64,000 bases of DNA, from positions 17,257 to 81,256 of the forward strand of contig CAKZLO010000034.1 in the NCBI GenBank assembly GCA_937127125.1. Reading direction: 5' to 3'. Under the pieces are notes generated by a model. The model saw only the letters and a list, made by a program, of their open reading frames with translations, did not search any database and had not been told where the DNA came from. This document shows positions 1 through 64,000 of this stretch, piece by piece (position 1 is the first letter of the stretch; every line of letters starts with the position of its first letter). Source of the DNA: an uncultured Ardenticatenia bacterium. GTDB lineage: Bacteria > Chloroflexota > Anaerolineae > 4572-78 > NAK82. Made by a program: the position numbers and the translations under genes.

Positions 1-2
1 CG

Positions 3-203
3 GTGCGCGTTAAAGGGGGCGGCATCACTGGTCAGGCGGACGCCATTCGTTTGGGATTGGCGCGCGCTTTGTTGCAGGTCGATCCCGAAAACCGACCTGT
101 GTTACGTAAGCTGGGAATGCTGACGCGCGATCCGCGGGCCAAAGAGCGCAAGAAACCAGGCCTGAAGCGCGCACGCAAAGCCCCGCAATATACAAAGCGT
201 TAG
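3..203 (+). CDS. rpsI: 30S ribosomal protein S9, C-terminal part (5' end outside window)
   Basis: Translation [19 protein letters not shown]...[25 protein letters not shown] is the conserved S9 C-terminal tail. The ORF is open at the window edge. Confidence 0.9.
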
Positions 204-456
204 CGGGTTTCGGTCCGAGAACGAGAACATTGGAGAAGGGTGCGCAAGGGAGCGTAAAAACTTGTAGTATCCCAGCTAGCCCCAAAAGGAGAAGTGCTCT
301 TTGCATAGCCGCAGAGTTGCGTGGAGAACGTGAGTAACTAGAGGGATTGCTTTAACTGTTTTCCGCGCAGCTATGCGGCTTTCCATTATGCTAAGTCAGC
401 TGCTCTGATTTGCACGCCTTTGAGTTGCCAGATCCTGGGGATGGGGAGGCGCTGTT

Positions 457-960
457 TTGAAACACATTTGGACGCCCTGGAGAAAACCCTATGTAGCGGG
501 TCAGGTTAGGCATGAAGGTTGTGTCTTCTGCCGCATGGTGGCCCAGGAGGAAACGCACGATCCTGCCAACTATGTTTTGTATCGCGGGCGGCGTGTCTTC
601 GCCGTGCTTAATCTCTACCCCTATAACAATGGACATCTGATGGTGTTACCTTATGATCATATTGCTAACATCGATGACCTTGTACCCGAGACTCAGGCCG
701 ATTTAATGCATCTGGTGTGTTATTTTGTGAGCATTATGCGCCGCGGCATGTCCCCCGCTGGCTTCAATATTGGAGTCAATATGGGTCGTGCCGCAGGTGC
801 GGGTATCGATGATCACGTGCATATCCATGTAGTGCCACGCTGGTCAGGTGACACCAATTTTATGCCGGTTATTGCTGAGACTCGTGTCATTCCCGAGCTA
901 CTCGACGAGACCTATTGCAACTTGCGTGCACTTGTGGAGCAGAATCCTCCTCCGTGTTGA
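457..960 (+). CDS. HIT-family nucleotide hydrolase/transferase
   Basis: 167 aa with the histidine-triad motif DDHVHIHVVPRW. TTG start lies about 8 nt after GGGGAGG. Confidence 0.75.
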   Translation: MKHIWTPWRKPYVAGQVRHEGCVFCRMVAQEETHDPANYVLYRGRRVFAVLNLYPYNNGHLMVLPYDHIANIDDLVPETQADLMHLVCYFVSIMRRGMSPAGFNIGVNMGRAAGAGIDDHVHIHVVPRWSGDTNFMPVIAETRVIPELLDETYCNLRALVEQNPPPC

Positions 961-1010
961 TATCGGGAGTCCGTGTACTATACTAAGCGCTCATCGTTAA
1001 GGTATTCATC

Positions 1011-3077
1011 GTGCTTGAAACGTTTTTCACCCCCCGTGGCATTGCTGTGATCGGAGCATCGCGTGACCCTTACAAGCCGGGCTATGGGGTCGTGCGCAAC
1101 CTCCATGATATAGGATTTCAGGGCGGCATTTATCCGGTCAACCCAGCAGCTAGTGAAGTCCTTGGGTATCGATGTTATCGCTCGGTCACTGAAGTTCCGG
1201 ATCCAGTAGATCTCGCGGTGATCATTGTGGCAGCCGAGCGTGTTCTCGAGGTAATCGAGCAGTGTGCGGCACGAGGCATTCAGCATGTTGTCGTCTCAAG
1301 TGGTGGCTTCAGCGAGACAGGAGGGGAAGGTCGTGCGCGCGAGCAGGTATTGTTGGAGACAGCCAGACGGCTAGGGATCCGCATCGTCGGGCCGAATTGC
1401 ATTGGCACGATCGATACCCACCATCCAGTTAATGTGACTTTTACTATTGGCAAGCCTCTTCAGGGTCCTATTGGCTTCGTATCTCAGTCGGGAGCGCTCT
1501 GTGTGGCGTTGCTCATGTGGGCCCAGAATGAGGAGATCGGTTTCTCACGCATTGCCAGCTTGGGCAATCAAGCCGATGTTAACGAGACCGAGATGCTTGA
1601 AGTATTGGCCGAGGATCCCCACACTCGGGTAATTGCCGCTTATGTTGAGGGCGTCACCAACGGTCGATCATTCATCGAGGTGGCGGGGAACATCAGTCGC
1701 AAGAAACCTTTGATTGTGCTGAAGGGCGGACGAGGCACTGGAGGTGCCCGGGCGGTCAGGTCTCACACCGGGGCGTTGGCGGGCAGCTTGGAAGCTTATC
1801 AAGCTGCTTTTCGCCGCTGTGGAGCCATACAGGCAAACACGCTCCTCGATTTGGCCGAGTGGGCCCGTGTGGCTGCTTGGCAGCCATTGCCGCTAGGTGA
1901 CCGGGTGGCCATACTGACCAATGCTGGTGGAGCTGGTGTTCTGGCTGCAGATGCGTTAGAGACGTACGGATTAAGGCTGGCTGATCTGGGCGAAGATACA
2001 CGTGCAAGATTGTGTGCGGTGGCACCTCCGCCATGTATCACTGAGAACCCTGTAGATCTCTTGGCTGGCTCTGGTCCAGCGGTGTACAGTGTAGCACTTG
2101 ACGCATTGTTGACTGATCCAGCAGTTGACGCTGTGATTGTGATTGTGGGACCCCAAGATTGGTTCTTGCCGACCAGCCTGGCAGAGGTGATCGGCGAGGC
2201 TTTCTCACGACATAACAAGCCAGTGCTGGCGTCGATGATGGGCTTGGAAGCGAGTCATCAAGCAGTGACGTTGCTGCGACGATACCGTGTTCCGAATTTT
2301 GGTTTCCCGGACCGGGCGGCAAGCGCGCTGGCGGCACTACTGACACGGCGGCGCTGGTTGGATGCGCCTCCTGGTAAGTCACTCGCACTCTTAGACCCCG
2401 AGGCGGTACGGCAAGCTGCGAGTAGTGCTTTACAGCGTAGGGATTTGAAAGCCTTGCTGGCAGCATGGGGTATCAGCTTGCCTGAGGAAGGCATTGCCCA
2501 CACCGCAGAGGAGGCAGTACAGCTCGCGGAACGCATCGGTTATCCGGTGGTGCTCAAGGCGGTTTCTGAGCAGATTACGCACAAATCAGAAGCGGGTTGC
2601 GTCGCTGTGAATCTCGCTGACGCGAGAGCAGTGCGGGGTGCCTTCGCACGCATTGTGTCGGCGGTGCGAACACATTCATCCGATGCGACACTCGAGGGTG
2701 TACTCGTGCAGCCGATGCTGAGTGGTGGTCATGAGGTGATTGTCGGGGTACGCCGTGACCCGCAATTCGGCCCGCTTGTGTTGGTGGGCAGTGGCGGGGT
2801 AGAAGTGGAGCTGGTGCGTGATGTAGCAGTTGGGATCGCACCATTAAGCTATGCACAGGCTGAAGAGCTGTTGGATGCAACAAAGGTGGGAATACGGCTG
2901 CGAGGTTGGCGTGGCACACCTCCGGCGGATCGCGCGGCCGTTCTTGAGGCTGTAGTCCGTTTGGGTCAGATGGCCTATGAGTTTCCCCAAATCAGCGAAT
3001 TAGAGATAAATCCCCTCTATGTATTGTCGCAAGGGCATGGTGCACTAGCGGTGGACATACGTGGCGTTCTTGAATGA
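1011..3077 (+). CDS. ADP-forming acetyl/acyl-CoA synthetase (fused CoA-binding + ATP-grasp domains)
   Basis: 688 aa. N-terminus FFTPRGIAVIGASRDPYKPGY is CoA-binding, followed by SQSGAL and HTGALAG ligase-CoA motifs and a C-terminal ATP-grasp part (GYPVVLKAVS...HKSEAGCV). Confidence 0.8.
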   Translation: MLETFFTPRGIAVIGASRDPYKPGYGVVRNLHDIGFQGGIYPVNPAASEVLGYRCYRSVTEVPDPVDLAVIIVAAERVLEVIEQCAARGIQHVVVSSGGFSETGGEGRAREQVLLETARRLGIRIVGPNCIGTIDTHHPVNVTFTIGKPLQGPIGFVSQSGALCVALLMWAQNEEIGFSRIASLGNQADVNETEMLEVLAEDPHTRVIAAYVEGVTNGRSFIEVAGNISRKKPLIVLKGGRGTGGARAVRSHTGALAGSLEAYQAAFRRCGAIQANTLLDLAEWARVAAWQPLPLGDRVAILTNAGGAGVLAADALETYGLRLADLGEDTRARLCAVAPPPCITENPVDLLAGSGPAVYSVALDALLTDPAVDAVIVIVGPQDWFLPTSLAEVIGEAFSRHNKPVLASMMGLEASHQAVTLLRRYRVPNFGFPDRAASALAALLTRRRWLDAPPGKSLALLDPEAVRQAASSALQRRDLKALLAAWGISLPEEGIAHTAEEAVQLAERIGYPVVLKAVSEQITHKSEAGCVAVNLADARAVRGAFARIVSAVRTHSSDATLEGVLVQPMLSGGHEVIVGVRRDPQFGPLVLVGSGGVEVELVRDVAVGIAPLSYAQAEELLDATKVGIRLRGWRGTPPADRAAVLEAVVRLGQMAYEFPQISELEINPLYVLSQGHGALAVDIRGVLE

Positions 3078-3112
3078 GATTATCGATGTGAAATCTGGGT
3101 GCTGGTGGACTT

Positions 3113-3781
3113 ATGGGGGAACGTTATTTTGCCGGTGTGCGCCTCGACCTGAGGCAACGTATATTGATTACAGCGATGCTCCTGTTCGTGAGCCTTGGGT
3201 ATTTGCCACTAAATCGCCTGATGACGGGTGGTACAACGGTTGAGATATGGCTAGATCGCTTTGTGCCATTCTCTCCTGTATGGATTGTACCGTACCTGCT
3301 AGCTATTGTCTGGTGGGTTGTGGCCGGTCTATGGGCGTTTTGGTCTATGGAGGATGGGCTGTATTTGGCATTTGTTTCCTCATGGGTACTAGCGTGTCTG
3401 ATCGGCTTTGGGATCTTCATTTGTTATCCTACTTATATGGTACGTCCTGCTATCAGCGGTGACAGCTGGGCTGAGGTGATCGTCCGTTATATATACGAGC
3501 ATGACAGAACGTATAACGCCTTCCCTAGTATGCATCTTTGGGTTACAGTTACTATCGCCTTGTACTGGAGCTATTGGAAGCCAAAATGGCGTGCTTGGAT
3601 ATGGATTGCCACAATTATTGTGGCATCATCGACGGTTTTGTCTGGTCAACACTGGATCATGGATGTAGTTGGAGGCACACTTCTGGCGGTGGTATGTTAC
3701 TATTTGGGGCCAATGACAGCTGCTTTGGTTCTGCCTGCGATTCGACGATCATCCGTGAGACCTCCATCGGTTGATCTTTAG
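3113..3781 (+). CDS. PAP2-superfamily (PAP2_C / sphingolipid-synthase-like) integral membrane protein
   Basis: 222 aa and multi-TM. Motifs PSMH and SGQHWIMDVVGG resemble the C2/C3 motifs of PAP2 lipid phosphatases/phosphotransferases. Confidence 0.5.
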   Translation: MGERYFAGVRLDLRQRILITAMLLFVSLGYLPLNRLMTGGTTVEIWLDRFVPFSPVWIVPYLLAIVWWVVAGLWAFWSMEDGLYLAFVSSWVLACLIGFGIFICYPTYMVRPAISGDSWAEVIVRYIYEHDRTYNAFPSMHLWVTVTIALYWSYWKPKWRAWIWIATIIVASSTVLSGQHWIMDVVGGTLLAVVCYYLGPMTAALVLPAIRRSSVRPPSVDL

Positions 3782-3820
3782 TTCCAGTATGTTCCTGTTT
3801 GCAGGCAGAGGGTCAAAGGT

Positions 3821-4522
3821 ATGATGGAGACCTTCATATCGCTCACCTGGTCGCAGGATGTCGAAGAAGGTGAGGCACACGTTCTGGTCTATACAGTCAC
3901 CTATCTGGTGGCTCAGCTAGGAAAGCGCTTGCCATTCTGGTTCCAGTTTCAAGCCATGCCACCAATTCGGCCGTTTGGGGATTGGGTGATTCTGATGATG
4001 CCACAAGGCTCCGCATATTCGAGCATGGACTGGTACATAAAGCATAGCGTCACCCCTGATGGCAGGGCAGTGGATGGTCTTGCTTATCTGCGTTTGGTGG
4101 AAATGGAGCCATGGCAGAGTTCAACTCCTCACTTCGATCTTGCACTTGTGGGGAGAGACTTGAACGATGCGCAAGGTCGCTCTGTCCTTAGCGTCGTGCG
4201 TAGTGGGATGGCAGCTGTTGTTTCCGTTCACCAGTTACGTCGTTCTTTTGAGAAAGAGGAACGCATTGTGAAGCTCAGTCACTTGGTAGCGCACAACTTC
4301 GGCCGCGTGGTGGGCATCCCATTGCCTGGGCGCAAGACAGGCTTGCAATATGTGGACGAGCACTCCTACTGCACCCACTTGTGTGCTATGCGCCCAATGA
4401 TGACCCTGGATGACCTGGTCGAGTTGTCAGAGCAGATCAGGGGGAGGTGGGGTTTCTATTGCGATGTATGTCAGAGCGAAATGGAGGCCGTGTTTATTAG
4501 CAAGTACTACGGCATGAATTGA
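3821..4522 (+). CDS. Archaemetzincin-like (peptidase M54-like) protein with non-canonical HLVAH site
   Basis: 233 aa with DLALVGRDL...AAVVSVHQLR, HLVAHNFG, CTHLCAM and CDVC. The order and spacing are reminiscent of the archaemetzincin signature HExxHxxG..C..CxM..CxxC, but Glu is replaced by Leu. Confidence 0.45.
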   Translation: MMETFISLTWSQDVEEGEAHVLVYTVTYLVAQLGKRLPFWFQFQAMPPIRPFGDWVILMMPQGSAYSSMDWYIKHSVTPDGRAVDGLAYLRLVEMEPWQSSTPHFDLALVGRDLNDAQGRSVLSVVRSGMAAVVSVHQLRRSFEKEERIVKLSHLVAHNFGRVVGIPLPGRKTGLQYVDEHSYCTHLCAMRPMMTLDDLVELSEQIRGRWGFYCDVCQSEMEAVFISKYYGMN

Positions 4523-4547
4523 ATCGCTTAGTCCTGACCTGTGCTCA

Positions 4548-5951
4548 ATGATCGTATCACTTCCGGCCGCCTTTACAAGGCGCATGCGCATGCTGCTCGG
4601 CGGAGAGTCAGAAGCCTTTCTAAACAGTTTCAATCAGCCACCATCCGTAGGATTACGCGTTAATACACTTAAGATCACTCCCGAAGCGTTCCTCTCAGTG
4701 AGTCCTTTTCCACTTAAGCCAGTGCCATGGTGTCCTGAAGGATTTGTTGTCACAAGCAATGATCACGTGCGTCCAAGTCGTCATCCGTATTATGCGGCTG
4801 GTTTATATTATCTCCAGGATCCGAGTGCGATGGCGGCGGTGGTGTTGCTTGATCCTCAACCGGGTGAATTCGTGTTGGATCTGTGCGCCGCGCCTGGTGG
4901 GAAAGCTACCCACATACTGACGCGCATGCGCAATGCTGGACTCTTAGCAGCCAACGAAGCGGTACGTAGTCGAGCAAATGTGTTGCTGGCCAACATGGAA
5001 CTATTTGGGGCAAAACCCATCCTAGTGATCAATGAGACACCTAAAGTGCTGGTGGACCGCTGGAGAGGAACCTTCGATCGAGTGCTGGTTGACGCCCCGT
5101 GCTCGGGCGAAAGCTTGTTTCGCAAGAACCCGGCTGCCTGCCGTGAGTGGTCACCCGCTGTGGTGGAAGGATGCGCGGCACGTCAAGGCATGTTGCTGGC
5201 AATGGCTGCAGATCTGGTGCGGGAGGGAGGACGACTGGTGTACTCCACCTGTACTTTCGCACCTGAAGAAAATGAAGCCGTTATTGCTCGCTTCTTACGC
5301 ACACGGAGGGATTACCACTTGGTTGAACCACCACGTCTTCCAGGCTTTAGCTGTGGTCGACTGGACTGGATTGCGCCTGAACTGGCGCGCGGATTACCCC
5401 TTGAACGCTGCGTGCGCCTGTGGCCACACCTCAGCATAGGTGAGGGCCACTTTGTTGCAGTTTTGGAGAGAGAGGGCTCTGCGACACATTCGCATTTTGT
5501 AACTTATGCTGCTTCTTTGCCTAGCAAGGTCAAACGTGTGGTTGAGATGTTTTGGAACGAGATGCTCTCGACAGATGTAATGCCCGATTCAGGCTGGTAC
5601 ATGATCGATAGAACGCTTCATTGGACGCCTGTGTCCCCCACGGTATGGGCAGGATTGCGCGTCGTGCGGGCAGGCTGGCAAGTGGGTAGTCTCTCGGGTG
5701 GTCAATTTGTCCCTGCCTATGCATTGGGGATGGCACTATGTGGTTCAGATGTGCGGAGCACCTTTGATCTGGGCAACGACATGCCTGCAACAGTGTCGTA
5801 TCTATGTGGCGAGCCTCTTCAGAGCATAGGGCCTGAAGGTTGGGTGTTAATCACTTATGAAGGTTATCCGTTGGGGTGGGGTAAACGGGTGAGGGGGGTG
5901 ATCAAGAATCATTATCCGCGGCATAGGCGATGGCCGCGACCGCTTTTCTAA
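4548..5951 (+). CDS. RsmB/RsmF-family (NOL1/NOP2/Sun) RNA cytosine-C5 methyltransferase
   Basis: 467 aa with the SAM motif DLCAAPGGKATH and catalytic motifs DAPCSGE and YSTCT. Confidence 0.8.
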   Translation: MIVSLPAAFTRRMRMLLGGESEAFLNSFNQPPSVGLRVNTLKITPEAFLSVSPFPLKPVPWCPEGFVVTSNDHVRPSRHPYYAAGLYYLQDPSAMAAVVLLDPQPGEFVLDLCAAPGGKATHILTRMRNAGLLAANEAVRSRANVLLANMELFGAKPILVINETPKVLVDRWRGTFDRVLVDAPCSGESLFRKNPAACREWSPAVVEGCAARQGMLLAMAADLVREGGRLVYSTCTFAPEENEAVIARFLRTRRDYHLVEPPRLPGFSCGRLDWIAPELARGLPLERCVRLWPHLSIGEGHFVAVLEREGSATHSHFVTYAASLPSKVKRVVEMFWNEMLSTDVMPDSGWYMIDRTLHWTPVSPTVWAGLRVVRAGWQVGSLSGGQFVPAYALGMALCGSDVRSTFDLGNDMPATVSYLCGEPLQSIGPEGWVLITYEGYPLGWGKRVRGVIKNHYPRHRRWPRPLF

Positions 5952-5985
5952 GCGGGAATGCCCGATTTTTGCGCAACAGCGGGTT

Positions 5986-6014
5986 TTGCTCGGCGGTTAT
6001 CACCATACTATAAT
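5986..6014 (+). promoter_or_regulatory. Putative sigma70-type promoter of lepB (TTGCTC-17-TATAAT)
   Basis: TTGCTC at 5986-5991, a 17-nt spacer, and TATAAT at 6009-6014, about 35 nt upstream of the lepB start. Confidence 0.4.
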
Positions 6015-6048
6015 CCTGTGAAGACAATATCCTAAGCGGGGGACGGTA

Positions 6049-6759
6049 TTGAGTAGTTTTTCGGAAGAACCAGGGAGGGAAGATCTGTCGTTAGGTCCAT
6101 ATCTGACCACAACGCAAGCAGAGATGAGCGATGTGGCTTCTGCGCAGGAGGCTCAGGCGGGCAGCGCGAAAAGCGTGCGCAGCGTTGTAGGTGAGATTCT
6201 AGAGACCATTGTCCTTACCCTGATCATCTTCTTCGTGATCCAGACGCTGGTGCGCAACTTCCGGGTAGTGGGCACCAGCATGGAACCCAACCTGTACAAT
6301 GGGCAGTATCTTATCATCGATAAAGTTAGCTACCGTTTTAGCGAGCCTCAAGTGGGTGACGTAGTGGTGTTTGAGCCTCCTAACCGACCCGGTGAGGATT
6401 ATGTGAAGCGCATCATCGGGTTGCCGGGACAATTGGTTGAGATCCGCGACGGTCAGGTCTTCATTGATAACAAGCCGTTGGAAGAACCTTATATGGTACG
6501 TCGTGGTTCCTATTCAATGGAACCTCGGCGAGTAGGGCCAGATGAGTATTTTGTGTTGGGTGATAATCGCGACAGCTCAAGCGATTCGCATATGTGGGGT
6601 ATGTTGCCACGCGCTAACATTGTAGGTAGGGCATGGATCTCCTATTGGCCACCCAGCTCGTGGGGATTGATCACTCGAGATGCACCTACCTCGACTACTA
6701 CCTTGTCCTATTGGCTTAGAACGTTGCTTAACCTCGACAATCAATCTGGCAAGGAATAG
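6049..6759 (+). CDS. lepB: Signal peptidase I
   Basis: 236 aa with an N-terminal TM segment, the catalytic Ser box GTSMEPNL, the Lys box YVKRIIGLPG, and GDNRDSSSDS. The start is uncertain (TTG 6049 or ATG 6124). Confidence 0.85.
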   Translation: MSSFSEEPGREDLSLGPYLTTTQAEMSDVASAQEAQAGSAKSVRSVVGEILETIVLTLIIFFVIQTLVRNFRVVGTSMEPNLYNGQYLIIDKVSYRFSEPQVGDVVVFEPPNRPGEDYVKRIIGLPGQLVEIRDGQVFIDNKPLEEPYMVRRGSYSMEPRRVGPDEYFVLGDNRDSSSDSHMWGMLPRANIVGRAWISYWPPSSWGLITRDAPTSTTTLSYWLRTLLNLDNQSGKE

Positions 6760-6767
6760 CAGGGCCC

Positions 6768-6998
6768 ATGGGACCGATATGCCCAACCTGTCACACAGGT
6801 CGTTTACAGCCGCGTGCGGTGAGCTACGTTCAGTGGCTGGGCGAAAGCCTTTTAGTGGTTCATCGGGTGCCAGCAGTTGTGTGTGATGTGTGTGGTGAGC
6901 GTGTCTACGACGATCGAGCTATGCGGCATCTGCAGCGCTTGTTGATGATGTCCAACTTGGATGTCGTTGTGACTTCACGTCCGTATTATCTGGCTTAA
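6768..6998 (+). CDS. YgiT-type zinc-finger protein (MqsA-N-like)
   Basis: 76 aa with CPTC...(30 aa)...CDVCGE, the pattern typical of YgiT-type zinc fingers. Confidence 0.55.
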   Translation: MGPICPTCHTGRLQPRAVSYVQWLGESLLVVHRVPAVVCDVCGERVYDDRAMRHLQRLLMMSNLDVVVTSRPYYLA

Positions 6999-7026
6999 TA
7001 CCTGTCATACAACCACCATATGAGGA

Positions 7027-7896
7027 TTGTTTCCATTCGTGTATAGCGATTACCCCGATTGGAACCGCGAGTACGCCTTGCGGGAGGAGATTGTACGTAT
7101 TGGCCGCCTTATGTACGAGCGCGGCTACGTCGTGTCAAACGATGGCAACCTCTCTGTGCGGCTGGATGAGAGGCATGTTCTGTGTACCCCCAGTGGGCTC
7201 TGCAAGGGGATGATGTCCCCTGATCAGATGATCGTGGTAGATATGGAGGGTCGCAAGGTGGGACGGGTAACGGCTGCCAACCGCAACCTGGTGCCTACCA
7301 GCGAGGTATTTATGCATTTGGAAGCTTATCGCCAACGCGCTGATATACGGGCGGTAGTGCATGCGCATCCCCCGGTCACGGTCGCATTGAGTATTGCTGG
7401 CATTTCTTTGGCAGACTGCATGCTTCCAGAAGTAATTGTGAACTTGGGCTTGGTGCCCACTACACAATATGCAACGCCAGCTAGCCTGGAAAATGTCTCT
7501 GCAATCCGCGAATTGATCGTCGGCCACGACGGGATCGTTCTACAGCGACACGGCGTTCTCACTGTAGGTAGATGCCTGCTCGAGGCATATATGCGACTGG
7601 AGGCCATCGAGCAGATTGCCAAGATTACCGCTATTCTGGAGCAACTTGGCCGGGGTGAACCGTTATCGCCAGCTCAGGTGGAGAAGCTTTTGGAGCAGCG
7701 GCGCAAGATGGGATTGGCACGCCCAGGTGAAGAGGCAGAGTTCTGTCATATCTGTGGCGTGTGTCCGACCCAAAATATGGCGATGGAACTCTCTAGGCCA
7801 CTAGAAAGTCTCCCTCAAGGTGATGCAGAAGATCAAGCAGAGCTAGTTCGCCTCGTAACACAAGCGGTTTTGCGCGAGCTGGGTTACACGAGTTGA
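7027..7896 (+). CDS. Class II aldolase/adducin-family protein with ~80-aa C-terminal extension
   Basis: 289 aa with SNDGNLSVR, TSEVFMHLEAY, AVVHAHPP and LQRHGVLTVG, the metal-binding His pattern of fuculose-phosphate-aldolase-like enzymes. The extension carries CHICGVC and an amphipathic terminal helix. Confidence 0.8.
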   Translation: MFPFVYSDYPDWNREYALREEIVRIGRLMYERGYVVSNDGNLSVRLDERHVLCTPSGLCKGMMSPDQMIVVDMEGRKVGRVTAANRNLVPTSEVFMHLEAYRQRADIRAVVHAHPPVTVALSIAGISLADCMLPEVIVNLGLVPTTQYATPASLENVSAIRELIVGHDGIVLQRHGVLTVGRCLLEAYMRLEAIEQIAKITAILEQLGRGEPLSPAQVEKLLEQRRKMGLARPGEEAEFCHICGVCPTQNMAMELSRPLESLPQGDAEDQAELVRLVTQAVLRELGYTS

Positions 7897-8181
7897 TCTA
7901 TCCTTATAAATCCCATGTCCCATTTCAATTGGAGTACGGTGCCAGCGCATTTGGCAGACCGTCGCTGGTGGCCCATTTGGCTATGGTGTGCCTCGCTGAT
8001 CTTGGTGATGAGCGATCATCTCGTCGTACGTACCCTTGGGATGTTCCTGTTGCTTTAGTCTCCGCCTAGATGGGTTTGTCTTGAAGCATTATCCGGAAGT
8101 CCTTCTGAAGTGGTCTGGCGCATCACCTTAGCGTGCGGGCTTAGCTTCAGGCTGTTTGGCATTGGTTTGCTGTAAAGGTAT

Positions 8182-8691
8182 GTGCTCGGAGAGCTCTCAT
8201 CTAAGTATGATGAAATGGCCACTTTAGAGCATTTCAGTGTGCTTAGCAGTGATGCGATTCGGACAAACTACCGTCTTGGTAGGTTTGTAGATTTGATCGG
8301 TTATCGTGTGCGTCCGCTCTCCGCTTCAGGAACAATAAGAGTGTCTCCGGGTGACACGATAATATTATGGGTGTACTGGCGTAACATTCAGCCATCTACG
8401 ACTGCTTACCGTGCGTTTATCCATCTGGGTGAAAACCCTATCTGGGCGCAGCAGGATGATGATCCAGCGTGTCGCTTGCCTACCTCGGTTTGGCGCGCAG
8501 GGCAATTGACACGTGGGCAATTTCGGCTTGTAGTTCCGCGTGGGATACCGATTGGACGGTATCCGTTGAGTCTAGGTCTATATGACCCGGTGACTATGGA
8601 GCGCTTGATCGTTATAGATGAGCATGGACAGCCTATTGGAGATTCTGTGTCACTGCTCACGGTCGAGGTATCGAGCTTATCTGGTGAGTAA
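8182..8691 (+). CDS. Stand-alone copy of the C-terminal extracytoplasmic domain usually found on GT-C/PMT_2-type glycosyltransferases (possible gene remnant)
   Basis: 169 aa: GYRV...SPGDTIILWVYWRNIQP...YRAFIHLG...WAQQDDDP...LPTSVWRAGQ...IPIGRYPLSLGLYDPVTMERL. In my experience this pattern is the C-terminal domain of Chloroflexi/cyanobacterial family-39-like transferases. No TM core is attached. Confidence 0.4.
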   Translation: MLGELSSKYDEMATLEHFSVLSSDAIRTNYRLGRFVDLIGYRVRPLSASGTIRVSPGDTIILWVYWRNIQPSTTAYRAFIHLGENPIWAQQDDDPACRLPTSVWRAGQLTRGQFRLVVPRGIPIGRYPLSLGLYDPVTMERLIVIDEHGQPIGDSVSLLTVEVSSLSGE

Positions 8692-8763
8692 CAGTAGGAT
8701 CACCTGTCTGGGCAGGTATTTACGTAAAGCTTCCCTTGCTGTACTCCTCTCCCTGTCTGCATC

Positions 8764-8792
8764 TTGCTCGCCGTTCAGCTTAGTGTTACAAT
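8764..8792 (+). promoter_or_regulatory. Putative extended -10 promoter for the giant membrane-protein operon (TTGCTC-17-TGTTACAAT)
   Basis: TTGCTC at 8764-8769, a 17-nt spacer, and TACAAT at 8787-8792 preceded by TGT. This argues that the true CDS start is ATG 8842, not the track start at 8764. Confidence 0.4.
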
Positions 8793-8841
8793 CGTCTACC
8801 TTAGAAGCGTTCTCACGCCCCAATATGGCGTAAGGCCACCG

Positions 8842-11800
8842 ATGAGTCAGCTTATGTCCTCTGCGCCTTGGCATGTCCCAGACACATCTCAGTTGTCCCA
8901 CCTGCAAAAGTGGTTATTAGGGCTGATCCTGTTGTGTGGTGCAGCGCTGCGTTTCTACGACTTGTCTTGGGATCACGGCACCTTGCCGCATCCGGACGAA
9001 CGGTCTACGGTTGCGTTCTATGCGCCCTCATTGCGCTGGCCAGACAACTTTGAGCAGGCCCTGGATCCTCGGCGTTCACCTCTCAATCCCTTTTGGGACG
9101 CACAAGCTGGTCATCGGCGCAGCTACACCTATGGCCACTTCCCCTTGTATACGCTTGCGCTGACGGCTGCAGCGGTGCACAGCTTAGTGCCAGTGGCTCA
9201 AACGTTTGGCTTGCCCGCTGATATTGTTGCCTTTATGGAAGAGGCACGTTCTCCGGTGGGCTTCGCCATCATTGGCCGCTTTCTGATAGCGCTGGCTGAC
9301 ATAGCAAGTGTGTATTTGCTCTTCTTGTTGGGGCGACGTCTGTATGGTGCATGGGCAGGGTTGCTGGCAGCCGCTCTCTCTGCATTCACAGTGTTGCAAA
9401 TTCAGCTGGCACATTTCTTCGCAGTGGATCCTATTTCGGCCACTTTTGTGTTCATGGCTTTATATACCTCCATCCTCTTAGCCGAACGACGCAGCACAGG
9501 CGCGGCCTTATTGACCGGCTTGGCCATTGGCCTGGCCATCGCTTGCAAGTTCAGTGCACTGCCGATCGTAGCTGCGCCCGTTGTCGCTCTCATGCTCCAC
9601 CATAATGACAGGGGGGAGGCGGAAACATCCTCCTCTCACACCTCGAAGTGGGCCCTTCTGACCCTGGTGTTTTGTGTCGCTGCCGCGATATTCACACTCA
9701 CTTCCCCATTTGTGCTGCTCGACTTTCCAAACTTCTGGCAGGCTGTGGTGCAAGAGCAGGGTGACATGGTCTCCGGAGTGGCAGACCTTCCCTTCACGCG
9801 ACAGTATCGTGGAACAGTGCCTTATCTCTATTTCTTAGAGCAGCAGGTACTGTGGGGTATGGGGCCTCCGTTGGGTGTTTTAGCCCTTTTGGGACTCTTG
9901 TGGGTGATGTGGCGCGTGGTGCGTCGCCAAGCGATCATTGGCGAATATGTTATTTTGGCTTGGCTGGTCTTGTATTTCGGTCCGACAGGGCTTTTCTTGG
10001 CCAAATTTATGCGCTATATGGCTCCGGTGACACCCTTGTTGGTGCTCTTGGGAGCGGGGATGGTGGCCCATCGGGATTTTGCAGGGCGCTCAAAGGGCGA
10101 GATGACAGAGGCGGCGGGGAAACGCTTTGCCGCTTTACGTGGTATTGCTGGCGGTCTTGCGTTGCTGGGTGCTGTGATTTGGTCCCTGGCATTTGTGAAC
10201 GGCGTCTATGGCTCGGAGCATCCGTGGGTAACCGCTTCGCGTTGGGTGTATCAGAATATCCCAGATGGAGCTTGTATTGCTGCTGAACACTGGGAAGAAG
10301 GGTTTCCCCAGTCTTTGCCAGAACCAGGTATGAACCCTGCCGCGCATGGATATCGTCAGCCTCTGCTTCCTATGTACGAGGAAGATACTCCTGAAAAGTT
10401 TCAGATTATCAAAGAGACCCTGAAGCATTGTGACTACCTGGTGCTAGCTTCGAATCGACTCTGGCGTACCATTCCACGTCTGCCTCAGCGCTATCCCATG
10501 AGTGTGCGTTACTACGAGGCGCTGTTCAGCGGAGAGCTAGGCTTTGAGCAGATCTACTCCCTGTCGGTATCGCCACGCTTGGGTCCACTGGTCATTGATG
10601 ATCAGGCGGCGGATGAGAGCTTTACAGTCTATGATCATCCGCGTCCTATTATCTTTCACAAGGCGCGCCAGCTGGACGACGCTGAGTGGGAACAGATATT
10701 GGGAGGCCTATGGATAAAAGCAGTGCCAGGTTATGTGGGCCCGCCACCAGTATTGGCTTGGCTGCGCGCTGCATTTCGAAGAGAACACAGGGCACAGTTG
10801 CCCGAAGAGAAAGACGTAGAGAGACCAAAATCGCTGCTGTTAGACACCCCAGTGGATGAACTACCCATCGTAAATGATTTCCGTTGGAATGCTCTGGCAA
10901 ACAGCTCGGCCGTTATAGCCATCGTGTGCTGGTGGTTGGTCGCACAGCTTCTGGGTTGGCTGGTTTGGCCAATGGCGCGCAGATTGCTGAGACCTCTGGC
11001 TGATCAGGGTTTCCTGCTGGCGAAGAGTCTGGGTTGGTTGCTGGTTGGCTATGGAGTATGGTTGCTTTCAAGCCTGCGCGTGTTGCCCAATACGCTATCC
11101 ACTATTGGAATATGGGGATTGGTGCTCATAGTGGTGTCGGCAGGATTGTTGTGGCGAGATCGTTGCGCAGTGCGCGAGTTCTTAGAGCGTAAATGGCGTC
11201 TTGTCTTGGTGGGGGAGAGCATCTTTACAGGGGTGTTTCTCTACTTTGTTGGGTTGAGATTGCTGAACCCTGATCTATGGCAGCCATGGAACGGTGGTGA
11301 GAAGATGCTAGAGATAGGCTTTCTCAACGCCATTGTCAAGAGCGCCTATATGCCACCGTACGATCCATATTTCGCGGGGGGATACATTAATTATTACTAC
11401 TATGGTCTGTTTCTGGTTGGCATTCTTGTCAAATTAACCGGCATCCAGCCCACCGTGGCGTTCAACTTGGCTGTGCCTTTGCTGGCGGGGCTGACGGCGG
11501 GTAATGTTTTCTGTCTTGCCTCTCATTTAACACTCTCACTCAGCCAGCATCGGATCGATTCGCGTGGCCACGGAGACGAGCACCTTTTAGGCCGCCCAGT
11601 GTTAGTCGGCTTGTTGGCAGTAGCACTGGTGATGTTCATCGGAAATCTAGCCGGTTTCCGCCAGCTGGTGCGCTATCTTGAGGAGGCTAGTGGCAGCAGT
11701 TTTACCACAGGGTTGCCATTGATAGGCGAAGCAGTGCGAGCACTGTCAGGGCTGTGGCATGTGATATTTGATGGTGTGCGACTGCCACCTTACAGTTTCT

Positions 11801-13572
11801 GGGATCCCACCCGTGTGATTCCTGACACCATTAATGAATTTCCCTATTTCAGCTTCTTGTTTGCTGATTTGCATCCCCATCTTATCGCAATGCCATTTAC
11901 AGTTCTGGCATTGTCATTGATTTATATGTTGATGGTAAACCGCTCTGCGGACGGACCCATGCCTGTATACGTGAATGGCACGGGAGGAAACATAGGGCAG
12001 AGCTTAAGTGAACGTGTCTGTCGCGTTGGTGTAAGCATGTTCCGTGCTTTGTTGGGCGGCAAAATGGTGAACTGGTTGGCGCTTGCGTTCTGCTTGGGAG
12101 CGCTGGCGGCAATTAACACCTGGGACCTACCAACCTATACAGGTCTGGCAACCCTTGCCTTCTGGCTGGCGCTTTATCGTTCTGATCGCAGAAGGAAAGC
12201 TTCCAGCGAGCAGAATATCGCAATAGCATGGCCCGCCCGGCCAATACAGCGGGTGATACAAGCGATCGGTTTTGGCATCGCCACGCTGGCAACGGGTTAT
12301 CTGTTGTATTTGCCGTTTTTCGCTTTCTACCAGCCGCTTGATGTCGGGCTGGGTCTGGTGAGGGATAAGACCAGACTGGAACAGTTCCTATGGATTTGGG
12401 GGTTGTTCCTATTTGTGGGGTTCAGCTACTTGGTTGTTGCTGCGATACATCCACACTCGCGTCTGTGGGCAGCGCGCTGGCTCAGCTTGTGGTTGCGAAA
12501 TTGGAAAGTTGTACACCGTTTGCCGCAGCTGATGAGCCAATTGAATGTGGCGTCGACGTCAGACAAGAAGGTTTTCAGCTGGATAGCGGTGGCTGTATTA
12601 GTCGTGACGGTCTCATTGTGGATAGCGGGTTATCACGTTATTGCGTTGTTATTACCTGCTGTGTTTCTGGCGCTGGTATTGTTGTTACGACCAGAACTGT
12701 CGGATGGCCAAAGCTTCGCGGGTTTGTTGCTCTTCGCCACTCTGCTGATCCTTGTAGGGGTAGAGGTATTGTACCTGCGAGACTTCTTGGGTGGAAGCAG
12801 CTATTATCGTATGAACACCCTATTCAAGTTTTATATCCAGGCTTGGGTATTAGCGGGAGTGGCAACAGGTACACTACTGTTGGAACTATGGGAGCGCGTT
12901 AAGAGTTGGCCACGTGCTCACTGGACCTCAGCCTGGAAAGTGCTGTTAGCTGGTTTGCTAGTTGCTGCACTCGTGTATCCATTGTTTGGTACACGTACGC
13001 GTGTCCTTGACCGTTTTGATGATCCACCGCCAGTGGACACTCTCGACGGTATGGCTTATATGACCACCGGCAAATTGCACTGGCCGCAAGGCAACGTAAT
13101 TGATCTGAAATATGATTACGAAGCGATTCGATGGCTGCAGGAGCACGTTGTAGGCACTCCGGTAATCGCCGAGGCGAAGATCGGCTATTATCGGGAAGGG
13201 GGCATGCGCGTGTCCAGTTACACAGGCCTGCCTATGCCGTTGGGGGGATTGCATCAGAATGAGCAGCGCTGGCCAGAGCAAATTGGAGAGCGTGATGGGC
13301 TGTATATGGAGTTCTGGAACACAGCGGATCCTGAGAGAGCGTGGCAGCTGATTCAACAATTGCGCATCTCTTATATCTACATTGGTCAGCTGGAGCGAAC
13401 GCTGTATGATCCAGAGATCGCGCGCTTGGTGCAAGGCTGGGGGGTAAGCTTCCTGGATCCAGCCGGCTACGACAAATTTGACATACTGCGCGCGCAAGGG
13501 CGGCTAGAGCTCGTTTATGAAAATGCACGCACGCGCATTTATCGAGTGATCAGAGAGGTAAGTAAAACGTGA
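8842..13572 (+). CDS. Giant polytopic membrane protein: N-terminal GT-C/PMT_2-like module fused to a Chlor_Arch_YYY (DUF2298/TIGR03662-like) module
   Basis: ~1576 aa. The N-terminal module has LRFYDLSWDHGTLPHPDER, an acidic first-loop motif of GT-C type. From about nt 10900 onward there is a second module with NYYYYG (11392-11406), EFPYFSFLFADLHPH, NTWDLP and YLRDF..RMNTLFKFYIQAW, paralogous to the next gene. Confidence 0.75.
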   Translation: MSQLMSSAPWHVPDTSQLSHLQKWLLGLILLCGAALRFYDLSWDHGTLPHPDERSTVAFYAPSLRWPDNFEQALDPRRSPLNPFWDAQAGHRRSYTYGHFPLYTLALTAAAVHSLVPVAQTFGLPADIVAFMEEARSPVGFAIIGRFLIALADIASVYLLFLLGRRLYGAWAGLLAAALSAFTVLQIQLAHFFAVDPISATFVFMALYTSILLAERRSTGAALLTGLAIGLAIACKFSALPIVAAPVVALMLHHNDRGEAETSSSHTSKWALLTLVFCVAAAIFTLTSPFVLLDFPNFWQAVVQEQGDMVSGVADLPFTRQYRGTVPYLYFLEQQVLWGMGPPLGVLALLGLLWVMWRVVRRQAIIGEYVILAWLVLYFGPTGLFLAKFMRYMAPVTPLLVLLGAGMVAHRDFAGRSKGEMTEAAGKRFAALRGIAGGLALLGAVIWSLAFVNGVYGSEHPWVTASRWVYQNIPDGACIAAEHWEEGFPQSLPEPGMNPAAHGYRQPLLPMYEEDTPEKFQIIKETLKHCDYLVLASNRLWRTIPRLPQRYPMSVRYYEALFSGELGFEQIYSLSVSPRLGPLVIDDQAADESFTVYDHPRPIIFHKARQLDDAEWEQILGGLWIKAVPGYVGPPPVLAWLRAAFRREHRAQLPEEKDVERPKSLLLDTPVDELPIVNDFRWNALANSSAVIAIVCWWLVAQLLGWLVWPMARRLLRPLADQGFLLAKSLGWLLVGYGVWLLSSLRVLPNTLSTIGIWGLVLIVVSAGLLWRDRCAVREFLERKWRLVLVGESIFTGVFLYFVGLRLLNPDLWQPWNGGEKMLEIGFLNAIVKSAYMPPYDPYFAGGYINYYYYGLFLVGILVKLTGIQPTVAFNLAVPLLAGLTAGNVFCLASHLTLSLSQHRIDSRGHGDEHLLGRPVLVGLLAVALVMFIGNLAGFRQLVRYLEEASGSSFTTGLPLIGEAVRALSGLWHVIFDGVRLPPYSFWDPTRVIPDTINEFPYFSFLFADLHPHLIAMPFTVLALSLIYMLMVNRSADGPMPVYVNGTGGNIGQSLSERVCRVGVSMFRALLGGKMVNWLALAFCLGALAAINTWDLPTYTGLATLAFWLALYRSDRRRKASSEQNIAIAWPARPIQRVIQAIGFGIATLATGYLLYLPFFAFYQPLDVGLGLVRDKTRLEQFLWIWGLFLFVGFSYLVVAAIHPHSRLWAARWLSLWLRNWKVVHRLPQLMSQLNVASTSDKKVFSWIAVAVLVVTVSLWIAGYHVIALLLPAVFLALVLLLRPELSDGQSFAGLLLFATLLILVGVEVLYLRDFLGGSSYYRMNTLFKFYIQAWVLAGVATGTLLLELWERVKSWPRAHWTSAWKVLLAGLLVAALVYPLFGTRTRVLDRFDDPPPVDTLDGMAYMTTGKLHWPQGNVIDLKYDYEAIRWLQEHVVGTPVIAEAKIGYYREGGMRVSSYTGLPMPLGGLHQNEQRWPEQIGERDGLYMEFWNTADPERAWQLIQQLRISYIYIGQLERTLYDPEIARLVQGWGVSFLDPAGYDKFDILRAQGRLELVYENARTRIYRVIREVSKT

Positions 13573-16241
13573 TTGTTGCGACGGCAGCGTTGTGGTGGGG
13601 GTTATTGCAGCTGGTCGGCATAGCAGCTCTTCCACTGGCTTTCCGTTTATTTACCCGTCTGCCAGATCGCGGATACACCCTGGCGCGGCCCTTGGGACTC
13701 TTGCTGACCGGCTACGTGCTGTGGTTGGGTAGCAGTCTGGGTTTCTTAAAGAACACTGTTAGTGCGACAGTGTTGGCTATCGTTCTGATCGGCGCCGTTG
13801 GCATGTGGCTTTACGTGAAGCGTCTCAGGCAGGGTGACAATGTTCCGCTGAGCGTATGGATACGTGACCACGCAATGTATATAGCGTGCGTAGAGATACT
13901 GTTTGGTCTGGTTCTGCTCGGGTGGACGATCTTCAAAGCGTACAATCCGAACATTGAAACGACAGGCGGCGAGAAGTGGATGGAGATCGCTTTCATCAAC
14001 GCCACGCTGCGTAGTGAGCGTTTCCCGCCGCAAGATCCATGGCTGTCTGGCTATGGCATCAGCTATTATTACTTTGGTTATGTATTGATGGCGATGTTAA
14101 CACGCCTGTCTGGTTTGCCTTCGACTGTGGCGTACAACTTGTTTGTGCCCACTTTGTTTGCTCTGACGGTTAGTGGTGCTTTTGGCTTGGTATACAATCT
14201 CGTAACTGCTCGACGGCAGGAGGATGGATACAATCCGCTAAGTCGGGCTATCCGGTGGGTAGGAATATTTTACGGTTTGGTGGGTGCTATTTTCGTAGGG
14301 GTGATTGGCAATCTGGAAGGTCTGTTGGAGGTGGTGCACAGTCGGGGGTTGCTACCCGCCGGTTTCTGGCAGTGGCTTGACATAAAGGACATCAATATGC
14401 CGCCATCAACGGTAGGCAGCTGGATTCCCACTCGATTTATGTGGTGGTGGAGGGCATCACGTGTGATCCACGACTGCTCATTGCAGGGGTTGGCAACAGG
14501 TAACTGTAATCCGCCGGGTGGGGACTGGGAGGTGATTGACGAGTTCCCCTTTTTCAGCTTCTTGCTGGGCGATGTCCATCCACATGTGTTGGCGCTGCCG
14601 TTTGCATTGTTGAGCCTGGGGTTGATCCTGAACGTTTTCATCATGGCGGTGTGTGCTCGGGAAGATGGTGCATGGAGGACCTCTGTTACGTCTGGTTCGG
14701 GGGACAAGGTGTCAGCTGGGGTGCAAGATTCAGAAGGGCTTGCAAGAGCGCTCATCCCGCATCTATCGCATTTGATAAGAGGGACCTTCGGCGGTTGGTC
14801 GGAGTTTATTCTGATTGCTATCTGCCTGGGGGGACTCGGTTTTCTCAATACTTGGGACTTCCCTATTTACCTGGCCATTATGACCGTGGCGATTGCGGCG
14901 GGGCGTGCCCAACACAGTGGGGTGAATTGGGCAGGCGAAGCTATCGGAATGGGGGCTGGGTTGGGATTGTTAGGTGCCGGCCTCTATGCACCTTTCTATA
15001 TCGGGTTTCAGTCTCAGGCAGGTGGGTTGTTACCAAATCTGTTCAATCCCACAAAGGTGCAGCAGTTTCTTGTCTTTTGGGGACCTCTTCTGTTTGCTGT
15101 TGTCAGCTATCTGGTTGTGGTTTCCAGTCGACTGGGATGGCATTTTCATTGGGCGCGCCTGTCGACGTTGTTGCCAGTTGTCCTCGTGGTGCCCCTGATA
15201 GCTATGTTAACTCTCGTTGTAGTCGCTGCTGTATCACCAGCCTTGCGCCCTTATGTGGATGGAATTCTACACGATCCCCATATGCAATCTTTAATTGGCC
15301 AGCCCTCTGTTTGGTCGGTGGTGCTCCTGGCGTTACGCCTTCACCTGGGCAACCCGCTTACATGGCTGATGCTGAGCGGTCTGTTGGTTTGGATATTACT
15401 GCTTTGGCCTCCGCGTTTTGGCCTTCCAGATTATGGACAAAGGAAGAGCAGCTCGCTCAGTCCTCCGGATCGTTTTGCGTTGATCTTAATTGGTGCAGGA
15501 GTACTGTTGCCACTAATTGTCGAATTTGTGTATTTGCGGGACAACTTTGGTATCCGCATGAACACTGTGTTCAAGTTTTACTACCAGGCGTGGGTCTTGC
15601 TAGCCGTCTCGGGTGCTTACGGATTGTGGGCTGCCGATGTGCATTTCACCTGGAAAAGTAGCTCAAGTGCAAACGGGTCGCGTAGGATATTGAGTCGGCA
15701 GGCCTTGCATGGGTTATGGCGATTGGTAGCTATAAGCTTGGTGTTGGCTGGACTGGTCTATCCTGTTTTAGCTGTTCCCAGCAAACTGTCAGGCTACGAG
15801 GGCGACCCGCGTCTAGACGGTATGGAATGGCTGAGCCAAATGCATCCGGGCGATTATGCTGCCATTAGATGGCTGCAGACTAATGTGCATGGCGAAGCCG
15901 TGATCCTGGAGGCGCCGGGGGACCGTTACGCGGCCTATGACTATGTTGGGCGTGTATCTGCATTAACCGGACTGGCGACGTTGCTCGGTTGGGGCAATCA
16001 CGAACACCAGTGGCGTGGAAGTTATGAAGTGCCTGCCCGCCGAGAGCCAGATATCGAGGTGCTCTTCAATGGGCTAGATCTATCGCGTACTGCGGCATTG
16101 CTGGATCAGTATGATATTACTTATGTCTATGTGGGAGAGCTGGAACGGAGACGTTATCATGCCAGTGGACTAGCTAAGTTTGAGCAGCTGATGGATGTCG
16201 TCTATAAGCAAGATGACATTGTTATTTATCAGCGCCGCTGA
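13569..16241 (+). CDS. Chlor_Arch_YYY (DUF2298/TIGR03662-like) polytopic membrane protein
   Basis: 890 aa. The GTG start overlaps the upstream stop (GTGA). Motifs are SYYYFG (14064-14078), EFPFFSFLLGDVHPH, NTWDFP and YLRDNFGIRMNTVFKFYYQAW, with a C-terminal soluble domain (AAIRWLQ...VYVGELERRRY). Confidence 0.75.
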   Translation: MIVATAALWWGLLQLVGIAALPLAFRLFTRLPDRGYTLARPLGLLLTGYVLWLGSSLGFLKNTVSATVLAIVLIGAVGMWLYVKRLRQGDNVPLSVWIRDHAMYIACVEILFGLVLLGWTIFKAYNPNIETTGGEKWMEIAFINATLRSERFPPQDPWLSGYGISYYYFGYVLMAMLTRLSGLPSTVAYNLFVPTLFALTVSGAFGLVYNLVTARRQEDGYNPLSRAIRWVGIFYGLVGAIFVGVIGNLEGLLEVVHSRGLLPAGFWQWLDIKDINMPPSTVGSWIPTRFMWWWRASRVIHDCSLQGLATGNCNPPGGDWEVIDEFPFFSFLLGDVHPHVLALPFALLSLGLILNVFIMAVCAREDGAWRTSVTSGSGDKVSAGVQDSEGLARALIPHLSHLIRGTFGGWSEFILIAICLGGLGFLNTWDFPIYLAIMTVAIAAGRAQHSGVNWAGEAIGMGAGLGLLGAGLYAPFYIGFQSQAGGLLPNLFNPTKVQQFLVFWGPLLFAVVSYLVVVSSRLGWHFHWARLSTLLPVVLVVPLIAMLTLVVVAAVSPALRPYVDGILHDPHMQSLIGQPSVWSVVLLALRLHLGNPLTWLMLSGLLVWILLLWPPRFGLPDYGQRKSSSLSPPDRFALILIGAGVLLPLIVEFVYLRDNFGIRMNTVFKFYYQAWVLLAVSGAYGLWAADVHFTWKSSSSANGSRRILSRQALHGLWRLVAISLVLAGLVYPVLAVPSKLSGYEGDPRLDGMEWLSQMHPGDYAAIRWLQTNVHGEAVILEAPGDRYAAYDYVGRVSALTGLATLLGWGNHEHQWRGSYEVPARREPDIEVLFNGLDLSRTAALLDQYDITYVYVGELERRRYHASGLAKFEQLMDVVYKQDDIVIYQRR

Positions 16242-16368
16242 AGAGGCGCTATAATGTCTTGACTGCAGGCAGCGGCTCTCTCGCGGGCGTGGCAGGAATG
16301 CGTGAATGCTTTCACAAGGATGCAGTAATTTTTGACAAACCAGGTCAAGCCTGCTAATCTAAGTAAAG

Positions 16369-16442
16369 TCGGGGTGGTCGGACTTGAACCGACGACCTCT
16401 GCGTCCCAAACGCAGCGCGCTCGCCGACTGCGCCACACCCCG
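16369..16442 (-). tRNA. tRNA-Pro (anticodon UGG)
   Basis: The reverse complement reads CGGGGTGTGGCGCAGTCGGCGAGCGCGCTGCGTTTGGGACGCAGAGGTCGTCGGTTCAAGTCCGACCACCCCGA. It has a 7-bp acceptor stem, an anticodon stem CTGCG/CGCAG with loop TTTGGGA, and a GGTTCAAGTCC T-arm. No CCA is encoded. Confidence 0.9.
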
Positions 16443-16457
16443 CTATATGGTGAGGAT

Positions 16458-16486
16458 AGTATAATCTAACCTGGAGATTTGATCAA
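16458..16486 (-). promoter_or_regulatory. Putative tRNA-Pro promoter (TTGATC-17-TATACT on minus strand)
   Basis: Minus-strand TTGATC (16481-16486), a 17-nt spacer, and TATACT (16458-16463), with 15 nt between TATACT and the mature tRNA 5' end. Confidence 0.45.
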
Positions 16487-16759
16487 ATCGCCGGCTATGT
16501 CCGGGACGTAAGTGGAAACAAGAGTTCAATCTGATTGTAGGCTGGATGTTGTTGTCACTTTGAGACTGGTTGCCGGGCGTGCCGTCTCCCCTTTTTCAGG
16601 CATAGGGTTAGGGGGCTGAGCACGTCCGAGAGAGGGTCGTATGGATGGAATGATGTTGGTGTATGGAGTTTGTGAAGTGTATCACTTTTCCTCAGATCGT
16701 GGCATCGTAATGCTCACCCTGCGGAGTATCTCTCATAGAATTCTTGCCTTATTCTGTGC

Positions 16760-16769
16760 GTGATATCAC
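16760..16769. promoter_or_regulatory. Perfect 10-bp palindrome GTGATATCAC just upstream of the hdrC RBS (candidate operator)
   Basis: GTGATATCAC lies 23 nt before ATG 16792. A related GTGTATCACTT occurs about 84 nt upstream (16677-16687). Confidence 0.25.
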
Positions 16770-16791
16770 TTACCCAAGGAGGTATCTACCC

Positions 16792-17373
16792 ATGACAGCA
16801 ACTGCTATCGCTGCGCGAGCGCCCACGTTTCTTGAAGAGGTGATCGCGCGCACTCCTGGTGAGTCCCACCTGGAACGGTGTATCCAGTGTGGTACTTGTG
16901 GTGGTTCTTGTCCTTCCGGGGCAGATATGGAACACACCCCGCGTGGACTGTTCGCTCTGATCAATGCCGGCTTGAGGGAACTGGTCCTGCGTAGCAATGC
17001 CCCGTGGTATTGCGTGTCGTGCTATTACTGTACGGTGCGATGTCCCCAGCAGATCCATATCACCGACGTAATGTATACACTGAAACGCATGGCAATTGAT
17101 GAAGGCTACTACACGGAGTCGACAGCGCGTGATGCACCAGAGTTTTCCAAGACCTTCATCGATTTTGTGGAAAGCAATGGTCGCAGTTTTGAGCTCGGCT
17201 TGGCCACTGCTTACCACTTGCGCCATCGCCCGCTCAATGCTGTTGGTATGGTGCCAATGGCGGTGGGGATGCTTCGTCGTGGACGTATGGACCTCGTACC
17301 GACGAGGATCAAAGGCATCAAACAGCTCCAAGCGATTCTTAAGAGGGCCAAGGAATTGGGAGGTGCAAAATGA
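16792..17373 (+). CDS. hdrC: Heterodisulfide reductase subunit C-like (2x[4Fe-4S])
   Basis: Two ferredoxin motifs, CIQCGTCGGSCP and CVSCYYCTVRCP. ATG 16792 lies 9 nt after AAGGAGG. The track's earlier start at 16744 lacks an RBS. Confidence 0.8.
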   Translation: MTATAIAARAPTFLEEVIARTPGESHLERCIQCGTCGGSCPSGADMEHTPRGLFALINAGLRELVLRSNAPWYCVSCYYCTVRCPQQIHITDVMYTLKRMAIDEGYYTESTARDAPEFSKTFIDFVESNGRSFELGLATAYHLRHRPLNAVGMVPMAVGMLRRGRMDLVPTRIKGIKQLQAILKRAKELGGAK

Positions 17374-18332
17374 GGTACGGGTATTATCCCGGCTGTTCCC
17401 TCGAGCGCAGTGCGGCCGCTTATCACCAGTCGGCAATGGCTGTAGTGCAAACGTTGGGGATTGATCTGGTCGAGATTGACGATTGGAACTGTTGCGGGGC
17501 GACCGAGTACTTCTCAATCAACTTACTGCCTGCTTACGCCCTTGTGGCGCGCAACTTAGCGTTGGCGCAGGATCAGGGAATCAGCAATCAACTGGTGGCT
17601 CCATGTAGTGCCTGCTTCCTGAACCTTACCAAGACCGATCGGTATATGATGGAGTCTTCTAAACTGGCTGCTGACGTCAATGAGGCGCTGGCAGCTGGTG
17701 GGTTGCATTACACCCCTGGCACCGTACGGGTACGTCATCTGCTAGAGGTGATTGTGAATGACGTAGGCTACGATGCAGTAGCTGCACGGGTGAGCAAGCC
17801 GCTAACCGGATTGCGCGTAGCAGCTTACTATGGCTGCCTCATTGTGAGGCCAGGGTATGGAGGGATATTCGATGACCCGGAGCATCCTACTGCCTTGGAC
17901 AAGCTAATGCGTGTATTAGGTGCAGAGGTGGTGGATTTCCCGTTGCGAGCGCAGTGCTGTGGTGGTCATATGACACAGATCAGCCAGGAGGTGGCATTCG
18001 AGATGATCCGCCGTCTCCTGAAGAATGCCGCCGACTACGAGGCAGACGTGATCGTGACAGTGTGTCCTATGTGCCAGCTCAACTTGGATGCCTATCAACC
18101 CAACGTGAACCAGTTTTTCGGGACTGATTACACGATACCTGTGCTGTACTTTACCCAACTGATGGGGCTGGCCTTTGGTGCTTCCCCGATCGAATTAGGC
18201 ATCGGCAAGGAGTTTGTGGATGCTCGGCCTGCTCTGGATAAGATTGGGGTAGCGCTGCCGTTGACCGAAGCGCCACGTAGGCCGGAGAGACCAAAGGAGG
18301 CTCTTCCGATGCCGCGTATGGAGGAGGAATAA
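17370..18332 (+). CDS. hdrB: Heterodisulfide reductase subunit B-like (two CCG domains)
   Basis: 320 aa with YYPGCSL, WNCCGA and AQCCGGH cysteine-rich CCG motifs. ATGA overlap with hdrC. Confidence 0.85.
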   Translation: MRYGYYPGCSLERSAAAYHQSAMAVVQTLGIDLVEIDDWNCCGATEYFSINLLPAYALVARNLALAQDQGISNQLVAPCSACFLNLTKTDRYMMESSKLAADVNEALAAGGLHYTPGTVRVRHLLEVIVNDVGYDAVAARVSKPLTGLRVAAYYGCLIVRPGYGGIFDDPEHPTALDKLMRVLGAEVVDFPLRAQCCGGHMTQISQEVAFEMIRRLLKNAADYEADVIVTVCPMCQLNLDAYQPNVNQFFGTDYTIPVLYFTQLMGLAFGASPIELGIGKEFVDARPALDKIGVALPLTEAPRRPERPKEALPMPRMEEE

Positions 18333-18334
18333 AC

Positions 18335-20347
18335 ATGAACGAAGAACGCATTGGGGTATACGTATGCCATTGTGGCAGTAATATTGCTGGCACAGTGGCT
18401 GTGGAGGAGGTAGCTCAATGGGCTGCCAAGTTGCCAAATGTGGTGGTGTCGCGTGATTACAAATTTATGTGCTCCAGCTTGGGCCAGGAGCTGGTAGAAA
18501 AGGACATCAAGGAGCTCGGTCTGACACGCGTCGTGGTGGCAGCATGCTCCCCCCATATGCATGAGCGTACGTTCCGCGCGACATGCGAACGTGCAGGGCT
18601 GAATCCCTTCTTGTTCGAGATGGCCAATATCCGTGAGCTCGACTCGTGGGCGACGGATGATCGCGCGGCTGCGACCCAGAAAGCGAAGGCGATGGTGAGC
18701 GCGGCGGTGCGGCGTGTTGTTTACCATCAGCCTCTCCAATTGCTGCCGGTTAAGATCAATCCCAACACATTGATCGTCGGGGGAGGGGTAGCCGGCATTA
18801 CTGCCGCTTTGGAGATCGCTAACGCTGGTTATCACGTGTATCTAGTTGAGCGCGAACCCTCGATCGGTGGACATATGGCCCAGCTGGACAAGACGTTCCC
18901 TACGCTGGATTGCTCGGCATGCATTCTAACGCCTAAGATGGTGGACGTGGCTCAGAACAAGAATATTACTCTGCTCAGCTGGAGCCAGGTTGAGGCTGTT
19001 GAAGGATATGTGGGCAATTTCACTGTCACAGTGCGCAAGAAGGCGCGCTACGTGAACGAGGAGAAGTGCACGGGCTGCGGCATCTGTATCGAGAAGTGCC
19101 CCAAGAAGGTGATAGATGAAGTCTTTGAGGCAGGCTTGGGTTACCGCAAGGCAATCTATCGCCCCTTCCCGCAGGCGGTGCCCAAGTATCCGGTGATCGA
19201 TACGTCCAATTGTATTTTCTTCCAACGCGGTAAGTGCAAGGCTTGCCAGATGTTCTGCCCCACCGATGCGATAGACTTCGAGCAGCAGGACCAGATCCTC
19301 AAGCTCGAAGTGGGCAACATCATCTTGGCGATCGGGTACGACACTTTTGACCCGCGGCGTATCCCACAATACGGGTATGGCCGGCTAGCCAATGTGTTCA
19401 CCAGTCTTGAGTTTGAACGTATGGTCAATGCAGCTGGCCCCACAGGCGGTCGCATTGTATTGCGGGATGGGGTAACAACGCCTAAGAGTGTGGCGATCAT
19501 CCACTGTGTGGGATCGCGCGATAAGAACTACAACGAGCACTGTTCGCGCATTTGTTGCATGTACTCGCTGAAGTTCTCCCATCTCTTGCACGAGCGGTTG
19601 CCTGATGCCCAGGTGTATGAGTTCTACATTGATATTCGCGCCACGGCTAAGCGCTATGAGGAATTCTACCATCGCGTCTTGGAGGAAGGAACTCGCTTCA
19701 TCCGTGGTCGCGTGGCGGAGGTGACCGACGCGGCGCGTATGCCCGGTGAGGAAGGCAAACTAATCGTGCAGTATGAAGACACATTAATCGGCAAGCAGCG
19801 TCGCCTACCAGTGGACATGGTGATTCTGAGCCTTGGCATGGAAGCGCGCCGTGACTCGCGTGAGGTGGCCCAAATCTTTGGTCTAGGATGCGAGTACAAT
19901 GGCTTCTTCATCGAACGGCATCCCAAGCTCGATCCAGTTAACACAATGACCGAAGGCATCCAAATCGCTGGAGCGTGTCAGGGACCAATGGCCATTCCTG
20001 AGGCAGTAGCACAGGGGGCTGCTGCAGCCGCTCGTGTGCTCTCGTTGATCAGCCAGGGCACTGTGATGATGGAGCCGGTGCGGGCACACATCGATGCCGA
20101 CAAATGTTCCGGTTGTCGTATCTGCAACAACCTGTGCCCTTACAATGCGATAGTTTTCCACGAGGATCGCAAGGTTTCGGAGGTGATCACGGCGCTCTGC
20201 CAGGGGTGTGGCGCTTGTGTGGCGGCCTGCCCAAGTGCTGCGATTACTGGTGCTCATTTCACAGACGAGCAGGTAATGGCACAGATCGAGGGTATGCTGT
20301 GGGATGTGCAACCACAGTTTGCTATGACCTCTATGGAGACAAGGTGA
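18335..20347 (+). CDS. hdrA: Heterodisulfide reductase subunit A-like (FAD + multiple FeS)
   Basis: 670 aa with the FAD fold IVGGGVAGITAALEIA, the HdrA-specific CVGSRD...HCSRICC, and several CxxCxxCxxxCP ferredoxin motifs. Confidence 0.9.
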   Translation: MNEERIGVYVCHCGSNIAGTVAVEEVAQWAAKLPNVVVSRDYKFMCSSLGQELVEKDIKELGLTRVVVAACSPHMHERTFRATCERAGLNPFLFEMANIRELDSWATDDRAAATQKAKAMVSAAVRRVVYHQPLQLLPVKINPNTLIVGGGVAGITAALEIANAGYHVYLVEREPSIGGHMAQLDKTFPTLDCSACILTPKMVDVAQNKNITLLSWSQVEAVEGYVGNFTVTVRKKARYVNEEKCTGCGICIEKCPKKVIDEVFEAGLGYRKAIYRPFPQAVPKYPVIDTSNCIFFQRGKCKACQMFCPTDAIDFEQQDQILKLEVGNIILAIGYDTFDPRRIPQYGYGRLANVFTSLEFERMVNAAGPTGGRIVLRDGVTTPKSVAIIHCVGSRDKNYNEHCSRICCMYSLKFSHLLHERLPDAQVYEFYIDIRATAKRYEEFYHRVLEEGTRFIRGRVAEVTDAARMPGEEGKLIVQYEDTLIGKQRRLPVDMVILSLGMEARRDSREVAQIFGLGCEYNGFFIERHPKLDPVNTMTEGIQIAGACQGPMAIPEAVAQGAAAAARVLSLISQGTVMMEPVRAHIDADKCSGCRICNNLCPYNAIVFHEDRKVSEVITALCQGCGACVAACPSAAITGAHFTDEQVMAQIEGMLWDVQPQFAMTSMETR

Positions 20348-20351
20348 AACA

Positions 20352-20828
20352 ATGAACGACTCGTATGAACCCGTTATCGTCGGTTTCCTGTGCAACTGGT
20401 GTTCTTACCGTGCTGCTGACCTGGCTGGCACATCCCGTCTCCATTACGCACCAAATATGCGGCCTATTCGTGTGATGTGCAGCGCTCGAGTGGAGCCGCA
20501 GTTTGTCTTGAAAGCTCTGCGCGAGGGCGCTGATGGTGTGTTGATCGCAGGTTGCCACCCCGGTGAATGTCACTATGTGGATGGCAACATCAAAGCGCTA
20601 AGACGCTATGAACTGCTCAAGCGGATGTTGCGTCAACTGGGTATAGAAGAGGAGCGTGTCCAGCTCGTCTGGGCAGCAGCTTCCGAAGGTAATGTGCTGG
20701 CCGATGCAGTGAATCGTATGACCGAACAGCTGCGCCGCCTAGGGCCCTTGCGCTGGCGTGAGACAGTCTTGGGTGGCGATGCTCAGCCCGAAGAACGCGC
20801 TGGTGAAATGATGGCCAAGGAGGTTTGA
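20352..20828 (+). CDS. mvhD: Methyl-viologen-reducing hydrogenase delta subunit (MvhD-like)
   Basis: 158 aa with FLCNWCSY and GCHPGECHY, the cysteine pattern characteristic of MvhD. Confidence 0.85.
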   Translation: MNDSYEPVIVGFLCNWCSYRAADLAGTSRLHYAPNMRPIRVMCSARVEPQFVLKALREGADGVLIAGCHPGECHYVDGNIKALRRYELLKRMLRQLGIEEERVQLVWAAASEGNVLADAVNRMTEQLRRLGPLRWRETVLGGDAQPEERAGEMMAKEV

Positions 20829-20832
20829 CGTT

Positions 20833-21852
20833 ATGATGGCCAAGAAAAAACCGAGATTTGCCATGTACTGGGCGGCTTCTTGCGGTGGCTGTGAGATCTC
20901 GACACTCAACATCGGGGACAAGATTCTGGCGGTGGATGAAGCGTTTGACATCGCCTTCTGGCCGTGTGTGGCTGATTTCAAGGTGAAAGATGTTGAGAGG
21001 TATCCGGATGGCTATATTGACTTGTGTCTTTTCAATGGAGCTATCCGCAATTCCGAAAACGAGGAAATGGCCCACCTGCTGCGCGAGAAGTCGAAGGTGC
21101 TAGTCGCGTTTGGTTCGTGCGCCAGCGAGGGGTGTATTCCCGGCTTATCTAACCTGACCACTGCGCAGGCGACCTTGCGCGCGGTGTATCTGGATAACCC
21201 TTCTACGGACAATCCTAAGAAGGTGCTGCCACAACCATTTACCAAGGTCCCAGAGGGCACAATCCGAATCCCAGAATTCTACGAGCGCGTGAAGTCGCTT
21301 GACCAGGTGGTGCCAGTGGATTACGTGATGCCGGGTTGTCCACCAGAGGCGAAACAAATTGCGGCGGTAATGGATGCTGTTATCACAGGTGTCGCACTGC
21401 CCCCGCCTGGCCGGACTGTCATTGGTGCAGGTAATGTGGCGGTTTGTGAGGAATGTCCCCGTCAGAAGAACGTCAAACAGATCAAACGCTTTTACCGTCT
21501 CCATGAAATCACCCCGGATCCCGAGATCTGTCTGCTCGAGCAGGGCATCGTGTGTATGGGGATTGCCACGCGTGCTGGTTGTGGGGCGCTGTGCCCAAGG
21601 GTGAATATGCGCTGTGAGGGGTGTTACGGGCCGCTGAACGGCATAGAGGACCAAGGGGCCAACATGGTTGCGGCAATTGCCTCAGTAATTGAGGAGGGAT
21701 CGGGTCCGCTGGCTGGCGTTGATGAAGCTGAGCTGCAGCGCCGCATTGGCGAGATAATGGAAACCTTAGTCGACCCAGCGGGTACCTTCTATCGCTTCAA
21801 CATGGCTCACTCGCTGCTGATGCGTGCCCGTTTCAAAGGGGATGTTGTCTAG
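20833..21852 (+). CDS. mvhG: [NiFe]-hydrogenase small subunit (MvhG-like)
   Basis: 339 aa with the N-terminal proximal-cluster motif YWAASCGGCEIS, then GSCASEGCIPG, and C-terminal cysteine clusters. Confidence 0.8.
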   Translation: MMAKKKPRFAMYWAASCGGCEISTLNIGDKILAVDEAFDIAFWPCVADFKVKDVERYPDGYIDLCLFNGAIRNSENEEMAHLLREKSKVLVAFGSCASEGCIPGLSNLTTAQATLRAVYLDNPSTDNPKKVLPQPFTKVPEGTIRIPEFYERVKSLDQVVPVDYVMPGCPPEAKQIAAVMDAVITGVALPPPGRTVIGAGNVAVCEECPRQKNVKQIKRFYRLHEITPDPEICLLEQGIVCMGIATRAGCGALCPRVNMRCEGCYGPLNGIEDQGANMVAAIASVIEEGSGPLAGVDEAELQRRIGEIMETLVDPAGTFYRFNMAHSLLMRARFKGDVV

Positions 21853-21867
21853 AAAGGAGCAGCTTAG

Positions 21868-23349
21868 ATGAAGCAGATTATGATAGATCCAATCACGCGC
21901 TTGGAAGGCCACGGGAGGATTGACATCTTCCTGGATGACAAGGGTGAAGTAGCAAATACTTACTTTGTCATTCCTGAGCTGCGTGGTTTTGAACAGTTCT
22001 GCGTGGGACGACCGGTGGAGGAAATGCCCCGTATTACTAACCGCATTTGTGGCGTCTGTCCTGAAGCACACCACATGGCGGCCACTAAAGCATTAGATGC
22101 ACTCTACCATGTGGAACCCACGCCGGCGGCCAAGAAGATACGTGAAATGTTCTATTCGGCCTTCTATGTGGCGGATCATACCACGCATTTCTACGCGTTG
22201 GGTGGTCCTGATTTTGTGGTAGGCCCGGACGCTCCGCCAGCGGAACGAAATATCCTCGGTGTGGTGCACAAGGTGGGGTTGGAGATCGGCAAGCAGGTGA
22301 TTGATGCACGTGTCCGCAACCATCATGTCATTCAAATGGTGGGAGGACGAGGTGTCCATCCGGTGGCTGGTCTGCCTGGAGGCTGGAGTAAGTCTATAAC
22401 GAAGGAGGAACGGGACGAGATTGAGCAGATCGCCCGCCAGAACGTCGACTTTGGTCTGTTCAGCTTGAAGGTGTTCGAAGACATCGTGCTCAGCAACCAA
22501 GAATATGTAGACCTCATAACCTCTGATGTCTATACACATCGCACCTATTACATGGGTACAGTGGACGCCAGCAATCGCGTCAACTTCTACGATGGCATGG
22601 TGCGTGTGGTGGACCCAGACGGGAATGAATTCGTCAAGTATCATCCCAAGGACTACTTACAGCACATCGCGGAACACGTTGAGCCATGGACCTACCTTAA
22701 GTTTCCCTTCCTTAAGGCAGTTGGTTGGAAGGGATTCGTGGATGGGGTGGATAGTGGTGTCTATGTCGCTACACCCCTGTCACGATTGAATGCCGCGGAC
22801 GGCATGGCGACGCCGCGGGCGCAAGAAGCGTTTGAAAAGATGTACGAGACGCTGGGCAGCAAGAAGGTGAATGGGCGTTATGAGCCAGTGCACTTCCGAC
22901 TGGCGACCCATTGGGCACGGTTAATTGAGCTTTTGTATGCCGCCGAACGCATGTTGGAACTAATCGGTGATCCAGAGATCACTGACCCGAACACACGAGC
23001 ACCCATAACAGCCACTCCGGATGAAGGTGTAGGCTGTGTTGAAGCTCCCCGCGGCACACTAACACATCACTATTGGACAGACGAGCGAGGGATTCTGACG
23101 AAGGTGAACCTGATCGTGGGTACCACCAACAATTATGCACCCATCGCGATGTCTGTCAGGAAGGCGGCGCAATCTCTGATTAAGAAGGGCACTGTGATCA
23201 CGGATGGGCTGCTCAATCGTATCGAGATGGCTTTCCGGGCGTACGATCCTTGCTTGGGCTGTGCCACGCATTCGCTGCCGGGCCAAATGCCCTTGGAGGT
23301 GACCATTTACGCGCCGGATGGCAGCGTGATCGAGCATCTGAAGCGGTGA
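21868..23349 (+). CDS. mvhA: [NiFe]-hydrogenase large subunit (MvhA-like, probable group 3c)
   Basis: 493 aa with the L1 motif RICGVCPEAHH and L2 motif DPCLGCATH (23245-23271), followed by a 25-aa C-terminal tail of the kind removed by a maturation protease. Confidence 0.9.
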   Translation: MKQIMIDPITRLEGHGRIDIFLDDKGEVANTYFVIPELRGFEQFCVGRPVEEMPRITNRICGVCPEAHHMAATKALDALYHVEPTPAAKKIREMFYSAFYVADHTTHFYALGGPDFVVGPDAPPAERNILGVVHKVGLEIGKQVIDARVRNHHVIQMVGGRGVHPVAGLPGGWSKSITKEERDEIEQIARQNVDFGLFSLKVFEDIVLSNQEYVDLITSDVYTHRTYYMGTVDASNRVNFYDGMVRVVDPDGNEFVKYHPKDYLQHIAEHVEPWTYLKFPFLKAVGWKGFVDGVDSGVYVATPLSRLNAADGMATPRAQEAFEKMYETLGSKKVNGRYEPVHFRLATHWARLIELLYAAERMLELIGDPEITDPNTRAPITATPDEGVGCVEAPRGTLTHHYWTDERGILTKVNLIVGTTNNYAPIAMSVRKAAQSLIKKGTVITDGLLNRIEMAFRAYDPCLGCATHSLPGQMPLEVTIYAPDGSVIEHLKR

Positions 23350-23852
23350 GAAACAAGACTCTGGTATTAGGGTTGGGCAATCCCATCCTGAGCGATGATG
23401 GCGTGGGGGTGCGGGTGGCGGAGGCAGTACGAACGTCTCTGCCACCCAACGTGCCTGTTGACGTATGCGAGCTCAGTGTGGGCGGGCTGCGACTTATGGA
23501 ACAGATGCTCGGGTATGAGCGTGTCATTCTGATCGATGCGATGCAACCCGGCCACGGAGAGCCTGGCACCTTTCAACGTCTCTCCTACGACCAACTGGTA
23601 TCCCTTTGTCCAACCCAACATATGACGTGTGTGCATGATGCCAGTTTAGTGACCGCCTTGGAGACCGCACGGCGTATGGGACTTCCGGTGCCCCGTGAGA
23701 TTGTCATCTATGCAATTGCCGTGCAAGACGTCTGTAGTTTCAGCGAAGAGCTGACGCCTGCCGTAGCGCGCACACTACCAGCCGTGCTGACCGCTGTATT
23801 GGAAGAGCTTGATATTCCTGTCCGAGAGGAGGAATCCCATGGTCTCAACTGA
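23346..23852 (+). CDS. Hydrogenase maturation endopeptidase (HycI/HoxW/FrhD family)
   Basis: The GTG at 23346 overlaps the mvhA stop (GTGA). The N-terminus is RNKTLVLGLGNPILSDDGVGVRVAE, followed by ILIDA, typical of this protease family. Confidence 0.8.
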   Translation: MRNKTLVLGLGNPILSDDGVGVRVAEAVRTSLPPNVPVDVCELSVGGLRLMEQMLGYERVILIDAMQPGHGEPGTFQRLSYDQLVSLCPTQHMTCVHDASLVTALETARRMGLPVPREIVIYAIAVQDVCSFSEELTPAVARTLPAVLTAVLEELDIPVREEESHGLN

Positions 23853-24291
23853 GCTATTGCGTCGTTATCCATTCTTTAGCGGTTTGGACGAGGAACGTTT
23901 GGTTTTCTTGGCTAAGGTGGCACAGCAAGACTCGGTGGCAGCAGGCGAGTATTTCTTTCGCGACGGTGACACACTTGACAGTCTCTATATTCTTATGGAT
24001 GGAGAAGTGGCGATTACTGCAACCCTACCCAAAGGACGCGAGATCGTGCTCAGCACGGTCAGTCCTGGGGAGGTATTTGCTTGGTCCGCATTAGTGCCAC
24101 CCTACCAAGCCACCTCCGCCGCCAAGGCGGTCACACCGTGTCAGGTGCTTGCACTGAATTGTGTTCCGTTGCGTGCGCGGTGCGAGGAGGATCATACACT
24201 AGGATATGCGATCATGGCGCAACTGGCACAGGTTATGCGTGATCGCATACGAAGTATGCGCATGGAGACGATCGCCTGTCTAGCGGAGTAG
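23839..24291 (+). CDS. Stand-alone cyclic-nucleotide-binding-like domain protein (no output domain)
   Basis: 150 aa with FFSGLDEERL...GEYFFRDGD...LYILMDGEV...GEVFAWSALV, a CNB beta-barrel pattern. There is no HTH. The start overlaps the protease gene by 14 nt. Confidence 0.7.
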   Translation: MVSTELLRRYPFFSGLDEERLVFLAKVAQQDSVAAGEYFFRDGDTLDSLYILMDGEVAITATLPKGREIVLSTVSPGEVFAWSALVPPYQATSAAKAVTPCQVLALNCVPLRARCEEDHTLGYAIMAQLAQVMRDRIRSMRMETIACLAE

Positions 24292-24313
24292 GTGAACGGC
24301 CCGCCTATTAAGC

Positions 24314-27280
24314 TCATCTGACCAAGGCACCTACCCTGTCGCTAGGTTGCTGGGCACTGGGCATCCCCGTTGTAATAGGTCTCTTGCCTTGCTCCAGCAC
24401 GTGTCGTAGCCACTGGCCAGTGTAGCTTTCTGGCACTTTGGCTACATCTTCTGGTGTTCCAGCGGCTACGACGTAACCACCACGGTCCCCGCCCTCTGGA
24501 CCAAGGTCAATGATCCAGTCGGCGCATTTGATTACATCCAGGTTGTGTTCAATAACGATGACAGTATTCCCGCTGCTCACCAGGCGCATCAGCACGGCGA
24601 GCAACTTCTCAATGTCAGCAAAATGCAGCCCCGTGGTGGGCTCGTCGAGGATGTAAAGTGTGCGCCCAGTAGAGCGACGGCTCAGCTCGCGGCTCAGCTT
24701 AACACGTTGTGCTTCACCACCGGAAAGAGTTGTCGCTGGTTGGCCCAGGCGAATATAGCCCAGGCCGACATCATACAGCGTCTGCAACTTGTTGCGAATG
24801 ACCGGGATATTGGCAAAAAAGTCGAGCGCCTCTTCGACTGTCATATCGAGCACTTCGGCGATGTTCTTTCCTTTGTACCGAATCTGGAGAGTCTCGCGGT
24901 TGTAGCGTAGACCACGGCACACTTCACAAGGAACATATACATCGGGCAGGAACTGCATCTCGATGCGGATGATACCGTCACCCTGACATGCCTCACAACG
25001 TCCGCCGCGCACGTTGAAGCTGAAACGGCCTGGCCCATAACCACGCATCTTGGCCTCAGGCAAGGAAGCGAAGAGATCTCGAATCGGTGTAAAGACGCCG
25101 GTGTAGGTGGCTGGATTGCTGCGGGGCGTGCGACCGATGGGCGACTGGTTGATATCAATGACCTTATCAATTGCATCCAGCCCCTCGATGCTGTCGTGAG
25201 CTCCTGGTCGTTCCTTAGCCTGGTAGAAATGTTGTGCGAGTCGCTTGTAGAGCACTTCGATTACCAAGGTGCTCTTGCCGCTACCGCTTACGCCAGTAAT
25301 GCAGATGAACTTGCCAAGAGGAAATGCGACATCGATGTTCTTTAAGTTGTTTTCACGCGCACCGCGCACAATCAGGTACCGACCATTACCCGGCTGACGC
25401 CTAGTAGGCACAGGTATAGACCGTTCGCCGCGTAAGTATTGCGCTGTTAACGACTCACGACATTGCAGGAATTCTGGCAACGGTGCTGAGCACACTACAT
25501 AGCCACCATGCTCGCCCGCGCCAGGCCCCATATCGAGCACCCAATCTGCATTACGAATAGTTTCTTCGTCATGCTCGACTACCAGCACGGTATTGCCCAA
25601 GTCGCGCAGCTGTTTCAGAGTAGCCAGCAATCGTGCGTTGTCGCGTTGATGAAGGCCGATGGACGGCTCGTCCAGTATATAGAGACAGCCCATCAGTTGG
25701 GAACCAATCTGCGTGGCCAAGCGGATGCGCTGTGCCTCGCCCCCGGAAAGCGTGCCTGTGGCGCGATCCAAGGTCAAATAATCAAGCCCCACGCTCACCA
25801 TAAAATTGAGTCGGTTGTAGATTTCCTTAAGTACCTGGTGAGCGATAGCTTGCTGGCGTTCAGAGAGTGGCGAAGGACGTCCCTCGCCGCGCAACCAGCG
25901 AACCCATTCCAGTGCTTCGGCGACTGACATCGCAGTCACTTTGTCGATCGAGAGGCCAGTGATAGTTACAGCCAGTGCTTCTGGGCGCAACCTCTTTCCG
26001 TTGCACACGGGGCAAGGGCGCGCTGACATATAGCTCTCAATCTCACTGCGCACATATTCGCTAGTGCTCTCTTTATAGCGACGTTGCAGGTTTGGGATAA
26101 CGCCCTCGAAGCTTGTCTCATAGATGCGTTCCATTCCATTTTGGTTGTGCCAACGCAGTCGGATGCGCTCTCCAGGCTTGCCTCCGTAGAGGATGATGTC
26201 GCGCTGCCGGGGCGAGAGATCCTTAACCGGCACATCCATAGGAATGCCATAATGCTTAGCGACGGCGCGTAGCAGTTGCTGATAGTAGCCGTCATAAACT
26301 GCGCCATGTTCGCGGCGTGCCCATGGCAGCACAGCACCCTGTTCGAGCGACAGCTGTGGGTTCGCGAAGACGAGATCTGGGTCAATCTCCATCTTCACTC
26401 CCAGGCCGCTGCATGCCGGGCATGCACCGTGAGGACTATTAAAGCTAAAAGTGCGCGGCTCAATCTCTGGCAGATTAATACCACAGTAGACGCATGCGAA
26501 GCGCTCGCTGAATAGCTGGTCGACAGGGTGTTCTGGATCGGTCACGTCGGTGACGATGAGTACCCCATTGCCCAGCTTGAGTGCAGTTTCCACCGAATCG
26601 GTCAAACGAGCCACGTCGGTTGCTTCACCCTCATCCCCTCCATGGCGTACAATGATCCGATCCACGATCGCTTCAATGGTATGCGCTTTATAGCGCTCCA
26701 GTTCGATCTCCTCGTCGACGTCGCGTACCTGGCCATCCACACGCACGCGCACATATCCACGTTTGCGGATGTCCTCGAACACAGCTTTGTGTTCACCTTT
26801 GCGATCTTTAATCAGCGGTGCGAGGATCATCAGGCGAGTGCCAGACGGTTTGGCCAGTAGAGCATCGACGATTTGTTGAGCGGATTGTTGATTTACCTCG
26901 CGGCCGCATTGAGGACAGTGTGGCTGGCCAATTCGCGCGTAGAGCAAACGCAAATAATCATATACCTCAGTAGTAGTGCCCACAGTCGAACGTGGATTCT
27001 GGCTGGCTCCACGCTGATCAATCGAAATAGCTGGGCTGAGTCCTTCAATCTGATCGACGTCGGGTTTGTCCATCTGGCCGAGGAATTGACGCGCGTATGA
27101 AGAGAGAGATTCTACATAACGACGTTGTCCTTCGGCGTAGATGGTGTCAAACGCCAAGCTCGACTTTCCACTGCCCGATAGGCCGGTGATCACGATCAGT
27201 CGATCGCGTGGGAGTTCGACTGTAATGTTTTTCAAGTTGTGAGCACGCGCTCCGCGCACGATCAACTTCTTTTCTTCCAT
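24314..27280 (-). CDS. uvrA: Excinuclease ABC subunit A
   Basis: ~988 aa with two ABC ATPase modules ([31 protein letters not shown] twice) and zinc-finger cysteines. The start is taken at ATG 27280 ([16 protein letters not shown]). Confidence 0.95.
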
Positions 27281-27670
27281 AGTTCTATCCACCAATTTCA
27301 CCCTACCCAGCTTTTATCATATACGCGATACATTGTTTGCCTAATTGCAGATAACATAATGGAGTTCTGAGCGTAAGTTTGACTTTTTATAGTAGCACGG
27401 AGAAGCAAATAAATGCAAAAAGAAACTTGTTACGCCCAGAGCCATTTCTCAGGCCAGGAAGCATCTGGGGTCTGGATTGCGACGCCGGGACATACAGGAT
27501 AGAATAGGGGCGAGAGACCAAGATGTGGTTTTGTCATGGTCCAAGCGACTTTTTGCCAACACAAGAGCACTTCCAGTTAATTACTCTTATATACTTATAG
27601 CTCCTGTCACGAGCGTTGTGTTGAAGATGTGGTAGACAGAAGGTTAATCTCTTTCTCCTAGAGGGTTGTT

Positions 27671-28846
27671 GTGATGTTGCGCATTGACGCTCACGTGCAC
27701 TATATGCCTCCGCTGACTCCAGACGAACTCGATGTATTCTGCCGTGAGGAACCCTATTGGGGACTGTTGTTTCGGCCACCCACGGGCGCTCGTTCTCTCC
27801 AAGGCTGGGCGTCTGCTGAGCGTATGCTTCAGGATATGGATGCTGCAGGTGTAGATTACGTAGTAATTCAGGGCCAGTACAGGCGCACTCATGAAGCATG
27901 TGTCGAACAAAACAACCAGTTATTAGATCTCGTGCGTCGTTGGCCGCAGCGGGTGATCGCTTTTGCGGTTGTCCAACCCGCTGCGGGCACCAAGGCACTC
28001 GATGAGCTGAAAAGGTGCCTCGACAATGGTATGCGCGGCGTGGGTGAGCTGAATCCATACGCACAAGGGTTCGCGCTTAACCACCCTGATTTTCTACACC
28101 TAGTGGAGGCCTGCATCCTGAACGATGTGCCTATGAACCTGCATGTGAGTGAAGAAGTAGGTCGCTACTATCTGGGAAAGAGCACTACGCCGCTGCGGCA
28201 CTATTACTGGTTGGCATGTCAGTATCCGGAGCTGATACTGATTCTGGCGCACTGGGGAGGTGGCCTGTTCATCTATGAACTGATGCCCAGTGTGCGCAAG
28301 ACATTGCGTAACGTCTGGTATGACACTGCTGCCTCACCACTGCTGTATCCCACCAATGAGATTTTTGATGTGGCGCTACGTTGCGTCGACTATCGCAAGG
28401 TGCTCTTTGGATCGGATTATCCGTTGATCCTCTTTCCGGGTCAGCAGAGTGGACCTGACTTGCACTCTTTTCGTGGACAGGTAGCGCGGTTGTCATTACC
28501 GTCCGAAGTTCGAGAGGCTTTGTTAGGGGGTAACGCTGCCCGCGTGTTAAAGTTAGACACTGGGCTGTCCGAGAAGCCCATCCCCACGCGTGAACAGAGT
28601 GTAGCGAGGGAGAGACAGCTGTCAACTGGTGAATCTTTAGAGGCACCAATAAATGGCTTTATGGCGGTAACAATGGTGGCAGAGCATTGGCCGCAGACAC
28701 GTGCTGTATTTGAGCGATATGGCATCCCTTGGCAGGATAGCCCAGTGCCATTCTGGGAGCCGATTGTGCAGGCAGCTGCAGCACACGGCTACGGTCCGAT
28801 TGAGCAGCAGCGGCTGCTGGAGGAGCTGAATTCTGTCATTGCATAA
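27671..28846 (+). CDS. Amidohydrolase_2-family metal hydrolase with C-terminal DUF1858-like domain
   Basis: 391 aa with the N-terminus RIDAHVHYMPP and, later, GSDYPL. The last ~70 aa (VAEHWPQTRAVFERYGIPW...AAAAHGYGP...LLEELN) resemble DUF1858 but lack its cysteines. Confidence 0.65.
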   Translation: MMLRIDAHVHYMPPLTPDELDVFCREEPYWGLLFRPPTGARSLQGWASAERMLQDMDAAGVDYVVIQGQYRRTHEACVEQNNQLLDLVRRWPQRVIAFAVVQPAAGTKALDELKRCLDNGMRGVGELNPYAQGFALNHPDFLHLVEACILNDVPMNLHVSEEVGRYYLGKSTTPLRHYYWLACQYPELILILAHWGGGLFIYELMPSVRKTLRNVWYDTAASPLLYPTNEIFDVALRCVDYRKVLFGSDYPLILFPGQQSGPDLHSFRGQVARLSLPSEVREALLGGNAARVLKLDTGLSEKPIPTREQSVARERQLSTGESLEAPINGFMAVTMVAEHWPQTRAVFERYGIPWQDSPVPFWEPIVQAAAAHGYGPIEQQRLLEELNSVIA

Positions 28847-28880
28847 GTCCCTCCCCTATATAAAGGACACTTTTATTACC

Positions 28881-30203
28881 ATGGAAGATTGGGAGGAAAT
28901 CACGGAACTAATGGAACAGTTGGCACTACTCGGTGGGAATCCAGTCCGCACGGCACCATGGCCTCGTTGGCCTGTCTTCGATGAACGGGAAGAACAGGCC
29001 ATCTTGGAAGTATTGCACTCTGGCCATTGGTGGCGCCATTCCTACGGCCAAGGAGTAGAGCTAGCCGAAGGTGATGAACAGCCCCAAAGTATGGTAGCTC
29101 GGTTTCAGCGTGCCTTTGCCCGCGCGCATGATTGTCAATATGGGATCTGTGCTGCGAATGGGACGGTTACGCTGGAAATTGCGTTGCGCGCTGCGGGTGT
29201 CAAACCGGGCGACGAGGTGATTGTTCCAGCTTATACCTATGTGGCTACAGCTACAGCGCCTCTAATGGTGGGTGCCATTCCCGTGTTTGTGGACATACAT
29301 CCCGGCACATATACGGTCGATGTGCAGCGCATTGCTGAAGCGATCACGGAGCACACCCGCGCAATCATACCGGTGCATTTTGGTGGGCAACCTTGTGATA
29401 TGGATGCCATCAATGCCTTGGCGCAGCGTTACAATCTTGTGGTTGTTGAGGACGCTGCGCACGCTCATGGTGCTTCCTACTATGGACGCAAATGTGGTTC
29501 CCTGGGTGCGTTGGGCTCATTTAGCTTCCAGGCATCCAAGAATCTTACTGCAGGCGAAGGTGGTATCATCACGACAAACAATTTCGATTACGCGGAAATG
29601 TGTGAGTCGCTGGTGTGGGCTGGACGCAGGAGGGGAGAACCATGGTACCGCCACTATGTGCTTGCCTCCAATGCACGAATGACAGAGTTCCAGGGTGCCA
29701 TTTTGTTGGTGCAGCTCGAGCGCCTTGCGGAACAGATGGAGAAGCGTACGGCCAATGCTTTATTGCTCAACAGCCTGTTGAGTGAGATCGAGGGCGTTGA
29801 ACCTCTAAGCATCCTCCCGTCTACTACTGCCCATTCTTTTCATCTATACATCTTCCGTTATCGGCCTGAGGCGTTTGGTGGACTTGATAAGCAGCGCTTC
29901 GTGCAAGCGTTGCAGGCGGAGGGTATCACTGGCGCGTTCGCCGGGTATGCTACACCCTTGTACGCGAACCCAATGTTCCTCGAGAAATGGTTCATGGGCG
30001 GTCCATGGCCAGTGGACGCCTTTGCCCATGGGCAACGTATCAACTATGGTGACTTTGCTGAACTTTGTCCCATCGCCGAGCGCGCTTGCGCGATAGAGGC
30101 GGTCTGGTTGCCGCAAACTATGTTGCTGGCCGATACGCAAGCGATGTACGACATTGTTGCGGCGATCAAGAAGGTACAAGCTCACGCGCATCGGCTCCTT
30201 TAG
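28881..30203 (+). CDS. DegT/DnrJ/EryC1/StrS-family PLP aminotransferase (long form)
   Basis: LALLGGNPVR N-terminus, VIVPAYTYVATA, EDAAHAHGA, and the PLP lysine in FSFQASKNLTAGEGG. Confidence 0.8.
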   Translation: MEDWEEITELMEQLALLGGNPVRTAPWPRWPVFDEREEQAILEVLHSGHWWRHSYGQGVELAEGDEQPQSMVARFQRAFARAHDCQYGICAANGTVTLEIALRAAGVKPGDEVIVPAYTYVATATAPLMVGAIPVFVDIHPGTYTVDVQRIAEAITEHTRAIIPVHFGGQPCDMDAINALAQRYNLVVVEDAAHAHGASYYGRKCGSLGALGSFSFQASKNLTAGEGGIITTNNFDYAEMCESLVWAGRRRGEPWYRHYVLASNARMTEFQGAILLVQLERLAEQMEKRTANALLLNSLLSEIEGVEPLSILPSTTAHSFHLYIFRYRPEAFGGLDKQRFVQALQAEGITGAFAGYATPLYANPMFLEKWFMGGPWPVDAFAHGQRINYGDFAELCPIAERACAIEAVWLPQTMLLADTQAMYDIVAAIKKVQAHAHRLL

Positions 30204-30311
30204 CTTGATGCGTTAAGCGGTGTGGCCGAACAGAGCACATCTGACATCTGCGACGGAGACGTTTCGAATGGGTCTTCGCAGAGGAGATCCCTTTATGCGT
30301 TAGGGGTATGC

Positions 30312-30340
30312 TTGACCATCTCTTAGCTCTGCGATATAGT
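30312..30340 (+). promoter_or_regulatory. Putative promoter of the aro operon (TTGACC-17-TATAGT)
   Basis: TTGACC at 30312-30317, a 17-nt spacer, and TATAGT at 30335-30340. GGGAGG (30355-30360) precedes ATG 30366. Confidence 0.45.
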
Positions 30341-30365
30341 GGCAGATGTCAAGTGGGAGGCATGT

Positions 30366-31670
30366 ATGCAGCTACGTGTGCGGTTTTCTTCCCCTTTGCG
30401 CGGGGAAGCTGTCGCACCAGGTGACAAATCCATTTCGCATCGTGCTCTGCTGCTGGGCGCTATTGCACAGGGCACCAGTGAGGTGCACGGCTGGCTTCCG
30501 GCGGCAGACTGTCAAGCGACGTTGAAAGCTGTGCGTGCGCTGGGTGCTACAGTGGAGCAACATACGCCTGTAAACTTGGTCGTTCATGGGTGTGGTCTTC
30601 GCGGGCTGCGGCCGCCTGGTACCCAGGCAGTGTTAGATTGTCAGGGTTCCGGCACCACTATGCGCTTACTGGCAGGCATTCTGGCAGGTTATCCGTCGAC
30701 GAGTGTGCTGGATGGTCATGCTGGCCTGCGGCGTCGACCAATGGAACGGGTCGCTGTGCCATTGCGTTTGATGGGTGCCCATGTGGAGACCACCGATGGG
30801 CGCCCACCAATCGCTGTGCGGGGAGGAATGCTGCGCGCTATCGATTATACATTGCCTGTCGCTAGCGCGCAGGTGAAGAGTGCCATTCTACTCGCAGCTC
30901 TGTATGCCACTGGAGAAACGATCGTGCACCAGCCGGGCCCGGCACGCGACCATACCGAACGCATGTTACGCGCGCAAGGCGTGAACATATTTCAATGTGA
31001 CAACAGTGTCCATCTGATATCAAGTGAACAACCACTTGCGCCGCTGCAAATAGTAGTACCTGCTGACTTTTCTTCGGCTGCTTTCATACTGGTCGCCGGC
31101 CTGCTGGTGCCAGGTTCGGAGATCCTCTTACGCCGGGTTAACGTGAACCCCACGCGCACTGGGCTTTTAGACGTGTTGCAAGCGATGGGTGCCCGCATCC
31201 AGATTGGAGAAGTGAGCGAACAAGGTGGCGAACCGGTCGCTGATCTTCTTGTCCGTCCGGCCGAAATCGAGGCTGGCCAAGTGACAGGCGAGCTGGTAGT
31301 CCGTATGATCGACGAGTTCCCTGTCTTCGCAGTGGCTGCCACTCAGGCACACGGCACCACAGTAGTGCGCGATGCCCAAGAGCTGCGCGTGAAGGAAAGT
31401 GATCGTATTGCTGCTGTCGCGACCGAACTCCGTAAGATGGGCGCCCGCATAGAGGAGCAACCTGATGGTTTCGTGGTGGAGGGTCCTACAACTCTACAGG
31501 GTGCGCACGTGGATAGCCATGGTGATCATCGGTTGGCTATGGCCTTAGTGGTGGCGGGTCTAATTGCCCGAGGAGAGACGGTGATCCATGGTAGTGAAGT
31601 GATCGGCGATAGCTTTCCGGACTTTGTGCCGGTGATGCGCCAGTTAGGCGCAGACATTGAGCAGGCTTAA
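30366..31670 (+). CDS. aroA: 3-phosphoshikimate 1-carboxyvinyltransferase (EPSP synthase)
   Basis: APGDKSISHRALLL, CQGSGTTMRLL, LRVKESDRI and DHRLAMA motifs. Confidence 0.9.
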   Translation: MQLRVRFSSPLRGEAVAPGDKSISHRALLLGAIAQGTSEVHGWLPAADCQATLKAVRALGATVEQHTPVNLVVHGCGLRGLRPPGTQAVLDCQGSGTTMRLLAGILAGYPSTSVLDGHAGLRRRPMERVAVPLRLMGAHVETTDGRPPIAVRGGMLRAIDYTLPVASAQVKSAILLAALYATGETIVHQPGPARDHTERMLRAQGVNIFQCDNSVHLISSEQPLAPLQIVVPADFSSAAFILVAGLLVPGSEILLRRVNVNPTRTGLLDVLQAMGARIQIGEVSEQGGEPVADLLVRPAEIEAGQVTGELVVRMIDEFPVFAVAATQAHGTTVVRDAQELRVKESDRIAAVATELRKMGARIEEQPDGFVVEGPTTLQGAHVDSHGDHRLAMALVVAGLIARGETVIHGSEVIGDSFPDFVPVMRQLGADIEQA

Positions 31671-31731
31671 CAAGAGTGGCCAGATGTTATGCGGTTTTGA
31701 CCGGGATGGATGGGATGAGGAGTGGTCTCAG

Positions 31732-32664
31732 ATGAGCCATGCACAGACGGGTGTGTCGGCTTTGCGCGTTTCGGGGCGCACCAAGTTGGTTGGTCTGTTG
31801 GGCTTGCCTGTGGAGCATAGCCTCAGCCCAGTGATGCATAACGCGGCCTTCGCTGCACTGGGCCTGGATTGGGTATACGTTCCCTTGCCAGTCTATCCGG
31901 ATCACCTCGGTGAGGCAGTGCGTGGTCTGCGTGCTATGGGCTTTGCTGGTGCAAACGTAACCGTGCCACATAAGCAAGCGGTGCTGCGTCATCTTGATGA
32001 CATTGCCGAGGATGCACTGGTGATTGGTGCCGTCAACACCATTGTGGTGCGTGACAATGATCTCTACGGTGACAACACCGATGCCAGCGGGTTCATAGCT
32101 GCCTTGGTGGAAGCAGGATTCGATCCGCGCGGTGTCTATGCGGCGGTGTTGGGGGCGGGAGGTGCAGCGCGTGCTGTGGTGCATGCCCTGGCCAACGCTG
32201 GTGCACGCCAGATATGTGTCTATAATCGACACGTGCAACGCGCTCAGGATCTATGCCGCGATATGGCACGCTTCCACACGGATGTGCGTTTTGAGGCTCA
32301 TTCGCTGGATGCTGTGTGCAACATTGATGAGGATACCAGTCTGTTGGTGAATGCCACTTCGCTGGGAATGTGGCCGGACACTGAAAGCTCCCCATGGCCC
32401 ACGGATCTGCCGATTCCTGCCCATTTGACGGTGTGCGATTTGGTTTACCGTCCGCTGGAAACATTATTTCTCACTCAGGCGCGTGCCGTGGGAGCAGAGA
32501 CCATTGGTGGCTTAGGAATGTTGGTTTATCAGGGCGCGGCAGCTTTCGAGATGTGGACTGGCCATTCGGCACCGGTGCATGTGATGCGGCAAGCTTGTCG
32601 TGAGTTCTTAGCTATAGCGGATCGAGCAGAAGCTAACGTGACGGAACAACAATGGGTCAGCTGA
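31732..32664 (+). CDS. aroE: Shikimate 5-dehydrogenase
   Basis: LVGLLGLPVEHSLSPVMHNAAF, NVTVPHK (catalytic Lys), GDNTDASGF (catalytic Asp) and LGAGGAARAV. The start is uncertain (31657, 31684 or 31732). Confidence 0.8.
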   Translation: MSHAQTGVSALRVSGRTKLVGLLGLPVEHSLSPVMHNAAFAALGLDWVYVPLPVYPDHLGEAVRGLRAMGFAGANVTVPHKQAVLRHLDDIAEDALVIGAVNTIVVRDNDLYGDNTDASGFIAALVEAGFDPRGVYAAVLGAGGAARAVVHALANAGARQICVYNRHVQRAQDLCRDMARFHTDVRFEAHSLDAVCNIDEDTSLLVNATSLGMWPDTESSPWPTDLPIPAHLTVCDLVYRPLETLFLTQARAVGAETIGGLGMLVYQGAAAFEMWTGHSAPVHVMRQACREFLAIADRAEANVTEQQWVS

Positions 32665-32714
32665 GAGGGCTGCAATAGACCGTTTGTCATTCGTGAGAAA
32701 GTGGTTAGACGAAA

Positions 32715-33920
32715 GTGTTACGTTTTCTGACTGCGGGTGAGTCGCACGGATCGGAACTGACCGCTATCTTGGAAGGTATTCCGGCCGGTCTACCTCTCTC
32801 GCCTGAGCATATTCAAGGGGATCTGCGTCGCCGCCAGAAGGGGTACGGCTCGGGCGGGCGTATGGGTATAGAGAAGGACACGGTGCGTCTCAGTGCTGGT
32901 GTGTTGGGTGGGTACACAACCGGTGCGCCAATTGCTTTGCACATCGCGAATCTGGATCATACACATTGGTGCGGACGTGAAATTGCTCCGATGACTATCC
33001 CGCGCCCCGGTCATGCTGACTTGACCGGAGCGATCAAGTATGGACTACGCGATCTGCGTCTGGCGTTGGAGCGTGCCAGTGCACGTGAAACCGCTGCGCG
33101 TGTGGCGGTAGGAGCAGTGTGCCGTCATCTGTTGAGCCAGTTTGACATCATCATCGGCAGCTATGTTGTCAGCATTGGAGATGTCACAGCTGCCTTGCCG
33201 ATGCCAGACAACGAGGTTGCCCATACCACCTATCTTGCGCGTTTTCAAGCTGCTGAGGCAAGTGAAGTGCGCTGTCCTGATCCAGAAGCAGCAAAGCGTA
33301 TGCACCAGGCAATCTGGGATGCTATGCAGGCCAAGGACACTTTGGGGGGGATCTTTGAGGTAGTTGCACTGGGTGTGCCCCCCGGACTTGGCTCTTATGT
33401 TCAGTGGGACCGTCGACTCAGCGCGCGGTTGCTGGCTGCCGTAGGAAGCATTCAGGCAGTGAAAGGAGCGGAAATCGGGCCCGCTTTCGAAAATGCCCGC
33501 TTGCCAGGCACGCAGGTGCATGATGAGATCTTGCTAAAAGCTGGGGATGGATCCTCCCAGCCAAATGAGCTAACTCGGCGTACAAACCGTGCTGGCGGGT
33601 TGGAGGGGGGCATCTCGACGGGGCTGCCCATTGTGGTGCGTGCTGCGATGAAACCTATTTCCACGACGCTCAAACCTTTGCGCTCAGTGGATTTGGCGAC
33701 TGGACAGCCAGCGGCTACACGATATGAACGTTCTGATTTTTGTGCTGTGCCTCGTGCAGCAGTAGTGGCTGAAGCTATGGTGGCTTTCGTTCTGGCGGAT
33801 GCCTTGATCGAGAAACTCGGCGGCGATAGTTTGGACGAGATGCGCACACGCTACGCCACTTTGCGCCGCGCGCGCCTCTCCGATCTTCCTATGGACAATG
33901 TTCCTTGGCAAATGTTCTGA
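32715..33920 (+). CDS. aroC: Chorismate synthase
   Basis: 401 aa with MLRFLTAGESHG, RPGHADL and ERASARETAARVA signatures. Confidence 0.95.
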   Translation: MLRFLTAGESHGSELTAILEGIPAGLPLSPEHIQGDLRRRQKGYGSGGRMGIEKDTVRLSAGVLGGYTTGAPIALHIANLDHTHWCGREIAPMTIPRPGHADLTGAIKYGLRDLRLALERASARETAARVAVGAVCRHLLSQFDIIIGSYVVSIGDVTAALPMPDNEVAHTTYLARFQAAEASEVRCPDPEAAKRMHQAIWDAMQAKDTLGGIFEVVALGVPPGLGSYVQWDRRLSARLLAAVGSIQAVKGAEIGPAFENARLPGTQVHDEILLKAGDGSSQPNELTRRTNRAGGLEGGISTGLPIVVRAAMKPISTTLKPLRSVDLATGQPAATRYERSDFCAVPRAAVVAEAMVAFVLADALIEKLGGDSLDEMRTRYATLRRARLSDLPMDNVPWQMF

Positions 33921-33928
33921 GCTCTCCT

Positions 33929-35569
33929 ATGGTTTCCTCTGATCGTCGTAATCTCGTGCTCACCGGTTTTATGGGTTGCGGCAAGTCTGCCATTGGCCAG
34001 GAAGTGGCGCGTCGCTTAGGGCGTGAGTTCGTGGATACTGATCAACTTATCGAGATGCGCGCCGGTCGTTCTATTCCTGAGATCTTTGCACGTGATGGTG
34101 AGACGGTGTTCCGTGCTCTGGAGGCGGAAGTCTGTCGTGAACTGAGCACAGGACGTGGCTGGGTCATCGCCACCGGTGGATGGACATTAGGTACACCGGA
34201 AAATCGCGCCGCGATTGCAGCGGGCGGGACAGTGATCTGCCTGCGTGCCGATCCGGTGGCTTTGATCGAACGGTTGGGAAGTGCACAAGGTCGCCCTATG
34301 TTGGATGGTCCTGATTGGCAGTTGCGTCTGAAAGGGTTGTTGGCTCGACGGCTGCCAGTCTATTTGAGCTTTCCACTGCAGGTAAACACGACAAACATGA
34401 GTGTCGGCCAAGCTGCTGATCGCGTTCTGGCATTGTGGGAGGCTTTCTCCAACGATTCGGCGGATGAGCTGCCCGCCAGCTTACCGATGACCCATGGTGA
34501 GGAAGGTTACAGTGTGCTGATCGGTAATGGGCTTTTGGAACGAGCAGGTGTCTTGCTCGCTGCAGCTGGTCGCTGGAGTAGTGTGGCAGTGATCACCGAC
34601 CAAGTAGTGCAGCCGCTCTATGCCTCCCGGCTCATCGATGCTTTGCGACGTGCCGCACAACCGCCATGTTCAGCTGAGGAAATGGCGCGTCCGCTGTGCG
34701 TCGCGATGCCGGCTGGAGAAGCGCATAAGACCTTGGAAACGGTGAATCGGCTTTATGCAGCATTGCTCACAGGAGGGCTGGACCGCGGTGGATTGGTGCT
34801 TGCCTTGGGTGGCGGTGTGGTAGGAGATGTCGCCGGTTTCACCGCCGCTACCTATATGCGCGGTGTGGCGTTTGCCCAGCTCCCTACAACCTTGCTCGCA
34901 ATGGTTGATGCAAGTGTGGGAGGTAAGACAGGCGTTGATCTCCCGCAAGGCAAAAACCTTGTCGGTGCCTTCAAACAACCCATGCTAGTGCTCATTGACC
35001 CCCTCGTCTTGAAGACTCTGCCAGAAGTGGAGTGGCGTGCCGGCATGGCAGAGGTGGTCAAAGCAGGTATCATCGGTGACCCGACATTGTTCGAGCGTCT
35101 GGAACGCGGTATGACCGACGATATGATCTGGATCATTCATCGGGCGGTGGCTGTGAAGATCGCAGTGGTTGAAGCGGACCCTTATGAGCGCGGTCGCCGT
35201 GCTGTGCTCAACTTGGGCCATACCTTCGGACATGCGTTCGAGCTACTTTCTGATTATCGCTTGCGTCATGGAGAGGCTGTTGCCATCGGTATGGCGATTG
35301 CTGCCAGATTGGCTGTAAAATTGGGGGTCTGTTGTGCAGAGACGGCCGGACGCATTATCGCCACGCTGCAACGACTGGGTCTGCCCACAACTGTGCCTTT
35401 ATATCCCATCGAGGCGATCTGGGAAGCCATGACCCGCGACAAGAAGAAGCAGGGTGCTCGCTTACGTTTTGTGCTTCCTCATGACGTCGGTCGGGCCGAA
35501 CTCCACGATGATGTACCGCGTGAACAAGTGTTACAAGTGTTGGGGGAAAGCCAGGGAGAGGTCGCTTGA
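33929..35569 (+). CDS. aroKB: Bifunctional shikimate kinase / 3-dehydroquinate synthase
   Basis: The N-terminal P-loop LTGFMGCGKS marks the kinase. The C-terminal part has GGGVVGDVAGFTAATYMRG, DASVGGKTGV and NLGHTFGHA, which mark DHQ synthase. Confidence 0.9.
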   Translation: MVSSDRRNLVLTGFMGCGKSAIGQEVARRLGREFVDTDQLIEMRAGRSIPEIFARDGETVFRALEAEVCRELSTGRGWVIATGGWTLGTPENRAAIAAGGTVICLRADPVALIERLGSAQGRPMLDGPDWQLRLKGLLARRLPVYLSFPLQVNTTNMSVGQAADRVLALWEAFSNDSADELPASLPMTHGEEGYSVLIGNGLLERAGVLLAAAGRWSSVAVITDQVVQPLYASRLIDALRRAAQPPCSAEEMARPLCVAMPAGEAHKTLETVNRLYAALLTGGLDRGGLVLALGGGVVGDVAGFTAATYMRGVAFAQLPTTLLAMVDASVGGKTGVDLPQGKNLVGAFKQPMLVLIDPLVLKTLPEVEWRAGMAEVVKAGIIGDPTLFERLERGMTDDMIWIIHRAVAVKIAVVEADPYERGRRAVLNLGHTFGHAFELLSDYRLRHGEAVAIGMAIAARLAVKLGVCCAETAGRIIATLQRLGLPTTVPLYPIEAIWEAMTRDKKKQGARLRFVLPHDVGRAELHDDVPREQVLQVLGESQGEVA

Positions 35570-35626
35570 GAAGTTTCAGCTGCAATTCGATCATCCTCTT
35601 TATCCAATCGTAAGGACACGATTCCT

Positions 35627-36637
35627 GTGCTGAAACGCTGGCGTGTCTGGCTGGGCATTTGTATCAGTCTTCTCTTTTTGTACCTAGCGTTGCGCAACCT
35701 TCACTTGGCAGATGTCTGGGATGTAGCACGCACTGCACGGTACGGTTGGATTATTCCCGGTGTGGCGGTTTATTTTGTAGCGGTTTGGGCGCGGACTTGG
35801 CGCTGGGACTATCTCCTTCGTCCTCTAAAACGCATACCGTTAGCTCATTTGTTTCCCATTGTGGTTATCGGTTACATGGGCAACAACGTCTATCCAGCGC
35901 GCGCAGGTGAGTTGATTCGTGCCTATGTATTGCGCCGGCGTGAAGGGATCAGCATGAGTGCCTCCCTCGCCACTGTGATTATCGAGCGCGTCTTCGATGG
36001 ACTGGTGATGCTGATGTTTGTTTTTGTTGGATTGCCATTCGTCCCTATGCCTGCTTGGTTGCAATGGATGGTTATTATCGCCTCATCCCTTTTCTTTAGC
36101 GCGTTGGCCATCTTCATTTGGTTAGCGATAGATGTGCGACGTACTGAAACTGTCTACAGATGGTTGATTGGGCGGCTGGTACCGGTGCGTTTTCGCGCCA
36201 GCGTTCTTGGCTTTGCAGAACGTTTCGTCACCGGTTTACGGGCACTGCGCAGCGGTCGAGCGGTGTTGATGCTGTTTGTCACTTCCATTGTTATCTGGCT
36301 TGCCGAGACAGTTAAGTATTGGTTTGTGATGCATGCTTTCAACTTTGCCGTGCCCTTCTATGTGCTAATGCTGATGAACGGCGTGGTCAATTTGGCCACC
36401 ACGATCCCGTCCTCGCCCGGCTACGTGGGCACCTTTGACGCACCAGGAATTGAGATTCTGAGCATATGGGGTGTGCTGCGTAGTGTGGCTGCCGGTTATA
36501 CTCTGGTTTTGCACGCTGCCTTGTGGTTGCCCATAACCTTGCTAGGGTTCTATTATATGGCGCGCGAAAGCATCAGCTGGCGCGACTTTCGTCAGGCAGT
36601 GGAAACTAAGAACGAGCAACAAGGGGTGGTTAGGTGA
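35627..36637 (+). CDS. UPF0104 / LPG-synthase-TM-like ('flippase-like') integral membrane protein
   Basis: 336 aa with about 8 TM segments. GNNVYPARAGELIRAYVL is typical of this family. Confidence 0.6.
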   Translation: MLKRWRVWLGICISLLFLYLALRNLHLADVWDVARTARYGWIIPGVAVYFVAVWARTWRWDYLLRPLKRIPLAHLFPIVVIGYMGNNVYPARAGELIRAYVLRRREGISMSASLATVIIERVFDGLVMLMFVFVGLPFVPMPAWLQWMVIIASSLFFSALAIFIWLAIDVRRTETVYRWLIGRLVPVRFRASVLGFAERFVTGLRALRSGRAVLMLFVTSIVIWLAETVKYWFVMHAFNFAVPFYVLMLMNGVVNLATTIPSSPGYVGTFDAPGIEILSIWGVLRSVAAGYTLVLHAALWLPITLLGFYYMARESISWRDFRQAVETKNEQQGVVR

Positions 36638-37941
36638 AAGTAGCGATTGTAGGTGCTGGTGTAGCTGGACTGACGGCTGCCTATCACCTCAGTGGATTGG
36701 GACACCAGGTGATAGTATATGAAGCGTCAGGGTATACAGGTGGGCTGGCGTCGGGCTTCCGCGACACGGGATGGGAGTGGTCGCTGGAACGCTTCTATCA
36801 CCATTGGTTCACCTCTGATAACGCGATTATTGGACTAATCTGTGAATTGGGGCTGGCAGATAAACTCTTCTTTGAACGTCCTGTTACTTCGATCTGGTAC
36901 AAAGGACGCGTCTATCCCTTCGACAGCTATTTGCGTGCTATGCTCTTTCCCCATCTTTCCATCTTGGACAAGCTGCGCGCGGCGCCCGTGGCTGTCTACC
37001 TGCGTTTTCTGCGCGATTGGCCGCGTCTAGAACGCTACACGGCACATGAATGGCTGACGCGGTGGATGGGGCGACGAGGTTATCAGATCTTATGGGAACC
37101 GCTGCTGGTAGGTAAATTCGGCGAGTACTATCAAGAAGTCAATATGGCCTGGTTCTGGGCACGCATTCATAAGCGCTCACCGCGTCTAGGCTACTTTGTC
37201 GGAGGCTTTCAAGCATTTCTGGACGCTCTGACAGAGCGGGTGCGGGTGCAAGGAAGTGAGATTCGTCTTCACGCGCCAGTGGATCGGATCGAGTCCGAGA
37301 CGTCCTCCATAGCGCCTGGGCGGGTGGTCAGCCGCCTGACAGTATACTCGAAAGGAGAGGCTGAGACGTATGATCGTGTGATTGTCACCTTGTCACCAGG
37401 ACTTTTGGCGCGTCTGGTGCTTGAACTGCCGGAACAGTATCTGTCCGGCTTGCGCGCGCTGAGGTCACTGGGCGCGGTTGTGCTGATCCTGGCGCTCCGG
37501 CAGCGTCTGACCGATGGTCATTACTGGATCAACCTGCCCAAGGGAGAGGGTTTCCCATTCCTTGCGCTTGTGGAGCACACTAATTTTATCGATCGGGTAC
37601 ACTATGGCGGTGATCATTTAGTATATTGTGGTGACTATCTCAAGCCGGATCACGAGTACTTCAGCTTGTCGCACGATGAGATGCTAGCACGCTTCTTGCC
37701 CTCTCTGAAGCGGTTCAACCCTAAGTTCACTCCGGAATGGGTGCGCAACAGCTGGTTGTTTCGAGAGAAATACGCTCAGCCAGTGCCCGGCGTTAATCAC
37801 TCGTACAATATCCCTGACTTGGCGACGCCGATTAAGGGGCTCTTTTGGGCAAGTATGAGTCAGGTGTATCCTTGGGATCGTGGCACCAATTACGCTGTCG
37901 AGATGGGCCGCGAGGTGGCGCGTCGGGCACTAGAAGTGTAG
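36634..37941 (+). CDS. NAD(P)/FAD-dependent oxidoreductase (amine-oxidase/phytoene-desaturase-like fold)
   Basis: 435 aa with the dinucleotide fold KVAIVGAGVAGLTAAY...VYEAS..GGL. The GTG start overlaps the upstream stop (GTGA). Confidence 0.7.
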   Translation: MKVAIVGAGVAGLTAAYHLSGLGHQVIVYEASGYTGGLASGFRDTGWEWSLERFYHHWFTSDNAIIGLICELGLADKLFFERPVTSIWYKGRVYPFDSYLRAMLFPHLSILDKLRAAPVAVYLRFLRDWPRLERYTAHEWLTRWMGRRGYQILWEPLLVGKFGEYYQEVNMAWFWARIHKRSPRLGYFVGGFQAFLDALTERVRVQGSEIRLHAPVDRIESETSSIAPGRVVSRLTVYSKGEAETYDRVIVTLSPGLLARLVLELPEQYLSGLRALRSLGAVVLILALRQRLTDGHYWINLPKGEGFPFLALVEHTNFIDRVHYGGDHLVYCGDYLKPDHEYFSLSHDEMLARFLPSLKRFNPKFTPEWVRNSWLFREKYAQPVPGVNHSYNIPDLATPIKGLFWASMSQVYPWDRGTNYAVEMGREVARRALEV

Positions 37942-38005
37942 TAGCTTCCTTACATCGCCGACCTTCAGTGCATACTGTGGTGGAATGCATGTGTGAACAG
38001 CAAGA

Positions 38006-38035
38006 GATCTGCCAATCCTATTCCATTGGCAGATC
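38006..38035 (+). terminator. Perfect 11-bp stem hairpin downstream of the oxidoreductase gene
   Basis: GATCTGCCAAT (38006-38016), an 8-nt loop, and ATTGGCAGATC (38025-38035). There is no U-tract. Confidence 0.35.
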
Positions 38036-38045
38036 ACATACACAA

Positions 38046-38074
38046 TTGTCGAGAGGTCGGAGCCCAAGTATAAT
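38046..38074 (+). promoter_or_regulatory. Putative ugd promoter (TTGTCG-17-TATAAT)
   Basis: TTGTCG at 38046-38051, a 17-nt spacer, and TATAAT at 38069-38074. GGGGAG precedes ATG 38107. Confidence 0.4.
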
Positions 38075-38106
38075 CTGCAGCGCACTCTCGTGGGGAGCAA
38101 TGTCTT

Positions 38107-39432
38107 ATGCATAATATCACAGTTATTGGCGCTGGATACGTGGGCCTGGTGACTGGCACGTGCTTCGCTGATCTGGGGAACCAGGTTTGTATCCTGGATG
38201 TGGACCAGCAGAAGATCGAAATTCTGCGTTCGGGGGGGATCCCGATTTATGAACCTGGGTTGCAGGAGATGGTGAGGCGCAACGTCGAGGCGGGGCGCTT
38301 GTCTTTTACCACGGATTATACGGAAGCGATTGCCGATGCCGAGTTTGTCTTCATTGCCGTTGGTACACCTGAGGGAGTAGACGGCGACGCTGACCTGCGG
38401 TATGTTCAGGCGGCAGCGGAGTCCATTGCCCGTCATATGAGACATCCTCTCATCATTGTCAATAAGAGCACAGTGCCAGTGGGCACGGGTGACTGGGTAG
38501 CAGACATTGTACGTGCACATCAACCAGAACCAATCGAGTTCGCTGTGGTCTCCAATCCAGAATTTCTGCGCGAGGGGAACGCCATCGCCGATTTCATGAG
38601 TCCAGACCGTGTGGTGCTTGGTTCACTGAATCGTGAAGCAGCTGAAAAAGTCGCGCGGTTGTACCTCAGTCTGCGTACACCCATTATCATCACCGATCTG
38701 CGCACAGCTGAAATGATCAAGTACGCCTCGAATGCCTTCCTGGCAACGCGCATCTCCTTTATTAACGAGATTGCCAATATCTGTGAACATCTGGGCGCCA
38801 ATGTGAAGGAAGTAGCCATCGGCATGGGTTATGACAAGCGCATTGGTCATCACTTTCTGGATGCTGGTATTGGCTATGGGGGTAGCTGTTTCCCCAAGGA
38901 CGTGAAGGCGCTGGCACATATGGCTGCCACGCACGGCACCCATCCACAGCTGCTCAAGTCTGTTATGGACATTAACCAGCATCAGCGTCTCCAGGTAATC
39001 ATCAAGCTGCGTGAAGTTCTGGGCAGCCAGTTGCGTGGTAAGACAATCGGCTTGCTGGGTCTGGCTTTTAAGCCCAACACAGATGACATTCGTGATGCAC
39101 CAGCCATCGAAATCGCGCGCTTGCTTTTGAATCAGGGTGCCCATGTCAGGGGGTACGACCCGGTGGCAATGCGCAATGCCAGTGAGGCGCTGCCTGGCTT
39201 ACAGCTGGCGAAGGACCCTTATGATCTGGTTACTGGCTGTCATGCCCTGGTAGTGTGCACCGAGTGGAATGAGTTCAAACACTTAGATATGGCGCGTATC
39301 CGGGATCTGATGGCACAGCCTTTCATCGTGGATGGCCGCAACCTGTACGATCCTGATGAAATGCGTCGTCTGGGCTTTACCTACCGTGGCATGGGGCAGG
39401 GTTATGGGGCAGAGATGGAAGCGTACCGTTAG
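38107..39432 (+). CDS. ugd: UDP-glucose 6-dehydrogenase
   Basis: 441 aa with [14 protein letters not shown], the catalytic GGSCFPKD, and [12 protein letters not shown]. Confidence 0.9.
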
Positions 39433-39460
39433 AAGCTCCAGTTAGGTCCTGTGCAGATCC

Positions 39461-41224
39461 GTGAAAAAGGTTTTCCCTTCTCTTCTAGTGCTTGCCCTGT
39501 TGTTGCCCCTGCCGGCTTGTCAACAAGCTCCTGCTGCTTCTTTACCTGCCGAGCCGCCGCTGCCTGGCTCTTTGATGACTGCTATTATCCCCATTCCCAG
39601 GGATCCGCCTGGCTTCAATGCTTATCTCAGCGATACAGGCTATGAAGAGCTGTTTGGTGAGTTGGTGTACGAAGGGTTGGCGGAGCAAGCTCCCGATGGA
39701 ACTTTCTACCCGAAGCTGGCTAGGGAGCTGCCGACGTATGAAAACGGTGGTATTTCTCCTGATGGCCTCACAGTTATATGGAAGTTGCGCGATCACATTG
39801 TATGGTCTGATGGGCGTCCTTTTACCAGTGATGATGTTCTGTTCACGTATGAAGCGCTGCACCACCCCAATAACCGATTGGCACGTGACACCGGGATTGA
39901 TCTAATTGACAGCGTTGAGACCCCTGATGATTTCACGGTGATTCTACATTATCGGGAGCCATATCCCAACATATGGGGACAATTCGGCGGGCGTGGTGTA
40001 GGTATCTTTCCACGTCATGCCTGTGGTGATCTTGGTTGGATGCTTGGATGGGACTGCAACACCCAACCAGTGGGGACGGGGCCTTTCGTGTTGCAAAGCT
40101 GGGAAAAAGGGAAAAGCATTGTCTTAGAGCGCAATCCGCGTTATTGGCAGACCGGGCGTCCCTTCTTAGATCGCTTGGTCTTCCCGATCGTACCAGATGA
40201 TCTAGTACGCAGCGATATGTTAGCTGATGGCGATGCCCATGTTAACCTGTGGCTGACCCCGGAACAGCTCAAGTACTTGGCGAGCACGCCCGACCTGCGG
40301 TTTCTGACCTTGCCGAGCCGCTGGCTGTTGCGTATTGCCTTCAACTTGGGGGAGCCATTACCAATCTCTCCTAATCCTACTCCAACTGGTCGACGTCGTG
40401 CCACGCCGACCCCATCTCCTCCTGGTCCCAATCCAGCTCTGGCCAATGTGCTAGTGCGTCAGGCGCTCGATCTGGCTATAGACCGTCAACGGCTGGCTGA
40501 CGAGGTTTTCGGTGGACGTGCTCAGCCTGCAGCGAGCGAGTTCTTCCGCGGCTGGGCTATCTGTCCAGAACTAACTCCCCCGGCTTATGACCCCGATGGA
40601 GCCAGGATGCTTTTGTCCCAGGTGGGTTGGCTTGATCTGGATGGCAATGGTGTTGTGGAGGCCCATGGGGTGGCAGCTGTGCCCGATGGTACTCCCCTGA
40701 CGGTGCGTTTCACTGCACCAGACAGCTGGGACGCCCTGGTCAAAGCTCAGAAGCTAGTTTCTCAGATGTGGAAAGAGATTGGCATCAAAGTGCAGACCGA
40801 GATCGTCGGGCCACGCGATTTGCAAGGGGGTTGGGAGGAGAAAGGGCTAGAGGTCATGGGTCAGTTTCAGGTGGATTTATGGGACGATGGTTACCCTGGC
40901 AACGATCCTACTGACTATCTGATCTGGCGCTACGCCTCGTGGTCGGCGCCTGATAAGAGCAATGGCGGTCAGGGAGGCAATGTGATGCGTTTTGCCAATC
41001 CAGAAGTGGACCGTCTGTTGTTGCAGTCACTGACGCAAGTAGACCCATCTCAGCGGCGCACGACGTTCTGTCAGATCGGGCGACTCCTGGCCGAGCAACG
41101 CCCTATGCTCTATCTGGTCTATTTTACTGAGACGCATGCCGTTTCACCTAAGGTGCAGAATATGGTGGTTAATCCTAATGATGCTTTCACCTGGGATGTG
41201 CTCAATTGGCAGACATCGAAATAA
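39461..41224 (+). CDS. ABC-transporter family-5 (peptide/nickel-type) substrate-binding lipoprotein, no cognate permease adjacent
   Basis: 587 aa with a signal peptide and lipobox (LLLPLPAC), and an SBP_bac_5-like core (VWSDGRPFTSDDVLFTY, RNPRYW, VRQALDLAIDR). Confidence 0.75.
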   Translation: MKKVFPSLLVLALLLPLPACQQAPAASLPAEPPLPGSLMTAIIPIPRDPPGFNAYLSDTGYEELFGELVYEGLAEQAPDGTFYPKLARELPTYENGGISPDGLTVIWKLRDHIVWSDGRPFTSDDVLFTYEALHHPNNRLARDTGIDLIDSVETPDDFTVILHYREPYPNIWGQFGGRGVGIFPRHACGDLGWMLGWDCNTQPVGTGPFVLQSWEKGKSIVLERNPRYWQTGRPFLDRLVFPIVPDDLVRSDMLADGDAHVNLWLTPEQLKYLASTPDLRFLTLPSRWLLRIAFNLGEPLPISPNPTPTGRRRATPTPSPPGPNPALANVLVRQALDLAIDRQRLADEVFGGRAQPAASEFFRGWAICPELTPPAYDPDGARMLLSQVGWLDLDGNGVVEAHGVAAVPDGTPLTVRFTAPDSWDALVKAQKLVSQMWKEIGIKVQTEIVGPRDLQGGWEEKGLEVMGQFQVDLWDDGYPGNDPTDYLIWRYASWSAPDKSNGGQGGNVMRFANPEVDRLLLQSLTQVDPSQRRTTFCQIGRLLAEQRPMLYLVYFTETHAVSPKVQNMVVNPNDAFTWDVLNWQTSK

Positions 41225-41339
41225 TTTAGTAAGTTAAGTGTTGATGAGAACTGTGTGCTAGATAGAATGGTTTGCCCGATTGCCCTGAATAGGGCTACTA
41301 TGATATAGTCATACGACGATTGCACAAAGGTTCATCAGG

Positions 41340-42536
41340 ATGAGAGCGTTTTGGCGGAGGTTTCTCGGGTCGATGGGAACAGGCTATGATCTTGTGCGAA
41401 CAGGATTTTGGTTGCGGCTCGCAAATATGGGTGAATGGCTGGCAGTGTCAGCCCTGGTTGTGCTGATAGTGTGTGCGCTGCCTGTTGCAAGTGCGACAGC
41501 ACAGAATGCGGTCGATAGCCACTTGGTCATCCAGACAGTCAGTGGCGGGGCAATTTATGCAGTGGATCTGGACATTACAGGTGACAACCCACGTAATCTG
41601 CGTTATCTGACGGATGGGATAGATGCTGCCCTCTCACCGGATGGGAGTCGAGTGGCATTTACCCGTTGGGATAACCCTTCTCTCGGTGCGTTGGGAAGCC
41701 TGTGGGCTGTCAGCGTAGATGGTACCAACGAGCGATTGATCGCCGATCAGCTGCGGCAGCCAAAGGCACCGATCTGGTCGCCTGATGGCAATCGCATTGT
41801 TCTTAATGTGCAGACGGGCGATCGGCTCAGGCCAGAGCGTAAGTGCAGTAGCGAGCTACCGAGTGCTCCCCTTCTGGCAGACGAGGACGGTGACTACATC
41901 CGCGTAGTGGTCGAGGTAGAAGAAGACGGTGAGGTTAAAGTAAAGTATTGTTATACTTTGTTGCCGCGTCCCTACTGGGGATTGGGTACTATTGACGTGA
42001 ACACCGGGGACTTCGCTGGTCTGCCGCACAGTCTCTTTTCGTATGTGGGAGACTGGGATCCTATCAATGCATGGCGATTAGTCTATCGCGGAGAGCGTGG
42101 GCTGGTGAATCTGGATGTCAATCGTGGAGCTTCTTGGCCGCTCACGGACGACGCCGCGGATCACACCCCTGTTTTTTCACCGGACGGTGCGTACATTGCT
42201 GTGACTTACTGGCAACACGACCATTGGGAAGTCCATCGGATCAATGCTGACGGCAGTGGACGTGTGCGTCTCACCGAGACTTCGCTGCGCGAACTGGCTG
42301 ATCAGCGTCTCGGTGGCAAGGAGCCGCGTTCTTGGAACAATGCTGCGCCGGCTTGGTCGCCGGATGGCCGTTATATAGCTTTCATAACAGATCGCGCCGG
42401 GCGTTGGGAGGTCTGGATAATGAATGCTGACGGCAGTAACCAGCGTCCTCTCCTGCCGCCGGAGATGCAATCTCAGCTTAACATCCGATACTTTGGTGTG
42501 GACGAACGCGTGCTCAGTTGGCGGCAGCGGCACTGA
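41340..42536 (+). CDS. TolB-like PD40/WD40 beta-propeller protein with N-terminal TM anchor
   Basis: Repeated SPDG(S/N/A/R)xxAF/VL motifs (LSPDGSRVAF, WSPDGNRIVL, FSPDGAYIAV, WSPDGRYIAF) and one N-terminal hydrophobic helix. Confidence 0.65.
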   Translation: MRAFWRRFLGSMGTGYDLVRTGFWLRLANMGEWLAVSALVVLIVCALPVASATAQNAVDSHLVIQTVSGGAIYAVDLDITGDNPRNLRYLTDGIDAALSPDGSRVAFTRWDNPSLGALGSLWAVSVDGTNERLIADQLRQPKAPIWSPDGNRIVLNVQTGDRLRPERKCSSELPSAPLLADEDGDYIRVVVEVEEDGEVKVKYCYTLLPRPYWGLGTIDVNTGDFAGLPHSLFSYVGDWDPINAWRLVYRGERGLVNLDVNRGASWPLTDDAADHTPVFSPDGAYIAVTYWQHDHWEVHRINADGSGRVRLTETSLRELADQRLGGKEPRSWNNAAPAWSPDGRYIAFITDRAGRWEVWIMNADGSNQRPLLPPEMQSQLNIRYFGVDERVLSWRQRH

Positions 42537-42656
42537 TGACCAAAAGAGGGCACGCCCACTTCTCCAATCTCAGCTGTGTGTCGAGCAGTGCTAAGTGAGC
42601 TTAGTCGCCGGACCTTTTTCGTCTCTAGCGAGGCTGCTCAGCTGCCGAAGAGGGTC

Positions 42657-43622
42657 TTACCGTCGCACTGCTTCAGCGATTTGTGCCAGCCGTTCGAAGA
42701 GTGGGCCCTCGATGGAAATGTGCAATACTTGTGCAATGACCTGCGTCCAGCCGTGCAGGAAATATAGCCAGCCGTCCTCCACGCGCACGTTGCGGCTTTC
42801 TCTCTGGGCGAGTGCTTGGTGCATAAAATCAAGTGTGCCGCGATAGTTCAGCTCCCAAGCAATCCCATTGCGCGGAAAGAGCCCTGCTTCTGTGATAGGC
42901 GATCCAGGCCGATCCTTACCCATACCAGTAGCGTTAATCACGATGCTACCATCCGGCATTGTAGCCATAATGGCGTCGTTCACACGTGGATCCTCATTGT
43001 GCACATACTCAAAGGCGATGTCAGTGTTGTGTCGGTTTACCATCTCGCGCAGATGATCCAGACGTGGGGTGGACCGATTGACCACCACAATTCGTCTGGG
43101 TCGGTCGTCTGCTTCCTGTTTATTGAGAAAATGCAGTACGATGGCGACAGCTGAGCCACCTGCGCCGAAACACAATACCTCTCCACCAGTACGTGCGAAA
43201 TAATTTTTACCCAGCATCGTGTCCAGACTCATCCCGGCGGTAATGGGATCCTTGGCGTGCCCTTCCAGCGCACCGTTACGCTTGGAAATGCACGAAACCT
43301 CGCTGCATATCTGGGCGTAGGGGTCCAGATAGTCGAACATATCATACGCCGCATTGAGTAGGTCGATCTTGTGGGTAGTGACCAGCGCTCCCAGTGAGAG
43401 GGGATCGTACTTGATCTGGGCTACTGCTTGACGGTAGGCTTCGCGTGTATCGTGGATCTGCAAATCGACCCCCTCAATAACGATCTCCGGCCGGCCCAAT
43501 TCCTTCATCCAGAGAGGAAAAACCTTCATGATAGAGGATTGCTTGGTGGTGACACCGATGAAATAGAAGGTTGGTACCTGTTTGGTAACCACCTCGTATT
43601 CGATCTGGGTAGCGTGTACCAT
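42657..43622 (-). CDS. Divergent shikimate/quinate-dehydrogenase-family protein (SDH-like paralogue)
   Basis: ATG 43622 lies 8 nt after AAGGAG. FYFIGVTTKQSSIMKVFPLW, VTTHK (Lys) and GHAKDPITAG (in place of canonical NTD) are followed by the Rossmann motif CFGAGGSAVA. Confidence 0.65.
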   Translation of the reverse strand: MVHATQIEYEVVTKQVPTFYFIGVTTKQSSIMKVFPLWMKELGRPEIVIEGVDLQIHDTREAYRQAVAQIKYDPLSLGALVTTHKIDLLNAAYDMFDYLDPYAQICSEVSCISKRNGALEGHAKDPITAGMSLDTMLGKNYFARTGGEVLCFGAGGSAVAIVLHFLNKQEADDRPRRIVVVNRSTPRLDHLREMVNRHNTDIAFEYVHNEDPRVNDAIMATMPDGSIVINATGMGKDRPGSPITEAGLFPRNGIAWELNYRGTLDFMHQALAQRESRNVRVEDGWLYFLHGWTQVIAQVLHISIEGPLFERLAQIAEAVRR

Positions 43623-43758
43623 CTTCTGCAGCTCCTTGAAAGAGAATAATACCCTGATTGTGTGTTGAGGCTCTATTATGGAAGAACGACAAGCTGGCAA
43701 TTCGTAGCGACTACAGTGACTGTTTAATAAGCAATGTGTCTGCCTTTTGGCCTTTGGG

Positions 43759-45204
43759 TCATGTCTCCATCCGGAAGAAATGCACAAGCTGTTTTAGTAT
43801 AATGCGTAGGTCACTTCGGAAGGGGTGGATACGTCGGCCAATCATATATCCCTTGAAAAGTTTGTAAATTAATCGATAGAGAGTGTCGCTAATTGGATTG
43901 TGGGGAACTTTAATGAGCAAGCGAATGAATGGTTCCAGCCATGGAAACTCGACACCCAACGCAAACCAACGCTGCAGGTTTTCCATTTGCAAGCGCTCGA
44001 ATGGATCACGCTTGATCAGTGATCTGTCCCAGGCAATTGCACTAATATCCTCCAAGCTACCATCCATTAGGTCATATTCTTGCACAAAGCTACCCAATTC
44101 TGTGCCAGGATACGGCTGGAAGAGAAAGGCGTGGGCATATTTGATCTTCGCCTCGCGGTTCAGCTGCATAGTAGCAAAGTCATCCTCCAGCGTAGCTGTG
44201 GGCAGTGCCAGCATATTGGTTGAGCTAACTGCGATGCCAAACTCATGCAATAGCCGACCAGCCTCCACGATAGCCTGCTGCGACATACGGCGTAACAGTA
44301 AGCCGTTGCGCAGCTGATCGTTAGCCGTTTCAATACCCATGCTGACCGACGTAGCTCCTGCTTTCTTGAGGAGTGCCACCTTTTCGCGTGTCACCAAGTT
44401 GGCACGCACATTGCAGAAAAATGCCACACCCACAGCGCTCGGCCATTTATCGGCAAACTCCTCCAGCCAGTCCTCAAACATAATGAAGAGATCATCCACA
44501 AAGATGATCTGCTCCAGTGGATAACGCGCTTTAACCCACAACGCTTCCTCGATAATGGCATCCACTGGACGCATATAGCCTCGTTTTTCCCTTGGGTAAT
44601 AATTCTTGTACCAAGCATGATTGAAGCAGTAAGTGCACCGGTATGGGCACCCGCGCCCGGCGATGAAAGCCTTAATAGGACGCAGCCGGGTGACTTCATC
44701 CTTGTTATAGATGAGCGCCCGATCAGGCATAGGCAGGCTGCCCAGATCACGAATCAACGGACGCACCGGATTTCGGACAACCTCGCCGTTGACTTTAAAC
44801 CACCAGTTGGCAATGTGAGGATTGAATCCTGGTCCATCCAACGCGTTTGCCAGATCGACGATGGCACCTTCTCCCTCGCCGATGCAAATTCCGTCCAGTC
44901 CATCCTCCATTAACACTTCTGGGAAGAACGTAGCATGTGGTCCCCCGAAGACAGAAATGGGTTCGCGGTCACCCAATGCGCGCTTGATTTTTCTGTTCAG
45001 CTCCAGATAGTAGCGCTGTGAGCCAGTCAGCACCGTGTAGGCCAAAATGTCAGGGCGAAAGGTCTGCGCAGCCCGAACAGCATCCTCCTGCGTAGCAATC
45101 GTCAATGCCACCTCATGACCGGCCTGTTTGAGCACCGATGAGAGGGACATCATGCCCTGTGGCTCGTAGTCGATCTGTTTTTCCACCCACAGAATGCGTG
45201 CCAT
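43759..45204 (-). CDS. B12-binding-domain radical SAM enzyme
   Basis: ~481 aa from ATG 45204 (AAGAGG upstream). The N-terminal cobalamin-binding-like domain has [10 protein letters not shown] and FGGPHATF. The radical-SAM motif is CPYRCTYC (44626-44649). Confidence 0.8.
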
Positions 45205-45347
45205 CTGGTCGCCTCTTTGTGGTGACCCCAATGATGCAGGGCATTGTAGTGCAGGCAAAGCAGAGTTGTCAACGCAACGAGACAGGGGTGCTGAGCGAGG
45301 CCTGGACGAGCGAAGAGAGGCCAAAGAAGCCAGAGGTTTAGTCTCTA

Positions 45348-46904
45348 CTACTCAGAAGGCGGTGACGGAAGAGCAACAAGCTGACTGAACACCTCGCCCA
45401 GCTCCTCTAACAGCGATGCGTACAGCTTCACAAAAGGTTGATAGAAGGCATGGTATTCTGAACGCGGTTCGATGCGTGCTGTCTCCTGCACAAATTGACG
45501 TGCGGTCGCCTTCAAGTCAGTGAAAACGCCGACCGCATAACCAGCCAGTATCGCTGCTCCTTGTACGGCGTACTCCTGACGATTTAGTTGCACGTATGGC
45601 ACACCTAGCACATCTGCCTTGATTTGATTCCATAGCTGGCTGGCAGCGCCGCCACCAATGACACGCACTTCCTTGAAGTGCAACTCTGGCAACAGAGATT
45701 TCTCAATCGCCATATAGGTAGCGTACTCAAAAGCGACCGCCTCAAGCATCGCGCGATAGAGGTGTGCCTTGGTATGACTCCAGGTAAAGCCCAGCCACAG
45801 GCCTCGCAGGTCAGGACGACTCGGACATACACTTCCCCCAAGATGGGGCAAAAAAACGAGCGAGTCGCAGCCAGCAGGCACACGAGATGCTGCTTCATTC
45901 AGCAACTCGTAAACGCTGCGTCCTTGTGCGGCTGCTTGCTCTTTCTCCTCGCGTGCCATCTCATCGCGAAACCAGCGCAAATTGAGACCACCCCCGTTGA
46001 TGTAGCCCAAAGCATACCAGAGGTCAGGAGGAACCAGATGTGCTGTGAACAACGTTTTATGCTGCACGTCTGGCACATAGCGGTCTGTGCATATTGAAAA
46101 GACAGAGGCAGTGCCAGCTACATCCAGGGCGATGCCCGGTTCCACCATTGCAGCTCCTAACAATCCAGCAGCTTGGTCGCCGCATCCAGCGGCGATAGGC
46201 GTACCCGCAAGCAAGCCACAATCGCGTGCAGCATCCTTGGTAACCCGACCGACGAGCTCCCAAGGAGAGACGATGCGCGGCAGCTTTTCTGGTGATACGT
46301 CAAATAGGGAGACCAGCTCAGCATCCCATGTACACCTGACCGTGTCGCAGAACGAGGCAAAGTTAAGATGGGTGTAATCGATATAAGCTTCATCGCCTTT
46401 GAGGCCAGCCATCCGCCCAGCCACATAACATACCGGCACCACGAATTTGTGTATACGGGCAAACACCTCCGGTCGCTCGTGTTTCCACCACAAGATTTTG
46501 GGTCCGTGGCAGTAACTGGGCGGCCCCCCGGTACGTTCTATTATGAGGTCAGCGTGGGGTTTCATTAATTCGATGTAAGGCTTGCAGCGCGTGTCCAACC
46601 ATGAGTCGTAGGGCGTGGGAGTGTTCCAATCAGCATCCACGGTGCCAATGCCGGCCATCTGTCCGTCAAAAGCAATTGCTGCTACATCGCGTGGTTGGAT
46701 ACCACTCCTTCCCAAACATTCCCGGATGGTGCGCACGGAGGCAGCGTAGAAGTCATTTGGATCCTGTTCCACCCACCCTGGACGTGGATAGTATAGAGTG
46801 GATTCTTCATAGGCGCTGGCAATCAGGTTGCCAGACACGTCGAAAATGGCTGCCTTGGTGCCGGCTGTGCCCAGGTCTACTCCAATGAGATATGGTGCAC
46901 CCAT
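45348..46904 (-). CDS. FGGY-family carbohydrate kinase (xylulokinase-like)
   Basis: 518 aa with the N-terminus [18 protein letters not shown], followed by GCGDQAAG and VIGGGAAS motifs. Confidence 0.85.
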
Positions 46905-47020
46905 TGCATGAATCCTCCGTGATTTTGGCTGTACCTTGTCCTTATGCCAGCTTCCTTGGGCAACTGCTTGTTGAGAGGCTGAAGGAGAGCTCGCTCAGGA
47001 TCAGGATGTTCACTGAAACA

Positions 47021-47956
47021 TTACCTCTCCATGAACTGTTCGATGTCCTTACTGGGCAAGCCGTAGTGTGATACTAGAGCATCCAGTACTGCACGCAAAT
47101 CAGCAGGGAGTGGTGCCTCCAGCGAAAGCTGTACTCCCGAAGGGTGTTCAAAGGAAATCTGCCATGCGTGCAGAAACTGGCGTGGCATGGGCACCTGCTC
47201 GCGCCGGCGACCGTACACCCGATCACCTGCCACTGGTATGCCTAACCATGCCAGGTGCACACGAATCTGATGTGTACGCCCTGTCTCCGGCGTCACGCAG
47301 AGCAGAGTATACTCGCCCAGTGTGGTTAGCTGCTGATAAGCGGTACGCGCTGCACGGCCTCCTGGGATGACCGCCATGCGCTGGCGCCGGCGCGGATCAC
47401 GCCCTACTGGCGCCTCGATAATCCCATATGGTGTTGGTGGACGCCCGTGAACCAAGGCTAGGTAGCGCTTCTGAACTCGGTGTTGCTTAAACTGTGCACG
47501 TAGGTGTTCCAACGTTCGCTCTGTCTTGGCGACAATAAGCAGGCCAGAGGTATCGCGGTCGAGACGGTGGACGATCCCAGGACGGTTCGTATCATCTGTC
47601 GCCAGAGCGGGACAGTGAGCCAACAGTGCGTTAACTAGGGTATTATGGGTGTGACCAGCTCCGGGATGCACCACCACCCCGGCTGGTTTGGCAACCACCA
47701 ACAGGTCAGAGTCTTCATAGATAATTTCCAGGGGGGATGGTCGGGCAATGGGTGGTGCCTCGGGAGAAGTCTGAGGAATGCGCAGCGTGACATGCATACC
47801 CGCCTCGACCAGCATACCCGGCTTGCTCGGTCGTCCATCAACTGTGACCAGACCGGCGCGGATAAGTTGCTGAATACGTGAGCGCGAAAGCTGGGATAGC
47901 ATGCGCGTCAGATACCGATCGAGCCGTTCACCCGAGTGTTCAATTGTCAACTGCAT
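47021..47956 (-). CDS. rluD: RluA-family 23S rRNA pseudouridine synthase (RluD-like)
   Basis: An S4 domain (RLDRYL...SRSRIQQLI) is followed by the catalytic HRLDRDTSGLL and THQIRVHL. Confidence 0.85.
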   Translation of the reverse strand: MQLTIEHSGERLDRYLTRMLSQLSRSRIQQLIRAGLVTVDGRPSKPGMLVEAGMHVTLRIPQTSPEAPPIARPSPLEIIYEDSDLLVVAKPAGVVVHPGAGHTHNTLVNALLAHCPALATDDTNRPGIVHRLDRDTSGLLIVAKTERTLEHLRAQFKQHRVQKRYLALVHGRPPTPYGIIEAPVGRDPRRRQRMAVIPGGRAARTAYQQLTTLGEYTLLCVTPETGRTHQIRVHLAWLGIPVAGDRVYGRRREQVPMPRQFLHAWQISFEHPSGVQLSLEAPLPADLRAVLDALVSHYGLPSKDIEQFMER

Positions 47957-48011
47957 GACCTGATGGCCCTGCACGAAAAGACGTCACCCAATCCAGACGA
48001 GTTAGCTAAGA

Positions 48012-48305
48012 TTATTTATTTGTGTCTTTCCCAGAATCACCCACCCCGGCGACACGTGCCAACATGTGACGCATCACACCGGATTGAGAGCCTCCAGCAT
48101 TGCGATAAGCTCGCTGGCGCTGCAGGAGATGGTGAGTCCTGAGCAAACGGCGCAAACGAGAAAGGCCAGATGCTGGCTGTGCGCGCAACCAGCGGCCGAG
48201 AAGGGCAGCATGAACCCCGGGACGTGTCCAACTGCGACGTGCTAGCTCTGCAATTTTCTCCAAGGTGTTCAAGACGGTGGGATCACCTATGTCCTGTTCG
48301 TTCAT
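48012..48305 (-). CDS. Hypothetical Arg-rich 97-aa protein, ATGA-coupled to lspA
   Basis: An ORF fills the lspA-rluD gap, and its ATG at 48305 overlaps the lspA stop. I recognise no motif, and high GC could generate it by chance. Confidence 0.3.
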   Translation of the reverse strand: MNEQDIGDPTVLNTLEKIAELARRSWTRPGVHAALLGRWLRAQPASGLSRLRRLLRTHHLLQRQRAYRNAGGSQSGVMRHMLARVAGVGDSGKDTNK

Positions 48306-48856
48306 GATTGTGCCTCCCCATCCACCCGACTGCGCTCGCTGCTGGCCTTCCCTCGTTCCATATGTTCTATACGCCACAGTCGGTATACGATCAGAAGTAT
48401 CCCGATTGTAATCGAAGCGTCCGCGAGGTTGAAGATAGGCCAGAAACTGATGTCAATGAAGTCGATTACATACCCCAGACGTAGACGGTCGAGCAGATTG
48501 CCAATTGCTCCACCCAGCTGCAATCCCAAGCTGATTCGGATGAGCCAGTCTCCGGCGGGCAGCTGACGATAGTAGACCACAATAGCTATTACGACGGCCA
48601 CTGCGATCAGAATGAAAAGATTGCCCTGATTAGGCAATATACCAAATGCTGCACCGCTGTTGGTGGTATGAGTAATGCGGAAGAGGTCTCCCAGCTCGCC
48701 CGGCAAAGGGCTCCACCAATGTCCTTCAGGCAGCGATGCCACTACCCAGGATTTACTGAGCTGATCTAGGCCGACAACGGTGACCGCAAGCAAGGCTAAC
48801 AGCAAGAAAGGCAAACTTCCCTTCCAACTTGTTGTGCGAGCAAGTGGGTTTGCCAT
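48302..48856 (-). CDS. lspA: Lipoprotein signal peptidase II
   Basis: LDQLSK, NSGAAFG and IFNLADASI (catalytic Asp region), with 4 TM segments. The start is taken at ATG 48856. Confidence 0.85.
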   Translation of the reverse strand: MANPLARTTSWKGSLPFLLLALLAVTVVGLDQLSKSWVVASLPEGHWWSPLPGELGDLFRITHTTNSGAAFGILPNQGNLFILIAVAVVIAIVVYYRQLPAGDWLIRISLGLQLGGAIGNLLDRLRLGYVIDFIDISFWPIFNLADASITIGILLIVYRLWRIEHMERGKASSERSRVDGEAQS

Positions 48857-48986
48857 ATCTCTGTCCTCCAAATATCGCTTATGGATTGTAATGCACGTGC
48901 AAGGAGGGTGCAAGGATGGTCGAAGTCGGATGGTAAGTGCACATTCTAGCGCTTCTTTAGCTAGCGTTTGGGGCAGGCTCCTTCGC

Positions 48987-49640
48987 CTACAGGCATTCGG
49001 TCCGTTTCAATGTCAAGGTTTCACATTCAGCCTGAAAAGACAACTGACTACAAAAAGATTGCCAATCCTCAGGGGTGTCTAGGTCGAATGCCAGAGTCGG
49101 GGTTCGCAGAACGGTAGGCCGAACACCAATCAAGCGCGCAGAGGCCAGATGGCGGGGAAAGCTCGCTGGTCCGAATGCGAACGGAATAAGCAACGGCGGT
49201 CGCATCAGCAGTGCATTTGTCCCTATGCTTCGTCGACACGGAGCGATAACCACGGCAGGCGCATCAGTTGCTAGGCGTAGCAACGTTTGTACATCCCTAT
49301 CCGTAAGAAAGGGCAGATCGGTTGGCAGTACCAGAATTCCATCGGCACCACAAGCAGATGCAAAGTGACTTGCTTGTGTGAGCGCAGCGTTCAGATCACT
49401 ACCCTCTTCTTTCAATGGCAAGCCTCCTCCCATTTGTGTGTCCTTGAGCACCCGCGGATCACGGCTGATCACCACTACGCGGGCAAAGTGACGTCGCGTC
49501 AGACGTAGCACGCGGCTGAGCAACCAACGGCTCAGCCACATGCGTTGGGTAACATTGAGACAGGCCGCTAGGCGCGTTTTTGCCTCTTGGTAAGGCTTGC
49601 ATGGCACAATGCACACAATGGAGACAGATCCACTGGGCAT
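48987..49640 (-). CDS. cofC: 2-phospho-L-lactate guanylyltransferase (F420 biosynthesis, CofC/FbiD-like)
   Basis: IVPCKPYQEAKTRLA, LPTDLPFL and GTNALL patterns of the CofC family. It lies immediately downstream of cofD. Confidence 0.65.
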   Translation of the reverse strand: MPSGSVSIVCIVPCKPYQEAKTRLAACLNVTQRMWLSRWLLSRVLRLTRRHFARVVVISRDPRVLKDTQMGGGLPLKEEGSDLNAALTQASHFASACGADGILVLPTDLPFLTDRDVQTLLRLATDAPAVVIAPCRRSIGTNALLMRPPLLIPFAFGPASFPRHLASARLIGVRPTVLRTPTLAFDLDTPEDWQSFCSQLSFQAECETLTLKRTECL

Positions 49641-49647
49641 ATGCTGA

Positions 49648-50661
49648 TCAACCTTGCAGGGCAAATTGGAGGATTTCGCGTGCTAGGCGCGCACGATCTG
49701 GTTCGTCGCGCATTATGATGTCAGTTGCCAGGGTACGGATACCCATCTGCTCAGCAATCACAGCAGCGCACGGAACATCCTGACGGTCAAGCACAAAGCC
49801 GGTGAGTAGATCACGATAGTGTGCCGCGACTGTCACAGGTGAAGCTTCCATGTTCAGCTCGTTCATCATCTTGGCAGCAGGTCCTTTAAGGGCCCGTCCT
49901 GCCACAATGGGAGAGATGGCGATGCGTGGCGCACGCACAGTGCTCAGGATACGTCGCATTGCTGGCAACGCGAGAATAGGGTCCAAGCTGACGAACGGGT
50001 TGGAGGGTCCAAACAAGATCACATCGGCGTTGCGCAGCGCACTGACTACCTCTCGTGTAGGCTGTGCTTGCTCAATCCCCTCAAAGCGGACACCCTTTAT
50101 CCTTGGCTGCCATGCGTAGCGCACGAAATACTCTTGGAAGGCTATTTCCCCATTTTCTGTAAGTACTCGTGTATGGACTGGATCGTCGCTCATCGGCAGT
50201 ATCGTCTGAGGCACACCCAGCAGCCAACACAATTGACGGGTGACCCAAGTGAGCGGAAATCCCTCGCGCAACCATTGGCTACGCAACAAATGGGTGGCCA
50301 GATCGCGATCGCCCAAGCGAAACCAAGTGGGTGCTTCGTAACAAGCCAGCATGGCGAGCGTATTCCACGTGTCATCTTTTATACCCCAGCCGGTCTCAGG
50401 GTTCACCAGGCCGGCGAGCGTGTACATCACTGTATCCAGGTCCGGCGAGATATGCAGTCCCAGATGTTCAAAGTCATCGGCGGTGTTGACCACGAATGTC
50501 AAACGTTCCGGAGGCAACAACTGTGCTAATCCGGAGGCCAGCTTGGCGCCACCTACTCCTCCGAGCAATGCCACAATATTAACTTCAGGGAGCTCGGAGT
50601 TAACAACTTGCGCAATTGAAGTGTCTTGTCTCTCTTCTTCGTGGTGTACTGCTGCATCCAT
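49648..50661 (-). CDS. cofD: 2-phospho-L-lactate transferase (F420 biosynthesis)
   Basis: 337 aa with LLGGVGGAKLA, NTADDFEHLGLHISPDLD and GPSNPFVS motifs. Confidence 0.85.
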   Translation of the reverse strand: MDAAVHHEEERQDTSIAQVVNSELPEVNIVALLGGVGGAKLASGLAQLLPPERLTFVVNTADDFEHLGLHISPDLDTVMYTLAGLVNPETGWGIKDDTWNTLAMLACYEAPTWFRLGDRDLATHLLRSQWLREGFPLTWVTRQLCWLLGVPQTILPMSDDPVHTRVLTENGEIAFQEYFVRYAWQPRIKGVRFEGIEQAQPTREVVSALRNADVILFGPSNPFVSLDPILALPAMRRILSTVRAPRIAISPIVAGRALKGPAAKMMNELNMEASPVTVAAHYRDLLTGFVLDRQDVPCAAVIAEQMGIRTLATDIIMRDEPDRARLAREILQFALQG

Positions 50662-50804
50662 GGCCTTTTGAGGGCTCCATCTTTTACGGTTGGTTTAGTG
50701 CAAAGTATATACTTCGCCTGCAGAACATCTCAAATGATAGACAAGCCTAACATCAACAGCTGTTTGCTATGCTATGTACCGGCGCCATATGCTTGCATTG
50801 CAGC

Positions 50805-51797
50805 TCAGCTCATTCCCGCTTGATGTAGCAACTTGAGCGCGTACAGTGCTCGCAATGTTACCCATTTGTTGGCGCAGCCGAGTTCACCGAAACTGGCCCA
50901 CATTTTGCTGGGCGTACGTTCCAGAGGCCATTTACCCTCAGTAAGCTGCTTGTTTAACAACCAAGGAAGACACTCTTGCACATACGGATGTTTTGCATAG
51001 CCTGCCAACGCCAGCACAGTCATTGCCTCGAGCAGGTCAGCTTGGCAAGTCAGAGGAAATGCCAGAGCAAACCACAATGGGCTGACCGAGCTGCTGGTCG
51101 GATATGCTGCTTCGAGCAATGGCTTGGAAAGGAGTAGCTCTATTCCACACTCAATTGCGGCGTTGATATCTGCTGTCCGCCGTTTTGTGTCCAGATCCAA
51201 GAAAGCGTGAAGCATTTTCACTGCGCCCCAAGCACACGGCAAATATTGATTGTTTGTACACGCGAATGCGTGCTTAACGGCCTCTCGCGCTGTGGCTTCA
51301 CGGGCTTGAATCACTCGCGGATCATCCGTATAGCTGAGCCGCTGGAACGCCCACAAGAGTGCACCGTCGAGGCAGTTGAGCCTAACGCGAGACGCGTGAC
51401 CAGCAACGAAACGTCCTGTAGAAGGACATCGGCCTCTTTTCAGTATGTGCTCGCAAGCACGCTGTAGTGGTGGGATGAGCGGGGTACCCAGCTGAGCTAG
51501 AAACAGAACTTGCCACATTGTGGCACGATGTCGGGGGCTGTACATCGCCTCTGGTCTGATCCAGTAACCACCGTGCACCTGCGTACCGTTGGATGAGACC
51601 GGGTACTGAGCTTCCAATATGTGCAGAGCAGGTGACACGCTGGGGATATCGTTTCGTGCTGCATGCACCTCTAGTGCATTAGATGGTAGCTCCAGCAATT
51701 GCGTCAACGCCAGATAGCGCGCCGAGGGATTCTCCTCTTGCAGCAACCAATCAAGCGCCCGATCGCGTAACACGAAGTAACATTCCGCTCGCTTCAT
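50805..51797 (-). CDS. Hypothetical protein, probably an alpha/alpha-toroid (prenyltransferase/terpene-cyclase-like) repeat fold
   Basis: ~330 aa and helical, with recurring aromatic/Gly-containing repeats and a C-terminal KWVTLRALYALK. The assignment is by resemblance only. Confidence 0.35.
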   Translation of the reverse strand: MKRAECYFVLRDRALDWLLQEENPSARYLALTQLLELPSNALEVHAARNDIPSVSPALHILEAQYPVSSNGTQVHGGYWIRPEAMYSPRHRATMWQVLFLAQLGTPLIPPLQRACEHILKRGRCPSTGRFVAGHASRVRLNCLDGALLWAFQRLSYTDDPRVIQAREATAREAVKHAFACTNNQYLPCAWGAVKMLHAFLDLDTKRRTADINAAIECGIELLLSKPLLEAAYPTSSSVSPLWFALAFPLTCQADLLEAMTVLALAGYAKHPYVQECLPWLLNKQLTEGKWPLERTPSKMWASFGELGCANKWVTLRALYALKLLHQAGMS

Positions 51798-51859
51798 CCG
51801 TCGCCTGTGATGTTCCAAGATTATGGGGAGGTAATGAAATCCTCGGCTTTTTTTCGTTC

Positions 51860-52642
51860 TTAGTTTGCATCCAACAGTGCACGCGCCGTGCATAGTACTG
51901 TGTCCAACATGCGAGGGGAAAGTCGTCCGGTTTGCGTGTTCTGTCGGCTGGGGTGATAGGAAGATATCAGATGTATGGACGTGCCCCAATTGCGATGTAC
52001 CACGCGGTAGTGCTGTCCGTGGGCGAAATGGATTCGAGGGACATCATAGCCATGTTCTGTGAGTAATTGTCGACACCCCTCAAAAGCTAATTGGCCCAAA
52101 GCGATCATTACGCGTATCCTGCGCAATAACTGCCATTCTCGGGCCAGAAATTGGCCGCAGGCTTCGATCTCATCCTTCGCTGGTCGATTGGCGGGTGGCA
52201 CACAACGCACGATTGCCGTGAGGAAAGCATTGCGAAGTACGAGGCCATCATCACGATGAGTGGCCTGCGGCTGACTGGCGAAGCCGGCGCGATACAATGT
52301 AGCATACAGTGTATCACCGGAACTGTCGCCGGTGAACATACGACCAGTGCGGTTGGAGCCGTGAGCTCCTGGTGCCAATCCCACAATTAGCAGGCGAGCA
52401 TCATAATCCCCAAAGCCGGGCACCGGTTGACCCCAATATTCCCAGTCCTTGTAAGCGCGCCGTTTCTCGCGGGCTACTTGCTCACGCCAGTGCACCAGAC
52501 GTGGACAGCGGCGACATTGTACGATCTCAGTGACCAATCGTTGCCACTCGGACAACATCCCGTGATCGCATTTGTCCGTAGTGGAGTTATCGCTGGGATG
52601 TTGCATGACCGGCGAGCAAACAGGCAACTCAGGATCTCTCAT
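51860..52642 (-). CDS. Uracil-DNA glycosylase, family 4/5 superfamily (motif fits family 5/UDGb)
   Basis: FeS cysteines (CRRCPRL) and motif A, GLAPGAHGSNRTGRMFTGD, as opposed to GE(A/G)PG in family 4. The ATG overlaps the upstream stop (ATGA at 52639-52642). Confidence 0.75.
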   Translation of the reverse strand: MRDPELPVCSPVMQHPSDNSTTDKCDHGMLSEWQRLVTEIVQCRRCPRLVHWREQVAREKRRAYKDWEYWGQPVPGFGDYDARLLIVGLAPGAHGSNRTGRMFTGDSSGDTLYATLYRAGFASQPQATHRDDGLVLRNAFLTAIVRCVPPANRPAKDEIEACGQFLAREWQLLRRIRVMIALGQLAFEGCRQLLTEHGYDVPRIHFAHGQHYRVVHRNWGTSIHLISSYHPSRQNTQTGRLSPRMLDTVLCTARALLDAN

Positions 52643-55600
52643 TTCCTCTCGCCGGCGAATTGTAGCGGAGGCGGAAACTCAAGCAAGCGGTGATTGTCCG
52701 AGTCGACGACGAGAAGGTTGCCATTGGCCTCGAATGCCATTCCCAAGGGCAAAGCGAAAGAGACCATGTCTGCTCCGTACTGGCCAAAACTCAGTAAGAA
52801 GTTGCCTTGAGAGTCAAACACTAGAATGCGGTAGCGCTCTGGGTCGCTGCAATACACATTCCCTTGGCTGTCCACGCGCACGTAGGGCTTGTTTACCACC
52901 GATTGACTCTCCCAGCTCTCAATCGACCACTGACGCAGAGGCACCATCTCTGCCGAGAACGCTTGGATGCGGCGATTCCAAGTGTCCGCCACGTAAATAG
53001 TTCCATCTGGCGCAAAAGCTAGACTGGTTGGTTCATCGAAGCGTCCAGGTAGGATGCCAGCACCACCCCATTGGGCAATGAACTCACCATCCGCTGTGAA
53101 TTTTTGGATGCGCTTGTTGCCGGTATCGGCTACATAGACGTTACCCTCAGCATCGATGGCGAGGTCACGTGGTCCCCAGAAGCCGCCTGGGTCGCGGTCA
53201 GCCTCTCCTCTTGTGTCGGCAAAGTAACCCCAAGCGAAGAGGAACTTACCTTCCAGATCAAAGACCTGGATGCGATGATTCCATGTATCTGATACGTACA
53301 CGCGACCGTCACGCGTATTGACAGCGATGCCCCATGGTTCCTGGAACTCACCTGGCCCGCTACCGCTGCTACCCCACCGGAGTACCACATTGCCGTCAGC
53401 GTCAAACACCTGAATGCGGTTGTTACCGCTATCTGCAACATACCAGAGACCGTCTGCACCTACGGCGACAGTCCGCGGCGTAGTGAGTTGCCCTGCACCG
53501 GCGCCGTGGCTGCCGATGGCGCGCTTCGCTTGTATTTCGCGGTGTTTCGTCGCGTATGGCTCGGTGGGCATTTCGGCTGGCACCGGGCCGGTATGATAGT
53601 CCCACAGTTGATTCAGCACATCTTTGCGCACGTACATGTAAAAGCGATGCACATATGGCCACTGGTTCTTAGGTGTCCTATGACGATGGTAGAAAAAGAT
53701 CTCCCACAATTCTTTGCGATTCTCAAACACTTGGTTCCAAGCTGCCTGCCGTCCGACAGGATCCTCGGGCAGTGTCTCAGGCACAAAATAGGTGTGCCAT
53801 ATTTTGGCCGGGGTCTGATTCTTGTAAGTCTCTAGCGGCCACCACACCAACCGATAGTTAAAGCGCACATAGTTATCACCCAGGTAGGGGGTCACTTTGC
53901 TCTCGTTGGATAGCCCTACAATGACAATGGGTGCCTCCAAGTGTTGTCGTGAAGGTGTGTCTCCGTAATAAGTGCGATTGGGGTACTCGCGAAAATACCA
54001 CTCCAGCGGCCATGTTGATTCATTGTCATAAGCGACCTTAATCAGCTTGTCGCCTACTGTGCGCCGGGATATCTCCTCAATTTGCTGCATCGCTAATGTG
54101 ACATCAGGCGCCCCGTGGGCATAGAAGAGATATTCGCTTACGTTGTCGTAGTTGATAAACGAAACCAGCCAGGAAGAACGTGCGGTAAATATTGCCAGTA
54201 CAGCCAACAGTGTGAGGAAAACAACCCTTATGACCAGGAACCCTCCCAGCTGGCGCCCATAGTGGACTAATGCGTAGACGAGCAAGGCGATCACTACCAC
54301 ACTACCCAACCATTGGCCAGTGTCGCGCAGGTCCAGGAGTGAGTACCCGCGGAAAGGTTGTATACTGAACAGAGCCACTAATGCCAGTGCTGTCAGGGGC
54401 AGGAGTACAGCGAAAAGCACCCCTCCACGCTCCCAGAGCGCTTGCCATCGTCCTTGTAATCCGGTCAATACGCGCTCGCTGGTCCAGGCGGCCAGGAATA
54501 TGAGCGGCAAACTCATGTGGGTAGTCAACCACGGCATCTTCTCACCAGCCCAGCTGTAAATTAGGACAGCTGTGACCGTCCAATAGAGGAGAAAGGCGGG
54601 GAAGTATACGTGCAGTACGCTCTTCGCATCCAGTGACGCTCCATCAGTGGGTGTCTTCGCTTCATCTAAGTTGCGTTTTGTCAGCATCTGACGTGTGACG
54701 CGCAATCGGTGGGCCAGATACCATATTCCGCCGGCAGCCCCCACGAAGAAGGGCAAGAATTCGTACAGGGGCAGCAGCATCAGATAGTAATACCAAGGTT
54801 GGTTGCCTCGTTGTACATCCTGCTGGCTCAGCCAGTAGGAGAGCCCTCCCCATGTGCCAGAAATCAAGCCATATGGGTTGGTAAAGAAGGTGGTATACAG
54901 TACCACAAAAATTGCTAAACCTATCACTAAAGCGATACCGACCTCACGCAGAGGGAGAGAACGCAGCGCCTCGGTCATTGCACGAACGGGGAGAAGCTGT
55001 ACTCGTCTTTCTGTGGAAACGATCCCATCGGTGATGCTCAACGTCAGTGTCGTGGCAGCGAAGAAAAGACCAGTCACCAATACCAGCAGATGGATGATCT
55101 TCCAGACAGCTCGCGCACTCTCTTGGGGTATAGCATTTGTGTCAGCAGCAAGGCCGCCCACGAGTTGTTGCAGACCGCTTATCACTTGACGTGCCAGGTG
55201 GGGTGATCGATCTGCCCCAACGGGATCGGCATTGCCAAAGGTAAGCCAAAGGACCACTATACCTATTACTGCCGACACGGCCAAGCCAATCCAAAAGAGA
55301 CGACGACGCTGTGCCAGCGGGAGGTTTTCTAGCAAGGAAATCACCACTATGAAGGTGAAACCGATAAAGCCATGGATGTAGGCAATTTCCATAACTGTCA
55401 ACGACAATGCCACAGCAGCTGCTCCAATGTACAACCAGCGCTTCATCCGCTGGAAGTCGTTTTGCTGCCGAGCAGCCAGGTAGTGAAACAGGCTGAAGTA
55501 CATGATCAATGTAAAGAACTCATTGAAGATGTCATGGCGCAAGTGACGGCTGTAATGGGTGATAACCGGCGAGATAAGAATCATTGTGGAAGCAATCAGT

Positions 55601-56001
55601 GCACCCAAGCGCCCTAACCAAGGTCGAAACCAATAGGGCAACATCACCAGCCCCACGCCGAACAACGCTACACCAACACGCCCTACGTAGTTGTTGTCTC
55701 CAAACAAGAAGAACAAGAGGGCATTGAATTCAAATAGGAAGGGCCCGTGCATCATGGGGTCGTGGCGATATCCTTCCCCGTTGAAGAGCTTGTAGGAGTA
55801 TAGCATGTGCAAGCTCTCGTCGTGGCTGATAGCACGTGATCCCAAGTCATAGAAGCGCGTGAAGACAGCTAAGGCGAGCAACAACCCATATGCAATGGTC
55901 TCGCGATGCCTAATAATCCAGTGCCATAATGAATTACCTGTTACGTCTGCAGAGGGTGCGACATCTTGAGCATTTGGTACGACCTTGGAGATCATAACCA
56001 C
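52639..56001 (-). CDS. TIGR03663/Agl23-like GT-C-type membrane protein fused to a C-terminal six-bladed NHL-repeat domain
   Basis: 1120 aa. The N-terminal FTRFYDLGSRAISHDESLH (DE at 55816-55821) and MMHGPFLF (HGP at 55741-55749) match the invariant residues I recall for TIGR03663. There are more than 12 TM segments. Six NHL repeats occupy ~52650-53490 (VADSGNNRIQVFD, VSDTWNHRIQVFD, VADTGNKRIQKFT, VADTWNRRIQAFS, CSDPERYRILVFD, VVDSDNHRLLEFP). Confidence 0.75.
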   Translation of the reverse strand: MVMISKVVPNAQDVAPSADVTGNSLWHWIIRHRETIAYGLLLALAVFTRFYDLGSRAISHDESLHMLYSYKLFNGEGYRHDPMMHGPFLFEFNALLFFLFGDNNYVGRVGVALFGVGLVMLPYWFRPWLGRLGALIASTMILISPVITHYSRHLRHDIFNEFFTLIMYFSLFHYLAARQQNDFQRMKRWLYIGAAAVALSLTVMEIAYIHGFIGFTFIVVISLLENLPLAQRRRLFWIGLAVSAVIGIVVLWLTFGNADPVGADRSPHLARQVISGLQQLVGGLAADTNAIPQESARAVWKIIHLLVLVTGLFFAATTLTLSITDGIVSTERRVQLLPVRAMTEALRSLPLREVGIALVIGLAIFVVLYTTFFTNPYGLISGTWGGLSYWLSQQDVQRGNQPWYYYLMLLPLYEFLPFFVGAAGGIWYLAHRLRVTRQMLTKRNLDEAKTPTDGASLDAKSVLHVYFPAFLLYWTVTAVLIYSWAGEKMPWLTTHMSLPLIFLAAWTSERVLTGLQGRWQALWERGGVLFAVLLPLTALALVALFSIQPFRGYSLLDLRDTGQWLGSVVVIALLVYALVHYGRQLGGFLVIRVVFLTLLAVLAIFTARSSWLVSFINYDNVSEYLFYAHGAPDVTLAMQQIEEISRRTVGDKLIKVAYDNESTWPLEWYFREYPNRTYYGDTPSRQHLEAPIVIVGLSNESKVTPYLGDNYVRFNYRLVWWPLETYKNQTPAKIWHTYFVPETLPEDPVGRQAAWNQVFENRKELWEIFFYHRHRTPKNQWPYVHRFYMYVRKDVLNQLWDYHTGPVPAEMPTEPYATKHREIQAKRAIGSHGAGAGQLTTPRTVAVGADGLWYVADSGNNRIQVFDADGNVVLRWGSSGSGPGEFQEPWGIAVNTRDGRVYVSDTWNHRIQVFDLEGKFLFAWGYFADTRGEADRDPGGFWGPRDLAIDAEGNVYVADTGNKRIQKFTADGEFIAQWGGAGILPGRFDEPTSLAFAPDGTIYVADTWNRRIQAFSAEMVPLRQWSIESWESQSVVNKPYVRVDSQGNVYCSDPERYRILVFDSQGNFLLSFGQYGADMVSFALPLGMAFEANGNLLVVDSDNHRLLEFPPPLQFAGERK

Positions 56002-56033
56002 CTCATCTCAGCAGCTTGGTCAGATACTGACTG

Positions 56034-57935
56034 CTACTTTTCTAATGTGCTTGCAGCGGGTGGCTGTTTCACCCACAGCACCACTTTGTTGGAGAACGTT
56101 GGCTGCATCTCACGCAGCAAATACCAGCGAATGAACGCTCGAAATGGCATCGATGTGGGCTGCCAATAGTTGTGCACTATGAAGTCCTGGCCAGCATAAG
56201 GCTCATCTGTTAACAATGTGTCTTCAGGGGCAAGGATGACGTCGGGAAGGTGGAAGGATGAACCTGGCTGCTCATATTCCATCGGCAAACGTTCTAAAGA
56301 GTTTACCCAACGCACATTTGGGAAAGAACGCAATTGCCACTCCACCGCTGCACCCACAGCACGACTTGCCAAGAGGTCCACTAGGTAGGGGTCGTTTGCC
56401 TTCTTGGTGGAAACGAACTGTAGTACAGCTACCAGATCTCGCATGCCTTCACCTGCTGACGTGCGGACCAAAGGTTGGGAGGCATCCGCGACTGGAACAT
56501 AGTTAAGCCGCACCGCACTAGCTATCTGGAATAGGAATAATACAGCGATAATGGTAAATGCTGCACCTCTTAGAGCAGAGATTTTGTCATACCATTGCCA
56601 GTACACGACGACCAATGCCACGAACATTCCAATAGCTGCCAGTGGCTGCCAGACAACACCGTAACCGCTTGTATATATCATCAGTGTGACATAAGCGAAA
56701 GCAGCGACGGTTAGTCCGGTCAACACAACTGTCTTGTCGCGCTTCCAATCCTCTCGACTCTGTGCTGTTCCCGCCAGCTGCCCTATTGCCAGACCGGCCA
56801 GTAACGCTGCTGGCCACAGAGTCAGCAACACCTCGCCTGAGGAACGACTGGGACGCAGTGCATCCAGCAACACTCCACTACAGAACCACCATGCTAGGAA
56901 TATATGAAAGAACCGACGCCTTGTCAGAGCAATCCCCAAACCAAACAAGGCACTCAGCAGAGTGAGCGGCTCGTAAAGGCCGAGCAACCATAAAGATGGA
57001 TAAACGGGATCAATCACAGGTGGTGTCGCAAGACGTACTCCTCCTGCCTCTGGGGGCATAAAACCACGTGCCCACTCACCTATTTGATCCACTGTGGTCG
57101 CCAGGCCATTCAGATTGAGGAACAGACCGCTGGCTGCCGCGGCAGCTAGAATGAGAATCATCACCAGCGTCCTTCTTCGAGTGAGCAAAGCGGTGCGCAA
57201 GCAAGTGATTACTTCGCTCAACCACACGACACGCTTTCCACGGCTTGCCAATGATAAAGCTACAACGAACATTAGTAGCAGTCCCAGCCCTGAGCCAGCT
57301 AGGGGTGAGGAGATCACCATTAATGCTAACCCAGCAGCTGCCATCACTGCTCCAATACCCTGCCGACTGGCTACCTCGCCCTCCATGCGAACGAGGCCCA
57401 GAAGCACCAGTGCAGTACCCACGGTGGCAACGACATCGCCGTTTACCGTACGGGACAGATGCAATGCTGCTGGAGAAATACACAAGAGAACCCCAGCACT
57501 TATGGCGCCGACCCTGCCCACATAGCGACGCAATCCCAGCGGTAGGATAACCAACAATGCACCCGACACAGCGGGTGTGACCCGGGCAGTGAACTCGGTG
57601 GCACCCCACAATGCAAAAGTGATGAAGTTGACCGTTGCCAGTAATGGGCTGTAATGGCTGTAGCTGACCTCCTTGCCCTGATAGAGCTGCCAGCTTACCA
57701 GCGCTTGAGTTGCTTCGGCATCCGAGAGTGGTCGGGTCCCCAAATCGGCCAGCCGCGTCACCAACGCCAACAGTGCAAGCATAATCCATATGACAATCTC
57801 AATCTTGTCAAACGATTTTGCGCGAATTGGGGAGTCCGGCTCCACAGTATGGTCCGTGGTCATACGCTGAGAAGAGTGCGAGCGGATCGGGTCGGCAGAT
57901 TGATCTGGTAGTGACATCATAGGCAGGGATGTCAT
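56034..57935 (-). CDS. Degenerate TIGR03663/Agl23-like polytopic membrane paralogue
   Basis: 633 aa. It has the same architecture and the same post-TM domain as the downstream gene (EWQLRSFPN vs EWYFREYPN; NYWQP vs VWWP), but the signature residues are replaced (SDAEA for HDES; SHYSPL for MHGPF). Confidence 0.6.
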   Translation of the reverse strand: MTSLPMMSLPDQSADPIRSHSSQRMTTDHTVEPDSPIRAKSFDKIEIVIWIMLALLALVTRLADLGTRPLSDAEATQALVSWQLYQGKEVSYSHYSPLLATVNFITFALWGATEFTARVTPAVSGALLVILPLGLRRYVGRVGAISAGVLLCISPAALHLSRTVNGDVVATVGTALVLLGLVRMEGEVASRQGIGAVMAAAGLALMVISSPLAGSGLGLLLMFVVALSLASRGKRVVWLSEVITCLRTALLTRRRTLVMILILAAAAASGLFLNLNGLATTVDQIGEWARGFMPPEAGGVRLATPPVIDPVYPSLWLLGLYEPLTLLSALFGLGIALTRRRFFHIFLAWWFCSGVLLDALRPSRSSGEVLLTLWPAALLAGLAIGQLAGTAQSREDWKRDKTVVLTGLTVAAFAYVTLMIYTSGYGVVWQPLAAIGMFVALVVVYWQWYDKISALRGAAFTIIAVLFLFQIASAVRLNYVPVADASQPLVRTSAGEGMRDLVAVLQFVSTKKANDPYLVDLLASRAVGAAVEWQLRSFPNVRWVNSLERLPMEYEQPGSSFHLPDVILAPEDTLLTDEPYAGQDFIVHNYWQPTSMPFRAFIRWYLLREMQPTFSNKVVLWVKQPPAASTLEK

Positions 57936-57990
57936 TCTGTATGTCAGTGACTGATGAGAGCCCTATACATCATCTTCTTGACAATGCATC

Positions 57991-58683
57991 TCACGCTGGC
58001 TGCTGGTAACGCTGGGAATATAATCCTGGGTCGTATTCAGCTCGTCGACTGGGACATCCCTCCAGCGGACACAGCTGACAGCTTTCGAAAGAGGTTTCAG
58101 TCGGAAACACAATTCCAGAGACAGACTTGGTAGGTATCATGAGCATGTGTTCGGTGAGCTGCACCCCGATGCTCTGAGGCCCATCACCTAGTATTCGGAA
58201 TAAGGGCCTCTGCTGACCCAACGGCCAGTCCGCCAGCGATCCCGGGTTCATTTGGGCAATGCGGCCGGGGCGATAGTATGTCATGAGATGGTCGCGCATA
58301 AATTCGAGGGCACTGCGCAGGGCAGCTTCCTTGAGTTGATCAGCCCAAAAACGATGTAGGACACGATCTGCGATTGTCTCGCTCCAAGCTTCTAATTCCA
58401 CACCGCACGTTGCTACAAAGGGGAAGACACGGTGTACCTGTTCAAGATTGACGCGAAGCACGCGACTGCGCAGCTCAACACCATTGATGATGACACTCCG
58501 CTCATGTCGCGACTCGACGCGTGCCAGAGCATAAAATGCTTTTGGGCGGGCAACCGCCAGCGCTTCTTCTGCTAGCCGCTCAAAATCCTTTAGCTCGTCC
58601 TTGCGCTCCGTAAGGTGCAGCCTCTGCGCCAACTGAGCAGTGTCGATCTGCCATGGGATGTTATCGAAGATATGATAATCCAC
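57991..58683 (-). CDS. Stand-alone vitamin-B12-dependent methionine synthase activation-domain-like protein
   Basis: 230 aa with NPGSLADWPLGQQRPLFRILG...IGVQLTEHMLMIPTKSVSGIVF, which resembles the Met_synt_B12 activation domain. The C-terminus has CQLCPLEGC. Confidence 0.55.
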   Translation of the reverse strand: MDYHIFDNIPWQIDTAQLAQRLHLTERKDELKDFERLAEEALAVARPKAFYALARVESRHERSVIINGVELRSRVLRVNLEQVHRVFPFVATCGVELEAWSETIADRVLHRFWADQLKEAALRSALEFMRDHLMTYYRPGRIAQMNPGSLADWPLGQQRPLFRILGDGPQSIGVQLTEHMLMIPTKSVSGIVFPTETSFESCQLCPLEGCPSRRAEYDPGLYSQRYQQPA

Positions 58684-58709
58684 GGGCGCCTCGCCTGAAG
58701 GAACCTGAA

Positions 58710-58737
58710 TTGACCGTCATCTTCCCCTTACTATAAT
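58710..58737 (+). promoter_or_regulatory. Putative scpA promoter (TTGACC-16-TATAAT), possibly giving a leaderless mRNA
   Basis: TTGACC at 58710-58715 and TATAAT at 58732-58737. ATG 58744 begins 7 nt after the -10 element. Confidence 0.4.
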
Positions 58738-58743
58738 GAGCCT

Positions 58744-59601
58744 ATGTACAGCTGGCAAATCAACCGCGGCAAAGGAATAGAGCCGAAAGATCACATGGTC
58801 ACTCCTTCCTATCAGGTGACCTTGCCTCAATTCCAAGGTCCACTCGATCTATTGCTGCACCTGATCGAACAGCAGCAGCTCGATATTACCAAGGTGGCAC
58901 TGGCCCAAGTGACCGATCAGTATCTGCAATACATCACCACTTTGAAGGAGATCGATGCAGATCTTCTCAGCGACTTTCTAGTGATAGCAGCCAAATTGCT
59001 GTTCATCAAGTCCCAAGCTCTACTGCCCAAGCCAGCGACCGACATCTCACGCGAGGAAGAGGAGGACGTCGGTGACCAGTTGGTGCACCAGCTGCGAGCA
59101 TATCAGCAGCTCAAGCAAGCGACCCGGATGTTGATGGCTCGTGAAACTTTGCACATGCGCAGCTATGTGCGTGTGGTCGCACCTGTCACTCTGCAATCGC
59201 ACCTCTCGCCGGGTGAAGTTGCCCTGAACGACCTGATCGTCGCCGCACGCAATGCTTTAGCTATTCGTCCACCAGATCCAGCCGTCGATCAGGTGGTATC
59301 TCCTCTTGTGATAACCATCGAAGAACGTGCGACGTTCATCCAGCAGATCTTAGAACAGACTCCTCAGGTTACGTTCAGCTCTTTGATCCATACGTGTGCA
59401 AGACGGCTTGAGATCATTATAACGTTTATGGCTGTTCTGGAATTGATCAGGCAGAATGTAGTAGATGTCCAACAAGAGACTCTGTTCGGGGAAATTGTCA
59501 TTTGTCGCAAAAGCGCTATTCCCCCCACTTCCACGGAGGAGCCTGCCAAATCCACCTCCAATTCGACCGCCTCTTGGGATATACACAGGCATTCGGGGTA
59601 G
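58744..59601 (+). CDS. scpA: Segregation and condensation protein A
   Basis: LPQFQGPLDLLLHLIEQQQLDITKVALAQVTDQYL is the ScpA N-terminal signature. The start is either a leaderless ATG at 58744 or ATG 58795. Confidence 0.8.
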   Translation: MYSWQINRGKGIEPKDHMVTPSYQVTLPQFQGPLDLLLHLIEQQQLDITKVALAQVTDQYLQYITTLKEIDADLLSDFLVIAAKLLFIKSQALLPKPATDISREEEEDVGDQLVHQLRAYQQLKQATRMLMARETLHMRSYVRVVAPVTLQSHLSPGEVALNDLIVAARNALAIRPPDPAVDQVVSPLVITIEERATFIQQILEQTPQVTFSSLIHTCARRLEIIITFMAVLELIRQNVVDVQQETLFGEIVICRKSAIPPTSTEEPAKSTSNSTASWDIHRHSG

Positions 59602-59652
59602 AGAGAGAACTTGAACTCAACACTATTGGATTCGGCGCAACAAGGCAAGAGA

Positions 59653-59835
59653 ATGGCACACGTGGTAGAGGAACGTTGTCACCTCTGCCGCCGATGTCTG
59701 GCTCAGCGCGTCTGTAGGATTCGCGCCATTATGCGCATTGATGAAGATGAGACGCCAGTAGTGGATGTCCACCGTTGTCGTGGATGTTTACTATGTGCAA
59801 CCGAATGTCCCTACGACGCTATTGTGAGCGTTTGA
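59653..59835 (+). CDS. Small 2x[4Fe-4S]-type ferredoxin
   Basis: 60 aa with CHLCRRCLAQRVC (non-canonical) and the canonical CRGCLLCATECP. Confidence 0.55.
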   Translation: MAHVVEERCHLCRRCLAQRVCRIRAIMRIDEDETPVVDVHRCRGCLLCATECPYDAIVSV

Positions 59836-60003
59836 CCCCGCTGCCCGTGATAAACAAAACGTCTGTGTGTTTTCCATATAGCACTTGAGCGTCTGCTTGT
59901 ACATATGGGCGCTGATAGGAACCTCGTTAGCTTGTTTTCTTCCAAGTTTTATCTCCTACAAAGAATCGAGTGGTTAAAGGCTTCTGGGGTCATCGTCTGG
60001 GGC

Positions 60004-60037
60004 TTGACAAAAGACACTAAACATTGTATAATTATAC
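60004..60037 (+). promoter_or_regulatory. Consensus sigma70 promoter (TTGACA-17-TATAAT) overlapped by a perfect 12-bp palindrome GTATAATTATAC (candidate autoregulatory operator)
   Basis: TTGACA at 60004-60009, a 17-nt spacer, and TATAAT at 60027-60032. The palindrome at 60026-60037 spans the -10 element, directly upstream of the XRE regulator gene. Confidence 0.55.
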
Positions 60038-60061
60038 TAAACACAATTGGATCTGGCGAAG

Positions 60062-60748
60062 ATGGAATTCAAAGGGCTGGGTCAAGCTATTCGCGCCCTG
60101 CGGCTGCAACGTAACGTCACCGGCAGCGAGCTGGCACGACGATGCAACGTCACGAGAGGGCTTATCTCACAGATTGAGCGGGGCACTACGGTACCCTCAC
60201 TGGACGTGCTGGTACGCATTGCCAATGCGCTGGGGGTGCCGGTCGGACAGCTGCTCGATTCGTCCAGCGCAAACCTTACTCAGCAAGTTTCCAGTGTGAC
60301 TGAGCTAAGCTACTACCCCGTTGTGCGGCGTAAGGAGCGGAGGCGGATCACTTTTCCACGCGAGAATCAGGTCTACGAGAGCTTGACCCCGACTATTTCA
60401 GGTCAGCTTGAGTTCAGTATTCTGCGTATCGGCCCCCTTGAACTGGAAAACAGTCCTGTCTATAGTCATCCTGGTGAAGAAGCGCTGCTGGTGTTGGAAG
60501 GTAGCTTGACGGTCTATCTCAATGAGACACCCTATCATCTTGAGAAGGGGGATAGCATGCGTTATCCTGCAGCCATCCCCCACCGGTATGTGTGCAGGGG
60601 GGACAAGCCGGCCGTAGTGGTGATGGCCGAGACACCCGTGGCGTTTTTCAATGTGCTCACGCGACATCTCAGCACAGGCAATAATTCATCTAATCATAAA
60701 AGGGTACAGGAAAGGAGAATGGAGAATGACTCAGAGGTTAGCAATTGA
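60062..60748 (+). CDS. XRE-family HTH transcriptional regulator with C-terminal cupin sensor domain
   Basis: The HTH_3 region is LGQAIRALRLQRNVTGSELARRCNVTRGLISQIERG. The cupin_2 region is HPGEEALLVLEGSLTV...GDSMRYPAAIPHRY. The start is ATG 60062 (TTG 60047 is also possible). Confidence 0.8.
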   Translation: MEFKGLGQAIRALRLQRNVTGSELARRCNVTRGLISQIERGTTVPSLDVLVRIANALGVPVGQLLDSSSANLTQQVSSVTELSYYPVVRRKERRRITFPRENQVYESLTPTISGQLEFSILRIGPLELENSPVYSHPGEEALLVLEGSLTVYLNETPYHLEKGDSMRYPAAIPHRYVCRGDKPAVVVMAETPVAFFNVLTRHLSTGNNSSNHKRVQERRMENDSEVSN

Positions 60749-62066
60749 TGGAGGTCCACGTGCCGTTCCGGAGAATGCCATCAAGCCATGGCCACCCATC
60801 GACGACTCTGACCGTGAAGCACTGTTGCGTGTCTTCGACAATCAGATCCTATGCGGCGCCGGGGGACCCGAAACGGTAGCGCTTCAGAAAGAGTGGGCGG
60901 AGTACATTGGTCGTAAACATTGCCTAGCCACCAACAGCGGCACCGCCGCGTTGCATATGTCGCTAGCCGCCGGTGGCATTGGGCCGGGCGATGAGGTTAT
61001 CGTGCCGGCGTACACATTCCTGGCCTCTGCATCGTGCGTATTGCACGCCAATGCTATCCCTGTCTTCGTAGATATTGACGAGCGCACGTACACCATTGAC
61101 CCCAAACTGATTGAGGAGAAGATCACTGAACGCACCAAGGCGATCATCCCGGTCCATTTGCATGGCTTGCCCGCCGATATGGATGAAATTATGGCGATCG
61201 CGCGCAAGCATAACCTGTTGGTGATCGAGGATGCCTGCCAGGCGCACGGCGCCACATATAAGGGCAGGAAGGTCGGTTCAATCGGAGATTTTGCCGCCTT
61301 CAGCTTGAACAGCTCCAAGAACCTGTGTGGAGCCGAGGGTGGTTTCTTCATGACTGACGATGACCGTTGGGCAATGCGTGGTGACATGCTGCGCATGTTT
61401 GGTGATGAAATAGATGATGAGACCAAGCTGCGCGTGTACAATGCCTCGATACTTGGTTATATGTATCGTATGCAAGAGTTCACCGCTGCCTTCACACGCG
61501 CCCAGCTCAAGCGACTCGATGCCAACAATGCCATTCGGCAGAAGAATTGTGCCTACCTGACCGAAATCCTCAAGGAATACGAGTGGGAATACGAGTGGGT
61601 GACCACACCCTACGTACCGCCTGACCGCACTCATGTCTATTGGATGTATGTGGTGCGCTTCGATCCCAAGAAGGCAGGTGTCAACCTGTCGCCGCGTGAG
61701 TTCCGCATCGCGTTGGAGAAAGCCTTGCATATGGAAGGTGTCGGTGTGGGACAGTGGCAGATTATGCCGGTGCCAGCACAGGATCTCTTCCAGACCAAGA
61801 TGGGCTACGGCTCGCGTGGTTGTCCGTGGACGTGCCACTTCTACGGCAAGGAGATCACCTATCGCGGTGAAGACTATCCGGTCGCCTCGCGGATCTGTGA
61901 GGATTACACAGTGATCGTGGGCACCAACCCACCTAATGACACCAAGCTGCTCGATATGTATGCTGAAGCTTTCCGTAAGGTATTTAACAACTTAGACGTA
62001 GTGGTGAAACATAAGGACGATGACATTGTAGCTCACTATCGGGGCTCCATCTTCATGGCTGCCTGA
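60726..62066 (+). CDS. DegT/DnrJ/EryC1/StrS-family PLP aminotransferase (long form)
   Basis: ATG 60726 follows AAAGGAGAATGGAGA. MTQRLAIDGGPRAV, VIVPAYTFLASA, EDACQAHGA, and the PLP lysine in FSLNSSKNLCGAEGG. It overlaps the regulator's 3' end by 23 nt. Confidence 0.8.
   Translation: MTQRLAIDGGPRAVPENAIKPWPPIDDSDREALLRVFDNQILCGAGGPETVALQKEWAEYIGRKHCLATNSGTAALHMSLAAGGIGPGDEVIVPAYTFLASASCVLHANAIPVFVDIDERTYTIDPKLIEEKITERTKAIIPVHLHGLPADMDEIMAIARKHNLLVIEDACQAHGATYKGRKVGSIGDFAAFSLNSSKNLCGAEGGFFMTDDDRWAMRGDMLRMFGDEIDDETKLRVYNASILGYMYRMQEFTAAFTRAQLKRLDANNAIRQKNCAYLTEILKEYEWEYEWVTTPYVPPDRTHVYWMYVVRFDPKKAGVNLSPREFRIALEKALHMEGVGVGQWQIMPVPAQDLFQTKMGYGSRGCPWTCHFYGKEITYRGEDYPVASRICEDYTVIVGTNPPNDTKLLDMYAEAFRKVFNNLDVVVKHKDDDIVAHYRGSIFMAA
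61575..61598 (+). repeat. Perfect in-frame 12-nt tandem duplication (GAATACGAGTGG x2) inside the DegT gene
   Basis: Nucleotides 61575-61586 are identical to 61587-61598, encoding EYEW-EYEW. Confidence 0.9.
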
Positions 62067-62103
62067 TCCGGGCAGCTCGTCGACACACTTCCCGGAGTGA
62101 TGG

Positions 62104-62148
62104 GGATCCTGCCGCCGTTGCCGCCGTGTAGTCCTCTTGGCAGGATCC
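62104..62148 (+). terminator. Intercistronic hairpin, perfect 10-bp stem (GGATCCTGCC / GGCAGGATCC)
   Basis: Arms lie at 62104-62113 and 62139-62148 with a 25-nt loop, between the DegT stop (62066) and the ADH start (62183). There is no U-tract. Confidence 0.35.
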
Positions 62149-62182
62149 TGTCCACATTTCTGCAGGAAAGGACGGTGCAAAC

Positions 62183-63211
62183 GTGAAAGCTATATTTGCC
62201 AAGAAGCCGTTTAATTTCGACATCCGCGAGCTGGACATCCCCAAACCCGATGAGGGGGAGGTCCTGGTCAAGATACATGCCTGTGGCCTATGCGGCACCG
62301 ATATGCATTTCGCTCAGGACTGGGAAGAGGATTTTATGCCACTGGGCCATGAGATTGCTGCTGAGGTGGTTGAGCTTGGCAGGGGGGTCACCAGCTATAG
62401 AGTCGGTGACAAAGTCATCGTGGAAGACGTGGGAATGTGTGGCGTCTGTGAGCATTGCAAGAACGGCGAGTCCTACCGCTGCCGTAACAACTACAACCTG
62501 AAGGGCCAGCCCGGTATGGCCGAGTATATGGCGGTGAGCGAGCATCTGCTGAACCGCTTCGATGGGATGGATTACGTGACCGCCTCGTTGACGGAGCCGC
62601 TGGCCGTGGCGCTCAACACAGTGCTGCACAGCGAGATACCCTTGGGGGGCAATGTGGTGGTGTATGGCCCCGGTCCTATCGGACTGATGTGTGTGCGCGT
62701 TGCTCGTCTGCAAGGTGCCGCCAAAGTAGCTCTGGTCGGGTACTCGGCCCAAAGCCCGCGCGAGGTAGCACGTATGAACGCGGGTGCTGCACTCGGAGCC
62801 GACTATCTGATCTATGCGGCGGACAATGACCCGGTGGAGAAGGTGCGTTCGATATTCCCGGGTGGTGCGGATCGCGTGATCGTCACCTCGCCGCCCAAGA
62901 CGTTACCTTCTGCTGTGAAGATGACCGCTTTCGGGGGCATTGTCTCATTCATCGGCATTAATCTGGGTGGGCAGAGCACTGTCGAACTGGACGTAAATGA
63001 GCTGATTTTCAACAAGGTGACCTTGCGACCCACTTTTGCTGAGCCAGGCATCAAGTTTCCGGTTTCCATTCGTCTGCTCCGAGAAGGCCTGGTGGATGCC
63101 TCGAAGCTGATCACCCATACATTCGGCTTCGCCGATGCCGAGCGCATCTTCCGCATGAACGCTGACGGCAACGAGAAGGTCATCAAGGCTGTGTTGGTGC
63201 CCGGCGCATAG
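62183..63211 (+). CDS. Zinc-dependent medium-chain alcohol/polyol dehydrogenase (threonine/sorbitol-dehydrogenase-like)
   Basis: 342 aa with the catalytic Zn ligands CGLCGTDMH and GHEIAAEV, the structural Zn site CGVCEHCKNGESYRC, and the NAD fold VVYGPGPIGL. Confidence 0.85.
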   Translation: MKAIFAKKPFNFDIRELDIPKPDEGEVLVKIHACGLCGTDMHFAQDWEEDFMPLGHEIAAEVVELGRGVTSYRVGDKVIVEDVGMCGVCEHCKNGESYRCRNNYNLKGQPGMAEYMAVSEHLLNRFDGMDYVTASLTEPLAVALNTVLHSEIPLGGNVVVYGPGPIGLMCVRVARLQGAAKVALVGYSAQSPREVARMNAGAALGADYLIYAADNDPVEKVRSIFPGGADRVIVTSPPKTLPSAVKMTAFGGIVSFIGINLGGQSTVELDVNELIFNKVTLRPTFAEPGIKFPVSIRLLREGLVDASKLITHTFGFADAERIFRMNADGNEKVIKAVLVPGA

Positions 63212-63222
63212 CGGAGCAGTCA

Positions 63223-63271
63223 GGAGAGTATCCCCTGCTATGTTCGGAACAAACGGCGGGGGATACTCTCC
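63223..63271 (+). terminator. Strong hairpin, perfect 13-bp stem (GGAGAGTATCCCC / GGGGATACTCTCC)
   Basis: Arms lie at 63223-63235 and 63259-63271, 12 nt after the ADH stop. There is no U-tract. Confidence 0.45.
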
Positions 63272-63320
63272 AGGACCACATGTCTGCCAGGGTGTTCTGC
63301 TCTCGAGTAGGTGTGCGTCA

Positions 63321-64000
63321 GATGTTTGTTCACGGTGGCATGGTATTGCATGGTGGCAGCCTGGAGGAATACTCCCTGCGGGTTGAGAATGGCAGAGTAG
63401 CAGCAATCGGTCCTGACTTGATTGCCTGTTCCTCTGAGCCAACTCTCAATGCAACCGGTTGTTACGTCCTACCTGGTTTCGTCGACCTGCATACCCATGG
63501 CCTCCAGGACGCAATGCCGCAGCGCGGCGACTGGCTGCGTTATGCGCGTCTACAGCTGGAACAAGGTGTTACTGCCTGTGTGCCCACGCTTTTTGCTGCC
63601 CCTGAAACCCTCATCCGCAGCATGCGCACCGGTCTTGAAGAAACTGATAGCTTTCGTCGCACACCCAACCTACTGGGTTTTCGCCTGGAGTTTCCCTATG
63701 TAGCCAAGGCGGGAGCAGGTCTGGCTTCCGCGTTAGCACCCATCACACAGGCAACCACGCGTGCTCTCTTCGAAGCAGGCGGGGGGTTTATCCGAATTTG
63801 GGATGTTTCACCAGAACTGGAGGGCGCGGAAGCGTTCATACGCTGGGCTACCGAACGCGGTATTGTCACCAGCTTGGCGCACACCTCCGCCACCATCGAG
63901 CAGACGCGACGCGCAGTGGACGCAGGGCTCAGCTTGGTGACCCACTTCTATGACACGTTTGATGTGCCCGTGATAACCGATCCGGGCGTTTACCCTGCCG
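63321..64000 (+). CDS. NagA-like amidohydrolase (N-acetylglucosamine-6-phosphate-deacetylase family), 3' end outside window
   Basis: This open frame is not listed in the ORF track because it has no stop in the window. My own translation gives MFVHGGMVLHGG...ATGCYVLPGFVDLHTHG...SLAHTSAT...LVTHFYDTF, matching the PGF(I/V)D(I/L)H(I/T)HG and later His motifs of NagA-type deacetylases. Confidence 0.65.

Follow-up and report, generated by a model that had tools for sequence, protein, structure and literature searches.

The operon examined here raises the question of what a hydrogenase and heterodisulfide reductase module of the methanogen type does in a bacterium, and which acceptor it would reduce. 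It occupies positions 16792-24291 on the plus strand of the window (the whole 64-kb stretch of DNA that was analyzed) and consists of eight tightly packed genes, coding for HdrC, HdrB, HdrA, MvhD, MvhG, MvhA, a maturation protease and a CRP/FNR-type sensor-domain protein (Table 1). Judged from its sequence, the operon probably encodes a cytoplasmic six-subunit bifurcating complex that is homologous to MvhAGD-HdrABC and uses an acceptor other than CoM-S-S-CoB.

Organization and origin of the operon

All eight genes are co-directional and are separated by gaps of at most 15 nt or overlap with each other. The start of hdrB overlaps the end of hdrC as ATGA and the GTG start of the protease gene overlaps the TGA stop of mvhA as GTGA. 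No convincing internal terminator was found within the eight-gene operon. The packing, the overlaps and the order hdrCBA-mvhDGA, with hdr first and mvh second, are thus as the earlier note had read them. A Shine-Dalgarno sequence, AAGGAGG, was read directly at 16776-16782 ahead of the hdrC ATG. As a pattern scan for promoters and terminators gave a number of sites that was not above that in shuffled sequence, no promoter was assigned to the leader. For the last gene an alternative TTG start is present at 23809. The same eight genes were called independently on two metagenome contigs from JGI; on one contig all eight products have the lengths listed in Table 1, while on the other hdrC was called shorter (148 aa). 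Every family assignment in the operon is backed by Pfam and NCBIfam.

Table 1. Features of the operon and its leader in the window
Feature	Product length	Position	Strand	Characteristics
Leader/promoter region		16443..16791	+	Non-coding; between tRNA-Pro and hdrC
hdrC-like	193 aa	16792-17373	+	Two CxxCxxCxxxCP [4Fe-4S] motifs
hdrB-like	320 aa	17370-18332	+	Two CCG domains; presumed acceptor-reducing site
hdrA	670 aa	18335-20347	+	FAD and multi-[4Fe-4S] flavoprotein; presumed bifurcation site
mvhD	158 aa	20352-20828	+	[2Fe-2S] connector subunit
mvhG	339 aa	20833-21852	+	[NiFe]-hydrogenase small subunit, three Fe-S clusters
mvhA	493 aa	21868-23349	+	[NiFe]-hydrogenase large subunit, group 3c side
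Hydrogenase maturation endopeptidase	168 aa	23346-23852	+	HycI/TIGR00072
cNMP-binding-domain protein	150 aa	23839-24291	+	Stand-alone CRP/FNR-type fold

The neighboring tRNA gene mentioned before is a tRNA-Pro(UGG) on the minus strand (16368-16442), 350 bp upstream of hdrC, and the F420 biosynthesis genes reported further downstream code for CofC (48987-49664) and CofD (49648-50661), both of which scored over the NCBIfam equivalog cut-offs. G+C content is flat, and bacterial housekeeping genes flank the operon. DUF2298 and uvrA are its neighbors also in the genomes representing three related species, and again in two independent metagenome assemblies. By these observations the contig is neither foreign nor a contaminant, and the operon is native to a Chloroflexota genome (Anaerolineae/Ardenticatenia-like source).

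The hydrogenase subunits

The large subunit matches Pfam NiFeSe_Hases. As the earlier note had stated, it carries the L1 and L2 motifs, read from the sequence as RICGVCPEAHH (L1) and RAYDPCLGCATH (L2), with a C-terminal tail of 25 residues after DPCLGCATH. Both motifs agree with the definitions for MvhA (L1 ICGxCxxxH, L2 AYDPCxxCATH) in PMC6085437. The closest curated family is VhuA (NCBIfam, 381 bits). Among solved structures, 391 bits were obtained with the large subunit of the Acetomicrobium mobile NiFe-Bfu enzyme, 347-368 bits with MvhA/VhuA, 305 bits with group 3d and about 90-100 bits with groups 3a and 3b (PDB). Identity is about 41% to methanogen MvhA, little above the 38% to a group 3d enzyme. 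In a small NJ tree of large subunits, rooted on a single 3d sequence (HoxH), the bacterial clade and methanogen MvhA/VhuA came out as sister groups, with A. mobile outside. A placement in group 3d was rejected on the tree and on the lower score compared to MvhA/VhuA, and a grouping with the Acetomicrobium NiFe-Bfu enzyme was rejected since A. mobile branched outside the Mvh plus bacterial clade. By sequence comparison the large subunit therefore groups with methanogen MvhA/VhuA, i.e. on the group 3c side. NCBI/JGI contains a protein identical to the mvhA product, and close homologues there carry the annotation 'F420-non-reducing hydrogenase large subunit'.

MvhG matches Pfam Oxidored_q6 and aligned with 5odc_E over residues 8-325 (195 bits) with all cluster cysteines in register, whereas 81 bits were obtained with the truncated HydS (7t2r_E) and 60 bits with HoxY (5xf9_C). 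On these alignments the small subunit is of the full-length three-cluster MvhG type and not of the truncated HoxY/HydS type. MvhD (Pfam FlpD, E 2.8e-53) reached 152-156 bits with MvhD of 9sw2 and 5odc, with CNWC, MCS and GCHxGxCH conserved, and also matched the C-terminal positions 645-774 of the HdrA2 fusion model (182 bits). The mvhD gene adjoins hdrCBA, and the association of MvhAGD with HdrABC is visible as gene adjacency in a single operon whose order is kept in most related loci. Bit scores, tree, MvhG type and the adjacent mvhD/hdrCBA genes all agree with the group 3c assignment on which the earlier reading had depended. The cognate endopeptidase was recovered as well (TIGR00072, 106.5 bits, over the cut-off of 47, E 1.1e-30; Pfam HycI); of 80 related loci, 63 have its gene after mvhA, and the enzyme would cut off the MvhA tail.

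The Hdr subunits and the substrate pocket of HdrB

HdrA aligned with 5odc_A over residues 1-657 of 670 (734 bits), including GGGVAGI, DCSACIL, CVGSRD, CSRICCMY and four ferredoxin-type Cys motifs. It scored 847 bits with the NCBIfam HdrA2 model (positions 1-641 of 777; cut-off 1100) and 604 bits with the HdrA equivalog (cut-off 1400). HdrC is a Fer4 dicluster protein (Pfam Fer4_8, Fer4_9, Fer4_17) that scored 85.8 bits with TIGR03290 (cut-off 160) and aligned with methanogen HdrC (8rvv_C, 5odc_C) over the N-terminal ~90 residues only (63-70 bits); no alignment to methanogen HdrC was obtained for its C-terminal half, which shows a weak likeness to the C-terminus of MFR SdhB (47 bits). HdrB (two Pfam CCG domains, E 1.9e-28) aligned over its full length with HdrB of four methanogens (158-178 bits) and scored 207 bits with TIGR03288, under the cut-off of 345, and 199 bits with the SdhE model NF042965. 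All six Hdr and Mvh subunits fall short of the NCBIfam equivalog cut-offs, and the Cys ligands are conserved in HdrA, HdrB, HdrC, MvhD, MvhG and MvhA among those inspected.

The CCG cysteines of HdrB, which had been presumed intact, are all kept (C9, 41, 42, 79, 82, 156, 196, 197, 232 and 235; 10/10), and the same ten are conserved in 45 of 45 bacterial homologues. In HdrB, CoB is bound by Arg14, Arg201 and Arg240 and the CoM sulfonate by loops around Gly46 and Gly198 (PMC13261682; numbering as in 5ODR). The window protein has Ser/Thr/Ala in place of Arg14/Arg201/Arg240, and Arg was found at these positions in none of the 45 bacterial homologues. Position 46 is Glu in the window protein, the methanogen loop CCPAPG reads CCGAT[E/T] in the bacterial proteins, and the CCGAGGGVR loop carries a 2-residue deletion in the bacterial form. 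Position 240 is Val in HdrB of M. marburgensis, though this is a methanogen.

Since HdrB lacks the CoB-binding arginines and has remodeled CoM loops, the acceptor is, on this alignment, not CoM-S-S-CoB. The 'unknown disulfide substrate' proposed in the earlier note is borne out by the missing arginines, and another disulfide or sulfur compound is the most likely acceptor. The loss of these arginines and the remodeling of the loops are what the present analysis adds to a known operon. No CoM/CoB biosynthesis genes were present among the annotated ORFs of the 64-kb window, and no gene for a candidate thiol carrier accompanies the operon.

Distribution and relation to known systems

Of 80 related loci, 36 show the same gene order, as do most of those that extend far enough upstream. 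In about 46-47 of the 80, hdrC and hdrB lie upstream of hdrA, and the order hdrCBA-mvhDGA-protease is usually kept where the locus extends far enough. Relatives whose MvhA is 71-94% identical carry the same gene order; relatives number at least 579 among species-representative genomes. Group 3c [NiFe]-hydrogenases with HdrA2B2C2 clusters, proposed to be bifurcating, are described for Anaerolineae and Dehalococcoidia in bioRxiv 10.1101/2021.08.23.457424, and a Chloroflexi/Proteobacteria MvhA clade in PMC6085437. The former clusters, from the same phylum, comprise HdrC2, HdrB2, HdrA2, an Fe-S subunit, hydrogenase and HycI and show essentially no difference to the window operon, except that the cNMP-fold gene is absent from the quoted figure legend. 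The operon is of a known type, widespread in Chloroflexota and already published, and the rarity of the arrangement had been overrated. Having been described before and occurring in the genomes of hundreds of relatives, it stands out only by its acceptor.

The methanogen complex MvhAGD-HdrABC (Methanothermococcus thermolithotrophicus, 5ODC; also 9SW2 and 8RVU) has the same six subunits, five of which match the window proteins over their full length, with HdrC the partial exception; the module is in this sense complete, as claimed before. Against the solved complex, MvhA reached 358-368 bits and HdrB 164-178 bits. The inspected Fe-S, FAD and [NiFe] ligand motifs, including the HdrB CCG cysteines, are common to both systems, as is the MvhA tail for protease processing. 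The window operon differs in its bacterial host, in the HdrB pocket, in the unrelated C-terminal half of HdrC and in that hdr and mvh are joined in one operon together with the protease and sensor-domain genes. Methanosarcina-type HdrA2, an HdrA-MvhD fusion (NF040770), is the top curated model for both HdrA and MvhD, whereas the window has the two as separate genes together with an attached hydrogenase, and its HdrA score stays under the cut-off. The large subunit of A. mobile NiFe-HydABCSL (7T2R) is the top PDB match to MvhA (43% identity), but its small subunit is truncated (179 aa). With a full-length small subunit and no HydABC/NuoEFG-like genes in the operon or flanks, a Bfu-type NiFe-HydABCSL identity was rejected. 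The FMN-based bifurcation of A. mobile (PMC9304861) also differs from that predicted for the window complex. In sulfate reducers, Hdr-type complexes have been proposed as reductases of DsrC, the 'bacterial heterodisulfide' (PMC5947623, citing Venceslau 2014). They resemble the window system as bacterial HdrABC with an acceptor other than CoM/CoB; in contrast, neither dsrC nor dsrAB was seen in the 64-kb window or in the conserved neighborhoods.

Proposed mechanism and alternative readings

In the bifurcating complex proposed here, MvhA would split H2 at its [NiFe] site and electrons would pass via the three MvhG clusters and the MvhD [2Fe-2S] cluster to the FAD of HdrA. There the electron pair would be bifurcated, with one electron going uphill via the HdrA ferredoxin domains to ferredoxin, while the CCG domains of HdrB are the presumed site of acceptor reduction. 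We infer by homology only that the subunits form such a complex and that it bifurcates in this bacterial clade; the same role has been suggested for Chloroflexi group 3c hydrogenases with HdrABC (bioRxiv 10.1101/2021.08.23.457424; PMC6085437). As to direction, in a fermenting cell the complex could work in reverse and produce H2.

It is unlikely that HdrBC instead passes the high-potential electron to quinone (menaquinone) at the membrane surface, like SdhE, the CCG-domain 'anchor' of type E succinate:quinone or methylmenaquinol:fumarate reductases. The full-length match of HdrB to the SdhE model, nearly equal in score to that with TIGR03288, may reflect nothing beyond common CCG ancestry, and although the C-terminal half of HdrC matches that of MFR SdhB, no evident hydrophobic segment was seen by eye in HdrB or HdrC, HdrB has an extra C-terminal tail that is charged and rich in proline, and sdhA and sdhB were not found near the operon. 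Relatives also have a paralogous locus type in which a 670-aa protein with Fe-S and HdrD-like Cys motifs takes the place of hdrCB; the N-terminal half of this protein looks hydrophobic by eye, and the protein could plausibly contact the quinone pool.

Quite improbable is a non-bifurcating H2:acceptor oxidoreductase, in which electrons from Mvh would reach HdrBC by way of HdrA and serve thiol/disulfide homeostasis or sulfur reduction, with no ferredoxin reduction coupled to it. The clade has diverged from the characterized enzymes, and neither the window nor the related loci show a ferredoxin or acceptor gene linked to the operon; against this, HdrA retains all FAD and ferredoxin-domain motifs of the bifurcating enzyme. 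Across relatives it is conserved about like MvhA, with an identity to the HdrA of the window that is typically 67-96%, compared with 40% to 92% for HdrB and HdrC. A reading of the operon as a true CoB-CoM heterodisulfide reductase, as archaeal contamination or as a very recent transfer from a methanogen has nothing more than overall homology to methanogen Mvh-Hdr in its favor and is effectively refuted by the altered HdrB pocket, the scores below all equivalog cut-offs, the low MvhA identity to the methanogen subunit, the flat G+C, the bacterial flanks conserved across species and assemblies, and a tree with a deep sister relationship and no nesting within a methanogen genus.

The sensor-domain protein

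The last gene of the operon had been described as coding for a 'CNB-like' protein. The fold was confirmed (Pfam cNMP_binding, E 5.6e-17), with the correction that the 150-aa protein has no HTH or other DNA-binding domain and appears by eye to lack the canonical phosphate-binding Arg, the aligned references not being cAMP-bound. A comparison across related loci revealed no conserved cysteine. The nearest solved structure is 3mdp_A, a stand-alone protein of 142 aa (68 bits). In about 51-62 of the 80 loci, the gene lies 3' of the protease gene or of mvhA.

Operon organization and genomic context

The earlier note had placed eight packed genes at 16792-24291. They are co-directional, their span and their ATGA and GTGA overlaps were recovered, all eight assignments are backed by Pfam and NCBIfam profile matches, and both motifs quoted for mvhA were found in the sequence. 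Two JGI metagenome contigs encode an MvhA identical to that of the window, and the genes called on them independently were the same eight. All eight product lengths were reproduced on one contig; on the other (L082), hdrC was called at L082:5060-5506 as a 148 aa product with no Pfam hit recorded, against 193 aa in the window and the other JGI assembly, and the 5' end of hdrC may differ there in start site or in sequence. The tRNA gene reported beside the cluster is a tRNA-Pro(UGG) on the opposite strand, 350 bp 5' of the operon. A pattern scan for promoters and terminators yielded sites no more numerous than in shuffled sequence.

Features of the operon and of other regions of the window, with alignments to solved methanogen Mvh-Hdr chains
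Feature	Position	Strand	Sequence features	Methanogen chain aligned	Score (bits)
hdrC	16792-17373	+	ATG 9 nt downstream of Shine-Dalgarno AAGGAGG	8rvv_C, 5odc_C; N-terminal ~90 residues only	63-70
hdrB	17370-18332	+	start overlaps hdrC as ATGA	four methanogen HdrB chains	158-178
hdrA	18335-20347	+		5odc_A; residues 1-657 of 670	734
mvhD	20352-20828	+		MvhD of 9sw2, 5odc	152-156
mvhG	20833-21852	+		5odc_E; residues 8-325	195
mvhA	21868-23349	+	RICGVCPEAHH; DPCLGCATH, then tail	9sw2_F, 5odc_F	358-368
maturation endopeptidase	23346-23852	+	GTG start on mvhA TGA stop (GTGA overlap)		
cNMP-binding-fold protein	23839-24291	+	150 aa, no HTH domain		
two DUF2298 membrane proteins	8764-16241		1602 aa with added PMT_2 glycosyltransferase domain; 890 aa		
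CofC and CofD	48987-50661		F420 biosynthesis		
ORF	50805-51989		394 aa; no Pfam (E <= 1e-6) or NCBIfam (E <= 1e-10) match		
ORF	56034-57935		633 aa; no Pfam match (E <= 1e-6)		
ORF	59611-59835		74 aa, intergenic; ferredoxin-like Cys motifs (CRGCLLCATECP)		

A foreign or contaminant contig, which the earlier note had named as a threat to its claim, was rejected. G+C is flat throughout the window (0.52-0.58), and the flanks encode bacterial housekeeping functions (HIT, acyl-CoA synthetase, RsmF, signal peptidase, UvrA, shikimate pathway, UDP-glucose dehydrogenase) together with two DUF2298 membrane proteins. In the three closest species representatives among the matches listed (L001-L003, MvhA 92-94% identical), uvrA follows the operon in all three, and a DUF2298 gene precedes it in L001 and L003, the two that extend far enough upstream. 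Two independent metagenome assemblies, those from JGI, also show the identical arrangement, and on all these grounds the operon is native to the genome.

The two very large DUF2298-family proteins are encoded by adjacent genes directly 5' of the operon, and it is the 890 aa one that is also found there in L001 and L003. The F420 biosynthesis genes reported for the window were confirmed as CofC and CofD, both above equivalog cut-offs; no further F420 genes were present among its annotated ORFs, and nothing ties the two to the hydrogenase operon.

Relation to methanogen complexes and hydrogenase class

Apart from HdrC, all Hdr and Mvh subunits align over their full length to chains of solved methanogen Mvh-Hdr complexes (among them 5odc from Methanothermococcus thermolithotrophicus, and 9sw2), and every cofactor-ligand motif inspected in these alignments is conserved. 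HdrA keeps the FAD fingerprint, DCSACIL, CVGSRD, CSRICCMY and four ferredoxin-type motifs, MvhD keeps CNWC, MCS and GCHxGxCH, MvhG the proximal, medial and distal cluster cysteines, and MvhA the L1 and L2 cysteine pairs. For HdrC, both CxxCxxCxxxCP motifs fall inside the aligned N-terminal part. None of the Hdr and Mvh subunits reaches its NCBIfam equivalog cut-off.

The top PDB match of MvhA is the large subunit of Acetomicrobium mobile NiFe-HydABCSL (7t2r_D, 391 bits), followed by MvhA/VhuA (347-368 bits), group 3d HoxH (305 bits) and groups 3a and 3b (~90-100 bits). Because of this top match, a neighbour-joining tree was built from the window MvhA, 11 homologues from related loci and five PDB sequences, with HoxH as root. 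In this tree methanogen MvhA/VhuA formed the sister group of the bacterial clade, with A. mobile branching outside. Furthermore, HydS of A. mobile is truncated, whereas the small subunit of the window is of the full-length, three-cluster MvhG type and not of the HydS/HoxY type. The hydrogenase genes are adjacent to mvhD and hdrCBA, HydABC genes are absent, and MvhA carries the published MvhA L1 and L2 signatures (PMC6085437). A Bfu-type, A. mobile-like hydrogenase was thus rejected, and tree placement, small-subunit type and gene neighbourhood place the predicted enzyme on the group 3c side, as the earlier note had supposed, on a small tree and with an identity to methanogen MvhA of only ~41%.

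The substrate pocket of HdrB

The binding of products in M. thermolithotrophicus Hdr (PDB 5ODR) was described in a 2026 structure-activity paper (PMC13261682). In HdrB, Arg201 holds the CoB carboxylate, Arg14 and Arg240 hold the CoB phosphonate, and the backbone NH of Gly46 and Gly198 binds the CoM sulfonate; the C-terminal half of HdrC contributes to the substrate crevice (PMC13261682). The alignment of 5odc_B returned R, G, G, R and R at residues 14, 46, 198, 201 and 240, matching these roles. Four methanogen HdrB sequences, rebuilt from alignments, were compared with the window HdrB and 45 homologues from related loci.

HdrB positions in methanogens, the window and related bacterial loci (5ODR numbering)
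Position or motif	Methanogens	Window	45 bacterial homologues
10 CCG cysteines	Cys	Cys	invariant
Arg14	Arg	Ser	Arg in 0/45
Arg201	Arg	Thr	Arg in 0/45
Arg240	Arg (Val in M. marburgensis)	Ala	Arg in 0/45
CCPAPG including Gly46	CCPAPG	CCGATE	CCGAT[E/T] in 40/45
CCGAGGGVR loop including Gly198	intact	minus 2 residues	minus 2 residues in 45/45

The CCG cysteines, whose loss the earlier note would have counted against its claim, are all kept, while the CoB arginines are lost and the CoM loops are altered. This points to an HdrB with intact redox machinery but without an intact CoM-S-S-CoB pocket. The protein would be Hdr-like in its working, but ought not to be classed among the CoB-CoM heterodisulfide reductases. 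The uniform lack of CoB-binding arginines across the bacterial clade would, judged by alignment, rule out a methanogen-like substrate, in agreement with the statement of the earlier note that bacteria lack the methanogen heterodisulfide. The C-terminal half of HdrC gave no alignment to methanogen HdrC. An HdrBC pocket rebuilt in these three respects might reduce a novel acceptor, and a Chloroflexota-specific low-molecular-weight disulfide, polysulfide or quinone might be considered as candidates.

Proposed mechanism and alternatives

Both the observation of an HdrCBA-MvhDGA module and its interpretation in the earlier note are judged correct. Beyond the observed gene content, homology and ligand conservation, we infer complex formation and electron bifurcation, along with the direction and acceptor of the reaction. 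The favoured reading is a flavin-based, electron-bifurcating complex located in the cytoplasm. H2 would be oxidised at MvhA and the electrons passed via MvhG and then MvhD to the HdrA FAD; one electron would then reach ferredoxin through the ferredoxin domains of HdrA, and the other would travel through HdrC and the non-cubane clusters of HdrB to an acceptor other than CoM-S-S-CoB. The reaction may be reversible, leading to H2 production in fermentation.

It is a tentative and rather unlikely proposal that the acceptor of HdrBC lies outside the known Hdr substrates (CoM-S-S-CoB, DsrC, lipoyl-LbpA) and that the cNMP-fold protein serves the complex as its own ligand sensor. By analogy with SdhE, HdrBC could instead be directed at quinone, and the window HdrB scores nearly equally on the NCBIfam models for SdhE (199 bits) and HdrB (207 bits); we regard this as quite improbable. 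A non-bifurcating H2:acceptor reductase, to be set beside an HdrA that retains its flavin and ferredoxin-type motifs, appears very improbable. The pocket residues effectively refute a genuine CoB-CoM reductase, and the bacterial flanks an archaeal contaminant.

The cNMP-fold protein, a stand-alone sensor domain of the CRP/FNR fold, resembles most closely, among solved structures, 3mdp_A, an uncharacterised stand-alone cNMP-domain protein of 142 aa. Both share S-x-L-x-x-PY-x-x-TS-x-A at the site of the CRP phosphate-binding residues, and the canonical phosphate-binding Arg is apparently replaced in the window protein. In some 51-62 of the 80 related loci its gene is conserved 3' of those for the hydrogenase and the protease; present in the window, it is not listed in the Chloroflexi gene-context legend inspected in a preprint (bioRxiv 10.1101/2021.08.23.457424). 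A role as DsrC-like dithiol/disulfide substrate was rejected, as none of the four cysteines is conserved (the best in 30 of 63 sequences).

Gene neighbourhood of the operon

Clustering of ORFs of at least 150 aa from all 80 loci revealed no conserved thiol-carrier or acceptor gene near the operon. The acceptor is therefore to be sought by genome-wide co-occurrence or biochemistry and not by neighbourhood. Among the annotated and small intergenic ORFs of the window there were no DsrC/TusE-like, CoM/CoB biosynthesis or hyp genes, and inspection of the intergenic gaps by eye made no DsrC/TusE-like small ORF evident; an S9 fragment, a zinc-finger ORF and a small ferredoxin-like ORF 35 kb off the operon were met there.

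Besides the eight operon genes, a hydrophobic HdrD-like protein (16 loci), EtfB/EtfA (8) and a response regulator (16) recurred. The HdrD-like protein (670 aa, with an N-terminal half that looks hydrophobic and Fe-S and HdrD-like Cys motifs) belongs to a paralogous hdrA-mvhDGA locus type, seen at L009:566-6435, in L010 and in ~16 of 80 loci altogether, in which it replaces hdrCB together with EtfB and EtfA and the protease gene does not follow. The H106_27 and Nak82 MAGs carry it as a second locus. An Etf/HdrD-type variant is already mentioned in the preprint, where ETF and HdrD sometimes accompany the Chloroflexi hydrogenase-Hdr cluster (bioRxiv 10.1101/2021.08.23.457424).

Distribution

A protein search with MvhA returned at least 8000 matches, the best 120 clusters all being at least 79% identical, and a scan of species-representative genomes yielded at least 579 relatives. 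The nearest named genomes among the matches listed are from uncultured Chloroflexota, Anaerolineae bacterium KM4338-58 (94% MvhA identity) and Ardenticatenia bacterium Nak82 (92%). Within the 80 loci, mvhG was present in 78, mvhD in 71, hdrA in 67, the protease gene in 63 and hdrB and hdrC in 46-47; in loci of sufficient reach the order hdrCBA-mvhDGA-protease is mostly retained, often with the cNMP-fold gene next.

A Chloroflexi/Proteobacteria MvhA clade has been reported, and 26% of Mvh-Hdr-encoding genomes are bacterial (PMC6085437). According to the preprint, the Chloroflexi hydrogenase is preceded by HdrABC in Anaerolinea and Dehalococcoidia, the drawn cluster comprises HdrC2, HdrB2, HdrA2, an Fe-S subunit and a HycI protease, and group 3c hydrogenase-Hdr complexes are among the most abundant Chloroflexota hydrogenases (bioRxiv 10.1101/2021.08.23.457424). 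Because these two papers describe the same system, the window operon is a further copy of a known module, one that is very common among Chloroflexota, and the rarity implied by the earlier note does not hold. The substrate of bacterial group 3c hydrogenase-Hdr complexes is a question in anaerobic bioenergetics that belongs to the enzyme class and not to this window alone, which is no more tractable for it than hundreds of other public genomes with the same operon.

Three loci from Acidobacteriota and Nitrospirota MAGs (L063, L064 and L067) show another order, mvhG-mvhA-protease-hdrA-mvhD, with a divergent hdrA (39-40% identity) and hdrCB not detected within the locus. Two loci from MAGs labelled Pseudomonadota (L018) and Nitrospirota (L049) have the Chloroflexota-type hdrCBA-mvhDGA-protease order and an MvhA that is 77-80% identical, which suggests mis-binning or lateral transfer.

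What the first reader, a model, noticed from the sequence alone, without database searches (positions are those of the whole stretch)
42657..46904. Uncharacterised co-directional cluster: FGGY sugar kinase, B12-binding radical SAM enzyme, divergent shikimate-dehydrogenase-like protein
**Seen in the sequence.** Three consecutive minus-strand genes are separated by gaps of ~140 nt.
- The first is an FGGY kinase.
- The second is a ~481-aa enzyme with an N-terminal cobalamin-binding-like domain and CPYRCTYC (44626-44649).
- The third is a 322-aa SDH-family protein. It keeps the catalytic Lys (VTTHK) but has AKD where the canonical AroE in this same window (31732-32664) has NTD.

**Established knowledge.**
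- B12-radical-SAM enzymes carry out methylations and rearrangements on unactivated carbons.
- SDH-like paralogues act on quinate, aminoshikimate or unknown cyclitols.

**Inference.** This may be a pathway that phosphorylates, radical-modifies and oxidises or reduces a sugar or cyclitol. I cannot match it to a described pathway.
Basis: partly seen in the sequence, partly recalled or inferred. Interest (0 to 1): 0.65.

Follow-up and report, generated by a model that had tools for sequence, protein, structure and literature searches.

The report
Operon remnant plus unrelated radical-SAM gene
The three neighbouring genes are real and intact, but comparison with about 170 related loci shows they are not one pathway: the kinase and the dehydrogenase are the two ends of a widespread, uncharacterised sugar-breakdown operon, and an unrelated radical-SAM gene with its own promoter now sits between them.

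Summary
Three intact minus-strand genes are present: an FGGY kinase (45348-46904), a B12-domain radical SAM enzyme (RS, 43759-45204, CPYRCTYC at 44626-44649) and a very divergent shikimate-dehydrogenase (SDH)-fold protein (42657-43622, 321 aa). The spacers are 143 and 136 nt.

- Of 80 species genomes carrying the SDH-like gene, 2 have the RS within 10 kb. Both belong to the ~90 %-identical sister clade.
- Of 80 RS loci, none has an FGGY kinase, and only the 2 sister-clade loci have the SDH-like gene.
- In sister genomes the kinase block and the RS/SDH-like block lie at different loci. Collinearity breaks inside the 143-nt kinase-RS spacer.
- That spacer carries a promoter-like block (TTGACAAC…GCACTAnAAT) conserved in all relatives despite differing upstream genes.

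The kinase and the SDH-like gene are linked elsewhere. In 45 of 80 genomes they bracket an operon: kinase, IolG-like dehydrogenase, Zn-ADH, PTE-family (phosphotriesterase-type) lactonase, cupin isomerase, D-2-hydroxyacid dehydrogenase, KDPG aldolase, SDH-like.

The RS belongs to an orphan family, found mainly in Chloroflexota, with no conserved neighbours. Interest is modest. The two uncharacterised families are leads, but the cluster is not a unit.

The parts
45348..46904 (-). FGGY-family sugar kinase, 518 aa. It belongs to a xylulokinase/gluconokinase-like subfamily, called 'FGGY_a' here, that heads or tails the conserved SDH-like operon in other Anaerolineae.
   Evidence: Pfam FGGY_N and FGGY_C. 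XylB 281 bits (cut-off 380) and GntK_FGGY 237 bits. It is 72-73 % identical to the kinases in SDH-like operons L012, L017 and L019, and 47-53 % identical to about 40 others. In sister genome Nak82 the orthologue keeps the same upstream block (CofD-CofC-LspA-RluD) but a different downstream one.
45205..45347 (-). The 143-nt kinase-RS spacer, which is a synteny breakpoint. No terminator-like hairpin was found in it.
   Evidence: By tblastx, collinearity with the sister kinase contig L177 ends at about 45336. Collinearity with sister RS contigs L006, L015, L016 and L095 begins at about 45204-45300. The terminator scan finds nothing in the spacer.
45243..45272 (-). Sigma-70-type promoter-like site upstream of the RS gene: TTGACA, 18 nt, TACAAT. 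The -10 hexamer ends 38 nt before the RS ATG.
   Evidence: It matches 11 of 12 consensus positions. It is one of only three sites with at least 11 of 12 matches on both strands of the 64-kb window. The block TTGACAAC…GCACTAnAAT is invariant in all 6 clade members, although the sequence further upstream is unrelated between them and synonymous sites are saturated. The extended pattern is unique in the window, with 0.01 matches expected by chance.
43759..45204 (-). Class-B-type radical SAM enzyme, 481 aa. It has an N-terminal B12-binding-like Rossmann domain (44851-45171), a radical SAM core (44182-44661), a CxxxCxxC motif at 44626-44649 and a helical C-terminal domain. It belongs to an orphan family found mainly in Chloroflexota.
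   Evidence: Pfam. No NCBIfam model comes near its cut-off: the best are HpnJ at 88 of 578 bits and BchE at 83 of 481. By sequence, PDB hits are AprD4 at 1.7e-10 and CysS at 1e-6. The AlphaFold model has pLDDT 88, and Foldseek ranks AprD4, MgmA, TsrM, CysS, OxsB and TokK highest at 14-17 % identity. There are 2286 homologues at E<=1e-10 among the 8000 candidates scored, at 57-60 % identity in MAGs (metagenome-assembled genomes) labelled Anaerolineae, Caldilineae or Chloroflexi. Neighbours are not conserved, apart from paralogous RS copies.
43623..43758 (-). The 136-nt RS to SDH-like spacer, with the RBS AAGGAG at 43632-43637. It holds about 114 nt that are absent from sister genomes, where the spacer is about 22 nt.
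   Evidence: Sequence. Alignment with L006, L015, L016 and L095. No promoter-like or terminator-like site lies within the spacer. A weaker 10-of-12 promoter-like site lies inside the RS 3' end at 43841-43868. Rfam finds nothing.
42657..43622 (-). Divergent SDH-fold NAD(P)-dependent dehydrogenase, 321 aa. It keeps catalytic Lys85 (43368-43370), Asp125 (43248-43250), G153AGGS157 and VNRS. The canonical shikimate-binding Asn and Thr residues are replaced (GANVTVPHK becomes GALV-TTHK; NTD becomes AKD).
   Evidence: The family profile hits only 1322 of 1.84 billion cluster representatives at E<=1e-3. In 84 other loci it is typically the last gene of the operon kinase / GFO-IDH-MocA / Zn-ADH / PTE / cupin / 2-Hacid_dh / KDPG-aldolase / SDH-like.

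Best explanation
The three genes do not form a three-step pathway.

**Kinase and SDH-like protein.** In most Anaerolineae these are the first and last enzymes of a conserved catabolic operon of about eight genes. The order is: [GntR regulator], FGGY kinase, IolG-like GFO/IDH/MocA dehydrogenase, Zn-dependent alcohol/polyol dehydrogenase (IolM/Tdh-like), PTE-family lactonase/hydrolase, cupin phosphosugar isomerase (PF06560), D-2-hydroxyacid dehydrogenase (PGDH/GhrB-like), KDPG/KHG aldolase (Eda), SDH-like dehydrogenase.

The following is inferred, not shown. The operon takes a hexose, polyol or cyclitol through NAD(P)-dependent oxidation, then lactone or ring hydrolysis, keto-acid reduction and ATP-dependent phosphorylation. 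It ends in an Eda-type aldol cleavage to pyruvate plus a triose.

The SDH-like enzyme would carry out one of the hydride transfers. It would use the conserved Lys85/Asp125 dyad and probably NADP(H), given the VNRS motif. Its pocket has lost the shikimate-binding Asn residues and gained an invariant Lys124, which suits an anionic sugar acid or sugar phosphate.

**This lineage.** Here the middle of the operon is absent from the locus and from the whole 64-kb window. A B12-domain radical SAM gene with its own promoter lies between the kinase and the SDH-like gene.
- The nearest outgroup locus (L017) has kinase-GFO-cupin-SDH-like in the corresponding arrangement.
- The SDH-like gene is now most probably expressed as the second cistron of an RS/SDH-like transcript.
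- The kinase-RS junction is a rearrangement breakpoint among sister genomes.

**The RS.** It belongs to an orphan family, found mainly in Chloroflexota, whose members sit in unrelated contexts, often beside a paralogue. Its substrate is therefore most likely unrelated to this sugar pathway. I infer a general modification reaction and cannot say which.
For: **Synteny counts.**
- 2 of 80 SDH-like genome loci have the RS. Both are ~90 % sisters.
- 45 of 80 have an FGGY_a kinase within 10 kb, or 35 of 52 when both flanks are complete.
- Among 80 RS loci, 0 have any FGGY kinase and 2 have the SDH-like gene, both sisters.
- RS homologues at 57-79 % identity sit in unrelated contexts.

**Operon reconstruction.** Among the 84 SDH-like loci clustered, 73 of which had the SDH-like ORF itself recovered as such, 2-Hacid_dh occurs in 60, cupin in 56, GFO in 44, kinase in 43, aldolase in 41, Zn-ADH in 39 and PTE in 37. 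Almost all are on the same strand and in a fixed order. Eda passes its NCBIfam cut-off (206 bits against 156).

**Fusions.** A 661-aa protein fuses 2-Hacid_dh to the SDH-like domain, and another carries a cupin fragment plus the SDH-like domain. None is fused to a radical SAM domain.

**Breakpoint.** In sister genome Nak82, CofD-CofC-LspA-RluD-kinase lies on contig QEXY01000162 and RS/SDH-like/PD40/SBP/UDP-glucose dehydrogenase on QEXY01000118. The tblastx blocks end on either side of the 143-nt spacer.

**Promoter.** An 11-of-12 site, conserved in all six relatives across four different upstream sequences.

**SDH-like protein.** The fold and the catalytic dyad are supported.

**Window content.** None of the other operon genes is in the window.
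Against: - No terminator is predicted between the kinase and the RS, so read-through co-transcription of all three genes cannot be excluded.
- RS/SDH-like adjacency, with a 22-nt spacer in sisters, persists across a clade whose synonymous sites are saturated. This could reflect functional coupling rather than inertia, although the downstream 12 kb is equally collinear.
- The kinase in this clade is embedded in a housekeeping block (RluD, LspA, CofCD) rather than among sugar genes.
- Whether the rest of the operon exists elsewhere in this genome could not be checked.
- The operon's substrate is a guess. No member of the SDH-like clade or of the RS family has been characterised.
- Promoter calls rest on an E. 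coli-type consensus applied to a Chloroflexota genome.
Confidence: 0.66

Rival explanations
1. Clade-specific two-gene module. In this genus-level clade the RS and the SDH-like enzyme have become a functional pair transcribed from the RS promoter. One possibility is a radical SAM diol dehydratase or oxidase plus an NAD(P)H reductase that deoxygenates or epimerises a sugar or cyclitol. This would be analogous to AprD4/AprD3. The kinase would be incidental.
For: - RS and SDH-like genes are adjacent in all clade members sampled (window, L006/L007, L015, L016, L095/L096), with a 22-nt spacer and GGAG RBS in the sisters. There is one conserved promoter ahead of the RS, and three or four different upstream contexts.
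- Both genes are under strong purifying selection.
- The RS's best solved-structure match by both sequence and fold is AprD4. AprD4 works with an NADPH-dependent reductase partner (PMC5461906).
- The RS occupies the position held by GFO-cupin in the outgroup L017.
Against: - The pairing is absent from every RS homologue at 79 % identity or below and from every SDH-like homologue at 78 % or below. It therefore amounts to one evolutionary event.
- The 12 kb downstream is just as collinear, so the adjacency is no more conserved than background synteny.
- The RS family keeps 57-60 % identity in MAGs labelled as other Chloroflexota classes (Caldilineae, Chloroflexi) without the partner, which argues for a partner-independent function.
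- The AprD4 NCBIfam score is 40 bits against a cut-off of 500, and HpnJ and BchE score higher.
Confidence: 0.15
2. All three adjacencies are accidental. The kinase is a housekeeping pentulose kinase tied to the RluD-LspA-CofCD block, and its position near the SDH-like gene is the chance result of a rearrangement.
For: In both the window and sister Nak82 the kinase is collinear with CofD-CofC-LspA-RluD, not with sugar genes. The breakpoint lies between the kinase and the RS. The kinase scores highest on XylB.
Against: The kinase is 72-73 % identical to kinases that sit inside SDH-like operons (L012, L017, L019), and those loci's SDH-like proteins are 71-78 % identical to the window's. This matched divergence fits co-inheritance. 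A random rearrangement placing this particular kinase subfamily within 1.6 kb of the SDH-like gene would be improbable. A more XylB-like second kinase ('FGGY_b', 352 bits) exists in many of these loci.
Confidence: 0.12
3. One reading: one three-enzyme pathway in which a sugar or cyclitol is phosphorylated by the kinase, radically methylated or rearranged by the RS, and oxidised or reduced by the SDH-like enzyme.
For: The genes are co-directional, with no predicted terminators in the two spacers. All three are intact and under purifying selection. None belongs to a characterised equivalog family.
Against: - The trio exists only in this one lineage. Among 80 SDH-like loci, 80 RS loci and 16 further loci fetched around individual RS and SDH-like homologues (L001-L014, L175-L176), no other instance of the trio was found.
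- Even ~90 % sisters split the kinase from the RS.
- The RS has a conserved promoter-like block of its own.
Confidence: 0.05

Closest known systems
Shikimate/quinate dehydrogenase superfamily (AroE, YdiB, SdhL/HI0607, quinate DH, 5-ketofructose reductase)
   Same: It has the same two-domain fold over its full length (Foldseek E about 1e-15, TM 0.65-0.8 relative to the targets). The catalytic Lys and Asp align. It has the GAGGS glycine loop, an NRS motif after the second beta-strand and an NATGMG motif. 5-Ketofructose reductase shows that the fold can act on sugars (PDB 7cok; PMC7954740).
   Different: Identity is only 15-20 %. It falls below every Pfam and NCBIfam SDH cut-off, and Pfam Shikimate_dh_N is not detected at all. 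The substrate-contact Asn residues are replaced (N to L; NT to AK). It is 30-50 residues longer. It forms a small discrete clade of 391 cluster representatives at E<=1e-30. It is embedded in a sugar-acid operon rather than in aromatic metabolism. The window has a separate canonical aroE within aroA-aroE-aroC.
Class B (cobalamin-domain) radical SAM enzymes: AprD4, MgmA, TsrM, CysS, OxsB, TokK; by HMM HpnJ and BchE
   Same: It has an N-terminal Rossmann B12-binding-like domain, a TIM-barrel radical SAM core with CxxxCxxC and a helical C-terminal domain.
   Different: Identity to any solved member is 14-17 %. The best NCBIfam scores are 88 bits (HpnJ, cut-off 578) and 83 bits (BchE, cut-off 481). 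There is no hopanoid, bacteriochlorophyll, aminoglycoside or RiPP context. Neighbours are unconserved, apart from tandem paralogues. Cobalamin use is unproven. From my own knowledge, AprD4's equivalent domain does not use B12.
Thermotoga-type oxidative inositol pathway (IolG, IolM, IolN, IolO, then the hexuronate/KDG route) and the E. coli L-idonate/5-ketogluconate (GntII) route. Both comparisons rest on my own knowledge, not on tests made here.
   Same: The conserved operon around the SDH-like gene contains an IolG-like dehydrogenase (261 bits, cut-off 355), an IolM/Tdh-like Zn-ADH (181 bits), a hydrolase, keto-acid reductases, a GntK/XylB-like FGGY kinase and Eda. Accessory IolE-like TIM-barrel genes occur in some loci.
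   Different: No component reaches an equivalog cut-off except Eda and DeoC. The hydrolase is PTE-family rather than IolN. No dehydratase (Edd, UxuA or IolE proper) is in the core. None of these known pathways includes an SDH-fold enzyme or a PF06560 cupin.
AprD4/AprD3 radical SAM diol dehydratase plus NADPH-dependent reductase pair
   Same: A radical SAM enzyme with an N-terminal B12-like domain is followed by an NAD(P)-dependent reductase gene. AprD4 is the top PDB match of the RS. The pair's chemistry is described in PMC5461906.
   Different: The AprD4 family score is 40 bits against a cut-off of 500. No aminoglycoside genes are present. The pairing is restricted to one clade.

Membership tests
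Shikimate dehydrogenase family (AroE/YdiB-type) | Two-domain SDH fold: an N-terminal substrate domain plus a Rossmann domain | tested here: met
   The AlphaFold model has pLDDT 85. The top 50 Foldseek PDB hits are all SDH, YdiB, quinate dehydrogenase, HI0607 or 5-ketofructose reductase, at E 1e-15 to 1e-12.
Shikimate dehydrogenase family (AroE/YdiB-type) | Catalytic Lys/Asp dyad | tested here: met
   Lys85 (VTTHK) and Asp125 (AKD) are invariant in 15 family members (whose numbering is +1). They align with the K and D of the window's own AroE by hhalign.
Shikimate dehydrogenase family (AroE/YdiB-type) | Shikimate/quinate-binding polar residues: the Asn of NVTxPxK and the Asn-Thr of NTD | tested here: not met
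   GANVTVPHK becomes GALV-TTHK, and GDNTD becomes GHAKD. The role of these residues in shikimate binding is from my own knowledge of AroE structures.
Shikimate dehydrogenase family (AroE/YdiB-type) | Score above the curated family thresholds | tested here: not met
   TIGR00507 scores 44.3 bits against 200.2. PF01488 scores 18.1 bits against 24.3. PF08501 is not detected. All 120 closest homologues carry no precomputed Pfam domain.
Class B (B12-binding domain) radical SAM | CxxxCxxC cluster motif within a Radical_SAM core | tested here: met
   C186, C190 and C193 lie at 44626-44649 and are invariant in 18 homologues. PF04055 scores 72.6 bits against 29.5.
Class B (B12-binding domain) radical SAM | N-terminal B12-binding (PF02310) domain | tested here: met
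   It scores 61.5 bits against 32.1 over residues 12-118. The fold matches TsrM, OxsB, TokK and CysS.
Class B (B12-binding domain) radical SAM | Actual cobalamin binding or use | not testable with these tools
   This needs cofactor analysis of purified protein.
Any characterised B12-rSAM equivalog (HpnJ, BchE, HpnR, AprD4, BzaD, MgmA and others) | Score above the equivalog cut-off | tested here: not met
   The best is HpnJ at 87.9 bits against 577.6. All 22 hits are far below their cut-offs.
FGGY carbohydrate kinases | FGGY_N plus FGGY_C domains | tested here: met
   154.6 and 95.1 bits.
Xylulokinase XylB (equivalog) | Score above the TIGR01312 cut-off | tested here: not met
   281 bits against 380.25.
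Three-gene functional cluster or operon (the finding's claim) | Conserved synteny of all three genes in related genomes | tested here: not met
   No other trio was found in 80 SDH-like loci and 80 RS loci. Sisters at ~90 % identity separate the kinase from the RS.
Three-gene functional cluster or operon (the finding's claim) | A single transcription unit | tested here: inconclusive
   A conserved promoter-like block lies ahead of the RS, but no terminator is predicted after the kinase. This needs RNA data.
Conserved Anaerolineae kinase-to-SDH-like catabolic operon (defined here) | Presence of the GFO, Zn-ADH, PTE, cupin, 2-Hacid_dh and KDPG-aldolase genes between or beside the kinase and the SDH-like gene | tested here: not met
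   tblastn of the operon representatives against the window finds only the kinase and the SDH-like gene, plus an unrelated Zn-ADH at 62183-63211 with 31 % identity. The locus is therefore at most a remnant of that operon.

The most novel reading that the evidence does not exclude
In this clade the orphan B12-domain radical SAM enzyme has been recruited in place of the IolG-like dehydrogenase and cupin isomerase of the ancestral operon. It would work with the SDH-fold reductase, and possibly the kinase, as an AprD4/AprD3-like or BtrN-like radical route. That route would deoxygenate or oxidise a sugar or cyclitol in primary catabolism. It would be the first radical SAM/SDH-fold enzyme pair and would give a functional handle on a large orphan rSAM family found mainly in Chloroflexota.
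Probability: 0.08. Interest if true: 0.7.

Novelty: new variant of a known kind. Interest (0 to 1): 0.3.

Why it matters
As a "radical sugar pathway" the cluster does not hold up, so it should not be pursued as a unit. Three by-products are useful.

1. **A new SDH-fold clade.** It is discrete and highly conserved, with a Lys/Asp dyad and an AKD motif, and no Pfam or NCBIfam model captures it. It closes a conserved eight-gene sugar or cyclitol operon across Anaerolineae and in a few MAGs labelled as other phyla. The operon is uncharacterised as far as the family models and three literature searches show. To my knowledge this clade lies outside the five described SDH classes. It is a tractable target for enzyme and pathway discovery.
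2. **An orphan rSAM family.** This B12-domain family, found mainly in Chloroflexota (over 2000 homologues, often as tandem paralogues), has no functional assignment.
3. **A caution about method.** Co-directional adjacency with short spacers was misleading here. The decisive evidence was synteny beyond the immediate clade, together with the conserved promoter block.

Tried and rejected
- **Riboswitch or other RNA in the spacers.** Rfam in E-value mode over 42300-47300 found nothing. A cobalamin riboswitch ahead of the RS is therefore rejected.
- **Terminators.** None was predicted in either spacer, so independent transcription could not be argued from terminators.
- **Conserved partners of the RS.** I clustered 843 neighbouring ORFs from 90 RS loci. 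Only RS paralogues recur. RtcB-like genes appear in 7 loci and HesB/IscA-like genes in 5, too few to build on.
- **Literature.** Searches for the operon combination, for B12-rSAM enzymes in Anaerolineae or Chloroflexi, for the IolM/IolN pathway and for SDH class nomenclature returned nothing usable. Only the 5-ketofructose reductase paper and the AprD4/AprD3 paper could be cited.
- **dN/dS as a test of relic status.** All three genes are strongly constrained, but dS is saturated, so the ratios are only upper-bound indications.
- **The rest of the operon elsewhere in this genome.** This could not be checked.
- **RS as BchE, HpnJ or AprD4.** Rejected on scores and context.
- **SDH-like protein as a second AroE or YdiB.** Rejected because the binding residues are lost and the genomic context is sugar catabolism.

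Full report
**1. What is in the sequence**

The region 42657-46904 holds three consecutive minus-strand ORFs.
- With the most plausible starts they are an FGGY kinase (45348-46904, 518 aa), a radical SAM protein (RS, 43759-45204, 481 aa) and an SDH-like protein (42657-43622).
Its ATG at 43622 follows AAGGAG at 43637-43632.
- The spacers are 143 and 136 nt.

Domain and family assignments (Pfam; NCBIfam):
- The kinase has FGGY_N and FGGY_C domains.
- The RS has a B12-binding domain (residues 12-118) and a Radical_SAM core (residues 182-341). C186PYRC190TYC193 falls at 44626-44649.
- The SDH-like protein gives only a sub-threshold Shikimate_DH hit.
- NCBIfam places none of the three in an equivalog. 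The kinase scores 281 bits on XylB (cut-off 380). The RS scores 88 bits on HpnJ (cut-off 578). The SDH-like protein scores 44 bits on aroE (cut-off 200).

A canonical aroE with NVTVPHK and GDNTD sits inside an aroA-aroE-aroC cluster at 30339-33920.

**2. The SDH-like protein is a real but remote SDH-fold enzyme**

- Sequence searches of the PDB find only 5-ketofructose reductase and an archaeal AroE, at E about 1e-3 to 1e-5.
- An AlphaFold model (pLDDT 85) superposes full-length on SDH, YdiB, quinate dehydrogenase, HI0607 and 5-ketofructose reductase. Foldseek E is about 1e-15 and identity 15-20 %.
- In 15 family members Lys85, Asp125, GAGGS, VNRS and NATGMGKD are invariant (whose numbering is +1).
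- hhalign against the window's AroE aligns the Lys and the Asp. It also shows GANVTVPHK becoming GALV-TTHK, and NTD becoming AKD.
- A profile of the family hits only 1322 of 1.84 billion cluster representatives at E<=1e-3, and 391 at E<=1e-30. The clade is small and discrete.

SDH-fold enzymes acting on sugars have precedent in 5-ketofructose reductase (PMC7954740).

**3. The radical SAM protein belongs to an orphan family**

- It has 2286 homologues at E<=1e-10 among the 8000 candidates scored. Identity stays at 57-60 % in MAGs labelled Anaerolineae, Caldilineae or Chloroflexi.
- The model (pLDDT 88) matches AprD4, MgmA, TsrM, CysS, OxsB and TokK at 14-17 % identity. By sequence AprD4 is best, at 1.7e-10.
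- No characterised family claims it.

**4. Synteny**

*Individual RS loci.*
- Contexts of RS homologues at 57-60 % identity, 69 % and 78-79 % are all different. None holds an SDH-like or FGGY gene.
- Only the ~90 % relative has the SDH-like gene downstream. There a LacI gene, not a kinase, lies upstream.

*Systematic scans.* These gave 80 species-representative genome loci around the SDH-like gene and 80 metagenome loci around the RS. tblastn with the three window proteins gave:
- RS within 10 kb of the SDH-like gene in 2 of 80 loci, both ~90 % sisters.
- An FGGY kinase at 44 % identity or more in 45 of 80 loci, or 35 of 52 with complete flanks.
- Among the RS loci, the SDH-like gene in 2 of 80 (both sisters) and an FGGY kinase in 0 of 80.

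*Neighbour clustering.*
- RS loci share only RS paralogues. 15 of the 80 metagenome loci have a second copy at 40 % identity or more.
- SDH-like loci reveal a fixed, co-directional operon: [GntR], FGGY kinase, GFO/IDH/MocA, Zn-ADH, PTE-family hydrolase, PF06560 cupin, D-2-hydroxyacid dehydrogenase, KDPG/KHG aldolase, SDH-like.
- In some genomes the kinase instead lies immediately after the SDH-like gene.

*Family searches on the operon members.*

| Operon gene | Closest family | Score (cut-off) |
|---|---|---|
| GFO/IDH/MocA | IolG | 261 bits (355) |
| Zn-ADH | Tdh / IolM | 196 / 181 bits |
| Hydrolase | phospho-furanose lactonase | 88 bits |
| 2-hydroxyacid dehydrogenase | PGDH/GhrB-like | 255 bits on PGDH |
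| Aldolase | Eda | 206 bits (156), passes |

*Fusions and window content.*
- A 661-aa protein fuses 2-Hacid_dh to the SDH-like domain, and another carries a cupin fragment plus the SDH-like domain.
- None of the other operon genes is in the 64-kb window.

**5. The kinase-RS junction is a breakpoint with a conserved promoter**

- In sister genome Nak82 the kinase orthologue lies in the same block as here (CofD-CofC-LspA-RluD-kinase) but is followed by unrelated genes.
- That genome's RS/SDH-like pair is on another contig, with the same downstream block as here: PD40, SBP_bac_5 and UDP-glucose dehydrogenase.
- tblastx shows the sister RS contigs collinear with the window from the RS start down to about 32.8 kb. 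The sister kinase contig is collinear from 50.6 kb down to the kinase stop. Both blocks end in the 143-nt spacer.
- That spacer holds TTGACA-18-TACAAT. It is one of only three sites in the whole window that match at least 11 of 12 consensus positions.
- Aligning the RS upstream regions of six clade members shows the block TTGACAAC…GCACTAnAAT to be invariant. Everything further upstream is unalignable between contexts. Synonymous sites between these genomes are saturated.
- In the sisters the RS to SDH-like spacer is about 22 nt with a GGAG RBS. The window carries about 114 extra nt.
- No terminator-like hairpin lies in either spacer, and there is no Rfam match.

**6. Interpretation**

- The kinase and the SDH-like protein are the two ends of a conserved but experimentally uncharacterised sugar, polyol or cyclitol operon.
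- The nearest outgroup locus (L017) reads kinase-GFO-cupin-SDH-like-DeoC. There the SDH-like protein is 78 % and the kinase 73 % identical to the window's.
- In the window's lineage the interior genes are gone from the locus. An RS gene with its own promoter sits there, and the SDH-like gene is most likely expressed as its second cistron.
- The RS family's indifference to context elsewhere argues that its function is unrelated to this pathway.

I commit to this reading at about 0.66.

The chemistry proposed for the operon is inference from family memberships. It would run: oxidation, lactone or ring hydrolysis, keto-acid reduction, phosphorylation, then Eda-type cleavage. The SDH-like enzyme would act as an NADP(H)-dependent keto-sugar, keto-acid or inosose reductase whose Lys124 binds an anionic group.

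**7. Rivals**

- **A clade-specific RS/SDH-like functional pair, about 0.15.** It would be analogous to AprD4/AprD3 (PMC5461906). It is favoured by the tight spacing in the sisters and the shared promoter. It is weakened because the pairing is a single evolutionary event and is no better conserved than the flanking 12 kb.
- **Wholly accidental adjacency, including the kinase, about 0.12.**
- **The original three-step pathway, about 0.05.** It fails its own synteny criterion.

**8. Novelty and interest**

- The cluster as a unit is not a feature. The SDH-like clade with its operon, and the orphan RS family, are uncharacterised variants of known kinds.
- A specialist would find the outcome unsurprising but would value the operon as an enzyme-discovery lead.
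- Overall interest is 0.3.

Noticed in passing
L012, L017, L021, L023, L043, L060, L089, L093 and about 40 further loci (SDH-like gene at about 10001-10940 in each): A conserved, apparently uncharacterised operon of about eight genes occurs in Anaerolineae and in a few MAGs labelled Acidobacteriota or Actinomycetota. The order is FGGY kinase, IolG-like GFO/IDH/MocA, Zn-ADH, PTE-family lactonase, PF06560 cupin, D-2-hydroxyacid dehydrogenase, Eda aldolase, SDH-like. Accessory genes include GntR, a second XylB-like kinase, DeoC, IolE-like TIM barrels and a 437-aa protein with no Pfam or NCBIfam match.
   Followed up: partly
P0270 (661 aa), P0341, P0322: Natural fusion proteins join the SDH-like domain to a D-2-hydroxyacid dehydrogenase (full length), to a cupin-GPI fragment or to a ROK-family domain. 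The first is Rosetta-stone support for coupling to the operon's 2-Hacid_dh. Some of these may be gene-calling artefacts.
   Followed up: partly
L123, L127-L129, L131, L140, L141, L147, L151; also L002 10001-19757: The RS family often occurs as tandem paralogue pairs at 45-53 % identity. One Chloroflexi MAG (L002) has the RS followed by two more B12-rSAM genes and a fourth radical SAM gene, interleaved with DUF2203, CpsB/CapC-like and Uma2 genes. This suggests a multi-step radical modification system. RtcB-like genes precede the RS in 7 loci.
   Followed up: no
window 43623-43758: The RS to SDH-like spacer contains about 114 nt that sister genomes lack (their spacer is about 22 nt). The first ~10 codons of the SDH-like gene also differ from the sisters (MVHATQIEYE against MEQE…). 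The origin of the insertion is unknown, and it has no Rfam match.
   Followed up: partly
window 30339-33920 (+): A canonical aroA (EPSP synthase), aroE, aroC (chorismate synthase) cluster. This confirms that the genome has a dedicated shikimate dehydrogenase separate from the SDH-like gene.
   Followed up: partly
window 47021-50661 (-): A housekeeping block lies upstream of the kinase: an RluD-type pseudouridine synthase, a small ORF, LspA signal peptidase II, and CofC and CofD (F420 biosynthesis). It is collinear with sister genome contig QEXY01000162 (L177).
   Followed up: partly
L006 267-7801; L007: In one sister lineage the RS is preceded by a LacI-family regulator. This is divergent from an operon encoding an SBP_bac_8 ABC sugar transporter, a PTE-family hydrolase and URO-D. 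A PTE-family gene therefore lies near the RS/SDH-like pair there, although the canonical operon is absent.
   Followed up: no
window 60004 (+) and 58710 (+): These are the only other sigma-70-type sites in the window matching at least 11 of 12 positions: TTGACA-17-TATAAT (12 of 12) and TTGACC-16-TATAAT.
   Followed up: no
window about 42.5 kb: Cumulative GC skew rises steadily up to about 42 kb and then flattens or declines. This coincides with the switch from plus-strand to minus-strand genes at the convergent PD40 / SDH-like junction.
   Followed up: no
window 8764-16241 (+): Two very large adjacent ORFs of 1602 aa and 890 aa. They were not examined.
   Followed up: no

Follow-up and report, generated by a model that had tools for sequence, protein, structure and literature searches.

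Two adjacent genes of an uncultured Ardenticatenia bacterium (Chloroflexota; Anaerolineae) encode two very large membrane proteins, which an earlier note on this DNA had suggested to be a catalytic enzyme and its degraded pseudo-enzyme. Are the two proteins homologous, is the smaller one degraded, and what might the pair do? We addressed these questions in a 64,000-nt stretch of contig CAKZLO010000034.1 (assembly GCA_937127125.1), hereafter the window. The two minus-strand open reading frames (ORFs) of 633 and 1120 aa, separated by 32 nt, have the same coordinates in the ORF list as in that note. The features of the pair are as follows.

56034..57935, minus strand: small paralogue gene, 633-aa ORF with an ATG start; 13 predicted membrane helices, followed on the outside by a C-terminal alpha/beta domain; GT-C fold by structure model
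57711..57731, minus strand: PLSDAEA of the small protein (external loop 1), the equivalent of AISHDES in its large partner; Ala73 stands at the catalytic-Asp position
57645..57653, minus strand: YSP of the small protein, equivalent to HGP; among 142 family representatives Pro is kept in 127 and Ser in 117, and the His position varies
56002..56033, minus strand: intergenic spacer of 32 nt; has GAGG as ribosome-binding site and lacks terminator-like sites
52639..56001, minus strand: large paralogue gene, 1120-aa ORF with a GTG start; TIGR03663/Agl23-family protein, GT-C by homology, with an NHL propeller
54154..56001, minus strand: residues 1-616 of the large protein, its membrane domain, with the N-terminus inside and 15 predicted helices
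55807..55827, minus strand: SHDESLH in external loop 1 of the large protein, the putative GT-C 'DE' catalytic motif
55741..55749, minus strand: HGP of the large protein, invariant in its family
54784..54798, minus strand: PWYYY of the large protein, where a membrane helix begins on the outer side; P402 and Y404-Y406 invariant in its family
53572..54153, minus strand: alpha/beta domain past the last membrane helix of the large protein, residues 617-810, common to the small protein (480-633)
52672..53523, minus strand: six-bladed NHL beta-propeller of the large protein, residues 827-1110, predicted extracytoplasmic

For the large gene, the ATG at 55995 (1118 aa, with a spacer of 38 nt) is a more probable start than the GTG, since GAGG lies 5 nt upstream of this ATG and the database copy is 1118 aa long. 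The database copy of the small protein has 628 aa, from the second ATG at 57920. A scan of the spacer found no terminator on the minus strand; promoter and terminator counts did not exceed the shuffled expectation, and the scan is used here solely for the absence of an intergenic terminator.

Homology, fold and topology of the two proteins

Firstly, the two proteins are homologous. Comparison of the two family alignments by hhalign matched residues 30-743 of the large protein to residues 42-610 of the small one (probability 99.95, E 4.9e-38), a homologous stretch of about 570 residues, and BLASTP gave 32% identity over residues 34-207 versus 46-209 (E 3e-20). By both methods SHDES and PLSDAEA, like HGP and YSP, fall in equivalent columns, and the domain after the last membrane helix is common to both proteins. 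The shared polytopic architecture, the common post-membrane domain and the equivalent places of SDAEA and SHYSPL, all first noticed from the letters alone, are borne out by these alignments. Given the homology E-values and the recurrence of the pair in other genomes, a chance origin of the resemblance is ruled out.

Secondly, we compared both proteins with TIGR03663, the family to which the earlier note had likened them. The large protein scored 241.5 bits (E 1.8e-71; residues 38-674 against positions 4-431 of the 435 of the profile), above the curated NCBIfam cut-off of 126.25 bits, and the small protein scored 99.9 bits; the assignment thus held for the former and not for the latter. TIGR03663 is described as having an invariant DE dipeptide, an HGP tripeptide and two arginines near the N-terminus. 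In the large protein, the DE of SHDESLH and the HGP were found where they had been placed. H60, D61, S63, L64 and H65 do not vary among 35 orthologues, at least 90% of which keep E62; H85, G86, P87, R108, R126, R152, R155 and Y404-406 are likewise invariant over these 35 sequences (47-81% identity). By analogy, we infer that HGP lies in the same loop as H159/P161 of Pmt and K85 of ArnT, at a position of lipid-phosphate contact. Pmt H159 is equivalent to ArnT K85, and the loop-1 D/E and H/P residues are essential in both enzymes (PMC8698208).

Thirdly, both proteins belong to the GT-C fold, the small one by its structure model and the large one by homology to the small one, with which the predicted topology agrees. 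The AF2 model of the small protein (pLDDT 84.4, pTM 0.86) found ArnT (5ezm) as its top Foldseek match in the PDB (E 6.9e-10; TM 0.52/0.60; 630 aligned columns, 14% identity). AglB, STT3, ALG9/12, PglB, Pmt4, EmbC/Emb and AftA are among the further matches, 28 of which have E<=1e-3. The Pfam families PF02366 and PF13231 (PMT, PMT_2) gave no match at E<=1 to either window protein; many orthologues carry precomputed matches to them, so the kinship to these families is real though distant. A sequence search of the PDB with both proteins and the small-family profile returned NHL matches only and no relative of the membrane domains, and a tblastn search with the large membrane domain found no archaeal homologue on plasmids.

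The C-terminal domain of the large protein is an NHL propeller (PF01436, 149 bits, E 7.9e-45). The six repeats originally counted are seen as six four-stranded blades in the AlphaFold model (residues 827-1110, pLDDT >90), with five repeats above the Pfam threshold, and Foldseek matched the domain to the NHL domains of TRIM71 and Thin (TM 0.89-0.92). An identity as ScyF was rejected, as its score (191 bits against a cut-off of 350) reflects generic NHL similarity. With helix boundaries taken from the structure models and the positive-inside rule applied, an N-in/C-out orientation gives 23 K+R inside and 11 outside for the large protein with its 15 helices, and 19 inside and 7 outside for the small one with its 13. 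The GT-C topology, the helix number and the charge bias all predict that the propeller lies outside the cell, as had been supposed, and not in the cytoplasm; the bacterial sensor PknD (1rwl) also has its NHL domain outside.

The small protein and its sister family

Is the small protein a degraded copy of its neighbour? All eight sampled relatives scored under the TIGR03663 cut-off (52-115 bits), like the small protein itself, and an exhaustive profile search recovered 1386 representatives at E<=1e-30. A word-indexed search with the small-family profile added almost nothing, and the true family size comes from the exhaustive search only. By sequence, the small protein is thus a member of an unnamed, large and old sister family of TIGR03663, the proteins of which are at present annotated as 'hypothetical protein'.

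This family has strict invariants of its own. Among 142 representatives, Glu74, Arg118 and Arg162 are kept in all, Arg61 in 141 and R136 in 133; Ala75 is also invariant. The small protein has A73-E74 and Y95-S96-P97 where its partner has DE and HGP, so that the acidic residue of external loop 1 is D61-E62 in the large protein and E74 alone in the small one. The Asp-equivalent position varies in the family (A in 36, G in 21, S in 15, D in 13 and others). PWYYY is replaced by PVYPS in the small protein, and its family is devoid of the His of HGP, of Arg155 and of PWYYY, all invariant in the large family. The reported loss of signature residues hence stands for the Asp of DE and the His-Gly of HGP; it does not for the Glu and the Pro, both of which are in place. 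Acidic or HGP residues surviving at shifted positions had been named as evidence against the note's reading, and this objection holds by half, for the Glu and the Pro. An Asp one residue earlier (D72) was rejected as a family feature, as it occurs in 34 of 142 representatives and is confined to the clade of the window.

These data bear on two other explanations. According to one, the small gene is a decaying, functionless duplicate on its way to becoming a pseudogene. It does score below the TIGR03663 cut-off, it has lost several signature residues, and it is the fastest-evolving gene of the locus. Against this, every locus examined carries an intact full-length orthologue with the same motif, the 1386 representatives hold Glu and Arg positions at 100%, the modelled fold is confident (pLDDT 84), and the gene order is maintained down to 27% identity. 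We rejected decay on this family-wide conservation and regard it as very improbable; 'degraded' is not an apt word for the small protein.

According to the other, both proteins are active glycosyltransferases, working in sequence or on different acceptors, with Glu74 as the base of the small one and no pseudo-enzyme at all. Glu74 occupies the same helix of loop 1 as the DE motif, and the invariance of Arg61, Arg118 and Arg162 is as expected of a phosphate-binding site in a family that is large and clearly under selection. The base of CeDPY19 is Glu71 in EL1, and its E71D variant retains about 80% of activity, so both acids occur in this role (PMC10154233). In PMT- and ArnT-type enzymes, in contrast, the Asp is critical, and ArnT D55E and D55N are non-functional (PMC8698208). 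The loss of the His, Arg155 and PWYYY from the small family also speaks against a second active enzyme, as does the pace of change: between the same genome pairs, identity is about 58% for the small protein, 79% for the membrane domain of the large one and 85% for the NHL domain; the small protein changes at roughly twice the rate of the large one, which fits a non-catalytic partner. We hold two active enzymes to be rather unlikely, though not negligible. The catalytic/pseudo-enzyme pair of the earlier note agrees with the missing Asp and His-Gly; for the small subunit, however, such a status is no more than plausible, since some GT-C enzymes, such as CeDPY19, use a Glu of the same loop as base.

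The pair and its DUF2298 partners in other genomes

The pair is conserved across Chloroflexota. The small gene precedes the large one on one strand in seven loci of the close clade (L001, L002/L011, L003, L008, L009, L010 and L012; six are distinct, L011 being the same contig as L002), and the same adjacency is found in distant genomes (L013, L014, L016 and L019, the last identical to L004). This order holds wherever the locus is long enough to include the downstream gene. Four large-family members were chosen independently, and a small-type gene precedes each of them, with YPLSxxEA in all four and YSPLL in three (YSPLI in L022).

In the clade of the window, the flanking genes (Met_synt_B12-like, UDG, CofD/CofC, LspA) are unrelated to glycosylation, so the local context lends no support to a glycosylation reading. 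In distant Chloroflexota, the pair lies beside two DUF2298/TIGR03662 genes, and the window holds the same two at 8764-16241:

8764..13572, plus strand: 1602-aa fusion of an N-terminal GT-C (PMT_2) part with DUF2298/TIGR03662, with a DE motif of its own (LPHPDERS); beside the pair in other Chloroflexota
13569..16241, plus strand: 890-aa DUF2298/TIGR03662 (Chlor_Arch_YYY) protein; overlaps the preceding gene by 4 nt

These proteins score 516.8 and 548.4 bits, respectively, against TIGR03662 (cut-off 300.25), and the expected co-occurrence of the two families is thereby seen within the window. DUF2298 genes adjoin the pair in L004, L005/6, L013, L014, L016 and L020-L023; in L013 and L014, orthologues of the 890-aa protein lie directly upstream of the pair. 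The two genes of the pair and the two DUF2298 genes thus make up a conserved module of four. A remote relationship of DUF2298 to TIGR03663, considered because of the YYY motif in both, was rejected at the sequence level (hhalign probability 0.4% with single sequences, 1.2% profile to profile).

A candidate glycosylation module of the cell envelope

Building on the homology, fold, motif conservation and synteny described above, we propose that the pair is a heteromeric, polyprenyl-phosphate-sugar-dependent glycosylation module of the cell envelope, acting at the cytoplasmic membrane, to which we give about even odds (roughly 0.5). This proposal extends to topology, donor type, subunit roles, physical association and acceptor. 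The pair would move a sugar from a polyprenyl-phosphate-linked donor onto an extracellular acceptor, either a protein or a wall polymer. The large protein would be the catalytic subunit, with H-D-E and H-G-P of loop 1 near the invariant arginines; if it works like PMT and ArnT, the Asp would serve as base while His and Arg grip the lipid phosphate. The external propeller would hold or select the acceptor, just as PMTs use MIR, TMTCs their TPR repeats and EmbC its lectin-like domain. The small protein, which has lost Asp, His and PWYYY and strictly keeps Glu and three Arg, probably still binds the lipid-phosphate carrier in a non-catalytic or auxiliary role. Both would form a hetero-oligomer in the manner of Pmt1-Pmt2 or EmbA-EmbB, and the wider module would add the two DUF2298/TIGR03662 proteins. 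No paper describing a bacterial system of this kind turned up in a literature search, in agreement with what had been stated.

Parts of this scheme have parallels in known systems. TMTC1-4 have a GT-C membrane domain followed by TPR repeats on the non-cytoplasmic side, which select protein substrates; they differ from the pair in being eukaryotic, in having TPR in place of NHL and in having no Asp-less partner. Pmt1-Pmt2 and POMT1-POMT2 (GT39) share the GT-C fold and a loop-1 DE beside His/Pro and Arg, and are obligate dimers of paralogues in which an extra external MIR domain binds acceptor or product; the DE motif catalyses transfer (PMC12705809). However, PMTs have 11 membrane helices, MIR is inserted in a loop and is not C-terminal, both subunits keep DE, and they resemble the small model in fold alone (Foldseek E 1e-4 to 4e-4). 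ArnT (GT83; undecaprenyl-phosphate-L-Ara4N:lipid A transferase) has 13 membrane helices plus a periplasmic domain at its C-terminus, with a Lys/Arg site for phosphate and with an Asp in its first periplasmic loop; it has no propeller, however, and works alone, on lipid A, which Chloroflexota of this type are not known to make. EmbA-EmbB and EmbC (GT53) are tandem paralogous GT-C genes whose products form heterodimers with a C-terminal external carbohydrate-binding domain, a polyprenyl-phosphate-sugar donor and a wall-polymer acceptor; both subunits are catalytic, however, their domains are of other types and the small model matches them less well (E ~2e-4).

Another close system is the TIGR03663/Agl23 family with Agl23 of Haloarcula hispanica. 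The large protein passes the model of this family, is polytopic, has DE and HGP in its first external loop and shares its genome with TIGR03662/DUF2298 genes. Agl23 differs in being archaeal, in using dolichol carriers and in being described as a flippase (Lu et al. 2020, cited in PMC11182771); neither an NHL fusion nor an Asp-less partner is described for it, and the small protein of the window falls under the family cut-off. One or both window proteins could be mainly scramblases or flippases of lipid-linked sugars, the small one, for example, delivering the flipped donor to the large one. The NCBIfam name of TIGR03663 is 'flippase activity-associated protein Agl23' and purified HhAgl23 is reported to move M5GN2-PP-Dol and M3GN2-PP-Phy across liposome membranes and to complement yeast rft1-delta (PMC11182771). 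The small family, too, retains a lipid-phosphate-type Arg/Glu set without the base. Yet the fold of the large protein and its invariant H-D-E and H-G-P are those of transferases active on the outer face, and an external propeller has no evident role in flipping. Moreover, TIGR03663 is a 'subfamily' model and not an equivalog, so that function does not transfer automatically. We consider a mainly flipping pair unlikely, and keep the glycosylation module as the preferred reading.

What would such a pair mean? GT-C enzymes build most extracytoplasmic glycans, and the sole characterised member of TIGR03663/Agl23 is an archaeal flippase by description, yet has a transferase fold. The natural split between the two proteins, of which the small one retains just the lipid-phosphate-type residues, could tell residues for transfer from those for lipid handling. 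More speculatively, and with a low probability, the four membrane proteins may constitute a new machine for envelope glycosylation or polymer assembly, in which the Asp-less paralogue would be the subunit that flips or presents the carrier lipid to the NHL-bearing transferase; if true, this would reconcile the transferase-like fold of Agl23 with its reported flippase activity. The small family, with more than 1300 representative clusters, is an annotation gap and merits a model of its own, and the four-gene module belongs to a phylum whose envelope is poorly understood.

Two paralogous membrane proteins

The pair is encoded on the minus strand, and the ORFs as called mechanically probably begin a few codons too early:

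56034-57935, minus strand: small gene, ORF of 633 aa
52639-56001, minus strand: large gene, ORF of 1120 aa
57920-57935, minus strand: start region in question, small gene (mechanical start ATG at 57935)
55995-56001, minus strand: start region in question, large gene (mechanical start GTG at 56001)

The starts are questioned on database lengths (628 aa for the small protein, 1118 aa for the large) and on a GAGG in the 32-nt spacer. Because this GAGG lies 5 nt upstream of an in-frame ATG at 55995 and the database copy has 1118 aa, that ATG is probably the true start of the large gene. A terminator scan found no terminator-like hairpin on the coding strand between the two genes, and at its 3' end the large gene shares 4 nt with the start of a uracil-DNA-glycosylase-family (UDG) gene.

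The earlier note had described two adjacent minus-strand ORFs (633 and 1120 aa, 32-nt gap) of related architecture, and both coordinates and homology bear this out. BLASTP paired large-protein residues 34-207 with small-protein residues 46-209 (32% identity, E 3e-20) and also matched the regions past their last membrane helices (E 9e-4), while comparing the orthologue alignments as profiles gave a probability of 99.95% (E 4.9e-38, large 30-743 vs small 42-610). These alignments identify the proteins as paralogues across the entire membrane domain and the alpha/beta domain after it; the large protein alone is extended at its C-terminus and has ~80 further residues (about 260-345) that add two membrane helices. 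Membership in TIGR03663 (NCBIfam, "flippase activity-associated protein Agl23"; cut-off 126.25 bits), as proposed earlier, holds for the large protein (241.5 bits) but not for the small one (99.9 bits), and all eight sampled small-family members also score under the cut-off (52-115 bits). Pfam gave NHL-type matches only on the large protein and no significant match on the small one; precomputed PMT/PMT_2 matches occur in many orthologues. A PDB sequence search with both membrane domains returned no related entry.

Large proteins fused to NHL repeats are common among metagenome-assembled genomes of Anaerolineae type, with over 110 clusters covering 92-100% of the query and a few additional partial matches. 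Names given to these large-family records include "TIGR03663 family protein", "flippase activity-associated protein Agl23" and "6-bladed beta-propeller"; small-family records are named "hypothetical protein", "predicted membrane-bound mannosyltransferase" or, at JGI, "TIGR03663 family". A full-text literature search for a bacterial function of TIGR03663, TIGR03662 or DUF2298 found no paper. Experimental work within the family is confined to Haloarcula hispanica Agl23, a putative hexose-P-dolichol flippase; the purified protein moves lipid-linked oligosaccharides across the membrane of liposomes, and Agl23 rescues yeast rft1-delta (PMC11182771). A role as flippase, or in presenting the donor, may also be envisaged here.

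Conserved residues of the two families

Among 35 large-family orthologues (47-81% identity), R56, S59, H60, D61, S63, L64, H65, H85, G86, P87, R108, R126, R152, R155, P402 and Y404-Y406 are invariant, and E62 is kept in at least 90%. In the small protein, S71-D72-A73-E74-A75 occupies the S-H-D-E-S columns and Y95-S96-P97 the H-G-P columns, N165 aligns with R155, and PVYPS with PWYYY. The signature had been reported lost from this paralogue: its Asp and His are indeed replaced, but the Glu of DE and the Pro of HGP are retained, and in the joint alignment this Glu, this Pro and three Arg are common to both families.

When 1.84 billion representative proteins were searched exhaustively with a profile, 6400 relatives of the small protein emerged at E<=1e-3, of which 1386 reach E<=1e-30; among the best 150 matches, nearly all measure 560-715 aa, a few being shorter fragments. 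Conservation was tabulated over 142 sequences, the window protein and 141 of the best matches.

Residue conservation in the small family (n=142)
E74, R118, G125, R162: 142/142 each
R61: 141/142
R136: 133/142
A75: 130/142
P97: 127/142
S96: 117/142
Position 73 (catalytic Asp column): variable (A 36, G 21, S 15, D 13, R 10, E 10)
Position 72: variable (D 34, A 30, E 19)
Position 95 (His column): variable (Y 55)

The resulting signature is P-L-x-x-x-E-A ... S-P ... R ... R ... S-P ... S-R. This family-wide pattern marks the small protein as belonging to a stable sister family of old origin that carries a signature of its own, and not as the recently degraded copy that had been supposed; a decaying pseudogene is thereby ruled out.

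PMTs are obligate dimers of paralogues, and their inverting mannosyl transfer depends for catalysis on an invariant DE motif, located in the loop that joins membrane helices 1 and 2 (PMC12705809). D113/E114 and H159/P161 in loop 1 of Streptomyces coelicolor Pmt are among the conserved residues picked for mutagenesis, H159 is the equivalent of ArnT K85, and neither Glu nor Asn is tolerated in place of ArnT's corresponding Asp (PMC8698208). By analogy, the missing Asp and His argue for a small family without canonical catalysis, as the earlier proposal of a catalytic enzyme with a pseudo-enzyme partner would have it. However, the Glu is invariant in the small family, and an EL1 Glu is the base in the GT-C enzyme CeDPY19 (PMC10154233): both proteins may be active transferases, the small one with a Glu base, the loss of Asp and His speaking against this.

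Predicted fold and topology

The AlphaFold2 model of the large protein (35-sequence alignment; pLDDT 82.7, pTM 0.74) comprises 15 membrane helices, an alpha/beta domain (617-810) and a six-bladed propeller (827-1110); that of the small protein (pLDDT 84.4, pTM 0.86) has 13 membrane helices and an alpha/beta domain (480-633). Foldseek searches of the PDB with the small model gave GT-C glycosyltransferases only as top matches, the best being ArnT (5ezm, E 6.9e-10, TM 0.52/0.60), followed by AglB, STT3, ALG9, ALG12, PglB, Pmt4, EmbC and AftA. The large model matched the NHL propellers of TRIM71 and Thin (TM about 0.9) and the PknD extracellular sensor domain. With the model helices taken as membrane segments and the N-terminus placed inside, the short loops of the large protein carry 23 K+R on the inner and 11 on the outer side, those of the small protein 19 and 7. 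Both proteins are thus predicted to expose their first long loop (DE/HGP) and the entire C-terminal part on the outside, an orientation shared, to our knowledge, by all GT-C enzymes of solved structure. An extracytoplasmic position is accordingly predicted for the NHL propeller, as the earlier note had assumed.

Gene order and a four-gene module

In loci of close relatives (L001, L002, which shares its contig with L011, L003, L008, L009, L010 and L012), the order is Met_synt_B12-like, small, large, UDG. Between the same close genomes identity is ~58% for the small protein, ~79% for the large membrane domain and ~85% for the NHL part, the small gene being the fastest-evolving of the locus. Distant Chloroflexota keep small followed by large, with DUF2298 genes directly upstream.

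Gene order in distant loci (fusion: GT-C-DUF2298)
L013, L014: DUF2298, small, large
L016: fusion, DUF2298, 1.6 kb, small, large
L004 (= L019): fusion, DUF2298, ECF sigma, 258-aa gene, small, large
L005/L006: PMT_2 protein, fusion, DUF2298, small

In an independent sample of four large-family members (49-52% identity), a 600-660-aa gene with YPLSxxEA precedes the large gene in all four, with YSPLL in three and YSPLI in L022; DUF2298 gene(s) and an ECF sigma factor lie nearby in 4/4. The only interrupted pair among the loci examined is in L020, an Anaerolineales genome, where a NotI-like restriction endonuclease and an N6/N4 methyltransferase (6976-9877) separate small from large. The window has its own DUF2298 genes, overlapping by 4 nt and ~37 kb from the small/large pair:

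8764-13572, plus strand: GT-C-DUF2298 fusion, 1602 aa (PMT_2 + DUF2298/TIGR03662, 516.8 bits), with its own DE motif (LPHPDERS) in the N-terminal GT-C module
13569-16241, plus strand: DUF2298/TIGR03662 (Chlor_Arch_YYY) protein, 890 aa (548.4 bits)

Since DUF2298 genes are linked to small and large in distant genomes, the four-gene cluster is the ancestral arrangement, split into two separate pairs in the window's clade. The pair described earlier is thus half of a larger conserved module whose remainder lies in the same window.

The DUF2298 alignment contains invariant EK..E, DP...I.YYY.G and E-F-P-x-F-S-F-x3-D-x-H-P-H motifs, which suggest an enzyme or metal site; hhalign of DUF2298 against TIGR03663 detected no homology (probability about 1%). 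In L004, L020, L022 and L023, an ECF sigma gene and a 176-258-aa gene, possibly an anti-sigma factor, lie between DUF2298 and small, hinting at envelope-stress regulation; both are absent at the window's own locus.

Other neighbours were observed. The DUF2298 pair is preceded, at a distance of a few kb, by a PAP2-family phosphatase (3113-3781, plus), which could recycle polyprenyl pyrophosphate, and by a type I signal peptidase (6049-6759, plus). A redox run (16744-23349, plus) encodes a 4Fe-4S protein, a CCG-domain (heterodisulfide-reductase-like) protein, a 670-aa FAD/4Fe-4S oxidoreductase and [NiFe]-hydrogenase small and large subunits. Downstream of the small/large pair, on the same strand, a 394-aa ORF (50805-51989, minus) matches no family except a faint oxidosqualene-cyclase repeat region; since 130 nt of it coincide with the UDG gene, translation probably begins further downstream than called, and its orthologues, syntenic in L001 and L002, have 324-332 aa. 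Also downstream on that strand, CofD, a CofC-like protein (F420 biosynthesis) and the lipoprotein signal peptidase LspA (48302-50661, minus) keep their order in L001, and therefore belong to a long, functionally mixed syntenic block in the window's clade.

The best-supported reading, from sequence comparison and models, is that small and large, with the DUF2298 proteins, would form a heteromeric GT-C module. The large protein would act as the transferase, its active site facing outwards and its NHL propeller binding the acceptor; the small protein would be a partner still binding the lipid-phosphate carrier, without the canonical base, and the two DUF2298 proteins would be further components. 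All of this is comparative, and the NHL-fused architecture is already widespread in databases; the clean conservation pattern suggests a division of labour between the small and large proteins that can be put to the test.
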